Shown: in pieces, positions 1 through 32,000 of the stretch
Layout: each line of letters opens with the position of its first letter
How positions within the stretch are numbered: position 1 is the first letter of the stretch
Source of the DNA: Xanthomonas campestris pv. campestris str. ATCC 33913
GTDB lineage: Bacteria; Pseudomonadota; Gammaproteobacteria; Xanthomonadales; Xanthomonadaceae
Direction of reading: 5' to 3'
Length of the DNA: 32,000 nucleotides
NCBI RefSeq assembly: GCF_000007145.1
Contig: NC_003902.1
Coordinates: forward strand, 1,297,436-1,329,435
The notes under the pieces: model-generated
Told to the model about the DNA's origin: nothing
Seen by the model: only the letters and a program-made list of their open reading frames with translations
The model's database searches: none
Translations under genes and position numbers: made by a program

Positions 1-2251
1 CGCTGCCATGGATGGCAGCTTTTTGATTTTCGCCGGCACGGATGCCGGCATTAGGAAGCGTCTTGGGCAGGAACGGGGCCAGATGCGATTTGACTGCACA
101 CGGGCCCACGCCAGGGCCGCCGCCGCCATGTGGAATGCAGAAGGTCTTGTGCAGGTTGAGATGCGACACGTCCGAGCCCCACTTGCCGGGCTTGGCCACG
201 CCGACCAGGGCGTTCATGTTGGCGCCGTCGGTATACACCTGGCCGCCGTGCGCGTGCACCGCTTCGCAAATCGCCACCACGTCTTCTTCGAACACGCCGT
301 GCGTGGACGGGTAGGTGATCATCAGCGCGGCCAGGCGGTCGGAATATTTCTCGGCCTTGGCGCGAATGTCATCGACATCGACATTGCCGTTGGCATCGCA
401 CTTGGTCACCACCACGGTCATGCCGCACATCTGCGCGGAGGCCGGGTTGGTGCCGTGGGCGGATTCGGGAATCAGGCAGATGTCGCGGTGGGCTTCGTTG
501 CGCGAGCGGTGATAGGCGCGGATTGCCAGCAGGCCGGCGTATTCGCCCTGCGCGCCGGAATTGGGCTGCAGGCTCACCGCGTCGTAGCCGGTGCATTCGA
601 CCAGCATCGCTTCCAGTTCTTCGATCAGCTGCGCATAACCGGCCGACTGCTCGGGCGGTGCCAGCGGATGGATCGCGCCGAATTCCGGCCAGGTCACCGG
701 AATCATCTCGGCGGTGGCGTTGAGCTTCATCGTGCAGCTGCCCAGCGGGATCATGGTGCGATCCATGGCCAGGTCCTTGTCGGCCAGCGAGCGCATGTAG
801 CGCAGCAGTTCGTGTTCGCTGTGATGGGTGTTGAACACCGGGTGCTGCAGGAATGCGCTGGTGCGGCGCATGCCCTGCGGCAGCGCGTCGGCGGTGGCCG
901 CATCCAGCGCATCGATATCCGCCTGGGCACCGAACAGCTGCGCCAGTGCCACCACATCGGCGCGCGTGCTGGTTTCGTCCAGGCTGATGCCGACCGCTTC
1001 GCTATCGATCGCGCGCAGGTTGATGCCGGCCGCATGCGCCTTGGCGTGGATGGCATCGGCATCGATCGCCTTGACGTGCAGCGTGTCGAAGAAATGCTCG
1101 CCCACGGTGACGCCGGCGCTGCGCAATGCGGCCGCCAGGATCGCCGCCAGGCGATGGGTGCGGCGGGCAATGCGTGTGAGGCCCTCGGGGCCGTGGTAGA
1201 CCGCGTACATCGAGGCCATCACCGCCAGCAGCACCTGCGCGGTGCAGATGTTGGAGGTGGCCTTTTCGCGACGAATGTGTTGCTCACGCGTCTGCAGCGT
1301 GAGGCGATAGGCCGGGTTGCCGGCAGCATCGATCGACACCCCGATCAAGCGGCCCGGCATCGAGCGCTTGTAGGCATCGCGGCAGGCCATGAAGGCCGCA
1401 TGCGGGCCACCGAAGCCGAACGGCACGCCGAAGCGCTGCGAGTTGCCCACCACGATGTCCGCGCCCCATTCGCCCGGCGCGGCGATCAGCGTGAGCGCCA
1501 GCAGATCGGTGGCCACGGCGACCAGGCCGCCCTGCGCGTGCACGGCATCGGCCAACGCGGCGTGATCGCCGATGTGGCCGAAGCTGTCCGGGTACTGCAG
1601 CAGCACGCCGAAGCACTCGGCCTGCATGGCTTCGTCCGGCGTGCCCACACGCAGCACGATGCCCAGCGGCTCGGCGCGCGTGCGCAGCAGCTCCTGCGTC
1701 TGCGGGTGCACTGCGTCGTGCACGAAGAACGTATCGGACTTGGACTTGGCCGAGCGCTTGGCCAGCGTCATCGCTTCGGCTGCGGCGGTGGCTTCGTCCA
1801 GCAGCGAGGCATTGGCGATCTGCATGCCGGTGAGGTCGGCGCACATGGTCTGGAAGTTGATCAGCGCTTCCATGCGGCCCTGCGAAATCTCGGCCTGGTA
1901 GGGCGTGTAGGCGGTGTACCAGGCCGGGTTTTCCAGGATGTTGCGCAGGATCACCTTCGGCGTATGCGTGCCGTAGTACCCCTGGCCGATGAACGTGCGC
2001 TGCACCTGGTTCTTGCTGGCAATGGCGCGGATCCTGGCCAGCGCTTCTTCTTCGGTGATCGCATCGGGCAGCGCCAGCGCGGCCGGCGACTTGATGTTGG
2101 ACGGCACGATGGCGTCGGTCATCGCATCCAGCGAGTCGTGGCCGACAACGCCCAGCATCTGCGCGATTTCCGCGTCGTTGGGGCCGATGTGGCGTTCGAC
2201 GAACGCGCTGTGGTGTTCGAGGTCGCGCAGGGAAGACGGAGTCTGGGACAT
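1..2251 (-). CDS. gcvP: glycine dehydrogenase (decarboxylating), glycine cleavage P-protein; 3' end runs off the window (about 750 N-terminal codons present)
   Basis: Own translation of the minus strand from ATG 2251..2249 gives [33 protein letters not shown]...[48 protein letters not shown]...[22 protein letters not shown] (PLP-lysine motif). The frame stays open to base 1. It is absent from the ORF track, apparently because it has no in-window stop. A glycine riboswitch lies directly upstream. Confidence 0.95.
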
Positions 2252-2354
2252 GGCGGGCATCCGGGGCAGGGGGCATGCGAAAGGTCGGAAGCACCACGAC
2301 CGGCATGACGCGCATACGCGCACCACGACCTGCCGCACTGGCGGTCTTCCTCGC

Positions 2355-2540
2355 GCCCCTCTGTCCTTTTGCCTGAGAGTTTAAGAACGCGGCCTGGCCT
2401 GTGGCCTGCCTGCGTTCCGTGCCCCTTCGGCGCCGGAGTGAACCGGTCTCTCCAGAGTTGTGTTGAAGATGGTATCGGGCCTGAGCGATTACGGGCTGTT
2501 GCGCCTTCGGCAGCGGCAGTGCCGCTTCTCCCACCGTGTT
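2355..2540 (-). promoter_or_regulatory. tandem glycine riboswitch (two aptamers) in the gcvP leader
   Basis: Minus-strand reading. Aptamer 1: GGGAGAagcggcactgccgctGCCGAAGGCGCAAcagcccgtaatcgCTCAGGCccgatACC. Aptamer 2: CTCTGGAGAGaccggttcactccggcGCCGAAGGGGCAcgg...aaCTCTCAGGCAAAAGGACAG. Both match the conserved GGAGA / CCGAAGG(G/C)GCA / CTCAGGC..A.GAC cores of the glycine aptamer. A TATAAT hexamer (minus strand, 2554..2549) sits just upstream. Confidence 0.85.
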
Positions 2541-2734
2541 ACCTGCCGATTATAGCCTGCGCCCAAGCCGCCGGCGCGCCGCACCACGCTGCCGCGGCAG
2601 GGGCGCTGCGCTCGGGTTTGCTTAACCTTGCCGGGGTGAACACCTATCATCTGCGGCCCTGTGTGCATCCAGTCCCGCCGCCGACGCGGCCCCTGACGTG
2701 CACACTCCGCTGTACCCGCTTTCCGGATCCCGGC

Positions 2735-3988
2735 ATGACCCCGACCACGCCCTCCACCCGTCGCATGGCGCTGCTGCTCGCCGGCCTGGCGATGTTCGGC
2801 CCGTTTTCCATCGACACCATCTTCCCGGCGTTCTCCCAGCTCAGCCGCAGCCTGGCGGTGGACGAGGTGGCGATCCAGCAGACCATCAGCGTGTATCTGC
2901 TGGCCTACGGGCTGATGAGCATCGCGCACGGGCCGCTCTCCGACGCCTGGGGCCGCAAGCGGGTGATCCTGGGCGGGTTGGTGCTGTTCATCGCCGGCAC
3001 CATTGGCTGCGCGTTGTCGCGCGATCTGCCGACGCTGCTGGCCTTCCGCGCGCTGCAGGGCTTGTCGGCCGGCGTGGGCATGATCGTGGGGCGCGCGGTC
3101 ATCCGCGACCTGTTCCAGGGCCACGACGCGCAGCGCCTGATGAGCCAGGTGTCGATGATCTTCGGCATCGCCCCGGCGATCGCGCCGATCATCGGCGGCT
3201 GGATCCTGCTCAGCGGCGCCGGCTGGCCGCTGATCTTCTGGTTCCTGGCGGTGTTCGGGCTGGTGCTGCTGATCGCCACGGTGACCTGGCTGCCGGAAAC
3301 CCACCCGGTGGAGGCGCGCACGCCGCTGCAGCTGCGCCGCCTGCTGCATGACTACGTGCGGATCGGCTTCAACCCACGTTTCCAGCGCCTGGCCGCGGCC
3401 GGTGCGTTCAACTTCGCCGGCATCTTTTTGTACATCGCCTCGGCGCCGGTGCTGGTGATGCGCCACCTGCACCTGGGCGAGGGCGATTTCGCCTGGTTGT
3501 TCATTCCCACCATTGGCGGCATGACCCTGGGGTCGTTCCTGTCCGGGCGCATGGCCGGGCGGATGGATCCGGTGCGGCAGGTGCGCATCGGTTTCATCTA
3601 CTGCGGTGTGGCGGCGCTGGTCAACCTTGGCTATACGCTGGCGGTGGCGCAGATCAGCCTGCCGTGGGCGGTGCTGCCGATCTTCCTGGCCGGGCTGGGC
3701 ATGGCGCTGATCTTCCCGATCCTGGCGCTGGCGGTGCTGGACATGTACCCGCAGCAGCGCGGCCTGGCGTCCTCGCTGCAGGCCTTCACCCAGCTGATGA
3801 CCAATACCGTGGTGGCCGGGGTGCTGTCGCCGCTGCTGAGTGAACACCCGCGGCATCTGGCGTTCGGCATGACCGGCTTTTTCTTGCTGGGCTGGCTATT
3901 CTGGCGCTGGGAGCGCCGCAGCGGCCGCCGCTTGCGGCGCCGCCAGGCTGCCGAGGCACTGCCTCTGGAGCCGGCCGACCACCTTTGA
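2735..3988 (+). CDS. bcr: MFS transporter, Bcr/CflA drug-resistance efflux subfamily
   Basis: ORF 2369..3988. The membrane-protein part starts at in-frame ATG 2735 (MTPTTPSTRRMALLLAGLAMFGPFSIDTIFPAF...). It has about 12 hydrophobic helices and the MFS motif GPLSDAWGRKRV. The upstream 122 codons are Pro/Arg/Ala-rich and overlap the riboswitch and promoter region. Confidence 0.85.
   Translation: MTPTTPSTRRMALLLAGLAMFGPFSIDTIFPAFSQLSRSLAVDEVAIQQTISVYLLAYGLMSIAHGPLSDAWGRKRVILGGLVLFIAGTIGCALSRDLPTLLAFRALQGLSAGVGMIVGRAVIRDLFQGHDAQRLMSQVSMIFGIAPAIAPIIGGWILLSGAGWPLIFWFLAVFGLVLLIATVTWLPETHPVEARTPLQLRRLLHDYVRIGFNPRFQRLAAAGAFNFAGIFLYIASAPVLVMRHLHLGEGDFAWLFIPTIGGMTLGSFLSGRMAGRMDPVRQVRIGFIYCGVAALVNLGYTLAVAQISLPWAVLPIFLAGLGMALIFPILALAVLDMYPQQRGLASSLQAFTQLMTNTVVAGVLSPLLSEHPRHLAFGMTGFFLLGWLFWRWERRSGRRLRRRQAAEALPLEPADHL
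3668..3771. repeat. inverted-repeat arm 1 (104 bp, inside the MFS gene)
   Basis: Checked base by base: the reverse complement of 3668-3771 is identical to 4357-4460. It encodes ...LPIFLAGLGMALIFPILALAVLDMYPQQRGLAS of the transporter. Confidence 0.95.
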
Positions 3989-4004
3989 CCCCACAGGAGC
4001 CTGC

Positions 4005-4559
4005 ATGTCCACCGATTCCAAGCTGCGCCGCGATGCCCGCAAGCGGGCCACCGAGCGCGCGCGCAACCAGGCCGCTGCCAACCCCGCGCCGGTCTCGCCG
4101 ATCGAACCGCATGCCGAACTGCGCGACCAGCAACGCACGCTGCTGGCCGGCATCGTGCGCCGCGACGGCGAGTGGGTGCTGGGCATGGATGGCCGCATCG
4201 CCGGCGAAAGCACCAGCGCCGCGCAGGTGCTGGCCCTGATCATGCGAGCGGCCGAACTGCACGAACGCCAGGGCACCCCCGTGCGGCTGACCTATTCGGA
4301 CGCCCTCAAGGACGCCGCGCACGCCGAGGCCGCTGCGGACGGCATGGAATTCGAGCGACGCCAGGCCGCGCTGCTGCGGGTACATGTCCAGCACCGCCAG
4401 CGCCAGGATCGGGAAGATCAGCGCCATGCCCAGCCCGGCCAGGAAGATCGGCAGCACCGCTCCTACGACAGCCCAGCAACTGCCGAAGGGTCGCTACATC
4501 GCTGCCCTTGCGATCCAGCAAAGGCAGCGTCGCAGGCGTGGCCACGACGCTGCCACTGA
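4005..4559 (+). CDS. hypothetical protein (184 aa); the C-terminal third is chimeric with inverted-repeat arm 2
   Basis: AGGAG at 3995-3999 lies 5 nt before ATG 4005. The N-terminal 117 aa look protein-like (MSTDSKLRRDARKRATERARNQ...GEWVLGMDGRIAGESTSAAQVLALIMRAAELHERQGTPVRLTYSDALKD). Residues about 118-152 (QAALLRVHVQHRQRQDREDQRHAQPGQEDRQH) are the antisense reading of MFS helix-coding DNA. Confidence 0.5.
   Translation: MSTDSKLRRDARKRATERARNQAAANPAPVSPIEPHAELRDQQRTLLAGIVRRDGEWVLGMDGRIAGESTSAAQVLALIMRAAELHERQGTPVRLTYSDALKDAAHAEAAADGMEFERRQAALLRVHVQHRQRQDREDQRHAQPGQEDRQHRSYDSPATAEGSLHRCPCDPAKAASQAWPRRCH
4357..4460. repeat. inverted-repeat arm 2 (104 bp, perfect reverse complement of 3668-3771)
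   Basis: Identical to the reverse complement of arm 1. The spacer between arms is 585 bp (3772-4356). Confidence 0.95.
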
Positions 4560-4573
4560 ACCGGCTAACGCAG

Positions 4574-6505
4574 TCAACGCGCCTGCGACTGCCGCACCGA
4601 CTCCTGCTGCGTTGCCTGCTCCAATGCGGCAGCATCGCGCTCGGGCGACGGTCCCAATGCCTGCAAGCGCTGCAGGCTGGCTTCCACCGGCGCTTCCTGC
4701 GCCGCCTTGGCGTCGAAGCTGCCGCGCAGGTGCGCCGGTGAATCGAGCGCGCCCTGGACCACGAAGCCGCGGGCCGGGTCGTTCCCGAGCAGCACGTGGT
4801 CGACGCGCTGTAGCCCATGCTCACGCGCGGCCACCAGCGATCCCAGTGCCAGACGCTCGCTGTCCATGCCCGGCGTGGGGCCATGCGCGCCTTCCAGTCG
4901 CCCTACGGCGGCGGTGCATTGCTGCAGCAGCCCATGGTCCGGATGCGCAGGGTCGCGCGGATCAGGCACTGCCGCGGTTGCGGCCGCCGGGCGCGGTGCC
5001 ACATCGGCGTCGATGCGTTGCAGCCGGCCGTCGAACTGGCCGTCGGCGCCGTCTGCGATGCGTTGCAGGCGCTCGGCAAAGGCCGCAGGCTGCCCGCCCA
5101 CATTGCGCGCCAGCGCGATGGCGAATTGCTCGGTGTCGGATGCCTGGCCGTTGCCGACCAGTAGTGCCAACGGGCTCGCGCCGATCTTGTTGGCCGTGGC
5201 GGCGGTCTGGGTCTGCTGCAGCAACGCCTGCATCTGCTGCTCGTTGAACACCAGCGTGGTTTTCTGCCCGGCTTGAATTGCGCCTGTGCCCGCCATGTCG
5301 CCGCTGATCGCGCTATTGAGCGATTGCGCCATGGCTTTTTCTTCGCTGGCCTCGTTGCGGCCGCCCAGGCGTTGCATCAGCCCAGGGGTGGCAACGTCGC
5401 CGTCGATTTCGAAACGGTAGCTGCGCTCCTGCACGCGTTCGACATTGTTGCCGTCGTAGTGGCGCAGCACTGTCAGTGGCACGTTATCGCCGTATTTCAG
5501 CTGCTGCAGCACGGCGTAGTCGTCCTGGCCGGGTTCGCTGATGCGGATCTGGCTACCTTCATTGCGGGTGCCCCCCAGATCGGCGTCGAGCGGGCCCAGT
5601 TGCAACTGCATGCGCTGCTGCGAACTGAAACCGATCCGCTCCAGCGTCTGGATCTGATCCACGCCGGGCGTGCCGGGCGCAACCTCGCCCGTGCGCGCGA
5701 ACGCCGTCATGGCGTCGACGGCGCGTGGATCGGCCAGGTCGAACTGCGCGCTCTGCACACGTGAAGTGCCAAGGCGGTCGGTGCGGCCAACCAGGGCCTG
5801 CGCGGGGCCGGCCTTGAGTCCGATCGCATTGGCCGCTTCGATGGCGTCGTTGGGGCCGGTGGCCACGCGCACGTGGCGCTCGTCCACGCGTTCGATCAGA
5901 TAACTGCGGCCGCTGGCTTCGGTGATCTTGCTCTGCATCGCAACCTGTTGCAGGTCCGCCTTGACCTCGCGCTGTGCGAAGGCCTGGCTATCGAGCACCG
6001 CACGAGCGCCCACCGGCAAGCTCTCCGGTTGTAGCGGGTTCACCTGCGTGGCTGCGTCCAGTGATTGATCGGCGCCAGGCAGCGTCAGCGTGTAGCGCAT
6101 GCGCTGGCCGGCGGCCACGCCGGCTTCCAGGTTCAACGTGCCGCTGCCGAGTTTGGTCTGTCGGCTTTGCTGCAAGCCGGTCTGCGCGTCTGCTTCCAGG
6201 CTGAAGGTGGTGGTCTTTGCATCGGCATCGCTGACCACGCCCAGGCTCTGCGAGCTGGCGCTGCGCAGGCTGGTTTCGCCCAGCGGCTGCGTCGCACTGC
6301 CGCTGCTCTGCTGCGTGCTCTGCGTGTGCTTGACCGACTGTTCGCCGGGGTTGAGACCCAGGCTGCGGCCACCCGGCCCGTTGGCCGCGAATTCGGTGCC
6401 AGTGCTGCCGTAGGTTGGATCAAACGCGCCCTGCTGCGCGTCTGCAATGATCTGTGCATCGCGATCCGCATCGTGCGGACCCGGGCCAGTGGAGGCCTGG
6501 TTCAT
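4574..6505 (-). CDS. large hypothetical protein with an XVIPCD-like C-terminal domain; candidate X-T4SS-secreted effector (X-Tfe-like), N-terminal function unknown
   Basis: AAGGAG lies 7 nt upstream of ATG 6505. The C-terminal ~130 aa (RDPAHPDHGLLQQ...SERLALGSLVAAREHGLQRVDHVLLGNDPARGFVVQG...PVEASLQRLQ...QATQQESVRQSQ) align motif by motif with the C-terminus of the 27525..28625 protein. They also match my recollection of XVIPCD motifs (HP.H.L..Q, S..LA, G..R.D.V.L, F.VQG, P.E.S.Q, Gln-rich tail). There is no signal peptide. I do not recognise any family in the N-terminal ~480 aa. Confidence 0.6.
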   Translation of the reverse strand: MNQASTGPGPHDADRDAQIIADAQQGAFDPTYGSTGTEFAANGPGGRSLGLNPGEQSVKHTQSTQQSSGSATQPLGETSLRSASSQSLGVVSDADAKTTTFSLEADAQTGLQQSRQTKLGSGTLNLEAGVAAGQRMRYTLTLPGADQSLDAATQVNPLQPESLPVGARAVLDSQAFAQREVKADLQQVAMQSKITEASGRSYLIERVDERHVRVATGPNDAIEAANAIGLKAGPAQALVGRTDRLGTSRVQSAQFDLADPRAVDAMTAFARTGEVAPGTPGVDQIQTLERIGFSSQQRMQLQLGPLDADLGGTRNEGSQIRISEPGQDDYAVLQQLKYGDNVPLTVLRHYDGNNVERVQERSYRFEIDGDVATPGLMQRLGGRNEASEEKAMAQSLNSAISGDMAGTGAIQAGQKTTLVFNEQQMQALLQQTQTAATANKIGASPLALLVGNGQASDTEQFAIALARNVGGQPAAFAERLQRIADGADGQFDGRLQRIDADVAPRPAAATAAVPDPRDPAHPDHGLLQQCTAAVGRLEGAHGPTPGMDSERLALGSLVAAREHGLQRVDHVLLGNDPARGFVVQGALDSPAHLRGSFDAKAAQEAPVEASLQRLQALGPSPERDAAALEQATQQESVRQSQAR

Positions 6506-6634
6506 CGGATTGCTCCTTGCATGCTGCGCTGACGCAGCGGGGGCCGAAGTATATCGCCGAGGTTTTTCGCGATTATCAACAGGTCGTTATGCGGCTGCCG
6601 GGATCCGGCAACCGCATGACGTCACGCACGTGGA

Positions 6635-8653
6635 TCAGCGCGCGGAAGGCGCCGGCGTTGCCGGCGGCGTTGCAGTGGCCCCCTTGGCCTGCCACCCGCA
6701 CATCTGGCCCTGGTTCTGCTGTTTGAGCCATTCCTGCATCGGTGCGAAATATTCCAGCATCGGGCCGGCATCGAGCGTGTCCTTGCCGGTCACTTCCTTC
6801 AGCGTGGTCTGCCAGGGCTGGCTGGAGCCGCGTTGCAACATCGACCAGAATTTCTGGCCGGCTTCCTTGTTGCCGTAGAAGCTGCATTCGTACAGCGGCC
6901 CCTGGTGGCCGGCGGCATCGCACAGGCCCTTGTAGAACTGGAATTGCAGGATGTGCGCGAGAAAATAACGGGTGTAGGGCGTGTTGCCGGGCACGTGGTA
7001 TTTGGCGCCGGCATCGAAGAAGTCCTCGCCGCGTGGGCTCACCGGTGCCACGCCCTGGTAGGTGGCCTTCAACTCCCACCAGGCCTGGTTGTAGCGTTCC
7101 GGGGGAATCGAGCCGTCGAATACGCCCCAGCGCCAGCGGTCGATCATCAGCCCGAACGGCAGAAACGCCACCTTGCTCAGCGCCATGCGCATCTGCGAAT
7201 TGATCAATGCCTCGCGCCCGCTCTGCTGCTCGCCAACCATGCCGATCGACTGCAGGTACTTGGGGGTCATCGCCAGCACGATGGTGTCGCCGATGGCTTC
7301 GTGGAAGCCGTCGTTGGCGCCGTTCTGGAACAGCGGCGGCAACGGGTTGTAGGCCATGTCGTAATAGATGTGGCCAAGCTCATGGTAGATGGTGGTGAAG
7401 TCTTCTTCGGTGGGGCGGATGCACATCTTGGTGCGCACGTCCGGGCCGATGCCCGCGTTCGGCTCGCCACCCATGTTCATGTCCCACGCGCTGGCGTGGC
7501 AGACCACGTCGCGGTCCAGTGGCTTGATGAACTGCGAGCGTTGCCAATAGGTGTCCGGCAACTTCGGCATGCCCAGCGACGTGTAGAAATCCTGCGCGCG
7601 TTCGGTCATCTGCTGGGCAGTGCGCAGTTGCGCGTCGCGCTCGGCGAGGAAGCGTGCAGCTGCGCCGCCATCGCCACCGGTGTTGCGCGCCAGCACGGCG
7701 CTCAGGTTGCCCTGGTACTGTTTTTCCAGCGCCGAGGTGATGTCCAGGTCGCCCGCACCGGGATAGGGCTGCAGCAGATCCCACAGGTTGCTCCAGTCCT
7801 GCTGCCACATGTTGCCCATCAGGTGCGCGGGCAGCATGCCGCCGGCCACCTCGCCCTTGTCCTTGCCGTACTGCGTGTCCAGCTTGCCGCGCGCGTAGCA
7901 TTGCAGCTGGGTGTACAGCGGTTTGAGCTGTTCCCAAAGGCGGTCGGTTTCGCTGGCCAATTGCGCCGGCGGCATGTCGTAGCCGCTGCGCCACATCGCA
8001 CCGACATCGGCAAAGCCCATGCCGCGTGCACCGTCATTGGCGAGCTCGACAAAGCGCTGGTAGTCCTTGCGCATGGGTTGCGCGGTGGCGTGCCAGCCTT
8101 GCCAGGCTTGCAGTTGTTCGTCGTAGTCGCGGCTGCGTGCCAGCACTTGTTCGAGCTCGCCCAGCTGGCGGCAACGGCGTTGCTCGCCTTCACCGGTGCA
8201 GGCGCTGCCCGCGCCGTAGTCGCCTTCCATCTTCGCGGCGATACGCGTGAGTTCGGCCAGCTTGGTCGGGTCGCGCGGGGCGGGCAGGGCGCTCATCAGC
8301 TTGAGTAATTGCAGCGCACGCGCGCTGTCGGCGGACATCGGGGTGCCGGCGTACTGCTTGGATTGGTCGATCCAGCGATCCAGCTGGCTCAGCGCGCGCT
8401 CGTTGGCCTTGGCCGCCAGCAACTGCGAGTCGCCGTTGATGTAGGTCGACGACAGCCACTGCGCGGCAGTCATTTCCGGATACGCCGCCTTGTATTCGGC
8501 ACTGATGCGCGCCACGAACTGGTCGGCGCTTTCGCTGGGTGCGGTTTTGGTGGTGGCGGGCTTGGGCGTCGGCACCGCATCCTGGCGGCACGACGACAGC
8601 GACAACGTACCGGCGGCAACGGCGAGCGCCAGCAACAGCAGACGAGGATTCAC
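6635..8653 (-). CDS. peptidyl-dipeptidase A, M2 family (angiotensin-converting-enzyme homologue), lipoprotein
   Basis: GTG start at 8653 with AAGGA upstream. The signal peptide carries a lipobox (LSLSSC). The zinc site is HELGH ... HEAIGD. Length and overall pattern are typical of bacterial ACE-like M2 peptidases known from Xanthomonas. Confidence 0.9.
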   Translation of the reverse strand: MNPRLLLLALAVAAGTLSLSSCRQDAVPTPKPATTKTAPSESADQFVARISAEYKAAYPEMTAAQWLSSTYINGDSQLLAAKANERALSQLDRWIDQSKQYAGTPMSADSARALQLLKLMSALPAPRDPTKLAELTRIAAKMEGDYGAGSACTGEGEQRRCRQLGELEQVLARSRDYDEQLQAWQGWHATAQPMRKDYQRFVELANDGARGMGFADVGAMWRSGYDMPPAQLASETDRLWEQLKPLYTQLQCYARGKLDTQYGKDKGEVAGGMLPAHLMGNMWQQDWSNLWDLLQPYPGAGDLDITSALEKQYQGNLSAVLARNTGGDGGAAARFLAERDAQLRTAQQMTERAQDFYTSLGMPKLPDTYWQRSQFIKPLDRDVVCHASAWDMNMGGEPNAGIGPDVRTKMCIRPTEEDFTTIYHELGHIYYDMAYNPLPPLFQNGANDGFHEAIGDTIVLAMTPKYLQSIGMVGEQQSGREALINSQMRMALSKVAFLPFGLMIDRWRWGVFDGSIPPERYNQAWWELKATYQGVAPVSPRGEDFFDAGAKYHVPGNTPYTRYFLAHILQFQFYKGLCDAAGHQGPLYECSFYGNKEAGQKFWSMLQRGSSQPWQTTLKEVTGKDTLDAGPMLEYFAPMQEWLKQQNQGQMCGWQAKGATATPPATPAPSAR

Positions 8654-8711
8654 GGGTGGTCCTTGCGGTGAAGTCCGGCGAAGGCTAGAGCGCGCCGGGG
8701 TTCAGGGCAAG

Positions 8712-8739
8712 TAAAAGCGCCATGCGTGCTGCATGGCGC
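8712..8739 (-). terminator. rho-independent terminator after eptA
   Basis: Perfect 9-bp stem gcgccatgc / gcatggcgc (8717-8725 and 8731-8739) with a 5-nt loop. On the minus strand it is followed by TTTTACTT. Confidence 0.6.
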
Positions 8740-8771
8740 CGGTGAATCGGCAAGCGTACGCGGCGCCGGGC

Positions 8772-10427
8772 TCAGCCGGTGCAGCTGGCGAACACGTCGC
8801 GCTCGCGGGCATAGGCACTGGTCTTGACCTGCAGCAGGCCGAGCACCGACGGAAACAGCGCGTCCTGGTCGGTGTACTGGCCGGCGCGATGGCGCAGGCA
8901 GGCTTCGTCCAGGCCACGGTCGCGGGCGAACTCCGGCGAGAACCACATCACCATCGGCACGTGGGTCTGCTCCTTGGGCGCGATCGCATACGGCACGCCA
9001 TGCAGATACAGGCCTTTTTCGCCGAGCGATTCGCCGTGGTCGGAGAGGTAGATCATCGCGGTGTCGTAGTCCGGCATTCCGCGCAGCGCGTGGATGGCCT
9101 GGGCGAGGAAGTGATCGGTGTAGGTGATGGAATTGTCGTAGGCATTGACGATCTGCTGGCGGCTGCAGCTGCCCAGGTCGGCGGTCTTGCACACCGGTTT
9201 GAAGCGTTCGAACGCAGCCGGGTAGCGTTCGAAATAGCTCGGCCCGTGGCTGCCCAACTGGTGCAGCACCACCACGCGATCGCCTGGCCTGGCACGCACC
9301 TGCGCGGCCAGATCGCCGAGCAGGATCTCGTCCATGCAGCGCCCATCGGCGCACAGGCCCGGGGTGGTGGCGTTGTCCAGTTGTTCGATCTGCAAGCCGT
9401 CGCATACGCCCTTGCAGCCGGACTGGTTGTCGCGCCACAGCGTGGAGATGCCGGCGTGCTCGAGCACATGCAGCAGCGACTGATGGCCGCGGATCATGTC
9501 TTCGTTGTAATCGCGCCGGCCGAACGGCGAGAACATGCACGGCACCGAGACCTCGGTACTGGTGCCGCACGAATGCATGTCCGGGAAGTTGATCACCCCG
9601 GCCTGCGCCAGCTCCGGCGTGGTCTGGCGCGCGTAGCCGCTGAGGCCCCAGTTCTGCGCACGTGCGGTTTCGCCCAGCACCACCAGCAACAGGCGCGGGC
9701 GGCTGCCGGCCGCGCGCGGCGTGGCCATCGCATCATGCTCGACCGGCTGCTTGGGCGCATGCTTGATCGGCGAATCGGATTTGAAGTTCTGCTTGAGTGC
9801 CACCAGGTAGTTGATCGGCGTGGCCAGATAGCGCACTTCGCGGTGGTTACGCATCAACGCGGAGATGTCCTGGAACGAGAGCAGCGCGCCCAGCATTCCG
9901 CCCACTGCCATCACGGCCATAAAACCGACCCGCATCACCCAGGTCTTGCCCAAGCTGCGGGTCCCTACGCGCACGCGCCACAGCAACGTGGCCGGGATGG
10001 CGAAGTAGCACAGCAACGGCAGGATCAACCCTGGCGTCAGCAACTCGCGCGATTCCTTGTGATCGGTATGCAGCACGTTGCGCAGCATGTCCGCGTCCAG
10101 ATAGACGTTGTAGCTGTCCATGTAGTGCGCGGCCAAGGCGGTGGTGAGCAGCAGCACGGTCAGCAGCGGCTTGGCATTCCAGCGCCACACCAGCAGCCCC
10201 AGCACCAGCGCATTGACCGCCACCAGCAAGGCCATCAGCGAGGCGGCGAAGCCCAGGCTGCCCGGGTGGGTCGCCATGGCGGTGCGCCAGAACACCTGGT
10301 TGCAGACCAGGGCGAAGAACAGGCTGCTCAGCAACACCAGCATCTCGGTAGAGACAGTGGGGCGCGTGCTCCAGCTCAGCGCGTGCAGGCGCGTGCGCCA
10401 ACGCGGATGCGGCAGCAAGGTGCTCAT
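8772..10427 (-). CDS. eptA: phosphoethanolamine--lipid A transferase (EptA/PmrC, MCR-like family)
   Basis: Five N-terminal TM helices precede a sulfatase-fold domain. Motifs: VLGETARAQNWGLSGY (catalytic Thr context), multiple Cys pairs, LSDHGESLGEKGLYLHG. Confidence 0.9.
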   Translation of the reverse strand: MSTLLPHPRWRTRLHALSWSTRPTVSTEMLVLLSSLFFALVCNQVFWRTAMATHPGSLGFAASLMALLVAVNALVLGLLVWRWNAKPLLTVLLLTTALAAHYMDSYNVYLDADMLRNVLHTDHKESRELLTPGLILPLLCYFAIPATLLWRVRVGTRSLGKTWVMRVGFMAVMAVGGMLGALLSFQDISALMRNHREVRYLATPINYLVALKQNFKSDSPIKHAPKQPVEHDAMATPRAAGSRPRLLLVVLGETARAQNWGLSGYARQTTPELAQAGVINFPDMHSCGTSTEVSVPCMFSPFGRRDYNEDMIRGHQSLLHVLEHAGISTLWRDNQSGCKGVCDGLQIEQLDNATTPGLCADGRCMDEILLGDLAAQVRARPGDRVVVLHQLGSHGPSYFERYPAAFERFKPVCKTADLGSCSRQQIVNAYDNSITYTDHFLAQAIHALRGMPDYDTAMIYLSDHGESLGEKGLYLHGVPYAIAPKEQTHVPMVMWFSPEFARDRGLDEACLRHRAGQYTDQDALFPSVLGLLQVKTSAYARERDVFASCTG

Positions 10428-11194
10428 TGCTCACCTCCCGTCAGCACCAGCATGCGCAGCGGTTGCCGCGGCGGCGCCAGCAGCAGCCAATACAGACCCA
10501 GCGCGGTCAACCAGCACACGCCCAGCGACCACAGGTCGTGCGAGAGGAAATGCGCGCCGCGCAACTGCTGCGATATGCCGAACACCGCCCCTGCGGCCAG
10601 CCCGGTCAACAGCGCCGGCCAGCGCCAGGCCGGGCGCAGCGCCAGTGCGCAGAAGTACAGCGCCACCCATGCATAGCCGGCGCTGGCATGGCCGGCCGGA
10701 AAGCAACCGGAGGCATGCAGGCCGTGCCGCGAGGCGAACAAGCCGATCAACGGATGTGTGCCGCCATAGCGGCTCAGATCCCACGGGCAGTCCATTGCCG
10801 TCCACGACTTCAGCAGCGACACCAGCGTGGTGGACAGCGCCACCGACGCCGCCAGGTAGGTCAGCGGCCAACGCAAGGCGCGTGCGCCCGGACGCGCCCG
10901 CGACCATGCCAACACCGCCATGCCCAGCACCACCACGGCTGCAACCGTGCTCAGCCACTTGCCGCCGCGGTGCACCAGCTGGCTGGTGAACCACTGTTCC
11001 TTCAACAGCCAGTGCCCACCTTCCAGCCGATACAGCGCGTCGGCCACCCACTGGTCGCCGCCGCCGAGCATCAGCAGCGCGCTGATCGCCAGCAACGCCG
11101 CCAGCGGCAGCCACAGGTGCGCCAGCAGAAAGCGGGTTTGCCAGCTGGTGGCGGTGCGTGTCAGCGCAGGCGCATGAAGGGGGAGCGTTGTCAT
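10424..11194 (-). CDS. PAP2-family membrane phosphatase
   Basis: Polytopic membrane protein with acid-phosphatase motifs (PAGHAS; LRGAHFLSHD). Its stop overlaps the eptA start in ATGA (10427..10424). Confidence 0.8.
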   Translation of the reverse strand: MTTLPLHAPALTRTATSWQTRFLLAHLWLPLAALLAISALLMLGGGDQWVADALYRLEGGHWLLKEQWFTSQLVHRGGKWLSTVAAVVVLGMAVLAWSRARPGARALRWPLTYLAASVALSTTLVSLLKSWTAMDCPWDLSRYGGTHPLIGLFASRHGLHASGCFPAGHASAGYAWVALYFCALALRPAWRWPALLTGLAAGAVFGISQQLRGAHFLSHDLWSLGVCWLTALGLYWLLLAPPRQPLRMLVLTGGEQ

Positions 11195-11294
11195 CGAAAG
11201 ATCCGGACCATTGCAATGGCGGGCATCTTCGAAAGCGGCGTGTCGGAAAGCGGTCGGACCCGGGTTGGACCGGCGTTAAGCGCACTGTGTTGGT

Positions 11295-13061
11295 TCAGTC
11301 TGTGTCGGTGTCGGCATCTGCGCCTTCCGCGGCGGAGCCTGCAGCGTTGCACCCCGCGTGCCATGCCGTGCCCGGCACCAATTGCCACTGGTTGCGATTC
11401 GATTCGCCGATCTCCACCACCTGCGCGCGCGCCACGCAGGCCGGTACCGCCTGCTTGAGCACGAACAACCAGCGCCGCTGCGGCGCCTGCGCCAACCACG
11501 GGCCGGCCTGCGCCCACTGCGCCTGCCAACTCGCCTTGAAGCCGAAGTCGGTGACCGGTCGGTCGGCCTGCAACAGGTTCTGTTCCTTCCACGCCAGCAT
11601 GCCCAGCTCGGCGTGCGGGCCGATGCGCTCGCCCACGCGCTGCATCAGCGCCGCAGATGAACTATAGGGGTCCAATGCCGGCATCACGCCCAGGCCGGTG
11701 ACCGTCCACAACGCCGCGGTGGCGGCGACCAGCGCGCTGCCGGCGCGCCTGCCGCGTGCCCAGGCCACCAGTCCGAGCGCGACAAGCCCCAGACCTATCA
11801 GCCACACGCTCATGGTCTGCAGCGATGCCAACGCGATGCCACGTTGCAGCGCGCTGCGTTCGGCCCAGTGCAGGTGCAGGCCGATACCGCCGCCCAGTGC
11901 CAGCGCCGCCACGCCCAGCAACAGCACATAGCCAAGCAGCAGCCGCTGCACGCCACGGCGTCGCAACAGGCCAGGCAGCAGCGGGGCGGCGGCGATGCAC
12001 AGCGCCGGCAGCATCGGGAAGATGTAGACCTCGCGCTTGCCCGGGCTGGCACTGAAGAACACCAGCACCAGCAGGCTCCACGCCAGCAGCAACAGCAGGC
12101 GTGGGTCGCCGCGGCGCAGCCGGCGCCACCACGCCGGCACCAGCCACGGCAGCAGCAGGCAGCCCGGCAACCACAGCGTGGCGATCACCTGCAGGTAGTA
12201 CCAGAACGGTTTGACGTGATGCCAAGCGTGCGCATAACGCGTGCCGGTTTGCTTGAACAACAACTCGTGCGCGTAGGCATGCAACGCCGGGTCGGGGCTG
12301 TGCAGCAGGGCGATGCCCAGCGGCCCCAGCCACAGCGCGGTGCCGGCCACAAACGCCGGCAGCACCAGCAGCCAGCTGCGCCCGGCCAGTGCCCGCGCCG
12401 GCAGCACGCTGGGGTGACGGCGTGGCAGCGCCATCCACGGCAGCAGCACCAGCAGCGGCAGAAACCCCACGCCCTTGGTCACCGTGCCCACGCCAGCAGC
12501 ACAGAGCCCGATCACCCAGGCGCGCCAGTCCGGCCCGCGCAGCAGATGACGCAGTAACCCCCACAGCGACAGCGTGGTCAGCGCCACCAGCACCATGTCG
12601 ATCTGCGCACGCTTGGCCATCAGCCCGAACTGCAGCACGGTGAACAGCGACAGCACCGCGTAACGCGCGACACGTCGGTTCCAGAGCCGCCGGCTCAGGT
12701 CCCAGGTCAGCCACAGCGTGAGCAATGCGGCCAGCAACGATGGCAGCAGGAAGGCGATCGGCCAGTGCGGCACAAGTTCGTAGCTGGCCGCCTGCAACCA
12801 CATGAACACCGGCGGTTTTTCCGCATACAACTCGCTGCCCCGGTGCGGGAGCAACCACTGCCCGGTCTCCACCATGGTGCGCGCGGCCAGCACGAAGCGT
12901 GGTTCGTCCGGCGGGTTGGGTTGGCGCAGGCCCAGCCCGGCCAGCAGCGCAATGACGATCAACGCCAGCGCGGCAGCCAGGGCGGGTTTGCGCGACAGCG
13001 CGGCGGAAACGGCAGACGGCACACGGGCGCCTTGGTCGAAACGGTGCAGGACGATGCCCAT
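11295..13061 (-). CDS. GT39/ArnT-like glycosyltransferase (undecaprenyl-phosphate-sugar dependent, lipid A/core modification family)
   Basis: ORF 11295..13208. The start is taken at ATG 13061 (MGIVLHRF...), because the longer form would overlap the divergent regulator's promoter and start. The protein has more than 10 TM helices and an N-terminal loop PPDEPRFVLAARTM (a DExR-type motif as in ArnT/PMT enzymes). Confidence 0.7.
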   Translation of the reverse strand: MGIVLHRFDQGARVPSAVSAALSRKPALAAALALIVIALLAGLGLRQPNPPDEPRFVLAARTMVETGQWLLPHRGSELYAEKPPVFMWLQAASYELVPHWPIAFLLPSLLAALLTLWLTWDLSRRLWNRRVARYAVLSLFTVLQFGLMAKRAQIDMVLVALTTLSLWGLLRHLLRGPDWRAWVIGLCAAGVGTVTKGVGFLPLLVLLPWMALPRRHPSVLPARALAGRSWLLVLPAFVAGTALWLGPLGIALLHSPDPALHAYAHELLFKQTGTRYAHAWHHVKPFWYYLQVIATLWLPGCLLLPWLVPAWWRRLRRGDPRLLLLLAWSLLVLVFFSASPGKREVYIFPMLPALCIAAAPLLPGLLRRRGVQRLLLGYVLLLGVAALALGGGIGLHLHWAERSALQRGIALASLQTMSVWLIGLGLVALGLVAWARGRRAGSALVAATAALWTVTGLGVMPALDPYSSSAALMQRVGERIGPHAELGMLAWKEQNLLQADRPVTDFGFKASWQAQWAQAGPWLAQAPQRRWLFVLKQAVPACVARAQVVEIGESNRNQWQLVPGTAWHAGCNAAGSAAEGADADTDTD

Positions 13062-13164
13062 GCGCGTGTCAGAAGGATGTCGGAATGCACCCGATCGCCG
13101 CCGCCGCCGTGGCTCGGCTAGGATGCGCACACTTGTCCGTGCCGCGGACGCCCCGGAGACCGCC

Positions 13165-13884
13165 ATGCGCCTGCTGGTCATCGAAGACAACCGCAACATG
13201 GTCGCCAACCTGTTCGACTATTTCGAAGCGCGCGGGCATACCCTGGACGCGGCGCCCGATGGCATCACCGGCTTGCATCTGGCCACCACCCAGCACTACG
13301 ACGCGCTGGTGCTGGACTGGATGATGCCGCGCATGGACGGGCCGGAAGTGCTGCGCCGGCTGCGCGAGCAGCACCAGTCCGAGCTGCCGGTGATCATGCT
13401 CACCGCGCGCGACGAACTGCCCGACAAGATCGCCGGGTTCCGCGCCGGCGCCGACGACTATCTGACCAAACCCTTCGCCCTGCCCGAGCTCGAAGTGCGT
13501 CTGGAAGCGCTGCTGGCACGCGCGCAGGGGCGCCGCCGCGGCAAGCTGCTGCAGGTGGCCGACCTGCGATTGGACCTGGCCACGCTGGACGCCACCCGCG
13601 CCGGCCAGGCGCTGCATTTGTACCCGGCCTGCCGCAAGTTGCTGGAGATCCTGATGCAGGCCAGCCCCGCCGTGGTCACCCGCCAGCGTCTGGAACAGGC
13701 GCTATGGGGCGACGATCCGCCCGATGGCGACATGCTGCGCTCCCACATCTACGAACTGCGCCGCAGCGTGGATGGCCCGTTCGCGCAAAAGCTCATCCAC
13801 ACCTTGCCGCGGCTGGGCTACCGGGTGGCCGCGCTGGAAGCCGCCGATGACGCCGCCACTGCCATCGAGTGCACCGATGGCTAA
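13165..13884 (+). CDS. OmpR/PhoB-family response regulator
   Basis: MRLLVIEDN...LVLDWMMPRMDG...LTKPF forms the receiver domain and there is a winged-helix C-terminus (LRSHIYELRRSV...LGYRV). ATG 13165 is in frame within ORF 12802..13884. Confidence 0.9.
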   Translation: MRLLVIEDNRNMVANLFDYFEARGHTLDAAPDGITGLHLATTQHYDALVLDWMMPRMDGPEVLRRLREQHQSELPVIMLTARDELPDKIAGFRAGADDYLTKPFALPELEVRLEALLARAQGRRRGKLLQVADLRLDLATLDATRAGQALHLYPACRKLLEILMQASPAVVTRQRLEQALWGDDPPDGDMLRSHIYELRRSVDGPFAQKLIHTLPRLGYRVAALEAADDAATAIECTDG

Positions 13885-15160
13885 GCATCGCCCGCTGGGC
13901 CGGCGCGTGCTGGTCTGGCTGTTCGGCTACACCTTCCTGATGGTGCTGGCGGTGTTCGGCACCGCGCAGTACCTGCACGAACGCGCCGAGCATGGCGTGT
14001 GGCGCTCGCTGCTCAATTCGGAACTGGACAGCATCCTGGACCGCAGCGCGCAGGATCCGGGCTATCGCTGGCAGGATTCGGACACCTTGCGGTTGTTTCG
14101 CGTGGACGGCAGCGCGCAGGTGCCGCCGGCGCTGCGCAGCTTGCATCCCGGCCTGCACGACGACCTGGAGATCGCCGGCCGCCAGAGCGCGGTGATGGTG
14201 CGCGACACCACGCATGCCGGCCGCCTGGCGCTGGTGCTGGACATCACCGACTTCGAAGCGCTGGAACACTTCCTCACCCGCTGGATGCTGGCCGCCGGCA
14301 TCGCCTTGATCACCATCACCGTGCTGATGGGCACCTATGCGATGGCGCGGCTGGTGCGTCCGCTGGTGGATCTTGCGCGCGATATCGGCGCATTGCGACC
14401 GGAGCGGCGCGACCAGCGTATCGCGGTGGGCCCGCAAGGCAGCACCGAGCTGTACGTGATCGCCGATGCCCTCAATGACTATCTCGAACGCAACGGCCAG
14501 TTCGTCGAGCGCGAGCGCGCCTTCATCGACAGCGCCAGCCACGAACTGCGCACGCCGATCGCGGTGATCGGCAACGCCGCCGAGCTGGCGCTGGAGCAAC
14601 CGGACACGCCGGCCGTGGTGCGCCATCAACTGCAACGCATCGCGCAGACCAGCGGCGCGGTGGAACAGCTGATCACCTTGTTGCTGGTGCTGGCCAAGGA
14701 CCCGGGCCGGCTGGTGCGCAGCAGCGACACGCTGCGCCTGGATCAATTGCTGCCGGAGATCGTGGCCGACCATGCGCACCTGTGCGCCGACAAGGACCTG
14801 CAACTGCAGGTCGCACCGCTGCCACCGTGCAGCCTGGTGGCGCCGGTGGCGATCGTGCAGACGGCCATCGGCAACCTGTTGCGCAACGCGATCGAGAACA
14901 GCGATCGCGGCATCATCCATATCGCGCTGGCGTCACCGGGCGTGGTGCAGATCACCGACCCCGGCCACGGCATGACCCCGGAAGAAATCAGTGCGATCTA
15001 TGCGCGGCTGGCACGCGGCAACGCGCGTCAGGGCAACGGCATCGGCCTGGAATTGATCGGTCGCCTCTGCGAGCACCTGGGCTGGCACCTGCGCCTGGAT
15101 TCCAGTGCGGGGCAGGGCACGGTGGCCACGCTGGATCTCAGTGGCGCGACCCTGACCTAG
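13877..15160 (+). CDS. sensor histidine kinase (HisKA/HATPase_c), partner of the 13165 regulator
   Basis: The start ATG 13877 overlaps the regulator's stop (ATGGCTAA). There are two TM helices, an H-box SHELRTPIA and a G-box GNGIGLELI. Confidence 0.85.
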   Translation: MAKHRPLGRRVLVWLFGYTFLMVLAVFGTAQYLHERAEHGVWRSLLNSELDSILDRSAQDPGYRWQDSDTLRLFRVDGSAQVPPALRSLHPGLHDDLEIAGRQSAVMVRDTTHAGRLALVLDITDFEALEHFLTRWMLAAGIALITITVLMGTYAMARLVRPLVDLARDIGALRPERRDQRIAVGPQGSTELYVIADALNDYLERNGQFVERERAFIDSASHELRTPIAVIGNAAELALEQPDTPAVVRHQLQRIAQTSGAVEQLITLLLVLAKDPGRLVRSSDTLRLDQLLPEIVADHAHLCADKDLQLQVAPLPPCSLVAPVAIVQTAIGNLLRNAIENSDRGIIHIALASPGVVQITDPGHGMTPEEISAIYARLARGNARQGNGIGLELIGRLCEHLGWHLRLDSSAGQGTVATLDLSGATLT

Positions 15161-15193
15161 CGCACACCGCCGCGTTCAAACGCGGCACACCCA

Positions 15194-15685
15194 TTACACC
15201 GGCAACAGGCCGCGCGCAAGCAGCCAGCTGCGCGCATTCTCCGCATCCTGCTCGAACCAGGCGCGGGTCGATCCCAGCCGGTAGGTGTAGCCCCAGCTGT
15301 CCATGTCGGCCATCAGGCGCGCGCTGCCCACGCCGGGCAACTGCGCCGCCAGCAGGATCTGCAGATAACAGGTGGCGTCTTCTTCATCCACCGAATCGGT
15401 GGCATCGGTATGCACGGCGGCGCGCTTGTCCGGCGGCAGCACGATCAGGTGCCCGGCCTCGTGCAGCATCGAATGCACCGGCGTGTCGTCGCGCACATAC
15501 ACATCGCAACCGATGATGCCCGCTTCCGGCTCCCCCCAGAAACTGCCGGGAATCGGCGCATCCGCGTCCACATGCTGCAGACGCAATCCGTACCGGGCCA
15601 GCAGGGCGGCAGGCGCGTCCAGGCCGATATCGCCCACGCACAACACGGCATCGGCGGCAGGCAGGGAAGAGGGGGAGGTGCTCAC
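15194..15685 (-). CDS. hypothetical protein with an HExxH motif (HEAGH)
   Basis: ORF 15194..15763. I prefer the GTG start at 15685 because the minE terminator hairpin occupies 15747-15774, inside the longer form. The motif context is SMLHEAGHLIV. I do not recognise a family. Confidence 0.45.
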   Translation of the reverse strand: MSTSPSSLPAADAVLCVGDIGLDAPAALLARYGLRLQHVDADAPIPGSFWGEPEAGIIGCDVYVRDDTPVHSMLHEAGHLIVLPPDKRAAVHTDATDSVDEEDATCYLQILLAAQLPGVGSARLMADMDSWGYTYRLGSTRAWFEQDAENARSWLLARGLLPV

Positions 15686-15737
15686 GCGCAGGGCTCGCGG
15701 TAGATGCAGGCCGCCGCAGGGCGCGGAGGCGGGTGGA

Positions 15738-15774
15738 CCACAACAACACGGCACCGTGCGCACACGGTGCCGTG
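15738..15774 (-). terminator. rho-independent terminator after minE
   Basis: Perfect 12-bp stem cacggcaccgtg / cacggtgccgtg (15747-15758 and 15763-15774) with a 4-nt loop. On the minus strand it is followed by TTGTTGTGG. Confidence 0.6.
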
Positions 15775-15778
15775 CAGC

Positions 15779-16036
15779 TTACTTGTCGCCGTCTTCCGGC
15801 AGGGCGACGGTGATGTCGAGCACATCGTGCTCGCCATCCTTGACCAGATCCACCCGTACCGCATCGGCATCGATGTTGACGTACTTCTTGATCACTTCCA
15901 GCAGTTCGCGCTGCATCAGCGGCAGATAATCCGGCCCACCGCGATGGTTACGTTCCTGCGCGATGATGATCTGCAAACGGTTCTTGGCCGTCTCGGCGGT
16001 GTTCTTCTTGCTCTTGAGAAAATCGAGCAGGCCCAT
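15779..16036 (-). CDS. minE: cell division topological specificity factor MinE
   Basis: [29 protein letters not shown]...; 85 aa, immediately downstream of minD. Confidence 0.95.
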
Positions 16037-16038
16037 GC

Positions 16039-16848
16039 TTACCCTCCGAACAGCTTGCTGAAGAAGCCTTTCTTCTCCACGGAAATGAATCGCATCGGGC
16101 GCTCTTCGCCCATGATGCGGGCGACTGCGTCGTCATACGCCTGGCCTGCCGGGGACTCGCCATCCAGGATCACCGGCTCGCCCTTGTTGGAGGCATTGAG
16201 CACGTCGCCGGATTCGGGAATCACGCCGATGGCCTTGAGCCCCAGCACTTCTTCCACGTCGGTGATGCTGAGCATCTCGCCGCCTTCCACGCGGCCCGGG
16301 CTGTAGCGGGTCAGCAGCAGGAAGGCCGGCACGTTCTTGCCTTCCTCGGCCTTGCGGGTCTTGGAATCGAGCAGGCCGATGATGCGGTCGGAGTCGCGCA
16401 CCGAAGACACTTCCGGATTCACCACCACCACCGCGCGGTCGGCGAAATACATCGCCAGGAACGCGCCTTTCTCGATACCCGCCGGCGAATCGCAGACGAT
16501 GTATTCGAAGCCGTCGGCGGCCAGGTCCTTGAGCACCTTCTCCACGCCTTCCTGGGTCAGCGCGTCCTTGTCGCGGGTCTGCGAGGCAGCCAGCACGTAC
16601 AGGTTGTCGAAGCGCTTGTCCTTGATCAGCGACTGCTTGAGCGTGGCTTCGCCATGCACGACGTTGACGAAGTCGTACACCACGCGCCGCTCGCAGCCCA
16701 TGATCAGGTCCAGGTTGCGCAGACCGACGTCGAAGTCGATGACGGCGACCTTCTTGCCGCGCCGTGCCAGCCCGCAGGCCAGGCTCGCGCTGGTGGTGGT
16801 CTTGCCAACGCCGCCCTTGCCGGAGGTGACTACGATGATTTCAGCCAA
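16039..16848 (-). CDS. minD: septum site-determining ATPase MinD
   Basis: Deviant Walker A motif [10 protein letters not shown], 269 aa, C-terminal amphipathic helix ([11 protein letters not shown]). Confidence 0.97.
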
Positions 16849-16884
16849 AGGATTTCTCCGAAATATTTCTGTGGTTGGGCTGCG

Positions 16885-17634
16885 TCAATCCAGCGCAGCG
16901 ATCTTGATCTGATCCTGCTCCAGCCAGACCTGGACGGCCTTGCCACGCAGGTCCATGGGAACATCGTCCAGCACCTTGTAGTGGCCAGCGATGGCGACCA
17001 GTTCGGCGTGGAAGTCGCGGCAGAAGATGCGCGCGTCAGGGTTGCCCTGGGCGCCGGCCAACGCGCGGCCACGCAGGGTACCGTAGATATGGATGCTGCC
17101 GTCGGCGATGACCTCGGCGCCGGCACCCACCGTACTGAGTACGGTCAGGTCGCAGTTCTCCGCGTACAGCTGCTGGCCCGAGCGCACCGCGTTGCGTTGC
17201 ATGCGGCCCGGCGCCGGCCGCGCCACGGGGGCGGCCGGTTCGGCGCGTGCAGGCGGTGGCGGGGGAGGCGGCGGTGGGCTGACCGCGGCGGTTTCGTACT
17301 GGGCGCGGAACTTGGCCAGCAACGGGATGCCGAGCTGCTGCGAGAGCAGGTCGATCTCGCTGGTGCCATAGGCCAGGGCCACCGGCAACACGCCAGCGCT
17401 GCGCAAGCCATCGAGCAAGGCCTTGGCGGTGGCCAGGTCCGGGGCCTGTGCCAGGCCGCCGAAGTCCAGGATCACCGCCGCGCGGCCGAACAGCTTCGGC
17501 GCGCGGGTCACCCGGTCCTGCATCTCGCGCACCAGGCGCGGCACATCCAGGGTGCGGATGCGCAGGTTGGCAATGCCCACCTGGCCGATCTTCAGTTCGC
17601 CGGCCTGTTCAAAATCCACATTCACACTCGACAC
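16885..17634 (-). CDS. minC: septum site-determining protein MinC
   Basis: GTG start at 17634. The N-terminal domain and a Pro10 linker are followed by a C-terminal beta-helix domain (VRSGQQLYAENCDLTVLSTVGAGAEVIADGSIHIYGTLRGRALAG). Confidence 0.9.
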   Translation of the reverse strand: MSSVNVDFEQAGELKIGQVGIANLRIRTLDVPRLVREMQDRVTRAPKLFGRAAVILDFGGLAQAPDLATAKALLDGLRSAGVLPVALAYGTSEIDLLSQQLGIPLLAKFRAQYETAAVSPPPPPPPPPARAEPAAPVARPAPGRMQRNAVRSGQQLYAENCDLTVLSTVGAGAEVIADGSIHIYGTLRGRALAGAQGNPDARIFCRDFHAELVAIAGHYKVLDDVPMDLRGKAVQVWLEQDQIKIAALD

Positions 17635-17637
17635 GCC

Positions 17638-18234
17638 TCAGGTCCCCGTCGAACGGTTGTCGGCGGCAGCGTGCCGCGGCCGTCCCACCCAGGGCAGCTC
17701 TTCGGGCAGCTTGCCGGCATAGGTCTCCTTGACCCACGGGTAGCTGCACATGTCTTTCATGAGCATGCTGGCGCGCACTTCCACGTCGGCCATGGTGTTC
17801 TGGCCCACTTCGCGAAAGCCGAAGCTGCCATGGAACAGCAGCGCCGCATCGGCGCCGTGGTCCAGGAACACCTCGCAGGCCAGCTGCGGGTAGCGCAGTT
17901 CGGTGTAGCTCTGCACGTCCGCATAGAACGCACGGCCGACACCGCCGCCACGGCGGCGGCTGGCCACCACGATGCGGTCGATATAGAAGAACTCCGGGTG
18001 ACGGTCCCGGAACCAGGCGAAATTGCTGCTGTCATGAGCACTGCCACTGCCGAAACCGACCAGGAAACCGGCCAGGTTGCCGTCGCGCTCGGCGACGCGG
18101 AAGTATTCGGCCTGCTCGTAGAAACGCTGCAGTTTGGTTGAATCCAGCGGCAGGATCGCCAGTCCGGCATTGTTGTTCAGGGCCAGGACGGAATCGAGCT
18201 CGTGCTCGCGCACGTCGCGGATGACGATCGACAT
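17638..18234 (-). CDS. GNAT-family N-acetyltransferase
   Basis: ATG 18234 is in frame within ORF 17638..18606 (MSIVIRDVREHELDSVLAL...). Acetyl-CoA motif A: IVVASRRRGGGVGRAFY. The stop lies 3 nt before the minC start. Confidence 0.8.
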   Translation of the reverse strand: MSIVIRDVREHELDSVLALNNNAGLAILPLDSTKLQRFYEQAEYFRVAERDGNLAGFLVGFGSGSAHDSSNFAWFRDRHPEFFYIDRIVVASRRRGGGVGRAFYADVQSYTELRYPQLACEVFLDHGADAALLFHGSFGFREVGQNTMADVEVRASMLMKDMCSYPWVKETYAGKLPEELPWVGRPRHAAADNRSTGT

Positions 18235-18387
18235 TGGGACTCCGTGGGGTAACGCTATCGACCCGAAATCGGATCTGCGTCGGATTATTACATGGCAGGC
18301 CTGAAGCGGCGACCTGACGTGACGACCATCGGCATGCATGACTTCCGGCAAGAGGGCAGACGCAGGCGTTACGCCTAAGATGCGTGC

Positions 18388-19584
18388 ATGTTGGGATACC
18401 TCAGTCATACGCGCGTCCTGCGCTTCGCCGGCCTGTTCACCTGGGCGATGATCGCCATGCCGTTGGTGTACACGTATTGGCCCGCCGCCGAAGAGGGAGA
18501 CCATCGCAGTGCGGCGGAAGGTCTGCTGATGTCGACGTTCTTCGTTGGCTTTGGCGCCAGCTACTTCTGGCTGACCCGTGGTTTGAGGGGGGGCGGACAC
18601 GCCCATTGGTACGACCGGCTGATCCTGCTGCTGCTCACGATCTTTGCGCTGGCGGTCAGCTATCTGAGCGGAACCGGGCTGGGCAGCATCCTGATGATGG
18701 TGGCCGCCGGTGTGATCCCCTGGTTGCTACCGCTGCGTATCGGGGTGGCCTGGCTGGTGCTCAGCCAGCTGGCCGTGCTGCCGGTTTTCTATTATTTGCG
18801 CCCGGATTTCACCTTGTTCGCTGCGTTGATGCAGTCGCTGCTGTATGGCGGCTTTTCGATGTTCATCTTCGTGACCAGCCTGGTCGCGCGCCAGCAGACC
18901 GATGCGCGCGAAGAACAGCGCCGGCTCAATGCGGAACTGCGTGCCACCCGCGCGCTGCTGGCCGAAAGCGCGCGCATCAACGAGCGCACCCGCATCTCGC
19001 GCGAGCTGCACGACCTGCTCGGTCATCACCTCACTGCGCTGAGCCTCAATCTGGAAGTGGCCGGCCACATCACCGAGGGCCAGGCGCAGGAACACGTACG
19101 CCAGGCCCATACCCTGGCCAAGCTGCTGCTCACCGACGTGCGCGAAGCGGTCAGTCAGCTGCGCGACAGTGGCGCCATCGATCTGGAAGCGGCGCTACGC
19201 CCATTGGTGACCCAGGTGCCGTCGCTGGATATCCATCTGGACATCGGTCAGCCATTGACCCTGGACGACCCCGAACGCGCGCATGTGCTGCTGCGCTGTA
19301 CCCAGGAAATCATCACCAACGCGGTGCGCCACGCCGGCGCGCGCAATCTGTGGATCCAGGTGCGCCGCGATGCGGACACCGTGTTGATCGATGCGCGCGA
19401 CGACGGCCAGGGTGCCGACGCGGTCGCGCCCGGCAATGGCCTGCGCGGCATGCGCGAACGCCTGAACCAGTATGGTGGACAGCTCGAGATTCAAACCCGG
19501 CGGGGTGACGGCTTTTGCCTGCGCATCTCCGTTCCAGGCGCGCCGGCACTGATGCCCGCGGCCATTACTCAAGGAGTGTCGTGA
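18388..19584 (+). CDS. sensor histidine kinase, HisKA_3 (NarX/DesK-type) with a membrane-embedded sensor
   Basis: About 5-6 TM helices with no large periplasmic loop. H-box RISRELHDLLGHHLTAL. ATPase motifs NAVRHAGA and GNGLRGMRERL. Confidence 0.85.
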   Translation: MLGYLSHTRVLRFAGLFTWAMIAMPLVYTYWPAAEEGDHRSAAEGLLMSTFFVGFGASYFWLTRGLRGGGHAHWYDRLILLLLTIFALAVSYLSGTGLGSILMMVAAGVIPWLLPLRIGVAWLVLSQLAVLPVFYYLRPDFTLFAALMQSLLYGGFSMFIFVTSLVARQQTDAREEQRRLNAELRATRALLAESARINERTRISRELHDLLGHHLTALSLNLEVAGHITEGQAQEHVRQAHTLAKLLLTDVREAVSQLRDSGAIDLEAALRPLVTQVPSLDIHLDIGQPLTLDDPERAHVLLRCTQEIITNAVRHAGARNLWIQVRRDADTVLIDARDDGQGADAVAPGNGLRGMRERLNQYGGQLEIQTRRGDGFCLRISVPGAPALMPAAITQGVS

Positions 19585-20225
19585 TGATCCGTGTGTGCCT
19601 GGTCGATGACCAAACCTTGGTACGGCAGGGCATCCGCTCGCTGCTGGCCCTGGACGCCGGGATCGAGGTGGTGGCCGAGGCGGCCGATGGCCGGCAGGCG
19701 GTGGAGCAGATTCCGCAGATCCAGCCGGACGTGGTGCTGATGGACATGCGCATGCCGGTGATGTCCGGCCTGGAAGCGCTGCAGATGCTCTCGCGCAACG
19801 GCACCTTGCCGCCGACCATCATCCTGACCACCTTCGACGACGACCAACTGGTGCTGGCCGGGCTCAAGGCCGGCGCCAAGGGCTACCTGCTCAAGGACGT
19901 TTCGCTGGAGCAATTGGTCGGCGCGATCCGCACCGTGGCCGACGGCGGCTCGCTGGTGCAGCCGGCGGTGACCCAGCGCCTGCTGTCGGGCCTGGAGCAC
20001 ATGCGCAACGAGTTCGTCAGCCTCGACCGGCCCGACCCGCTCACCGACCGCGAGACCGAGATCCTGCGCCTGATGGCCAGCGGCTTTTCCAACAAGGAGA
20101 TCGCCAATTCGCTGGGCGTGGCGGAGGGGACGATCAAGAATCACGTGTCCAACATCCTGTCCAAGCTGGGCGTGCGCGACCGCACCCGGGCGGTGCTGAA
20201 GGCGTTCGAGCTGCAGCTGGTCTGA
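19584..20225 (+). CDS. NarL/FixJ (LuxR-type HTH) response regulator
   Basis: AAGGAG at 19571-19576. ATG 19584 shares one base with the kinase stop (TGATG). Receiver motif VVLMDMRMP. HTH: LTDRETEILRLMASGFSNKEIANSLGVAEGTIKNHVSNILSKLGV. Confidence 0.9.
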   Translation: MIRVCLVDDQTLVRQGIRSLLALDAGIEVVAEAADGRQAVEQIPQIQPDVVLMDMRMPVMSGLEALQMLSRNGTLPPTIILTTFDDDQLVLAGLKAGAKGYLLKDVSLEQLVGAIRTVADGGSLVQPAVTQRLLSGLEHMRNEFVSLDRPDPLTDRETEILRLMASGFSNKEIANSLGVAEGTIKNHVSNILSKLGVRDRTRAVLKAFELQLV

Positions 20226-20529
20226 GCCACAGGATGCCCGGCCCGGCGCAGCGCGCCGTGCGTTCGCGTGCGCGCAAGCCAATGGCTTGCAAGCAGCGCC
20301 CGCTCACCCTGTCCAAGCTGGGCGTGCGCGACCGCACCCGGGCAGTGCTGAAGGCGTTCGAGCTGCAGCTGGTCTGAGCACAGGATGCCCGGCCCGGCGC
20401 AGCGCGCCGTGCGTTCGCGGGCGCGCAAGCCAGTGGCTTGCAAGCAGCGCCCGCTCACCCTGTCCAAGCTGGGCGTGCGCGACCGCACCCGGGCAGTGCT
20501 GAAGGCGTTCGAGTTGCAGCTGGTCTGAG
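20156..20529. repeat. tandem repeat of about 151 bp, 2.5 copies, beginning inside the regulator's last 23 codons
   Basis: Copies are at 20156-20307 (152 bp), 20308-20458 (151 bp) and 20459-20529 (71 bp, partial). Copies 1 and 2 differ by 3 substitutions and one 1-bp indel. Each copy begins with the coding 3' end (SKLGVRDRTRAVLKAFELQLV*), and each full unit continues with about 80 bp of downstream sequence containing the palindrome GCAAGCCA-(A/G)-TGGCTTGC. Confidence 0.95.
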
Positions 20530-20893
20530 GGTACGGAACCCCGGCGTGCAGGGTGTCGGTGCACGCTGGCACCGCGTCTGGCCGATGCGCTTGTTCATCG
20601 CGGCGCAGTCGTCTACAAGTGAACGGAACAGGCTGCCTACCCGCAATGGCGAGGGAGTGCGTCCCGTGCATCACACGCGCTCGCGTCATCGCGTGCATGA
20701 TGTCCGCGCGCAATCGCTGCAAACCCTTGTCCAGGTTGCGATTGCGCCTTTGCACCACGCGGCGCGAGCGCGCGGATGACACCGCAGGACCGCGCTACCC
20801 GTCGCACAACTGAACATCTTTCTCGAAGCCTGCTAGGATGGCGGCTTCGCTTCACTCAACCCGGCCGTGGGATCGGCCCCGGAGACCTCCTGA

Positions 20894-22075
20894 ATGACCC
20901 GTATTATCGAGTTCCTGATCGCCTTGGGGATCGTGGCTGGCTTGTTTGTCGTGGTGGGCTTGGTGTTGCCCTCGGAGCGGCAGATGTCCGAGAGTGTCGA
21001 GACCAACCGCAGGATGACGATTGTTTACGACACCGTGAACAGCTTCCGTCGTTTCAAGGATTGGAACCCGCTTGTGCTGCGTGATCCCAAGATCCAGCTG
21101 AAGCTGGCCGGCCCGGAAGAGGGCAAGGGTGCACGCGTTGAATACAGCTCCACTGAAGGCTACATCGGTCAGGGCAGCTGGGAGATCACCAACAGCGTCA
21201 AGAACGAGCGCGTTGAGATCTCGATCGAAGATCCCACCAAGGGCTACGACAAGGTCACCAACTTCACGTTGAAGCCGACCGGCAAGAACAACAAGAACGT
21301 GCGCATCACCCAGGACTACAGCGTCAAGTACGGCTGGAACCTGTTTGGTCGCTACGCGGGCTTGTACGTCAGCCGGCATGTCGGCGATGACCTGAAGCTG
21401 GGTCTGTCGCGCCTGGCCACCGCACTGGCCACCGTGCCGAACTTCGACTACCGCGCCGAGCTGGAAGGCAAGCCGGTGTTGAGCGATCTCAAGCTCGTCG
21501 ATGTGCCTGCCGAGGACCTGCTGGTCGTCACCGCCGGCAACATCGATCGCGACAACGAGACGATCAAGAAGTCGATCAAGGACAACCAGGAGTGGATCAA
21601 GCGCGTCATGGATTCCAATGGCCTCGAGCCGTCGGGTCCGGTGCGGATCGTCACCACCGACTTCGCCACCGACAAGTACGCGTTTGACGTCGTGCAGCCG
21701 GTGCGCAAGAAGGCCGGCGGCGCTGCCAAGACCGACGCCAAGGCCGACACCGCCAAGGCTGACGACAAGAAGGACGACGCCGCTGCTGCTGCACCTGTCG
21801 ACGCAACCCCGGTTGCCGCGACGGGTGAAGAGTTGAAGGTCAACATCCCGACCGAAGCACCGGTGAAGTACGAGCGCACCAAGGCGCACCGTTCCGCGTT
21901 CGCAACCTACGCAGGCCACATGGCCGGCCTGGATGCAGTGCGTAACTCGCTGCGCGCTTGGGCTGCCACCAGCGGCAACGACGTGACCGAGCGTCCGTAC
22001 GAGTCGTGGAAGGGTGGGGTGGACAAGTCGTTCACGCAGGACGGTACCTACGACGTCTACTGGGCCATCAAGTAA
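20894..22075 (+). CDS. membrane-anchored SRPBCC-like / GyrI-like two-domain protein (hypothetical)
   Basis: GGAG lies upstream of ATG 20894. An N-terminal TM anchor is followed by a domain resembling the polyketide-cyclase/SRPBCC fold, a Lys/Ala/Asp-rich linker and a C-terminal small-molecule-binding-like domain. The family assignment is from general appearance only. Confidence 0.5.
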   Translation: MTRIIEFLIALGIVAGLFVVVGLVLPSERQMSESVETNRRMTIVYDTVNSFRRFKDWNPLVLRDPKIQLKLAGPEEGKGARVEYSSTEGYIGQGSWEITNSVKNERVEISIEDPTKGYDKVTNFTLKPTGKNNKNVRITQDYSVKYGWNLFGRYAGLYVSRHVGDDLKLGLSRLATALATVPNFDYRAELEGKPVLSDLKLVDVPAEDLLVVTAGNIDRDNETIKKSIKDNQEWIKRVMDSNGLEPSGPVRIVTTDFATDKYAFDVVQPVRKKAGGAAKTDAKADTAKADDKKDDAAAAAPVDATPVAATGEELKVNIPTEAPVKYERTKAHRSAFATYAGHMAGLDAVRNSLRAWAATSGNDVTERPYESWKGGVDKSFTQDGTYDVYWAIK

Positions 22076-22105
22076 TCGTTTCACCACGATGATGTGATCC
22101 AGACG

Positions 22106-22140
22106 AAAACGCGCCGCATCCTTGCGGCGCGTTTTTTTTT
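22106..22140 (+). terminator. rho-independent terminator
   Basis: Stem acgcgccgca / tgcggcgcgt with loop tcct, followed by a T9 run. Confidence 0.85.
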
Positions 22141-22171
22141 GCGCTGCGGCGCTGCCTTTGGAACTGCCACC

Positions 22172-22543
22172 ATGTCGTTGCCTGATCGTCGCAAGAAACA
22201 TCCTTCGCTCCTGGCCTTTGTGGGAGCGCTGCTGGCCGCCGCCGCAGTGGGGCTATCGGCCTACGCCTCGCATGGTGTGGCCGATGCGCTGGTGCAATCG
22301 CGCCTGCAACTGGCCGCGCTGTACGCCTTCGGCCATGGCGCCGTGTTGGTGGTGCTGGGCGGTGCTGAGACCCGCGCGCTGGGCCGCATCGGCCTGTACC
22401 TGCTGTTGCTTGGCACCCTGCTGTTTGCCGGCAGCCTGGTTGGCGGCGCGTTGCTGCACTGGCCCACCAGCCTGGCGCCGATCGGCGGGGTCAGCCTGAT
22501 GCTGGGCTGGGTGGTGCTGGCGATCGGTGCGTTGAGGCGCTGA
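22172..22543 (+). CDS. DUF423-family small membrane protein
   Basis: ATG 22172 lies downstream of the terminator, whereas the longer ORF start at 22094 would span it. There are four hydrophobic helices with the pattern HG...LAALYAFGHG...LFAGSL typical of YgdD/DUF423 proteins. Confidence 0.6.
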   Translation: MSLPDRRKKHPSLLAFVGALLAAAAVGLSAYASHGVADALVQSRLQLAALYAFGHGAVLVVLGGAETRALGRIGLYLLLLGTLLFAGSLVGGALLHWPTSLAPIGGVSLMLGWVVLAIGALRR

Positions 22544-22544
22544 G

Positions 22545-23219
22545 ATGCCACGTCACGCCCGCGGCTTCGATGTGGAGATGGCCTTCACCCATCTGGCGCG
22601 CAGTGATCGCGCGCTGGGGGCCTGGATGAGACGCATCGGCCCGATCGCACCGCAGCCGGGATGGCGCAAGCCGTTCGATCCGGTGGACGCACTGGCGCGC
22701 GCCATCTTGTTTCAGCAACTGAGCGGCAAGGCCGCGGCCACCATTGTTGGGCGCGTGGAGGTGGCGATCGGTGCCAGCCGGCTGCATGCCGACACGTTGG
22801 GGCGCGTGGACGATGCGGCGCTGCGCGCCTGCGGCGTGTCCGGCAACAAGGCGCTGGCACTGCGCGACCTGGCGCGGCGCGAGGCACTGGGCGAGATCCC
22901 TTCACTGCGCAAACTCGCCTTCATGGAAGACGACGCCATCGTCGAGGCATTGGTACCGGTCCGTGGCATCGGCCGCTGGACGGTGGAGATGATGTTGATG
23001 TTCCGCCTCGGCCGCCCGGACCTGTTGCCCATCGACGACCTGGGCGTGCGCAAGGGCGCCCAGCGCGTGGACAAACAAGCGCAGATGCCAACGCCGAAGG
23101 AACTCGCCGAGCGCGGCGAGCGTTGGGGGCCGTACCGCACTTACGCCGCGTTCTACCTGTGGAAGATCGCCGACTTCAGTATTGCCGCGAAGGTGCCGAC
23201 GCCGCGTTCGCAGGAATGA
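22545..23219 (+). CDS. alkA: DNA-3-methyladenine glycosylase II (AlkA-type, HhH-GPD)
   Basis: HhH-GPD motif VPVRGIGRWTVEMMLMF with catalytic Asp context PIDDLGVRKG. Confidence 0.8.
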   Translation: MPRHARGFDVEMAFTHLARSDRALGAWMRRIGPIAPQPGWRKPFDPVDALARAILFQQLSGKAAATIVGRVEVAIGASRLHADTLGRVDDAALRACGVSGNKALALRDLARREALGEIPSLRKLAFMEDDAIVEALVPVRGIGRWTVEMMLMFRLGRPDLLPIDDLGVRKGAQRVDKQAQMPTPKELAERGERWGPYRTYAAFYLWKIADFSIAAKVPTPRSQE

Positions 23220-23253
23220 GCGGCCACGCTGCGCACTGCCTGCGCACGCGCCA

Positions 23254-24051
23254 TCAGGCCGGCCACCAGCGCCAATGCCAGGGCTCGTAGACGATGCCGT
23301 GCGGGTTGTCGCGCGGATAGCTCAGCCGAAAACCAAAGCGCCCGGCATGCGTCTGCAGCCACGCGACTGCCGCGGTTGACTCAAAGCTTTCTTCGGCCGG
23401 CGGTTCGCCAGGCGTGCCGATATCCACTGCATCGCCGCTGTGATGTTCGCTGAAACCAGGTGCCGCGTTGACCGCCAGGATCTGCGCAAGCGTCAGGCCG
23501 CGCGCGAACTTGCGTTCGAAGATGCCCAGTTGATAGTCGTGGCTGCGGTAGCCGGAAATGGCATCGAGGACCACGTCTTCGCGCAGCGCGGCCGCACGCA
23601 GTTGCCGCCACGCACGCGCAGCACCGGCGCTGAGCCACAGTGGGCGCGCAAAGCGATCGCGCCCGGCCAGGTGCAGCGCTGCCGGTTCGGCGATCAGGTC
23701 CAGCCCGGTCTGCGCCACATACGCGTCGGCGCCAATGCCCAGCTGTGTCAGACGACGCTGCAGCCCGTCGATCGGCAGCACGGCATCCAGCGCCTGCGTG
23801 GTGCGGCGCGCGCTGGTGTGGAGCAGATCCAGCGCCTCGTCCAGGCCCGGCTCGCGGGCCAGGCGTGGTATCAGTGGCATCAACCCATGCGGCAGCTGCG
23901 CGGCGAGGTACTTGCCATCGCGCTTGCGCCGCAGCAGCCAATCGGCCTGTGCCAATACGCGTGCGTCGGCATTGCTGCGCGCGCGTAGCAGGGCAGCAGG
24001 AAGCAGTTCGATCGCGGTGGTGTTGAGCAGCAGGGTCTGTGTCGGGCGCAT
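23254..24051 (-). CDS. D-alanyl-D-alanine carboxypeptidase family protein (M15B/VanY-like)
   Basis: SGYRSHDYQ ... GFSEHHSGDAVDI ... YEPWHWRW, the zinc-binding H/D/H pattern of VanY-type peptidases. Confidence 0.75.
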   Translation of the reverse strand: MRPTQTLLLNTTAIELLPAALLRARSNADARVLAQADWLLRRKRDGKYLAAQLPHGLMPLIPRLAREPGLDEALDLLHTSARRTTQALDAVLPIDGLQRRLTQLGIGADAYVAQTGLDLIAEPAALHLAGRDRFARPLWLSAGAARAWRQLRAAALREDVVLDAISGYRSHDYQLGIFERKFARGLTLAQILAVNAAPGFSEHHSGDAVDIGTPGEPPAEESFESTAAVAWLQTHAGRFGFRLSYPRDNPHGIVYEPWHWRWWPA

Positions 24052-24190
24052 CGCAACAGGGTAGGGCTAAGCGCGCTGCGCGGCCAGCTGCAGCCGATCC
24101 TGCAGTAGCTGGCACGGCGGCCGGCGTTGCCCGCTGCATGCCACCGTTGCTGCAGTCCCGCCGGGCCGCTGGCGCGATGGCCTCGTCACC

Positions 24191-24370
24191 TCAGAGCTCC
24201 TTCTTGAATACCAGCAACGCCGCACTCAGCGGTGCCGGTATGATGCTGTTGACCAGCTCCCAGCCGAGGTTGCCCGGTTTGGTCAGTTCGGCCTGGAGAT
24301 CCTTGGTCTTGATGCTGCCGATGAACGAGGGCTTCAACTCGAGCGTCAGGTCAGTCCAGCGCTTGCTCAT
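24191..24370 (-). CDS. DUF4177-like small protein (59 aa)
   Basis: Own translation gives MSKRWTDLTLELKPSFIGSIKTKDLQAELTKPGNLGWELVNSIIPAPLSAALLVFKKEL. It is shorter than any protein listed in the ORF track. Its start overlaps the upstream stop in ATGA (24370..24367). Confidence 0.6.
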   Translation of the reverse strand: MSKRWTDLTLELKPSFIGSIKTKDLQAELTKPGNLGWELVNSIIPAPLSAALLVFKKEL

Positions 24371-24546
24371 GCGTGTGGTTCCTTGTCGGCGGGCGGCTTT
24401 GGCAGCCGCCCTGCCTTGCGCAAGGCATCGCGCAATACATATTCGATCTGCGCGTTAAGGCTGCGTAGTTCGTCATCGGACCAGCGCTGCACAGCTGCCA
24501 GCACATCGGCGTTGATGCGCAGCGGGTAGGCCTTCTTTTCGCTCAC
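24367..24546 (-). CDS. ribbon-helix-helix (Arc/MetJ-type) DNA-binding protein (59 aa)
   Basis: Own translation gives VSEKKAYPLRINADVLAAVQRWSDDELRSLNAQIEYVLRDALRKAGRLPKPPADKEPHA, with the beta-strand-helix-helix pattern of Arc-like proteins. The GTG start overlaps the upstream stop in GTGA (24546..24543). Confidence 0.6.
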   Translation of the reverse strand: MSEKKAYPLRINADVLAAVQRWSDDELRSLNAQIEYVLRDALRKAGRLPKPPADKEPHA

Positions 24547-24827
24547 TCGCGCTCACCGCGGCCGCTGTGGCGGCGCAGGTGCATGACCATCGAGACGATC
24601 AAGACGTTGACGCCGATGATCATGCCGATCACCACTGCATAGATTCCGGCGCGGTTGTCGCCGGCCCAGTACAGGCAGGCGGCACCGATCAGGATCACCA
24701 GACTGATCAAGGCCCAGCGCAGGCCCAGGCCGCGTGCGCGGTCGTCGTCGTCCGCACCGATGGAGGCGGCGATCGCCAGTGCGGGCAAGCCGGACAGCGC
24801 GACCACCAACGGCACCATGACATTCAT
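24543..24827 (-). CDS. small membrane protein (94 aa, 3 predicted TM helices)
   Basis: GAGGTG lies upstream of ATG 24827. There are three hydrophobic segments, an acidic loop (GADDDDRARG) and a basic tail. Confidence 0.65.
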   Translation of the reverse strand: MNVMVPLVVALSGLPALAIAASIGADDDDRARGLGLRWALISLVILIGAACLYWAGDNRAGIYAVVIGMIIGVNVLIVSMVMHLRRHSGRGERE

Positions 24828-24836
24828 TGTTTCACC

Positions 24837-25943
24837 TCAATAGAGCGAGCCGGTGTTGACCACCGGTTGGGTGCCGCGATCAGAACACAACACGGTAAGC
24901 AGGTTGCTGACCATATGCGCCTTGCGCTCTTCGTCCAACTGCACCACGCCGTTTTTCTGCAACTCGGCCAGTGCCATCTCCACCATCCCCACGGCGCCGG
25001 CCACGATGCGCGAGCGTGCGGCAATCACCGCATTGGCCTGCTGACGCTGCAGCATGGCCTGGGCGATTTCCGGTGCGTAGGCGAGGTGGCTGATGCGCGC
25101 CTCGATCACGTCCACGCCGGCCTGGGTCAGGCGCTCGTCCAGATGCCGCTTGAGTTGTTCGCTGATCTCGGCCGGGTGGCTGCGCAGCGAAATCTGGCCT
25201 TCCTCATGCTGGTCGTACGGATAGCTGGTGGCCATCGCGCGCAACGCGGCTTCGGACTGGATGTGCACGAAGCTTTCGTAGTCGTCCACGTTGTACACCG
25301 CCTCAGAAGCATCCATCACCTGCCACACGATCACGGCCGCGATCTCGATCGGGCTGCCGTCGAGTTCATTGACCTTGAGCCGGCCGCTTTCGAAATTACG
25401 CACGCGCTGGCTGATCCGCTTCTTTGCATACTGGTCGTACGGATAGCTGGTGGCCATCGCGCGCAACGCGGCTTCGGACTGGATGTGCACGAAGCTTTCG
25501 TAGTCGTCCACGTTGTACACCGCCTCAGAAGCATCCATCACCTGCCACACGATCACGGCCGCGATCTCGATCGGGCTGCCGTCGAGTTCATTGACCTTGA
25601 GCCGGCCGCTTTCGAAATTACGCACGCGCTGGCTGATCCGCTTCTTTGCATAGAAGGGGCTGTTCCAGCGCAGGCCTGGGTCCTTCACGGTGCCGACGTA
25701 CTTGCCGAACAGGCTCAGCACCGCGGCCTGATTCGGTTCCAGGGTGTACAGGCCGGCGAAGAAAAAGATCCCGACCACCACGACTGCGAGCGCCGCGATG
25801 AAGCTGGCCGGCGTGATGCTCGCGGCGGAAATTGCACTGAGCAAATACCAGGACATGCCCGCGAACGCGGCGCCCACGGCAAGGATGATGGGGATGCCTG
25901 CCAACGAGCCGATCGGCTTCTCTTTCATGAGGAGGGAGTCCAT
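24837..25943 (-). CDS. SPFH/Band-7 (stomatin/flotillin-like) domain membrane protein carrying an internal 74-aa duplication
   Basis: N-terminal TM helices are followed by the SPFH core ([30 protein letters not shown]...[24 protein letters not shown]). The start is uncertain: ATG 25943 is chosen, with TTG 25967 and ATG 25928 as alternatives. Confidence 0.8.
25209..25652. repeat. perfect 222-bp direct tandem duplication (2 copies) inside the SPFH CDS
   Basis: 25209-25430 and 25431-25652 are identical on base-by-base comparison. The duplication is in frame and repeats [74 protein letters not shown]. Confidence 0.95.
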
Positions 25944-25959
25944 GTGGGTTCGTGAGAAA

Positions 25960-25976
25960 GATATCAAAGTGATATC
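25960..25976. promoter_or_regulatory. candidate operator: perfect inverted repeat GATATCA-N3-TGATATC
   Basis: It sits in the only AT-rich patch of the SPFH/purT divergent intergenic region, 17 bp upstream of ATG 25943. Function is inferred only. Confidence 0.3.
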
Positions 25977-26056
25977 AGATTATTCAAGGGCTGCCGCCAT
26001 CTGCGGCAATCGCGCGTTCGTTAAAATGGCGGCCCCTCCCGATCTGGACCGCGCTC

Positions 26057-27259
26057 ATGACCACTCTCGGCACGCCGTTGTCGCCTTCCGCCACCCGTGT
26101 GCTGTTGCTGGGCTCGGGCGAACTGGGCAAGGAGGTCGCCATCGAGCTGCAGCGCTTCGGGGTGGAAGTGATTGCCGCCGATCGGTATGCCAACGCACCG
26201 GCCATGCAGGTGGCGCATCGTTCGCACGTGCTGGACATGCTCGACCCGCAAGCCTTGCGGGCGCTGATCGCGCAGGAGCAGCCGCACCTGATCGTGCCGG
26301 AGATCGAAGCCATCCACACCGAGACCCTGGTAGCGCTGGAGCACGAGCAGGGGCAGAAGGTGATCCCCACCGCGCGTGCCGCGCGTCTGACCATGGACCG
26401 CGAAGGCATCCGTCGCCTGGCTGCCGAAACCCTGGGCCTGCCGACCTCGCCCTACCGCTTTGTCGACACCGCCGCCGAGTATCGCGAGGCGATCGCCACA
26501 GTCGGGCTGCCGTGCGTGGTCAAGCCGGTGATGTCGTCCTCGGGCAAAGGCCAGAGCACGCTGCGCAGCGAGGCGGACATCGACGCAGCCTGGGACTACG
26601 CGCAAACGGGCGGACGCGCCGGCGCCGGCCGCTGCATCGTCGAAGGCTTCATCGATTTCGATTACGAGATCACCCTGCTGACCGTGCGCCATGCCGGTGG
26701 CACCTCGTTCTGCGACCCGATCGGACATTGGCAGAAAGATGGCGACTACCGCGAAAGCTGGCAGCCGCAGCCGATGTCGGCCGCGGCGCTGCGCCGCTCG
26801 CAGGAGATTGCACAGGCAATCACTGATGAGCTGGGCGGCTGGGGGTTGTTTGGCGTGGAGCTGTTCGTCAAGGGCGACGAGGTGTGGTTCAGCGAAGTCT
26901 CGCCGCGCCCGCACGACACCGGCCTGGTCACGCTGGTGTCGCAGGAACTGAGCGAGTTCGCGCTGCACGCGCGCGCCATTCTGGGCCTGCCGGTCGGAGC
27001 GGAGAACGGCGGCGTGATCCGTCAGAGCGGTCCCTCCGCATCGTGCGCGCTATTGGCGCATGGCAACGGCGTGCCGGTGTTCGACAACGTGGCCGAGGCC
27101 TTGCGCGACCCGGACACCGCGCTGCGCCTGTTCGGCAAGCCGCGCGTGGACGGTCATCGCCGGGTTGGCGTGACGCTGGCGCGCGCCGGCAGCATCGATG
27201 CGGCGCGCGAGAAAGCGCGCGTGGCTGCCGCGGCGCTGACGATTCAGCTTCGCGATTAA
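26057..27259 (+). CDS. purT: formate-dependent phosphoribosylglycinamide formyltransferase (GAR transformylase 2)
   Basis: [44 protein letters not shown]... The ATP-grasp core is [14 protein letters not shown], and the 400-aa length is typical of PurT. Confidence 0.93.
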
Positions 27260-27524
27260 ATAACGTAGTTCTTGCGGGGCCTTGTGGGCATCGGCTTGAC
27301 CGTTGCCCACGATTTTCAAGACTGCCTTGCTTTCAGCTGGCGAGATTGGCATGCAGCCAACGTGCAGCAATCTCGAAACATTGCTTCGTGAACCATGGTG
27401 GCTACACCCGCATTACATCCGTTGCGGGTGAGACCAAACCACTGTCAGACAGTGATCTGATAGGCATCCGTCTGCTCCATCGAAGGCGTAGGACGCAGGG
27501 GGCATGTAAGTCGAACTGCAAGTT

Positions 27525-28625
27525 TCAGGTCAAGGCCCTTGCAGGGTGTGGTTGGCTCTGCTCTTGCTGTATCTGCCTTTGCTGTTCGCCGTGCGCGCGT
27601 TCTGCCGCAGCCTGGACCCAGTTCTGACTGCTTTGCTCCAGCGGTGTATTGAGTGCAACGACAGTATCCACATGGGCACGCAACTGGTCATGCGGTCCCA
27701 GTGAGTTGGGATTGTTCTGTACCGCAAACGCATGTGAGGCGTCCTCGCTTAGACGAACGTCGTCGATGCGGTTCATGCCCATTTTGCAGGATTGCACCGC
27801 CAGGCAACCAGCCAGGTTGTCGCTGCGCGCATCCGATTGCCGGTTGTTTGCCTGATCCAAAGCTTGCACATGGGTCTGTGCCTGGGCGAACAGCGTGTGC
27901 CCAGGATGATCGGGATTACGGAGTGACGGCAGTTGCTGCTGATCGCTCAAGAGATGTTGTTGGATCGATCTGTCTGCCGGAAGCGGATGCCGAACTTCTT
28001 TGTTCAGCGGGCTTTGCGGAAACGGTGCCTCAATGCTTTCCACGCCATGAATATTGCGCAAGGGGCGGTAAGCATCTTTCCCCGAGCCTTCAACCGGCAA
28101 AGGGATGCGAACGTCCGGAAGCAGTTGTCCGACTCCGCCAGGCCCAAGCAATCCATTCACATCAATGCTCTTGTTGCGATGGAGCCCGGCATGATTGAGT
28201 GCAGCCCAGGTAAAGTCGACACAGTTGTTGTGCACGTCCCTGTACTCTTTGTCGAACCCCAGTTTTTCCGGCTCTTCACCGAATTTTTGCAGTTTTTCAT
28301 ACTGCTCTTTGCTTATTTCAATCGTTCTGGAATAGGCAGGGTTATGGTATTCCTTAGCGTCTGAGTTATAGATTTTTCCTGGTCCGTTCATCTCGCCGTG
28401 CGTGATGGGAGCAAATCCATAACTAATCGGTTTGCTCTTGCTATCGTCAAGTATAAAAAACATGTGCCCTGGCCCGGAATTGGCCGGTTCGCCATCTATA
28501 ACCTGCTGTTCGCCGTTTTTATATAGCGGGGTGCCAGGCGCCGCGATAACAATCGTTACGGTGTATTGCTGCTTATCCATCTCTTGCTCCATGTGAGATC
28601 TCGAGGCTATTTCGAGGAAGTCCAT
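27525..28625 (-). CDS. candidate X-T4SS antibacterial effector (X-Tfe-like): N-terminal His/Cys putative hydrolase domain plus C-terminal XVIPCD
   Basis: C-terminus: RNPDHPGHTLFAQAQTHVQALDQ...SDNLAGCLAVQSCKMGMNRIDDVRLSEDASHAFAVQN...LNTPLEQSSQNWVQ...GEQQRQIQQEQSQ. N-terminus: GPGHMFFIL ... ITHGE ... HNNCVDFTWAAL. Possible starts are 28625, 28592 and 28580; 28580 has GGAG 6 nt upstream. Confidence 0.65.
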   Translation of the reverse strand: MDFLEIASRSHMEQEMDKQQYTVTIVIAAPGTPLYKNGEQQVIDGEPANSGPGHMFFILDDSKSKPISYGFAPITHGEMNGPGKIYNSDAKEYHNPAYSRTIEISKEQYEKLQKFGEEPEKLGFDKEYRDVHNNCVDFTWAALNHAGLHRNKSIDVNGLLGPGGVGQLLPDVRIPLPVEGSGKDAYRPLRNIHGVESIEAPFPQSPLNKEVRHPLPADRSIQQHLLSDQQQLPSLRNPDHPGHTLFAQAQTHVQALDQANNRQSDARSDNLAGCLAVQSCKMGMNRIDDVRLSEDASHAFAVQNNPNSLGPHDQLRAHVDTVVALNTPLEQSSQNWVQAAAERAHGEQQRQIQQEQSQPHPARALT

Positions 28626-29221
28626 CTCTTTTGAATGGAAACCTGTGCAGTGGGGTCTTTCAATGTTGGATTGCTTGGCTGTGTGGAGATGTCAATGCGG
28701 TAGCGGCCGTAACTTTCTAGAGGTAGGTTGCATACAACCCAGTCACTTGAGTTTGAAGTATGGGCTCCGATGTCGATGTATTTTACTTCATCTTTTCCCT
28801 TTCTCCAGTCGAAAAATTTTTTTCTGCTGGGTTCCTCCCTCATATATTCTTGAAATGCATCTTCTGTTTTTATTTCTAAGCATCGGTCTCCCACCCACTT
28901 GCATGCCTCAACTTTAAGCGCATATCGCACGGGCGATTCGCTTTTGTTTAACATCGTGACTGGGTCGATAGATCCCTTGCGACTTAGTGTCAACCCGACG
29001 ATATAGGGCTGCGTAAGGTTCACGTTGTCCGGTGTGGCTTCGAATTCAAAGCGCACATGTTCGTCCGTGGCATCCACGCGAAATGGTTGACTGAGAAAAA
29101 GATCTTGTTTCTCGGACTGCGGCGCTTTGCTTGCACCACAGGCAGCCAGCATCGTAGCGATCACGATTGATGACCACAAACCCCGCATGCGGGAACGCAT
29201 ATCCTGCAAATTTGGTCTCAT
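28607..29221 (-). CDS. lipoprotein, candidate cognate immunity protein (X-Tfi-like)
   Basis: The signal peptide has a lipobox (SSIVIATMLAAC-GASK). The gene lies immediately upstream of the effector candidate and overlaps its longest ORF by 19 nt. GC is low. I do not recognise a family. Confidence 0.55.
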   Translation of the reverse strand: MRPNLQDMRSRMRGLWSSIVIATMLAACGASKAPQSEKQDLFLSQPFRVDATDEHVRFEFEATPDNVNLTQPYIVGLTLSRKGSIDPVTMLNKSESPVRYALKVEACKWVGDRCLEIKTEDAFQEYMREEPSRKKFFDWRKGKDEVKYIDIGAHTSNSSDWVVCNLPLESYGRYRIDISTQPSNPTLKDPTAQVSIQKRWTSSK

Positions 29222-29479
29222 CCGGTTCTCATTGCAGACAGGATTGCGTCAGAGTGTAACCCGCGATCTGAAGCCGACTAGGCCTGCCTTGTGTATAAAG
29301 GGATGAGGTGATGCCTGGCGCCTGTAAAAGCTGAAATACCGAGCTTCGTTACTGCTGGCTGGCAGGCGGCAAACCACCAGCCAGCTTGTTGCCACTATCG
29401 GCCCGGGCGGGCGAGCGAGCGGGCGCCGCCTGCCGTCGCCGGGCGTCATTCATAAAATCTCTCGGGTGCTGGTAGGCCC

Positions 29480-30700
29480 TTACTTCCCAGCCACATCCAC
29501 CCACACCGCATGGTGATCGCTGCCATCGGCGATCGCCGCATCCGGCGAGCTGCCGGCGGGCCAGAAGATGCCACTGCCGGCCAGGGTGAATTGATGCGAT
29601 GGCAGTACGTAGTCCAGCCGCATCGTGCCCGCCTGCGGTCCGAAGTCGCCGGTGACCTGGTGCGGGTCGCCGGTATGCGCAATGCCTTGTGCGGCGTATT
29701 CGGCGGTTTTTTCCGGGCCACCGGCGCTGACGGGTGTGGGGTACTTTAGTACGCGCGGGTGATTGATCAGCGCACGGATGGCTTCATGCCGGCCGGCGCC
29801 ATCGATGGGGTCGTTGTTGAGATCGCCCAGGATCACGAAGTGCGCGTCGCGTTCCAGGCCGCCACAGCGGCCCTGGTCGTCGCACAGCCAACGCGTGGTG
29901 TCGGCGGCGTTGTCCAGGTAGGCGCGCCACAGTTGCAGTTCGTCGTGGTTGCGCGCGGCATTACGCTTTTCCGCACCGTCGAATACCGGCGGAGTGGGGT
30001 GCGAAACCAATGCGTGCACCACGCCCAGCGGCGTGCGCACCGGCACGTCCCAGTGCGATTTCGACGACAGCCGCAGCTGTGCCCAGACCGCATCGTTGTA
30101 GAACGGGCGCCGGGTGGCCGGATCGACCGGGCGCAGTGCGCCGGGCAGCGCGCTCCACTTCAGCAACTGGAAACTGCGCACTGCCTGCGCATCGATCGGA
30201 TAGCGCGACAGCACCAGCATGCCGTATTGGCCAGGGTGCAGCCCATAGCCCCAGGCATCGTTGCCACGGCTGCGGCCATCGCCGCCAACGCTGCCGTTGT
30301 TGTCCAGGTCCAGGCCGCTGGGCACGCCGGTATTGACCGGTGCCAGGTAGCGATATGGATACGACAATGCGTCGCCACCGCCGGGCTGGGCCACTTGCAG
30401 ATAGCGTTGCTGGAATAGATCGGCCGCACGATGCGCAGGGTCGAAATCGAACTCGTTGAGCAGCACCAGGTCCGGGCGCACGCGCTGCAGCACGGCGGCG
30501 ATCTTGCGCGCATGCGCGCTGTCGCCCTGCAGTTCACGCACCAGCCCGCCGGCCTCGTCGGAGTACAGCGAGGTGTTGTAGGTGGCGATGCGCAAGGGGG
30601 CGGCCGTGGTGGATGCAGCGCTCTGCCCGGTCGGGGCGGTACGGTGGGCACAGGCGGTGCAAAGCGCGGCCAGTGCAAGCAATAAGACAGGTCTGATCAT
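29480..30700 (-). CDS. endonuclease/exonuclease/phosphatase (EEP) family protein, secreted
   Basis: ATG 30700 (MIRPVLLLALAALCTACAH...) is in frame within ORF 29480..30901. EEP motifs: LNEFD, GDLNNDP, SDHHAVWVD. Confidence 0.8.
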   Translation of the reverse strand: MIRPVLLLALAALCTACAHRTAPTGQSAASTTAAPLRIATYNTSLYSDEAGGLVRELQGDSAHARKIAAVLQRVRPDLVLLNEFDFDPAHRAADLFQQRYLQVAQPGGGDALSYPYRYLAPVNTGVPSGLDLDNNGSVGGDGRSRGNDAWGYGLHPGQYGMLVLSRYPIDAQAVRSFQLLKWSALPGALRPVDPATRRPFYNDAVWAQLRLSSKSHWDVPVRTPLGVVHALVSHPTPPVFDGAEKRNAARNHDELQLWRAYLDNAADTTRWLCDDQGRCGGLERDAHFVILGDLNNDPIDGAGRHEAIRALINHPRVLKYPTPVSAGGPEKTAEYAAQGIAHTGDPHQVTGDFGPQAGTMRLDYVLPSHQFTLAGSGIFWPAGSSPDAAIADGSDHHAVWVDVAGK

Positions 30701-30747
30701 GGCGCTATTCTCGCATGCAGCATGCGACAGACCGATGTCGCGTGGCG

Positions 30748-31506
30748 CTATCGGGCCGAGCCCTGGGCCGCGGGCAGGCCGCGCCAATGACGGCCGTCGT
30801 AGGCTTCCAGCGCGTTGAAGCGGCGCTTGTAATTCATCTTGGCGTGGCCTTCGATCCAGTAGCCCAGATACAGGTGCGCGCGGCGTTCGCGCCTGGCCCA
30901 CTGGATCTGTTCGAGGATGGCAAAGGTGCCCAGGCTGCGTGCAGCCGCATCCGGTGCGTAGAACGTGTACACCGCCGACAAGGCGTGCTCAGTGACATCG
31001 GTCACCGCCACCGCCAGCAGCCGGCCGGGCACATGGTCGACGGCCGGTTCGCGGATTTCCAGAAAGCGCCCGTGCGACCAGCCGCCGATCAGGAACTGAT
31101 CGAACTCGGCCGCGCCGTGCGTGTCCATGCCGCCGCCCGGATGCCGGTGCTGCAGATACTGGCGATACAGCGCCAGCTGCTCTTCGGTGCGTTCCGCGGC
31201 GACCACGCGCACCACCAGATCCTGGTTGCGCGCCAGGCAGCGGCGCTGGCTGCGGTCCGGATGAAACGCATCCACGGCAATGCGCACCGGCACGCAGGCG
31301 CGGCAGCGTTCGCAATGCGGGCGGTACACAAGATCGCCGGAACGACGAAATCCCCACGCCAGCGCCTGCGGATAGAGCGCGCCCAGGCGTGGATCGTGCG
31401 GGTCCAGCACCAGGTCGCGTGCCTGGCGATCGGACCAATACCCGCAGGCATGCTCGCCGGTCTGGAACAGGCGCAGGTCGTCGTGGGTGTCGGCATGGAT
31501 GGCCAT
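30748..31506 (-). CDS. bpt: arginyl-tRNA--protein transferase family (bacterial Bpt, Asp/Glu leucyltransferase)
   Basis: ATG 31506 ([24 protein letters not shown]...[16 protein letters not shown]...YLGYWI...KMNYKRRF) is in frame within ORF 30748..31941. The upstream extension is Arg/Gly-rich shadow sequence. Confidence 0.85.
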
Positions 31507-31704
31507 GCGCGCAGGATAGCGCCTGCGCGTCGCAACGGCGGCGACTGTCCGCTGGATGAATGCGCCCGGTTGGCGCGTCAACGGCGGCGGCAATCGCCCG
31601 TTGATGTGGATGTTGGTGGCAGCGCACGGCGCGTCCGGACGCACCACCCACGCGATGCGGCCCATGCAGTGCCGCGTGTGGTTTTCACATCCAAGGAGTT
31701 TCTC

Positions 31705-32000
31705 ATGACGTCCCGCAAACCGTTTCTCGCCCTGGCCGTGCTGGCCGCGCTGTCCACCGCCAGCGCCTTCGCTGCCACCCCGCCTGCCGCAGGCGACGCA
31801 CCGCGCCCGGCCAAGCTCGACACCAACGGCGATGGCGTGATCGACCGCAGCGAAGCGGCCGCGGACCCACGCCTGGCCGCCAAGTTCGACAGCCTGGATA
31901 CCAACAAGGACGGCAAGCTGTCGCGCGACGAACGTCCGCACCGTCGCGGCCCGGGCCGTGATGGCCGCGGCGAAATGTGGGCCAAGCTCGATGCCAACAA
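31705..32000 (+). CDS. secreted EF-hand calcium-binding protein (partial, runs off the window)
   Basis: AAGGAG at 31693-31698. Own translation gives [27 protein letters not shown]...[39 protein letters not shown], a signal peptide plus two canonical DxNxDGxIxxxE loops. The ORF track omits it, apparently for lack of an in-window stop. Confidence 0.8.

Follow-up and report, generated by a model that had tools for sequence, protein, structure and literature searches.

A conserved beta-rich domain without an adjacent immunity gene in a probable X-T4SS substrate of Xanthomonas campestris

The gene found at positions 4574-6505 (minus strand) of a 32,000-nucleotide stretch of the Xanthomonas campestris pv. 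campestris (Xcc) ATCC 33913 genome, hereafter the window, encodes a protein that is probably a substrate (an X-Tfe) of the X-T4SS, the bactericidal type IV secretion system of the Xanthomonadales type. The protein ends with an XVIPCD secretion module. The region of about 480 residues that precedes this module is, according to structure prediction, a single conserved beta-rich domain, here called the cargo. For the protein as a whole we favour, at roughly even chances, a reading in which VirD4 recruits the effector and the cargo acts without enzymatic activity on the envelope of the target cell, while being harmless in the producer. The description of the N-terminal region as one domain, its model, its fusion pattern, the partner-free locus and the chimeric nature of a neighbouring small open reading frame are new here. 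Coordinates are collected in Table 1.

Table 1. Features of the effector gene and its surroundings (positions in the window).
Feature	Position	Strand	Basis and remarks
Complete gene, 643-aa XVIPCD protein	4574..6505	-	Stop codon 4574-4576, ATG 6503-6505; list of open reading frames
Cargo domain, about residues 25-505	4991..6433	-	phmmer homologs and AF2 model; without any family name
XVIPCD, VirD4-recognition/secretion module, residues 517-616	4658..4957	-	Pfam PF20410, NCBIfam and PDB profile matches
C-terminal tail, residues 617-643, modestly Gln-rich (…QATQQESVRQSQAR)	4577..4657	-	Sequence
Shine-Dalgarno AAGGAG	6513..6518	-	7 nt 5' of the effector ATG; read from the sequence
Intergenic region, M2 peptidase stop to effector start, 129 nt	6506..6634	-	Without sigma-70 consensus, without PIP box
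M2 (ACE-like) peptidase, 672 aa, signal peptide and lipobox LSLSSC	6635..8653	-	PF01401, E 3.5e-201; upstream, co-oriented; neighbour, not partner
Genuine part (codons 1 to ~117) of a conserved 133-aa hypothetical protein following the MFS gene	4005..4356	+	Truncated here, fused to foreign sequence
Inverted copy (104 nt, perfect) of the MFS gene segment 3668-3771	4357..4460		Repeat search; blastn against five Xcc strains

The original prediction described a 643-residue protein with a good Shine-Dalgarno sequence and no signal peptide, and this description holds. Indeed, the N-terminus, MNQASTGPGPHDADRDAQ..., carries no hydrophobic signal sequence. The protein is devoid of cysteine. Xcc 8004 encodes an identical protein (CP000050.1, 3740735-3742666), as do many other Xcc assemblies; in the assembly collection, 172 indexed blocks contain this sequence. 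Orthologs across Xanthomonas are 628-648 residues long. The dN/dS ratio of the whole gene is 0.25-0.33 when compared with its orthologs in X. axonopodis and X. arboricola, and that of the XVIPCD part alone is 0.05-0.30. With a dN of about 0.2, as compared with 0.04-0.07 for the adjoining genes, the effector gene evolves approximately three times faster than its neighbours. Truncated or frameshifted relatives also occur (P0020, P0022-P0025 and a fragment in X. cassavae), and neither X. oryzae nor the X. phaseoli locus has the gene. On the sequence evidence, the gene is functional and its cargo domain is under purifying selection.

The similarity to XVIPCDs that had been proposed by eye is confirmed by profile searches. 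Residues 517-616 match the full model (1-101) of the Pfam family PF20410, X-Tfes_XVIPCD (E 3.6e-24, 85.7 bits for a cut-off of 24.9). The C-terminus also matches a Smlt3024-family model of NCBIfam (E 2.2e-20), and PDB profile matches (9p3h, 7r6s corresponding to TfcB, and 7mu9 corresponding to XAC2609) are confined to the XVIPCD region. The two motifs quoted for XVIPCDs, GLxRIDHV and FAVQGxxDPAHxRAHV (PMC10432156), have their counterparts in GLQRVDHV (residues 564-571) and FVVQGALDSPAHLRGSF (residues 581-597), which vary little or not at all among 16 orthologs. A Gln-rich tail, such as the modest one seen here, has been described as an XVIPCD component (PMC6536674). The module is shared, as was noticed at first reading, with the 27525 protein of the same window (BLASTP, 31% over 105 aa, E 2e-8), itself a PF20410 member (E 1.6e-26).

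Also as anticipated, no vir genes are present in the 32-kb window, and the scattering of X-Tfe genes far from the vir locus fits published descriptions; Xcc 8004 is among the genomes listed as having an X-T4SS (PMC6536674). A type III route under HrpX control was considered and rejected for lack of a PIP box within 300 nt upstream: from 6506 to 6800, the minus strand contains no TTCGB-N15-TTCGB element even if one mismatch is allowed, and PIP-box matches across the window are at chance level.

These features are reminiscent of X-Tfes of X. citri and Stenotrophomonas maltophilia whose N-termini have no known function (Smlt3024, Smlt0113, Smlt0332 and Smlt0500/0502/0505, among others; PMC6759196, PMC6536674). 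Like the present protein, they end in an XVIPCD (about 100-120 residues) that displays these motifs, are encoded off the vir locus, have an unrecognised N-terminus and lack a signal peptide. However, the S. maltophilia effectors are described as lying in small operons, preceded by a conserved hypothetical gene that is regarded as the immunity gene, and the present effector has none. With Smlt3024, only the C-terminus matches, the cargo being unrelated by sequence. The XVIPCD is likewise shared with XAC2609, made up of GH19, PG_binding_1 and XVIPCD and accompanied by the lipoprotein X-Tfi XAC2610, and with TfcB (PDB 7r6s). In contrast to these two proteins, the present effector lacks any glycoside hydrolase or peptidase domain, and it has neither conserved catalytic residues nor an immunity gene for a lipoprotein.

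The N-terminal region of about 480 residues had been called unassignable. This remains true in the sense that the libraries name nothing: residues 1-516 have no match in Pfam, NCBIfam, PHROGs, PADLOC or PDB sequences, all silent outside the XVIPCD, and no recognisable toxin domain was found in the N-terminus with the same collections. Nevertheless, the region holds one conserved domain. A phmmer search retrieved 232 distant cluster representatives of the cargo at E <= 1e-3, and AF2 run on a diverse alignment of 57 sequences gave a model with a pLDDT of 92.8 and a pTM of 0.89. The diversity of the alignment was necessary; with the 16 close orthologs only, the model was unusable (pLDDT 43.5). 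The modelled fold comprises an N-terminal helix, five long beta-hairpins whose strands measure 13-22 residues and, at the C-terminal end, a helical subdomain (residues 385-486). The Ser/Thr/Gln/Gly-rich first 100 residues or so, which might have been a loose linker, do not behave as one: an FDPTY...NP..G.VK motif (residues 28-59) is kept in distant homologs and, with the deep alignment, residues 11-93 lie inside the domain with block-mean pLDDT values of 85-97.

A Foldseek search covering the PDB and BFVD gave no real fold relative (best TM 0.34), and a profile search of the protein database with the diverse alignment returned only already-known Xanthomonas orthologs. In both structure libraries the top ranks were occupied only by outer-membrane beta-barrels (EspP and NalP translocator domains, BamA, TonB-dependent receptors). 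The model shares with them a long antiparallel up-and-down beta-meander, at TM 0.1-0.34 and rmsd 15-25 Å. Unlike these barrels, the effector has no signal peptide and no aromatic girdle (0 Trp), and the hydrophobic faces of its strands are only mildly so (mean Kyte-Doolittle 0.6-1.8). An integral outer-membrane barrel or an autotransporter translocator was rejected on the TM values, the composition and the missing signal peptide; the resemblance is one of local strand geometry, not of homology.

In a MAFFT alignment of 143 sequences, the cargo positions conserved at 70% or more are nearly all Gly, Pro or hydrophobic, and therefore the domain displays no catalytic signature. None of these positions is a conserved His, Cys, Ser or Glu. 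D256 is the sole acidic residue of the effector among them, and N156 and R213 are conserved at 71%. A conserved loop, NPxxPxxxPxG, spans residues 156-166. Searches for hydrolase signatures (GH19, SLT, lysozyme-like, M23, amidase) with Pfam, NCBIfam, PHROGs and the PDB recognised no catalytic domain or residues in residues 1-516. An unusual enzyme would be compatible with the absence of conserved catalytic residues in the 143-sequence alignment.

The domains to which the cargo is fused give an indication of where it may act. Among 142 representatives, it is associated with LysM in 27, with PG_binding_1 in 4 and with XVIPCD in 13. The remaining Pfam families are only LysM or PG-binding variants, plus TP_methylase in one member, and none recurs in more than one of the 142 beyond the three named. 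The architectures include LysM, core and XVIPCD in this order, as well as core, PG_binding_1 and XVIPCD; the latter, found in P0029 and P0169, is the layout that recalls XAC2609 and TfcB, and P0147 has PG_binding_1 domains without a Pfam XVIPCD match. About 90% of the relatives are devoid of XVIPCD. The homolog of Stenotrophomonas indicatrix (P0042) shows 34% identity. A non-periplasmic target had been put forward; it is, if anything, disfavoured by the repeated fusion to the peptidoglycan-binding LysM and PG_binding_1 modules. This link to the envelope would be one of guilt by association, the fusions amounting to only about 22% of the representatives and the window protein having neither module. 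LysM binds chitin besides peptidoglycan, and cytoplasmic LysM proteins exist.

Loci of the LysM+core relatives were found with a 6-sequence alignment of non-Xanthomonas homologs. The genes sit between ahcY and metK or an S9 peptidase gene and, in Luteimonas, the LysM+core gene is syntenic and core-like, a behaviour that is unusual for a toxin. The neighbours, assigned to families by reading their sequences (AhcY, MetK, S9 peptidase, acyltransferase and similar), were considered as partner candidates and discarded as ordinary synteny. In carrying effector cargo without XVIPCD, the LysM+core proteins of Luteimonas, Lysobacter and Marilutibacter resemble the “atypical T4Es” Le1637 and XAC2247, which are X-T4SS effector homologs lacking the module (PMC10989847). 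However, the published atypical T4Es differ in their cargo and have detoxifying partners next to them (PMC10989847), whereas the LysM+core genes have no partners and are set among housekeeping genes.

No cognate immunity gene adjoins the effector gene in any lineage examined. In this respect, the original remark that the usual lipoprotein immunity gene is missing stands, even if a lipoprotein is in fact adjacent: the co-oriented M2 peptidase, whose identification was correct, begins MNPRLLLLALAVAAGTLSLSSC, in which a signal peptide with a lipobox can be recognised by eye. This peptidase is ruled out as an immunity protein by the genomes in which the MFS / small ORF / M2 peptidase block stands without the effector, namely in Stenotrophomonas, X. 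oryzae (where remnants are seen) and X. phaseoli. Because the block persists without it, the effector is a separable single gene without a dedicated partner. The small ORF on the other side (4005..4559, 184 aa) is convergent, as described, but it is a chimera after about codon 117, the real gene encoding 133 aa. Its candidacy as the immunity gene fails. The protein is conserved at 70-98% identity across Xanthomonas and Stenotrophomonas (558 clusters), its gene adjoins the MFS gene in genomes without the effector, it is absent at every locus with a distant effector homolog, and it is truncated here; the 133-aa product is housekeeping-like. The gaps around the effector gene (129 nt upstream, 118-690 nt downstream in three species) are too short to hold another gene. 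Distant XVIPCD-bearing homologs lie in unrelated contexts and have no small co-oriented neighbour. Genome position does not support orthology to XAC1164/XAC1165 of X. citri, the X. phaseoli-clade locus being without the effector gene; for a relationship with the Smlt0113 / XAC1164-XAC1165 family, the S. indicatrix homolog is a lead at most.

In the favoured reading, the XVIPCD would dock onto the all-alpha domain of the coupling protein VirD4, and the Cys-free effector would travel through the X-T4SS into an adjacent Gram-negative cell. There, the beta-rich domain would act on the envelope near the peptidoglycan without catalysis, either by binding or sequestering an envelope component or by disturbing the membrane with its long amphipathic hairpins. 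Membrane insertion is the speculative part, since TM values do not exceed 0.34, the strand faces are mildly hydrophobic and Trp is lacking. In X. citri, immunity proteins (X-Tfis) are reported to be dedicated against cis-intoxication, not against attack by sister cells (PMC10933484). An effector unable to reach the envelope compartment from the cytoplasm of its producer would not be cis-toxic and, under this model of X-Tfis, would require no immunity gene. Against this reading weigh the vir locus of Xcc 8004, described as fragmented, the X. euvesicatoria precedent given below, in which an XVIPCD together with VirD4 binding did not suffice for secretion, and the many relatives without XVIPCD, among them the core-like gene of Luteimonas.

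A rather unlikely alternative, though the one that survives best, is that the protein is an X-T4SS substrate but not an antibacterial toxin. It would be directed at eukaryotes such as fungi or amoebae, or would be an accessory factor for engaging or crossing the target wall, and the immunity gene would be missing for that reason. Besides the absence of immunity genes and of a catalytic signature, the chitin binding of LysM and the likeness of the Luteimonas LysM versions to conserved core genes argue for it. Against it, the PG_binding_1 fusions indicate bacterial murein, not chitin, and the fast evolution of the gene is effector-like. Accessory secreted factors are, to our knowledge, without precedent in any X-T4SS. 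An X-T4SS has been reported to deliver LtdD, a protein harmless to E. coli, into fungi (PMC13600162); yet LtdD is an unrelated HNH nuclease, and a LtdD-like antifungal nuclease is ruled out by the unrelated domain.

We consider it improbable that the cargo belongs to a new family of enzymes that degrade the cell wall, with immunity encoded elsewhere or replaced by another protein. LysM and PG_binding_1 are modules that accompany GH19, SLT and lysozyme-like X-Tfes, and D256 is 93% conserved while E356, R361 and Y363 are at least 90% conserved in the 57-sequence set. However, the cargo matches no hydrolase family by sequence or fold, the larger alignment keeps one acidic position only, and the periplasm-acting hydrolase X-Tfes studied so far adjoin a lipoprotein X-Tfi (PMC6536674).

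A bolder proposal, which we would also call a long shot, is that the fold is new and defines a widespread class of envelope effectors in Lysobacterales and Burkholderiales, which would associate with peptidoglycan and work without enzymatic activity. Their long amphipathic hairpins would rearrange in the periplasm of the target into a membrane-perturbing or pore-like assembly, or form a conduit by which other effectors cross, and no immunity would be needed because the assembly would be active only after delivery. Finally, the least probable reading, an inactive passenger kept by drift or for a cytoplasmic role and not exported in X. campestris, can invoke the fragmented vir locus of Xcc 8004 and ATCC 33913 (PMC6536674), the insufficiency of XVIPCD and VirD4 binding for T4SS-dependent secretion of two X. 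euvesicatoria proteins (PMC10432156), the truncated relatives and the losses in X. oryzae and X. phaseoli, but it sits poorly with the full length kept in many species, the dN/dS ratios, low in the XVIPCD itself, and the identical sequence in very many Xcc assemblies.

In the literature, X-T4SS effectors whose N-termini lack annotation are regarded as a store of antibacterial activities yet to be discovered. For one of them, the analysis provides a cargo boundary (about residues 25-505) with a high-confidence model that has no PDB or BFVD relative, and a set of about 230 diverse representatives in which the recurrent fusions are only to peptidoglycan-binding modules and XVIPCD. An effector incapable of harming its producer should need no immunity gene, so that this clean natural case of an effector without one offers a direct test of the cis-intoxication claim for X-Tfis. 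Should the domain be toxic from the periplasm only, the X-T4SS arsenal would gain a mechanism that involves no enzyme; should it not be toxic, the cargo of XVIPCD proteins would be seen to extend beyond toxins.

As for the chimeric small ORF, the inverted copy at its 3' end stands in place of 622 nt that blastn comparison shows in strain 8004 and in four further strains. The replaced segment consists of REP-like repeats and the 3' end of the small ORF, and the rearrangement is, from these strain comparisons, specific to this window.

The effector encoded beside the convergent small ORF ends in a full-length X-Tfes_XVIPCD (residues 517-616; Pfam; E 3.6e-24; 85.7 bits for a cut-off of 24.9), the VirD4-recognised secretion module of the X-T4SS. 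The literature motifs GLxRIDHV and FAVQGxxDPAHxRAHV (PMC10432156) occur as GLQRVDHV (564-571) and FVVQGALDSPAHLRGSF (581-597), near-invariant across orthologs. The module also aligns at 31% identity with the window's other XVIPCD protein, itself a PF20410 match (E 1.6e-26), which confirms the original prediction of a C-terminal module common to both. The Smlt3024 effector model (NCBIfam) matches the effector only through its C-terminal part, and a 16-ortholog profile matches, in the PDB, only the XVIPCD portions of 9p3h, 7r6s (TfcB), and 7mu9 (XAC2609). As had been noted, the gene has a good Shine-Dalgarno sequence (AAGGAG, 7 nt before the ATG) and its product lacks a hydrophobic N-terminal signal sequence. 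No PIP box was found upstream, which speaks against the T3SS alternative. An identical protein is encoded in Xcc 8004 (CP000050.1) and many further Xcc assemblies. Close orthologs (628-648 aa, 63-71% identity) occur throughout Xanthomonas, in every case under the sole name "XVIPCD domain-containing protein". Effectors commonly evolve faster than surrounding genes. Here, substitution rates indicate a functional gene that outpaces its surroundings: dN/dS is 0.25-0.33 for the whole gene, about 0.28-0.30 for the core, and 0.05-0.30 for the XVIPCD, with dN about 0.2 vs. 0.04-0.07 in three neighbouring genes.

The N-terminal part had been called unassignable and, indeed, the core matches nothing among Pfam, NCBIfam, PHROGs, PADLOC, and PDB-sequence models. 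Nevertheless, phmmer, run exhaustively on residues 1-516, retrieved 232 cluster representatives at E <= 1e-3 (135 at <= 1e-10), similar over residues ~25-505. A FDPTY...NP..G.VK motif near the N-terminus falls within this similarity; hence, the first 100 residues, supposedly of low complexity, are part of the core, and the N-terminus is one conserved domain. Carriers include Stenotrophomonas indicatrix, X. translucens, X. tesorieronis, Dyella, Luteimonas, Marilutibacter, Lysobacter, and a Burkholderiaceae MAG. Among 142 representatives scanned with Pfam, 27 have LysM, 13 XVIPCD, and 4 PG_binding_1; all further families matched were LysM or PG-binding variants, apart from TP_methylase in one member. 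Relatives are laid out as core+XVIPCD, as LysM+core, or with long unannotated extensions before a C-terminal core. Further layouts are core+PG_binding_1+XVIPCD (cluster representatives P0029 and P0169), LysM+core+XVIPCD (P0028), and PG_binding_1 domains with the core and no Pfam XVIPCD match (P0147). Therefore, the sole recurrent fusion partners of the core are peptidoglycan-binding modules and the T4SS signal. A larger architecture is seen in X. chitinilytica (locus L037, 3006-6806), where a 1266-aa protein has ~660 unannotated N-terminal residues, then the core and XVIPCD.

AlphaFold2 failed with 16 close orthologs (pLDDT 43.5); with 57 diverse homologues, residues 1-516 gave pLDDT 92.8 and pTM 0.89.

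Features of the XVIPCD genes and of the predicted core structure
Feature	Position	Strand	Remarks
Effector ORF	4574..6505	(-)	643 aa
366-aa XVIPCD protein	27525-28625	(-)	low-GC island pair
204-aa lipoprotein gene	28607-29221	(-)	overlaps and precedes 366-aa XVIPCD gene; signal peptide with LAAC
Helix	residues 12-25		AlphaFold2 model
Long-strand hairpins	residues 57-69/77-93, 98-119/122-143, 168-185/188-206, 211-232/235-256		AlphaFold2 model
Helix	residues 260-272		AlphaFold2 model
Additional hairpin	residues 282-303/306-323		AlphaFold2 model; shorter strands follow
Helical subdomain	residues 385-486		AlphaFold2 model

All that Foldseek matched in PDB and BFVD, and only weakly, were outer-membrane beta-barrels (FecA, EspP translocator, BamA, SusC; TM 0.1-0.34, rmsd 15-25 Å). 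A barrel reading was rejected on these scores, the lack of signal peptide and of Trp (the effector also has no Cys), and the only mildly hydrophobic strand faces. The likeness is read as a shared local geometry of the long antiparallel meander and not as homology. In a 143-sequence alignment, positions at least 70% conserved are nearly all Gly, Pro, or hydrophobic, and conserved His, Cys, or Ser are lacking. An effector that acts by binding or structurally is thus more likely than an enzyme, an unusual enzyme being possible. D256 (93%) is the sole acidic residue of the effector at these positions; N156 and R213 reach 71%, and the 57-sequence subset also conserves E356, R361, and Y363.

EptA, M2 peptidase, effector, convergent 133-aa ORF, MFS, and gcvP follow one another in Xcc, X. 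axonopodis pv. poinsettiicola, and X. arboricola, leaving 129-132 nt between M2 peptidase and effector and 118-690 nt between effector and 133-aa ORF. The ACE-like M2 peptidase (6635-8653) has a lipoprotein signal (…LSLSSC) and lies within a conserved block of EptA, PAP2, and PMT_2-family (Pfam PF13231) genes and a two-component system. Thus, the statement that no lipoprotein is adjacent fails for this co-oriented upstream gene and holds for a partner: Stenotrophomonas has gcvP, MFS, small ORF, and M2 peptidase with only 125 nt at the effector position, so that the peptidase was rejected as partner. The convergent ORF, once a candidate immunity gene, was rejected too. It forms 558 clusters in Xanthomonas and Stenotrophomonas (70-98% identity), has dN/dS of 0.07-0.22, and is absent from every locus with distant effector homologues; it behaves like a housekeeping gene. 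The effector is absent from the X. phaseoli and X. oryzae loci, where tblastn finds no remnant. The S. indicatrix and Xanthomonas sp. NCPPB 1128 homologues, in unrelated contexts, have no small co-oriented neighbour. At 33 loci, with flanking genes named by reading their sequences, the LysM+core genes found in Luteimonas, Lysobacter, and their relatives are flanked by apparent ahcY and metK or S9 peptidase. From the effector-free blocks and these partnerless contexts, it follows that the effector is a separable single gene of a family without conserved partner. It is truly orphan among the loci examined.

Several loci show local peculiarities. In the X. phaseoli clade (L045, L047, L048; 5368-7538), IS elements (rve/HTH_Tnp_1 transposases) lie between small ORF and EptA, the M2 peptidase is missing, and a shortened small ORF encodes 120 aa. 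X. oryzae (L044) has only fragments of the M2 peptidase and EptA genes. Two tandem LysM/core paralogs stand side by side in L009 (2912-6542) and L018 (4869-8772). L009 is labelled a Tolypothrix (cyanobacterium) scaffold; the surrounding genes look like those of Lysobacterales loci, a hint that the contig is a contaminant.

The best-supported reading is that the effector is an X-T4SS substrate whose cargo would be a non-enzymatic, cell-envelope-associated domain. X. citri X-Tfis guard against cis-intoxication, whereas cells withstand their sisters' attacks without them (PMC10933484); an effector inactive in its producer would therefore have a simple reason to carry no immunity gene. Its rivals are a substrate that is no toxin or is aimed at eukaryotes, a hydrolase of a novel type whose immunity is distal, and a passenger that is not exported. 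Caution on the substrate reading comes from the ~90% of core relatives that lack an XVIPCD, from the fragmented vir locus of Xcc 8004 (PMC6536674), and from the finding that an XVIPCD does not always suffice for T4SS-dependent secretion (PMC10432156). Since many X-Tfes are reviewed as having N-termini without identifiable domains, and the NCBI name already rests on the XVIPCD, the effector is an uncharacterised addition to known X-Tfes. What is new is the domain definition, the family and its fusions, a confident model without structural relative in PDB or BFVD, and the orphan status. A link to Smlt0113 / XAC1164-XAC1165 is suspected; Smlt0113 scored negative against VirD4 in a two-hybrid assay, for which false negatives are possible according to the authors (PMC11253643).

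Compared with Xcc 8004, the window is 100% identical over 1-4356 and 99.98% over 4458-16505. Between them, a 104-nt perfect inverted repeat of 3668-3771 (inside the MFS gene) stands at 4357-4460 in place of 622 nt holding three REP-like palindromic repeats and the final 16 codons of the 133-aa ORF. Therefore, the 184-aa ORF 4005..4559, previously described as the convergent small ORF, is a chimera, genuine only over codons 1 to ~117. Four more Xcc strains lack the replacement; the two explanations for it are template switching specific to this strain and an assembly/editing artefact. In Xcc 8004 (L001, 12045-12600), the REP-like copies, ~240 nt apart and built on GTAGGAGCGCGCTTGCGCGCG…CGCGCGCAAGCGCGCTCCTAC, lie between effector and small ORF, which are only 118 nt apart in X. 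arboricola and 271 nt apart in X. axonopodis.

Elsewhere, a low-GC island (27500-29300; 48-54% vs. ~66%) carries a canonical effector/lipoprotein pair, in which the N-terminus of the 366-aa protein has no Pfam match. A Band_7/SPFH gene contains a 222-nt (74-codon, in-frame) tandem duplication (25205-25652, 99% identity), present as a single copy, with a 289-aa product, in a closely related Xcc strain (L049). Finally, a 151-nt tandem repeat (2.5 copies, 20156-20529) begins within the 3′ end of a response-regulator gene, which Pfam assigns to the GerE/LuxR type in a related strain, and continues downstream; the repeat is natural, since the related strain has it too, with two 47-aa ORFs called there.

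Follow-up and report, generated by a model that had tools for sequence, protein, structure and literature searches.

Between purT and the EEP gene, the window (the whole 32,000-nt stretch of Xanthomonas campestris pv. campestris ATCC 33913 DNA that we analysed) contains a low-GC islet, positions 27260 to 29479, whose gene content consists of two co-oriented minus-strand genes, a lipoprotein gene upstream and an effector gene downstream (Table 1). The drop in base composition from the purT stop to the EEP stop, first noted in a sequence-only reading of this DNA, was confirmed by windowed GC analysis: the islet has a GC content of 0.528 compared to 0.665 in the rest of the window (z = -7.75), and all 2220-nt windows outside the islet reached a GC content of at least 0.627 (mean 0.665, sd 0.018). 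GC3 was likewise lower, with values of 0.58 for the effector gene and 0.51 for the lipoprotein gene, compared to 0.75-0.88 for the other window genes measured.

In their longest forms, the two minus-strand ORFs (27525..28625, 366 aa, and 28607..29221, 204 aa) overlap by 19 nt. While the sequence-only reading was right about the two ORFs, the overlap that it described is probably not real and stems from choosing the longest ORF, because the supported effector start at 28580 leaves a 26-nt gap between the genes. All homologues begin at a Met matching residue 16 of the longest form (MDKQQYTV...), the effector gene is called at 351 aa in ten X. campestris pv. campestris genomes, and database protein P0001, also of 351 aa, is 100% identical to the effector. 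The pair is presumably expressed from a promoter in the non-coding region upstream of the lipoprotein gene or by read-through from the EEP gene; this region yielded no match to the sigma-70 consensus, and a promoter and terminator scan of the flanking intergenic regions revealed nothing above chance. The hairpins 3' of the effector gene are not significant (fold z-score -1.28) and do not establish a terminator. In some X. campestris pv. campestris strains, the equivalent of the purT/effector intergenic region harbours an IS element.

Table 1 Features of the islet, with coordinates counted from the first nucleotide of the window
Feature	Position	Strand	Remarks
Convergent intergenic region, purT stop to effector stop	27260..27524	.	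GC 0.54; two hairpins on minus-strand RNA
Effector gene, candidate X-Tfe, 351 aa + stop	27525..28580	-	Start 28580 preferred over longest-ORF start 28625
Gln-rich C-terminal tail QAAAERAHGEQQRQIQQEQSQPHPARALT	27528..27614	-	8 Gln in 29 residues
XVIPCD, VirD4-recognition domain	27615..27920	-	Residues 221-322 of the 351-aa form; Pfam PF20410
Conserved extension of the N-terminal domain, residues 138-212	27945..28169	-	Motifs 'GK..RP.RN' and 'P.P.S.LN'
N-terminal toxin-domain core (putative), residues 1-137	28170..28580	-	Profile relatives and conserved residues
Candidate catalytic residues	His39 28464-28466; Asn118 28227-28229; Cys120 28221-28223; Asp122 28215-28217	-	Conservation
Spacer between the two genes	28581..28606	-	26 nt; Shine-Dalgarno GGAG at 28587-28590, 6 nt before the effector ATG
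Lipoprotein gene, candidate X-Tfi, 204 aa	28607..29221	-	Signal peptide, lipobox L-A-A-C to Cys28
Upstream non-coding region, EEP gene stop to lipoprotein start	29222..29479	-	GC 0.61

Substrates of the bacteria-killing T4SS of Xanthomonadales (X-Tfes) carry a C-terminal XVIPCD that is recognised by VirD4. The XVIPCD of the downstream protein is bona fide: it matched Pfam PF20410 with 93.2 bits over model positions 1-100 of 101 (E = 1.6e-26), far above the gathering score of 24.9 bits, and phmmer aligned it with 7r6s, 9p3h, and 7mu9. Foldseek analysis of the predicted effector fold also matched the XVIPCD to 7r6s (E = 1.9e-9) and 7mu9 (E = 4.3e-5), the solved XVIPCDs of the Stenotrophomonas protein TfcB and of XAC2609, respectively. 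The proposed C-terminal likeness to the protein encoded at 4574..6505 held up in a BLASTP comparison (31% identity over 131 aa, E = 4e-8), and this second protein has a full-length PF20410 match of its own (E = 3.6e-24). An ORF near its gene (3786..4457, minus strand) was considered as an immunity gene and rejected, as it looks like a non-coding frame. Within the effector XVIPCD, 'GMNRIDDV' and 'FAVQNNPNSLGPHDQLRAHV' correspond to the consensus motifs GLxRIDHV and FAVQGxxDPAHxRAHV, with F-A-V kept; the VirD4-contact Asp before the conserved Pro is absent ('LGPHD' compared to 'LGDPA' in 7r6s). The Gln-rich tail, likewise seen in the sequence-only reading and recovered here, is a described trait of XVIPCD proteins (PMC10432156), and the same combination of C-terminal XVIPCD and Gln-rich tail is present in known X-Tfe/X-Tfi pairs such as the Xanthomonas citri pair XAC2609/XAC2610 and in Stenotrophomonas maltophilia TfcB (7r6s).

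Characterised X-Tfes have peptidoglycan hydrolase, lipase, or nuclease domains, to which the N-terminal domain of the effector is unrelated. Searched as a single protein and as profile A2, this domain gave no meaningful match in Pfam, NCBIfam, or PDB sequences, which bears out the earlier remark that it could not be placed in a characterised X-Tfe class; a lysostaphin match (E = 0.007) was rejected as low-complexity. A profile search with the putative toxin domain retrieved 675 representative relatives. Across 119 representatives of 50%-identity clusters, RTX proteins included, His39, Cys120, and Asp122 are conserved at 98% each and Asn118 at 91%, and because these four residues are nearly invariant, the domain is likely a Cys/His enzyme. 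In the AlphaFold2 model of the effector (mean pLDDT 82), Cys120 opens helix 120-130 and His39 is placed on a strand. The conserved extension of the domain, in which alignment A1 shows no variation at G149, K168, P173, N176, I183, P186, S190, L192, N193, and P201, is lacking in the RTX-type relatives, where the match stops near profile position 137.

At the motif level only, the toxin domain resembles permuted NlpC/P60 proteins (LRAT/PLAAT, H-box/NC), with a His on a beta-strand ('GHMFY' here, 'HWAIY' there), a following strand ('GFAP' and 'HLAP'), and, ~80 residues further on, a helix with Asn-x-Cys at its N-terminus ('NNCVDF' and 'ENCEHF'). The toxin domain lacks the second His that PLAAT enzymes have, and a PLAAT/LRAT link was not significant: hhalign comparison of 11-sequence and 119-sequence profiles with PLAAT3 (sequence identical to PDB 4fa0) gave a probability of 0.2-0.5%, though the NC motifs align. 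Foldseek returned weak matches to papain-like enzymes for the toxin domain, among them NTAQ1 (E = 0.1) and the H-box/NC protein Aichivirus 2A (E = 1.3, probability 0.25, TM 0.48 on the target). TRAPP Bet3 and MopR from the PDB library were dismissed (rmsd 14-15 A), and the viral library yielded uncharacterised proteins only. NlpC/P60-type amidase effectors of type VI secretion have a periplasmic immunity partner, a position that the candidate lipoprotein would occupy here.

We tabulated 69 loci that encode relatives of the effector N-terminal domain, and in 63 of these an iterated lipoprotein profile detected a lipoprotein homologue just upstream on the same strand, mostly 3-43 nt from the effector relative. 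The relatives come from Xanthomonas, Stenotrophomonas, Pseudoxanthomonas, Luteimonas, Rhodanobacter, Dyella, Luteibacter, Variovorax, and Neisseria, a list that agrees with the published X-T4SS carriers (PMC6536674) and gives the effector family the same taxonomic range. The window lipoprotein starts with MRPNLQDMRSRMRGLWSSIVIATMLAAC, and its lipobox ('...IATMLAAC'), already recognised from the sequence, was corroborated, with Cys28 at 29138-29140 and a lipobox-like motif in 56 of the 63 upstream homologues elsewhere. It has no internal start near the mature N-terminus that could give a cytosolic form. AlphaFold2 modelling based on alignment A4 (mean pLDDT 76.6, pTM 0.70) predicts a beta-sandwich for the mature part, with 3nkg, from Sulfurospirillum deleyianum, as the best Foldseek PDB match (E = 6e-4, TM 0.43-0.50).

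A second architecture was found in RTX relatives, in which the toxin domain stands at the extreme N-terminus and is followed by an Asp-Pro self-processing module of the type known from FrpC (Neisseria meningitidis). Residues 172-343 of P0237 match PDB 6sjw (E = 6e-51), and nine relatives among those examined have the DP self-processing site. All four RTX loci inspected have a PF18539 (DUF5625) gene upstream, at a distance of 9-19 nt, and one RTX locus also encodes an ABC exporter of the C39 type together with a membrane fusion protein. For the DUF5625 proteins beside the RTX relatives, 3nkg was again the best match (DUF5625 profile, E = 0.0011). Comparison of the lipoprotein family with DUF5625 by hhalign gave a 96% probability (E = 3.6e-9) over the last 38 columns only, both families have a common C-terminal 'pG.Y.l.v ... 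GK' motif, and two Xanthomonas orthologues of the lipoprotein bear the UniRef name 'DUF5625 domain-containing protein'. The Pfam profile PF18539 had no match at E up to 10 in the window lipoprotein or in P0122, P0124, and P0128, and the lipoprotein profile had none in four DUF5625 proteins. By profile-profile and fold comparisons only, then, the window lipoprotein appears to be a remote DUF5625/3NKG-like protein. The literature searched contained no mention of DUF5625 and so no function for it.

Use of the toxin/lipoprotein cassette by type I secretion as well, as the RTX loci suggest, is new here. The shared domain and partner family give a testable reason to suspect that some of these RTX proteins are antibacterial toxins with lipoprotein immunity, an idea also put forward for FrpC/FrpD by Bayer-Santos et al., on different evidence (PMC6759196). 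Whether the Cys/His domain and the DUF5625-like lipoprotein constitute an undescribed toxin/immunity cassette joined to different export routes, the XVIPCD for contact-dependent X-T4SS injection on one side and an FrpC-type module with RTX repeats for type I secretion on the other, is in our estimate evenly poised. A further C-terminal signal, shorter than these two, is possibly joined to the toxin domain in Luteimonas, Luteibacter, and Variovorax. If the cassette reading is true, a class of 'clip-and-link' RTX proteins would act as antibacterial toxins, with an N-terminal payload freed by calcium-triggered self-cleavage, and immunity would be the first function for DUF5625.

In published pairs, the X-Tfi gene precedes the X-Tfe gene, and many X-Tfis are periplasmic lipoproteins (PMC7777525); as at our locus, the lipoprotein gene of such pairs is immediately upstream on the same strand. 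The window lipoprotein differs from the characterised X-Tfis in belonging to a separate, DUF5625-like family. The kind of module is already known, while its toxin and antidote families are uncharacterised. There are no virB or virD4 genes within the 32-kb window. X. campestris pv. campestris strains B100, 8004, and ATCC 33913 are listed as X-T4SS carriers, with a contiguous locus in B100 and a fragmented one in 8004 and ATCC 33913 (PMC6536674). Membership of the Smlt3024 family (NCBIfam NF050128) was rejected, as the effector scored 38.5 bits against a cut-off of 800 and model positions 307-431, that is, the XVIPCD, alone align. Similarly, PDB 9p3h aligns over the XVIPCD only, and the N-terminal domain has no detectable homology to Smlt3024/Smlt3025 of S. 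maltophilia K279a or FrpC/FrpD. An FrpD/Smlt3025 fold for the lipoprotein was also discarded, with no such entry among the 50 Foldseek PDB matches listed. The window pair is a separate cassette that parallels Smlt3024/Smlt3025 and FrpC/FrpD.

The XVIPCD, the upstream lipoprotein, and co-inheritance in 63 of 69 loci largely support the original proposal of an X-T4SS effector/immunity pair, and we consider it quite likely that the islet represents an effector/immunity module of two genes that belongs to the bacteria-killing X-T4SS and works as follows. Our analysis shows which domains are present, the order and co-inheritance of the genes, the conserved residues, the composition, and the synteny; secretion, toxicity, site of action, catalytic chemistry, and immunity by binding are inferred. 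VirD4 would recognise the 351-aa effector through its C-terminal XVIPCD, and the effector would be injected into rival Gram-negative bacteria on cell contact. There, the N-terminal domain of ~140-210 aa, probably a Cys/His-dependent enzyme (His39, Cys120, Asp122) with a putative permuted papain-like or NlpC-P60-like fold, would attack the envelope, such as peptidoglycan or membrane phospholipid. The 204-aa lipoprotein, a predicted DUF5625/3NKG-like beta-sandwich anchored on the periplasmic side, would bind and block the toxin domain and so shield the producer and its sisters. The toxin/lipoprotein cassette would be independent of the delivery route and serve elsewhere as the N-terminal payload of type I-secreted RTX proteins. 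For Xanthomonas, the module would extend the X-T4SS arsenal of an important crop pathogen by a further probable toxin and its antidote, with His39, Cys120, and Asp122 offered as targets for mutation.

It is rather unlikely, in our view, that the N-terminal domain is no envelope hydrolase and acts by binding, or in the cytoplasm, to cause stasis and not lysis, as proposed for Smlt3024, with the conserved Cys and His then being structural or serving other chemistry such as deamidation or transglutamination. Although Smlt3024, another X-Tfe with an N-terminal region similar to RTX N-termini, acts from the periplasm to slow growth (PMC6759196), its family model aligns with the XVIPCD part of the effector only, and neither FrpD nor Smlt3025 was among the 50 matches listed for the lipoprotein model. 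Profile and hhalign searches found no significant link to a hydrolase family, and the best, though weak, structural neighbour is an N-terminal glutamine amidase; however, conservation of a His / Asn-x-Cys-x-Asp set at 91-98% across 119 divergent sequences is a typical mark of catalysis, and a lipoprotein without an internal start for a cytosolic form also fits poorly with this alternative.

Base composition is the sole support for the earlier claim that the effector/immunity pair was acquired horizontally. The window copy of the islet lacks mobility hallmarks, with no tRNA, IS element, or transposase and with repeats that are short and at chance level, and six other Xanthomonas species have the pair at this purT/EEP site too. 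It was also present in 10 of the 10 X. campestris pv. campestris contexts examined, namely those with identical PurT. No presence/absence polymorphism among close relatives was seen in the six other species and these ten contexts, in a search that could not show empty sites. The shared site across species and the absence of mobility hallmarks indicate that any transfer was old: the pair is an old, fixed resident of the clade and no recent island. Among Xanthomonas orthologues, the lipoprotein is 58-75% and the effector N-terminal domain 77-93% identical, with PurT at 95-96% and the EEP protein at 83-87%; the quick divergence of the lipoprotein is as expected of an immunity protein.

The window and 7 of the 10 X. 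campestris pv. campestris contexts have both reading frames intact, and the islets of L075, L081, and L083 are 100% identical to that of the window. In L079, the effector gene is frameshifted by a 1-nt insertion and the lipoprotein frame is intact; in L084, an IS element has taken the place of almost the entire lipoprotein gene and the effector gene is intact. An IS element adjoins the effector gene in two of the ten contexts. The decay in L079 and L084 suggests that the module may be dispensable, silent, or not self-toxic. We find it improbable that X. campestris pv. campestris retains the pair only as a decaying or silent relic, one of X-T4SS effector/immunity ancestry that has ceased to take part in killing owing to a fragmented X-T4SS or an unexpressed operon. 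While the fragmented X-T4SS locus of 8004 and ATCC 33913 (PMC6536674), the frameshift, gene loss, and neighbouring IS elements just described, and the lack of a consensus promoter found upstream of the pair would agree with such a fate, it is countered by the intact frames in the window and seven contexts, the three identical islets, the contiguous X-T4SS locus reported for B100 (PMC6536674), and the retention of the pair at this site, with every invariant residue kept, in six further Xanthomonas species.

A role of the lipoprotein as an accessory factor (chaperone, adaptor, or activator) for effector export or maturation is hardly credible: strict co-inheritance is a functional link of unspecified kind and one X. 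campestris pv. campestris strain survives with the effector gene and without the lipoprotein gene, but a Sec/Lol-exported lipoprotein sits across the inner membrane from VirD4 and T1SS substrates and so cannot act as their cytoplasmic escort, the domain has this same partner in both of two unrelated export routes, the lipoprotein diverges faster than the effector, and an upstream lipoprotein gene is the established X-Tfi position (PMC7777525).

Stenotrophomonas loci encode two to four tandem pairs of the effector/lipoprotein family. The published X-Tfe/X-Tfi pairs Smlt0502/Smlt0503 and Smlt0505/Smlt0506 of S. maltophilia K279a are likewise clustered and have no X. citri immunity counterpart, and by analogy Smlt0502 and Smlt0505 may belong to the window effector family; no K279a entries for them were found among the cluster members and supplements, and the likeness is drawn from published descriptions. 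In a VirD4 two-hybrid analysis, Smlt0502 did not bind and Smlt0505 did (PMC11253643).

Domain content, gene order and co-inheritance together give good support, at the level of predicted sequence features, to reading the islet between purT and the EEP gene as an effector/immunity pair of the bacteria-killing Xanthomonadales type IV secretion system (X-T4SS), as the sequence-only reading had proposed for this candidate. The 32-kb window contains no virB or virD4 genes; in the literature, X. campestris pv. campestris B100, 8004 and ATCC 33913 are X-T4SS carriers, the locus being fragmented in 8004 and ATCC 33913 (PMC6536674). On its own, such a pair is of a known kind and would not surprise a specialist. 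What it adds is an uncharacterised toxin domain, a probable Cys/His enzyme, together with a candidate function for DUF5625 via the lipoprotein partner and a cassette common to a candidate X-T4SS effector and type I-secreted RTX proteins of the FrpC type.

The effector is 100% identical to an X. campestris pv. campestris database entry named "XVIPCD domain-containing protein", XVIPCD being the C-terminal domain recognised by VirD4. Profile searching confirmed this domain: Pfam PF20410 (X-Tfes_XVIPCD) reached 93.2 bits, its gathering score being 24.9, with positions 1-100 of its 101 aligned to residues 236-337 of the long (366-aa) form. The second XVIPCD protein of the window, whose C-terminus had previously been aligned with that of the effector motif by motif, scored 85.7 bits with the same model, and the two C-termini indeed share 31% identity over 131 aa (E = 4e-8). 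A phmmer search against PDB returned three matches, all via the effector C-terminus: 7r6s (a Stenotrophomonas maltophilia protein), 9p3h and 7mu9 (the XAC2609 XVIPCD solution structure). With the AlphaFold2 model of the 351-aa effector (mean pLDDT 82), Foldseek recovered 7r6s (E = 1.9e-9) and 7mu9 (E = 4.3e-5). Eight Gln lie among the final 29 residues. The VirD4-contact residues of the XVIPCD have been named in a preprint; within the contact motif FAVQGxxDPAH, the effector keeps F-A-V and has no Asp preceding Pro ('LGPHD' versus 'LGDPA' in 7r6s). The second XVIPCD protein is of native composition (GC 0.68, GC3 0.80), its N-terminal 516 residues had no match in a Pfam search, and its gene has a Peptidase_M2 homologue as upstream neighbour, with no lipoprotein gene there.

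Coordinates of features in the window and in genomic loci (L-numbers) holding relatives of the effector
Feature	Sequence	Coordinates	Strand	Size
Second XVIPCD protein	window	4574-6505	-	643 aa
Peptidase_M2 homologue	window	6635..8653
SPFH/Band_7 gene	window	24837..25967	-	
Tandem duplication in SPFH/Band_7 gene	window	25205-25652		222 nt, 2.0 copies
Islet	window	27260-29479		2220 nt
Effector, longest ORF	window	27525..28625	-	366 aa
Effector, candidate X-Tfe	window	27525..28580	-	351 aa
Lipoprotein ORF, candidate X-Tfi	window	28607..29221	-	204 aa
Equivalent of segment replaced in L084	window	28682-29234
XVIPCD-only ORF	L007	7129-7545	-	~138 aa
Relative without Pfam XVIPCD	L037	6001-6858
Relative without Pfam XVIPCD	L040	857-1687
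Relative without Pfam XVIPCD	L051	6001-6822
Relative without Pfam XVIPCD	L054	5959-6837
Relative without Pfam XVIPCD	L056	5926-6834
Relative without Pfam XVIPCD	L057	5950-6834
Relative without Pfam XVIPCD	L065	5950-6831
ORF upstream of DUF5625 gene	L070	3171-3524		~117 aa
ORF upstream of DUF5625 gene	L071	3098-3454		~117 aa
Phage_GPD fusion (P0232)	L073	74-1627
DDE-type IS element	L081	6228-7595
DDE-type IS element	L083	6354-7691
IS3-family element	L084	7626-8847

The toxin domain could not be placed by the earlier reading and, as single protein or profile, effector residues 1 to ~212 indeed had no counterpart among Pfam or NCBIfam models or PDB sequences. When 1.84 billion representative proteins were searched with a profile, 675 relatives were retrieved at E up to 0.001 (115 of them at E up to 1e-30). 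Among 119 representatives covering the core, Ser35, Gly38, His39, Gly55, Phe56, Pro58, Gly68, Tyr78, Tyr113, Asn118, Cys120, Asp122 and Leu128 are 91-100% conserved; in the AlphaFold2 model, His39 begins a beta-strand and Cys120 opens the helix 120-130. A 'GHMFY' strand and a 'GFAP' strand, followed ~80 residues later by 'NNCVDF' at a helix start, resemble the arrangement in permuted NlpC/P60 enzymes (LRAT/PLAAT, H-box/NC), a statistically unsupported likeness. Leaving XVIPCD structures aside, the best Foldseek matches were an N-terminal glutamine amidase from human (E = 0.1-0.2) and, at E = 1.3 (probability 0.25, TM 0.48 on the target), the H-box/NC protein 2A of Aichivirus. Alignment to PLAAT3 by hhalign, with a PLAAT3 sequence checked as identical to PDB 4fa0, was non-significant (probability 0.2-0.5%), with the NC motifs aligned. 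The domain is thus likely a Cys/His enzyme, for which we infer a papain-like fold and an envelope substrate. One metagenomic relative, P0232, carries the toxin-domain core at its residues 17-155, ahead of a Phage_GPD (VgrG-like) domain, which also hints at a type VI secretion connection.

The lipobox noted earlier in the upstream ORF is borne out by its N-terminus, MRPNLQDMRSRMRGLWSSIVIATMLAAC, in which a positively charged start and a hydrophobic core precede L-A-A-C. Single-sequence searches of Pfam, NCBIfam and PDB with the lipoprotein gave no matches, and its close homologues form eight clusters only, all from Xanthomonas. When one genome per species was scanned with a profile of the effector N-terminal domain, 69 loci were obtained, from Xanthomonadales (Xanthomonas, Stenotrophomonas, Pseudoxanthomonas, Luteimonas, Rhodanobacter, Dyella, Luteibacter) and Betaproteobacteria (Variovorax, Hydromonas, Formosimonas, Brachymonas, Neisseria), a range that agrees with the X-T4SS carriers listed in the literature (PMC6536674). 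With an iterated profile, a lipoprotein homologue was detected just upstream and on the same strand in 63 of these 69 loci, mostly 3-43 nt from the effector gene; 56 of these 63 homologues show a lipobox-like motif. Many Stenotrophomonas loci hold tandem arrays of two to four pairs. Among Xanthomonas orthologues, identity is 58-75% for the lipoprotein, 77-93% for the effector N-terminal domain, 83-87% for the EEP protein and 95-96% for PurT. The gene order with an upstream lipoprotein follows the published X-Tfi/X-Tfe pattern, in which immunity genes sit just before or overlap their effector genes and their products are often periplasmic lipoproteins (PMC7777525).

In L007, a convergent XVIPCD-only ORF lies directly downstream of the effector relative, as it does at the same position in L009, L010, L012, L015-L018, L045 and L049 (Stenotrophomonas); such ORFs are possibly orphan XVIPCD genes, or else remnants. 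Relatives from Variovorax, Luteibacter, Luteimonas and Pseudoxanthomonas have no Pfam XVIPCD, and in its place their C-termini show a conserved segment of shorter length, 'PF(D/E)DPVL(D/E)QL..AL..GDS..LD.IG..F..S.EG', and a Gln-rich tail; the segment is a possible alternative signal for secretion, or a highly divergent one.

Long relatives have the toxin-domain core at their extreme N-terminus and RTX nonapeptide repeats downstream. In the database protein P0237, residues 172-343 correspond to the FrpC self-processing module (PDB 6sjw, 6sjx; E = 6e-51), which starts at the Asp-Pro site 'DPLVLDLDGDGIET'; among the relatives examined, nine have this Asp-Pro site after the toxin domain. Some Stenotrophomonas effector paralogues (e.g. 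P0332, P0334, P0336, P0337) are named 'hemolysin' in GenBank, probably a carry-over from N-terminal-domain similarity to RTX proteins. A gene for a PF18539 (DUF5625) protein ends 9-19 nt upstream in all four RTX-type loci with recovered context, with a lipobox in three of the four proteins, and one RTX-type locus also encodes type I system parts, a C39-peptidase ABC exporter and a membrane fusion protein. The best and only significant PDB match of the lipoprotein model (pLDDT 76.6, pTM 0.70) was 3nkg (E = 6e-4, TM 0.43-0.50), also the best match for a profile of the four DUF5625 proteins (E = 0.0011). By hhalign, the lipoprotein family aligned with DUF5625 at 96% probability (E = 3.6e-9) over the last 38 columns only, which hold a 'G.Y...' strand and a terminal 'GK'. 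Two Xanthomonas lipoprotein orthologues are named "DUF5625 domain-containing protein" in UniRef. The Pfam DUF5625 model did not match the window lipoprotein, nor did the lipoprotein profile match the four DUF5625 proteins, and the link is a remote one. No mention of DUF5625 was found in the literature searched. In two of the RTX-type loci, L070 and L071, the DUF5625 gene is directly preceded by a conserved ORF without a Pfam match, which may be a third member of this operon.

An FrpD-like fold has been reported for Smlt3025, the immunity protein of Smlt3024, and FrpC/FrpD has been proposed as an antibacterial pair (PMC6759196). The present family is parallel to, and distinct from, Smlt3024/Smlt3025 and FrpC/FrpD: the effector's similarity to the NCBIfam Smlt3024 model and to PDB 9p3h is confined to the XVIPCD, and no FrpD/Smlt3025-like fold was among the Foldseek matches listed for the lipoprotein. 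The K279a pairs Smlt0502/0503 and Smlt0505/0506, clustered and of unassigned function, fit the Stenotrophomonas tandem arrays and are probably members of this family. In two-hybrid assays, Smlt0505 bound VirD4 and Smlt0502 did not (PMC11253643).

Windowed analysis upheld the low GC of the islet. GC is 0.455-0.57 from the purT stop (27259) to the EEP gene stop (29480), with flanks at 0.65-0.70; the islet averages 0.528 versus 0.665 for the remainder of the window (z = -7.75), and the minimum among 2220-nt windows outside it is 0.627. GC3 is 0.58 for the effector and 0.51 for the lipoprotein versus 0.75-0.88 for other measured genes of the window. The 19-nt overlap previously described between the two genes, in contrast, exists in their longest forms only. 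All effector homologues begin, by alignment, at the Met matching residue 16 of the long form (MDKQQYTV...), database and gene-caller versions are 351 aa long, and GGAG lies 6 nt 5' of the ATG at 28580; the two genes are therefore most probably separated by 26 nt, a spacing that remains usual for a bicistronic pair.

The proposal that the pair was acquired horizontally is backed by its composition and needs qualifying as to age. No tRNA, convincing flanking repeats or mobility gene was found at the window copy of the islet, and the pair occupies this purT/EEP site in six further Xanthomonas genomes (Xanthomonas sp. 3075, X. euvesicatoria, X. prunicola, X. hortorum pv. hederae, X. codiaei and X. 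floridensis) as well as in 10/10 distinct X. campestris pv. campestris contexts with identical PurT. In 60 of 63 loci the pair has lower GC than the flanking DNA (mean deficit 0.053 for the effector, 0.068 for the lipoprotein), which makes low GC a trait of the cassette at any site. The islet DNA is foreign in style, recent acquisition is without support, and the acquisition should be read as that of an old, fixed, compositionally foreign cassette.

The islet varies among strains. In L079 (CP066992.1), a 1-nt insertion leaves an effector called at 323 aa, and in L081 and L083 an IS element separates purT from the effector gene. In L084 (CP066990.1), an IS element has removed nearly all of the lipoprotein gene and left the effector gene intact, in effect a natural knockout of the presumed immunity gene. 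These frameshifted and IS-disrupted strains indicate that the module is not indispensable. At least one strain tolerates the loss of its lipoprotein; the IS element may have taken the promoter away along with the gene, which could explain this tolerance. Elsewhere in the window, the SPFH/Band_7 gene contains a near-perfect in-frame tandem duplication (99% match) that adds 74 residues; the protein has 289 aa in other X. campestris pv. campestris genomes, apart from L083 (CP101174.1), where it is present in a duplicated, 363-aa form.

Follow-up and report, generated by a model that had tools for sequence, protein, structure and literature searches.

A type IV secretion effector of Xanthomonas campestris with a predicted permuted Cys-His toxin core remotely related to the phospholipase Tox-Act1

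Introduction

A gene of Xanthomonas campestris pv. campestris (Xcc) str. ATCC 33913 encodes a type IV secretion system (T4SS) effector with a C-terminal XVIPCD secretion signal and raises the question of what its N-terminal domain does to a target cell. The window analysed here is the whole stretch of 32,000 nucleotides that holds this gene (contig NC_003902.1, positions 1,297,436 to 1,329,435 of the forward strand). The protein is the Xcc orthologue of Smlt0332 of Stenotrophomonas maltophilia, a predicted X-Tfe; XC_3909 and xcc-b100_0624 of Xcc have been listed as the closest homologues of Smlt0332, and VgrG-fused relatives were noted (PMC6536674, Table 3). The original prediction, made from the DNA alone, had read in the N-terminal domain a His...His...Cys signature reminiscent of permuted papain-like or LRAT-type hydrolases, of a type not known among characterised X-Tfes. 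The literature agrees on this last point, and the Smlt0332 family was published as of unknown function, with no fold, catalytic residues or activity given (PMC6536674, PMC6759196).

Results and Discussion

The effector gene and its neighbourhood

The effector lies in a two-gene islet of low GC content (features below, in window coordinates).

27260 to 29479, no strand: low-GC two-gene islet, GC 0.44-0.58 against about 0.67 on both sides
26057 to 27259, plus strand: purT, the gene that flanks the islet at the 27260 side
29480 to 30901, minus strand: gene of the Pfam family Exo_endo_phos, flanking the islet on the other side
27525 to 28625, minus strand: longest open reading frame (ORF) of the effector in the ORF list, 366 aa
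27525 to 28580, minus strand: effector gene in the public gene calls, 351 aa, beginning with M16
28607 to 29221, minus strand: gene of a putative periplasmic immunity lipoprotein (from lipobox and synteny), 204 aa, GC 47.6%

The true start is probably M16 (ATG at 28578-28580), because inspection of the sequence found a GGAG at 28587-28590, 6 nt before this ATG, because the longest ORF would run 19 nt into the upstream gene, and because the public calls, which agree in three Xcc chromosomes, give 351 aa. The product is 100% identical to a 351-aa XVIPCD protein of X. campestris pv. campestris. Two numberings are consequently in use: H54, H76 and C135 of the longest ORF are H39, H61 and C120 when counted from M16.

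The C-terminal part of the protein comprises two features.

27615 to 27920, minus strand: XVIPCD (VirD4-interacting secretion domain), residues 236-337 of the longest ORF, PF20410
27528 to 27614, minus strand: Gln-rich C-terminal tail after the XVIPCD, seen in the translation

The XVIPCD is the secretion signal of the effector. It matched PF20410 over profile positions 1-100 of 101 (E 1.6e-26, 93.2 bits for a cut-off of 24.9), the sequence matches in the PDB were to the XVIPCD-bearing chains 7r6s, 9p3h and 7mu9, and Gln-rich tails have been described for XVIPCDs (PMC10432156). For Smlt0332, a two-hybrid assay showed no VirD4 binding, although false negatives are possible in it according to its authors (PMC11253643), and some Xcc strains have a fragmented T4SS locus (PMC6536674).

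The N-terminal domain reaches far beyond this effector. An exhaustive search recovered 666 representative clusters carrying it at E <= 0.001, in Xanthomonas, Stenotrophomonas, relatives of Lysobacter, Burkholderia, Ralstonia, Kingella and others, the Stenotrophomonas relatives being about 63% identical across the domain. Its status as a toxin is supported by its fusion to PAAR, Phage_GPD/VgrG, RTX and XVIPCD modules, and the Smlt0332-like domain is a widespread toxin module on T4SS, T6SS and T1SS delivery.

The neighbouring 204-aa protein carries the lipobox MLAAC (codon of Cys28 at 29138-29140), and its gene stops 27 nt short of the effector's start codon. The toxin domain nearly always has a DUF5625-like lipoprotein gene in front of it; at 73 related loci a homologue of the lipoprotein directly precedes the toxin gene, with a lipobox-like motif in 61 of the 71 upstream homologues. 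The lipoprotein is likely a divergent member of the DUF5625 family and the periplasmic immunity protein of the effector.

One conserved histidine and one conserved cysteine

The motifs GPGH54MFFIL, ITH76GE and HNNC135VDFTW, on which the original prediction was built, are present as claimed, their codons having been checked in the sequence, and 81 residues separate H54 from C135.

28464 to 28466, minus strand: codon of His54 (His39 from M16), predicted general base from conservation, Tox-Act1 alignment and model
28398 to 28400, minus strand: codon of His76 (His61 from M16), not conserved (61 of 132 relatives)
28221 to 28223, minus strand: codon of Cys135 (Cys120 from M16), predicted nucleophile from conservation, Tox-Act1 alignment and model

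Conservation was followed in 145 diverse relatives of about 35-50% identity. H54, retained in 126/128 relatives, is the sole conserved His of the N-terminal domain, all others being retained in fewer than half of the relatives, and C135 (136/138) is its sole Cys. One relative (P0208) is without the His, the Cys and several further conserved residues, all lost together. H76 had been taken into the proposed signature as a second His; this role does not hold, because the residue is not conserved (46% of the relatives) and is replaced elsewhere by S, E, T, P, D or Q. H145 (H130 from M16) was also considered as the partner of the Cys and was rejected because it is retained in only 62/136 relatives.

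Across the family, the Cys box reads N-[SN]-C-[VI]-D-[FY]; the conserved Asn is the one at position -2 from the Cys, the adjacent one (-1) being mostly Ser outside Xanthomonas. No conserved polar third residue is found 12-15 residues past H54, where the family has an aromatic residue and then an invariant Gly (S-Y-G-F). PPPDE1 likewise has a Phe at the third-residue position, and mutagenesis of LRAT suggests that the third residue of the triad is dispensable (PMC3142127). Further conserved residues are R85, E88, Q93 and D122 (M16 numbering).

Structure model of the toxin domain

The toxin domain can be divided into two parts.

28155 to 28580, minus strand: predicted catalytic core, residues 1-142 in M16 numbering and 16-157 in that of the longest ORF, GC 47.4%
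27936 to 28154, minus strand: extension C-terminal to the core, residues 143-215 in M16 numbering

The AlphaFold model of the core (pLDDT 94.5, pTM 0.87) has a beta-rich N-terminal half that holds the His, followed by two helices, the second of which is opened by the Cys. According to DSSP on the model (M16 numbering), strands 6-13, 18-21, 39-45, 52-58, 65-71 and 83-89 precede helices 91-102 and 120-130; H39 opens strand 39-45, N-terminal to the Cys, and helix 120-130 begins with C120. In the literature, the permuted NlpC/P60 core consists of an N-terminal beta-sheet subdomain of about five strands and two helices with the Cys starting the second (PMC3142127), and the order of elements in the model fits this description.

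The C-terminal extension is found in XVIPCD- and PAAR-linked relatives and is missing from RTX-linked ones; in the exhaustive search, the coverage of the profile accordingly ran to about position 207 in many relatives and to about 135 in others. The extension is modelled with a pLDDT of 89-95 at residues 170-200 and a low one at 141-160, and it contains a conserved block, GK..RP..N...I..P.P.S.LN.

Searches of Pfam, NCBIfam and PDB sequences with the protein and two family profiles matched the XVIPCD only and left the N-terminal domain unmatched. A Foldseek comparison, which had been proposed as a check on the original prediction, was run on models of the full domain and of the core and gave no significant match: none reached E 0.1 against the PDB, and nothing significant appeared among viral models. 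The lowest E-values belonged to human NTAQ1, with a poor superposition. Among the 50 PDB matches listed, the highest TM-scores were a TMt of 0.50 for Aichivirus 2A, at an rmsd of 4.3 A, and a TMt of 0.38 for HRASLS2, and structures of TseH and PPPDE were absent. Four other Cys-His folds were considered and rejected for their spacing or secondary structure: in L,D-transpeptidase the His-Cys spacing is about 16-20, in sortase the Cys is on a barrel strand, and in caspase-like clan CD it follows a strand in an alpha/beta sandwich; of clan CE (Ulp1/YopJ), whose structures are plentiful in the PDB, none was among the 50 matches listed.

Remote relationship to the Tox-Act1 clade

Tox-Act1 (STox_15) is a Salmonella T6SS effector and a permuted NlpC/P60 phospholipase (PLoS Biol 2026, PMC12994826); it is toxic in the periplasm only, depends on both H43 and C151, and cleaves PG as well as PE (PMC12994826). 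An alignment of its clade, of 8 sequences only, was compared with the effector family by hhalign, giving a probability of 82.8% and a P of 9.4e-6 over 101 collinear columns, which span the entire core and in which His is paired with His and Cys with Cys. The observed profile score of 30.1 to 35.1 was attained by 0/250 column shuffles (z about 6), the shuffle nulls having a mean of 13, an sd of 2.7 and a maximum of 23.4. The hhalign probability falls to 18% with a shallower family alignment, and HMMER between the two groups gives a marginal signal, with a best E of 8.7e-5 when the database holds 8 sequences. In the reference set, the Salmonella sequence has a His-Cys spacing of 108 residues, as H43/C151 of Tox-Act1, and the Aeromonas plasmid protein is an entry of the S3A table of the published clade (PMC12994826). 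The portion of the published clade tables that was available (PMC12994826) holds no Xanthomonas, Stenotrophomonas or XVIPCD entries.

As judged from these profiles, the nearest recognisable relatives of the core are the Tox-Act1 clade of T6SS toxins, and the relationship is remote, visible at the profile-profile level only. Together with the placement of H54 and C135 in the model, this alignment makes the permuted papain-like idea of the original prediction the best explanation of the domain. We propose that the core of about 135 residues is, in all likelihood, a circularly permuted papain-like (NlpC/P60-superfamily) enzyme with a His54-Cys135 pair, as sequence comparison and model both suggest.

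The more precise assignment to LRAT/H-Rev107 was supported by none of the tests. Even at E 10, PF04970 was unmatched in the 62 family members scanned, and hhalign against LRAT gave a P of 0.096 over 19 columns (shuffle p 0.11). Against a narrow DeSI-1 alignment, hhalign gave a P of 0.006 to 0.054 with the Cys placed on Cys108, which is not significant in the shuffle comparison (p 0.07); a scan of viral contigs for broadening the PPPDE reference found nothing. Both the LRAT and the PPPDE reference alignments are narrow, holding vertebrate orthologues only, and the two negative results are therefore weak. The same 62 members gave sub-threshold Pfam matches to PPPDE/Peptidase_C97 (PF05903; three members, best E 0.03), to Lnb_N/DUF4105 (two members, best E 0.0026) and to CHAP (one member). 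When two sets of 10 family members were scanned, the carriers of the Peptidase_C97 and Lnb_N matches did not emerge. Some published proteins of the Tox-Act1 clade themselves carry a Peptidase_C97 annotation.

Proposed activity and alternative readings

In the mechanism that we propose, the effector would enter a rival Gram-negative cell through the Xanthomonadales-type T4SS, and its N-terminal toxin domain of about 215 residues would act on the periplasmic side or on the face of the membrane; the periplasmic site is suggested by the conserved partner, which is a lipoprotein with a signal peptide. His54 would activate Cys135, which would attack a fatty-acyl ester, and the resulting thioester intermediate would be hydrolysed by water. 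As with Tox-Act1, the likeliest substrate would be an acyl chain on phosphatidylglycerol or on phosphatidylethanolamine, and the build-up of lysophospholipid would damage the membrane, sister cells being protected by the upstream DUF5625-like lipoprotein, which would block the toxin. A lipid rather than a cell-wall substrate may be inferred from the nearest characterised relative, Tox-Act1, together with the putative periplasmic immunity lipoprotein; by this analogy a phospholipid is our tentative choice, at slightly less than even confidence. The statement as a whole, namely a T4SS-delivered, periplasm-acting permuted Cys-His acyl hydrolase that is probably a phospholipase, with lipoprotein immunity, we hold to be about evenly balanced between right and wrong.

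The same fold and the same Cys-His pair could act on peptidoglycan, as a stem-peptide amidase or endopeptidase like Tae/Tse1 that causes lysis. Most predicted X-Tfes are periplasmic peptidoglycan hydrolases (PMC6536674), a periplasmic lipoprotein immunity suits this substrate equally, the conserved R85, E88, Q93 and D122 could bind a peptide stem, and the weak CHAP match of one member points the same way. We nevertheless consider a peptidoglycan substrate rather unlikely, since the permuted topology is tied to hydrophobic pockets and acyl substrates (PMC3142127, PMC12994826), the nearest protein by profile is a phospholipase, TseH, formerly termed an endopeptidase, has phospholipase activity as well (PMC12994826), and none of the 62 members matched Pfam NlpC_P60.

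Two further readings keep the fold and replace the phospholipid by a more particular acylated target. In one, the Smlt0332-like domain and the DUF5625-like lipoprotein would form a distinct toxin-immunity system, the toxin being a specific deacylase or acyltransferase (of lipoproteins, lipid A or cardiolipin) that owes its specificity to an insertion peculiar to the family and to the C-terminal extension. We judge it distinctly unlikely; if true, a specific acyl-transferring or deacylating activity would be new among contact-dependent toxins, on T4SS, T6SS and T1SS alike. In the other, which seems still less probable, the enzyme would remove or transfer acyl groups on lipoproteins or lipid A as another acylated target of the envelope. 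The weak Lnb_N/DUF4105 matches of two members are in agreement with it, as Lnb/DUF4105 N-acyltransferases handle lipoproteins; DUF4105 is a sister clade of Tox-Act1, for which lipoproteins have been suggested as possible targets (PMC12994826), YiiX has been proposed to cut fatty-acyl amides of lipoproteins (PMC3142127), and both the C-terminal extension and the immunity family are particular to the effector family. Against it, phospholipid hydrolysis is all the biochemistry described in the wider clade.

That His and Cys are conserved for some other reason (a metal, structure, or a convergent motif in a different, non-papain-like fold) would suit the lack of a significant Foldseek match in the PDB or among viral models, the lack of a known family by HMMER and the chance-level LRAT and PPPDE comparisons, but is very improbable given that the 101-column Tox-Act1-clade alignment, far above its shuffle nulls, sets both residues on a catalytic pair, that a Cys at a helix N-terminus and a His on a strand are as in papain-like enzymes, that one Cys and one His are too few for a metal site, and that the L,D-transpeptidase, sortase and caspase-like orderings misfit the 81-residue spacing or the secondary structure.

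Returning to the permuted Cys-His acyl hydrolase, two predicted catalytic residues are named here for the function-unknown Smlt0332-like family, and its domain is tied to the only biochemically characterised lipid-targeting toxin of the permuted group. If this reading is true, the X-T4SS effectors would gain their first Cys-His acyl-hydrolase, and DUF5625, an uncharacterised Pfam family, would acquire a probable immunity role.

Comparison with known systems

With Smlt0332 of S. maltophilia K279a, the effector shares its family and shows no difference of substance. With Tox-Act1, it shares an antibacterial toxin domain in which the His lies upstream of the Cys, the motif G-x-G-H-[AM]-[FW]-x-S-[IV], an aromatic-Y-G about 15 residues past the His, Y-x6-C with N-[NS]-C, and A-L-x-x-A-G in the Cys helix; relatives of both are fused to PAAR. 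The two differ in the His-Cys spacing (81 residues in the effector, 108 in Tox-Act1), in an extra insertion of about 20 residues between the first strand and the His strand of the effector family, in the C-terminal extension, in delivery (T4SS by the XVIPCD here, T6SS for Tox-Act1) and in immunity, an upstream DUF5625-like lipoprotein of about 200 aa standing here in the place of the downstream ORFs of 87-97 aa at the Tox-Act1-clade loci examined. Given such differences in spacing, extension and immunity family, the substrate could differ too.

LRAT/H-Rev107 proteins (PLAAT, PF04970) have in common with the effector the permuted His-before-Cys order and an acyl-enzyme chemistry, which is predicted for the effector, as well as a Cys that opens a helix, with a Phe at +3 and a Tyr at -7. 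The two highest TM-scores among the 50 PDB matches listed belong here, to HRASLS2 and to Aichivirus 2A, which is related. Their second His lies 12 residues past the first, whereas the non-conserved H76 lies 22 residues past H54, their Cys box is NCEHF in contrast with that of the effector family, and the effector is without their C-terminal membrane anchor. PPPDE/DeSI proteins share the His...Cys dyad without a polar third residue and a strand-helix-Tyr-x6-Cys segment, aligned with Cys108 of DeSI-1; they form a eukaryotic and viral family, and their region past the Cys helix is unlike that of the effector.

TseH of Vibrio cholerae (DUF6695) and the Lnb/DUF4105 N-acyltransferases are permuted NlpC/P60 branches beside Tox-Act1 (PMC12994826). 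TseH is itself a T6SS toxin. DUF6695 was unmatched in the 62 members of the effector family, and Lnb_N is the branch to which two of these members are weakly matched.

Effector gene and conserved residues

The effector gene and the three motifs of the original prediction, all of which are present as claimed, lie as follows.

27525..28625, minus strand: effector ORF of 366 aa (ORF list)
28464-28466, minus strand: His54 codon in GPGH54MFFIL (codon checked in the sequence)
28398-28400, minus strand: His76 codon in ITH76GE (codon checked in the sequence)
28221-28223, minus strand: Cys135 codon in HNNC135VDFTW (codon checked in the sequence)

The longest effector ORF shares 19 nt with the upstream gene, the ATG of M16 (28578-28580) has a GGAG 6 nt before it, and public gene calls give an effector of 351 aa. 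M16 is likely the true start, which renumbers the three residues as H39, H61 and C120. The effector is 100% identical to the "XVIPCD domain-containing protein" of many Xanthomonas campestris pv. campestris genomes and carries a full XVIPCD at residues 236-337 (Pfam E 1.6e-26; PDB relatives 7r6s, 9p3h and 7mu9), followed by a Gln-rich tail. The XVIPCD is the secretion domain by which T4SS effectors of the Xanthomonadales bind VirD4. Searches of Pfam, NCBIfam and PDB sequences with residues 1-230, singly or as family profiles, gave no match.

The family is already known as Smlt0332-like. According to Sgro et al. (2019), the N-terminal domain of Stenotrophomonas maltophilia Smlt0332 has its closest homologues in XC_3909 and xcc-b100_0624, resembles no Pfam or CDD domain and has VgrG-fused relatives (PMC6536674). 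Bayer-Santos et al. (2019) gave the function of Smlt0332 as unknown (PMC6759196), and a VirD4 two-hybrid assay of 2024 was negative for Smlt0332 (PMC11253643).

A word-indexed search for close toxin relatives gave 159 hits, and an exhaustive profile search for the family found 471 representative clusters at E <= 1e-10, a number that rises to 666 at E <= 0.001. When 145 representatives were aligned to the toxin-family profile, H54 was conserved in 126/128 and C135, the sole Cys of the toxin domain, in 136/138, every other His being conserved at 50% or less (H76 in 61/132, H145 in 62/136). Because of these counts the predicted His/Cys signature is retained for H54 and C135, and H76 is discarded as the second His. 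Also near-invariant, in the numbering from M16, are T17, S35, G38, G55, F56, P58, G68, Y78, R85, E88, Q93, F109, Y113, N118, D122 and F123, and the Cys box across the family reads N-[SN]-C-[VI]-D-[FY]. In one relative, P0208, the His, the Cys, N118, Y78 and Y113 are all gone together, as expected of a decayed enzyme.

Predicted fold and probable remote homology of the toxin domain

The full toxin domain was modelled with a pLDDT of 86 and a 142-residue core with a pLDDT of 94.5 and a pTM of 0.87. In the core model (numbered from M16), strands 6-13, 18-21, 39-45 (opened by the His), 52-58, 65-71 and 83-89 are followed by helix 91-102, a short strand at 112-114 that includes Y113, and helix 120-130, which opens with the Cys. 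This predicted order of elements matches the published permuted NlpC/P60 core, where two helices come after a His-bearing beta-sheet subdomain and the second helix carries the Cys (PMC3142127).

The Foldseek search suggested with the original prediction, run with the full-domain and core models against the PDB, gave nothing significant. Among the 50 PDB matches listed, the best TM-scores were those of Aichivirus 2A (TMt 0.50), an LRAT-like H-box/NC protein, and HRASLS2 (TMt 0.38). Aichivirus 2A superposes on the toxin core with an rmsd of 4.3 A over 125 columns; for scale, the corresponding value between PPPDE1 and YiiX, both accepted members, is 4.2 A over 119 residues (PMC3142127). The best matches among viral models were uncharacterised giant-virus proteins, from Homavirus (A0A3G5A5F0, probability 0.99, TMq 0.53), Tupanvirus (A0A6N1NL70, 0.72, TMq 0.39) and Moumouvirus (A0A2P1EKP2, 0.66, TMq 0.44).

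The LRAT/PLAAT and PPPDE/DeSI reference sets held close vertebrate orthologues only. In the hhalign comparisons with both, C135 fell on the catalytic Cys every time, with a Tyr at -7 and a Phe at +3 in common, but the scores against these vertebrate-only sets were weak (DeSI P 0.006-0.054, LRAT P 0.096) and at chance level in 150 column shuffles (p 0.07 and 0.11, respectively). LRAT membership is not supported, in view of these chance-level values, the negative HMMER comparison of the toxin family with the same vertebrate-only LRAT/PPPDE references, and the absence from the family of the second His of LRAT and of its NCEHF box. A lax-threshold Pfam scan of 62 members gave sub-threshold matches to Peptidase_C97 (3), Lnb_N/DUF4105 (2, best E 0.0026) and CHAP (1). 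All three are papain-like families, and the matches are suggestive, not proof, of a papain-like kinship of the toxin domain.

Tox-Act1, a T6SS toxin of Salmonella described in a 2026 paper, has a permuted NlpC/P60 core and is related to DUF4105/Lnb and TseH; it is toxic in the periplasm only, needs H43 and C151, and cleaves phosphatidylglycerol (PG) and phosphatidylethanolamine (PE) (PMC12994826). In the clade tables of that paper, as far as searched, there is no Xanthomonas, Stenotrophomonas or XVIPCD protein. A reference alignment (A6) was seeded with an Aeromonas caviae plasmid protein that the paper lists as a Tox-Act1 homologue and that has relatives on 76 plasmid records, and seven further relatives brought it to eight sequences; its Salmonella sequence has a His-Cys spacing of 108, the same as H43/C151. 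By hhalign, A6 matched the 62-sequence toxin-family core with a probability of 82.8% (P 9.4e-6, score 39.4) over 101 collinear columns, which begin with the His strand and take in the Cys helix to its end, His falling on His and Cys on Cys. Scores against a 114-sequence family alignment were 30.1 and 35.1, and those of Tox-Act1 against the same LRAT and DeSI references 22.6 and 20.5. Column-shuffle nulls of either partner (mean 13.1-13.5, sd 2.6-2.8, max 23.4) reached the observed score in 0/250 cases; with a shallower 19-sequence family alignment the match drops to a probability of 18%. We conclude from these profile comparisons that the toxin domain is probably a remote homologue of the Tox-Act1 clade, within the permuted NlpC/P60 group, as a separate family. 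The permuted papain-like part of the original prediction therefore holds at superfamily level, now with a specific, characterised relative behind it, and its LRAT-type part is not supported.

Genomic setting, partner lipoprotein and delivery

Two further features of the window are the following.

28607..29221, minus strand: lipoprotein gene of 204 aa (lipobox MLAAC, Cys28), upstream of the toxin gene
2351-2465, minus strand: glycine riboswitch aptamer (Rfam RF00504, 65.6 bits, E 1.1e-11)

Flanked by purT and an Exo_endo_phos gene, the toxin gene and the putative immunity gene make up a low-GC islet, with no adjoining T4SS genes, in a chromosome otherwise of 66-68% GC. Within 27525-29221, GC is 47.6% in the immunity gene, 47.4% in the catalytic core, 56.6% in the toxin-domain extension, 57.2% in the XVIPCD and 63.2% in the Gln-rich tail, against 67-68% in the flanking genes. 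This mosaic is consistent with recombination between a foreign toxin-immunity cassette and a resident secretion domain. At the islet edge of one Xcc strain (L081 9192-10559), an IS with a DDE_Tnp_1 transposase lies between the effector gene and purT.

Nearly all of the 78 genome loci with toxin relatives (L001-L078) have a homologous ORF immediately upstream of the toxin gene, just before position 6001; an iterative search united 73 of these ORFs in one family, and 61/71 bear a lipobox-like motif. The Burkholderia counterpart (L083 5424-5969) is a DUF5625 protein (E 1.7e-12), 5/9 diverse members matched DUF5625 below threshold, two of them over the full profile, and hhalign related the two families with a probability of 53%. 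The lipoprotein family thus appears to be a divergent branch of Pfam DUF5625, on which our literature search found no paper, and since it stands upstream of nearly all toxin relatives, DUF5625 may be an immunity family. In Stenotrophomonas (L006, L009 and L010, about 4770-5960 and 7120-7581) there are two tandem upstream immunity genes or an extra downstream copy, possibly orphan immunity genes. Two diverged toxin-immunity pairs per genome occur in X. hortorum, X. prunicola, X. arboricola, X. pisi and a Hydromonas MAG (L001/L034, L004/L043, L030/L049, L039/L048 and L026/L029).

The toxin domain is paired with the XVIPCD in most Xanthomonadales; it also occurs with a Phage_GPD/VgrG module, with PAAR N-terminal to it in five proteins, and with RTX repeats C-terminal to it in proteins of 675-1697 aa. 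On Burkholderia ambifaria pBMC401 (L083 5424-12360), a calcium-binding protein of RTX type, 1925 aa long, begins with the toxin core, and its gene is preceded by the DUF5625 gene and followed by a type I secretion permease/ATPase gene, and thus the same module would be delivered by a T1SS. The polymorphic-toxin pattern of the Smlt0332-like domain is confirmed and extended.

Proposed mechanism

The protein is an XVIPCD effector in which a conserved Cys-His pair sits on a predicted permuted papain-like scaffold, with probable homology to the Tox-Act1 clade and a conserved lipoprotein partner. This periplasmic partner argues for action of the toxin in the periplasm or at the membrane. We propose that Cys135, with the help of His54, would form an acyl-thioester with an ester-linked fatty acyl chain of a membrane phospholipid, that the deacylation would yield lysophospholipids and lead to membrane failure, and that the upstream lipoprotein would be the immunity protein. 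Rival readings are that the toxin cleaves peptidoglycan, that it acts on another acylated substrate, or that the domain has a non-enzymatic role.

Comparison with known systems

With phospholipid deacylation as the proposed activity, a testable function is now assigned to a widespread domain formerly listed as unknown. At family level, the Smlt0332-like domain adds a variant to a kind of toxin already known, which will not surprise specialists: it shares with Tox-Act1 the predicted permuted core and the aligned His/Cys pair, but constitutes a separate family. The loci differ as well. The Tox-Act1-clade toxin genes of Aeromonas/Providencia plasmids, many of the plasmids found being conjugative, each overlap a small ORF directly downstream, 87-97 aa long (L086 1319-1591, L088 1625-1888, L091 1295-1588), presumably the immunity gene, whereas here the lipoprotein gene lies upstream.
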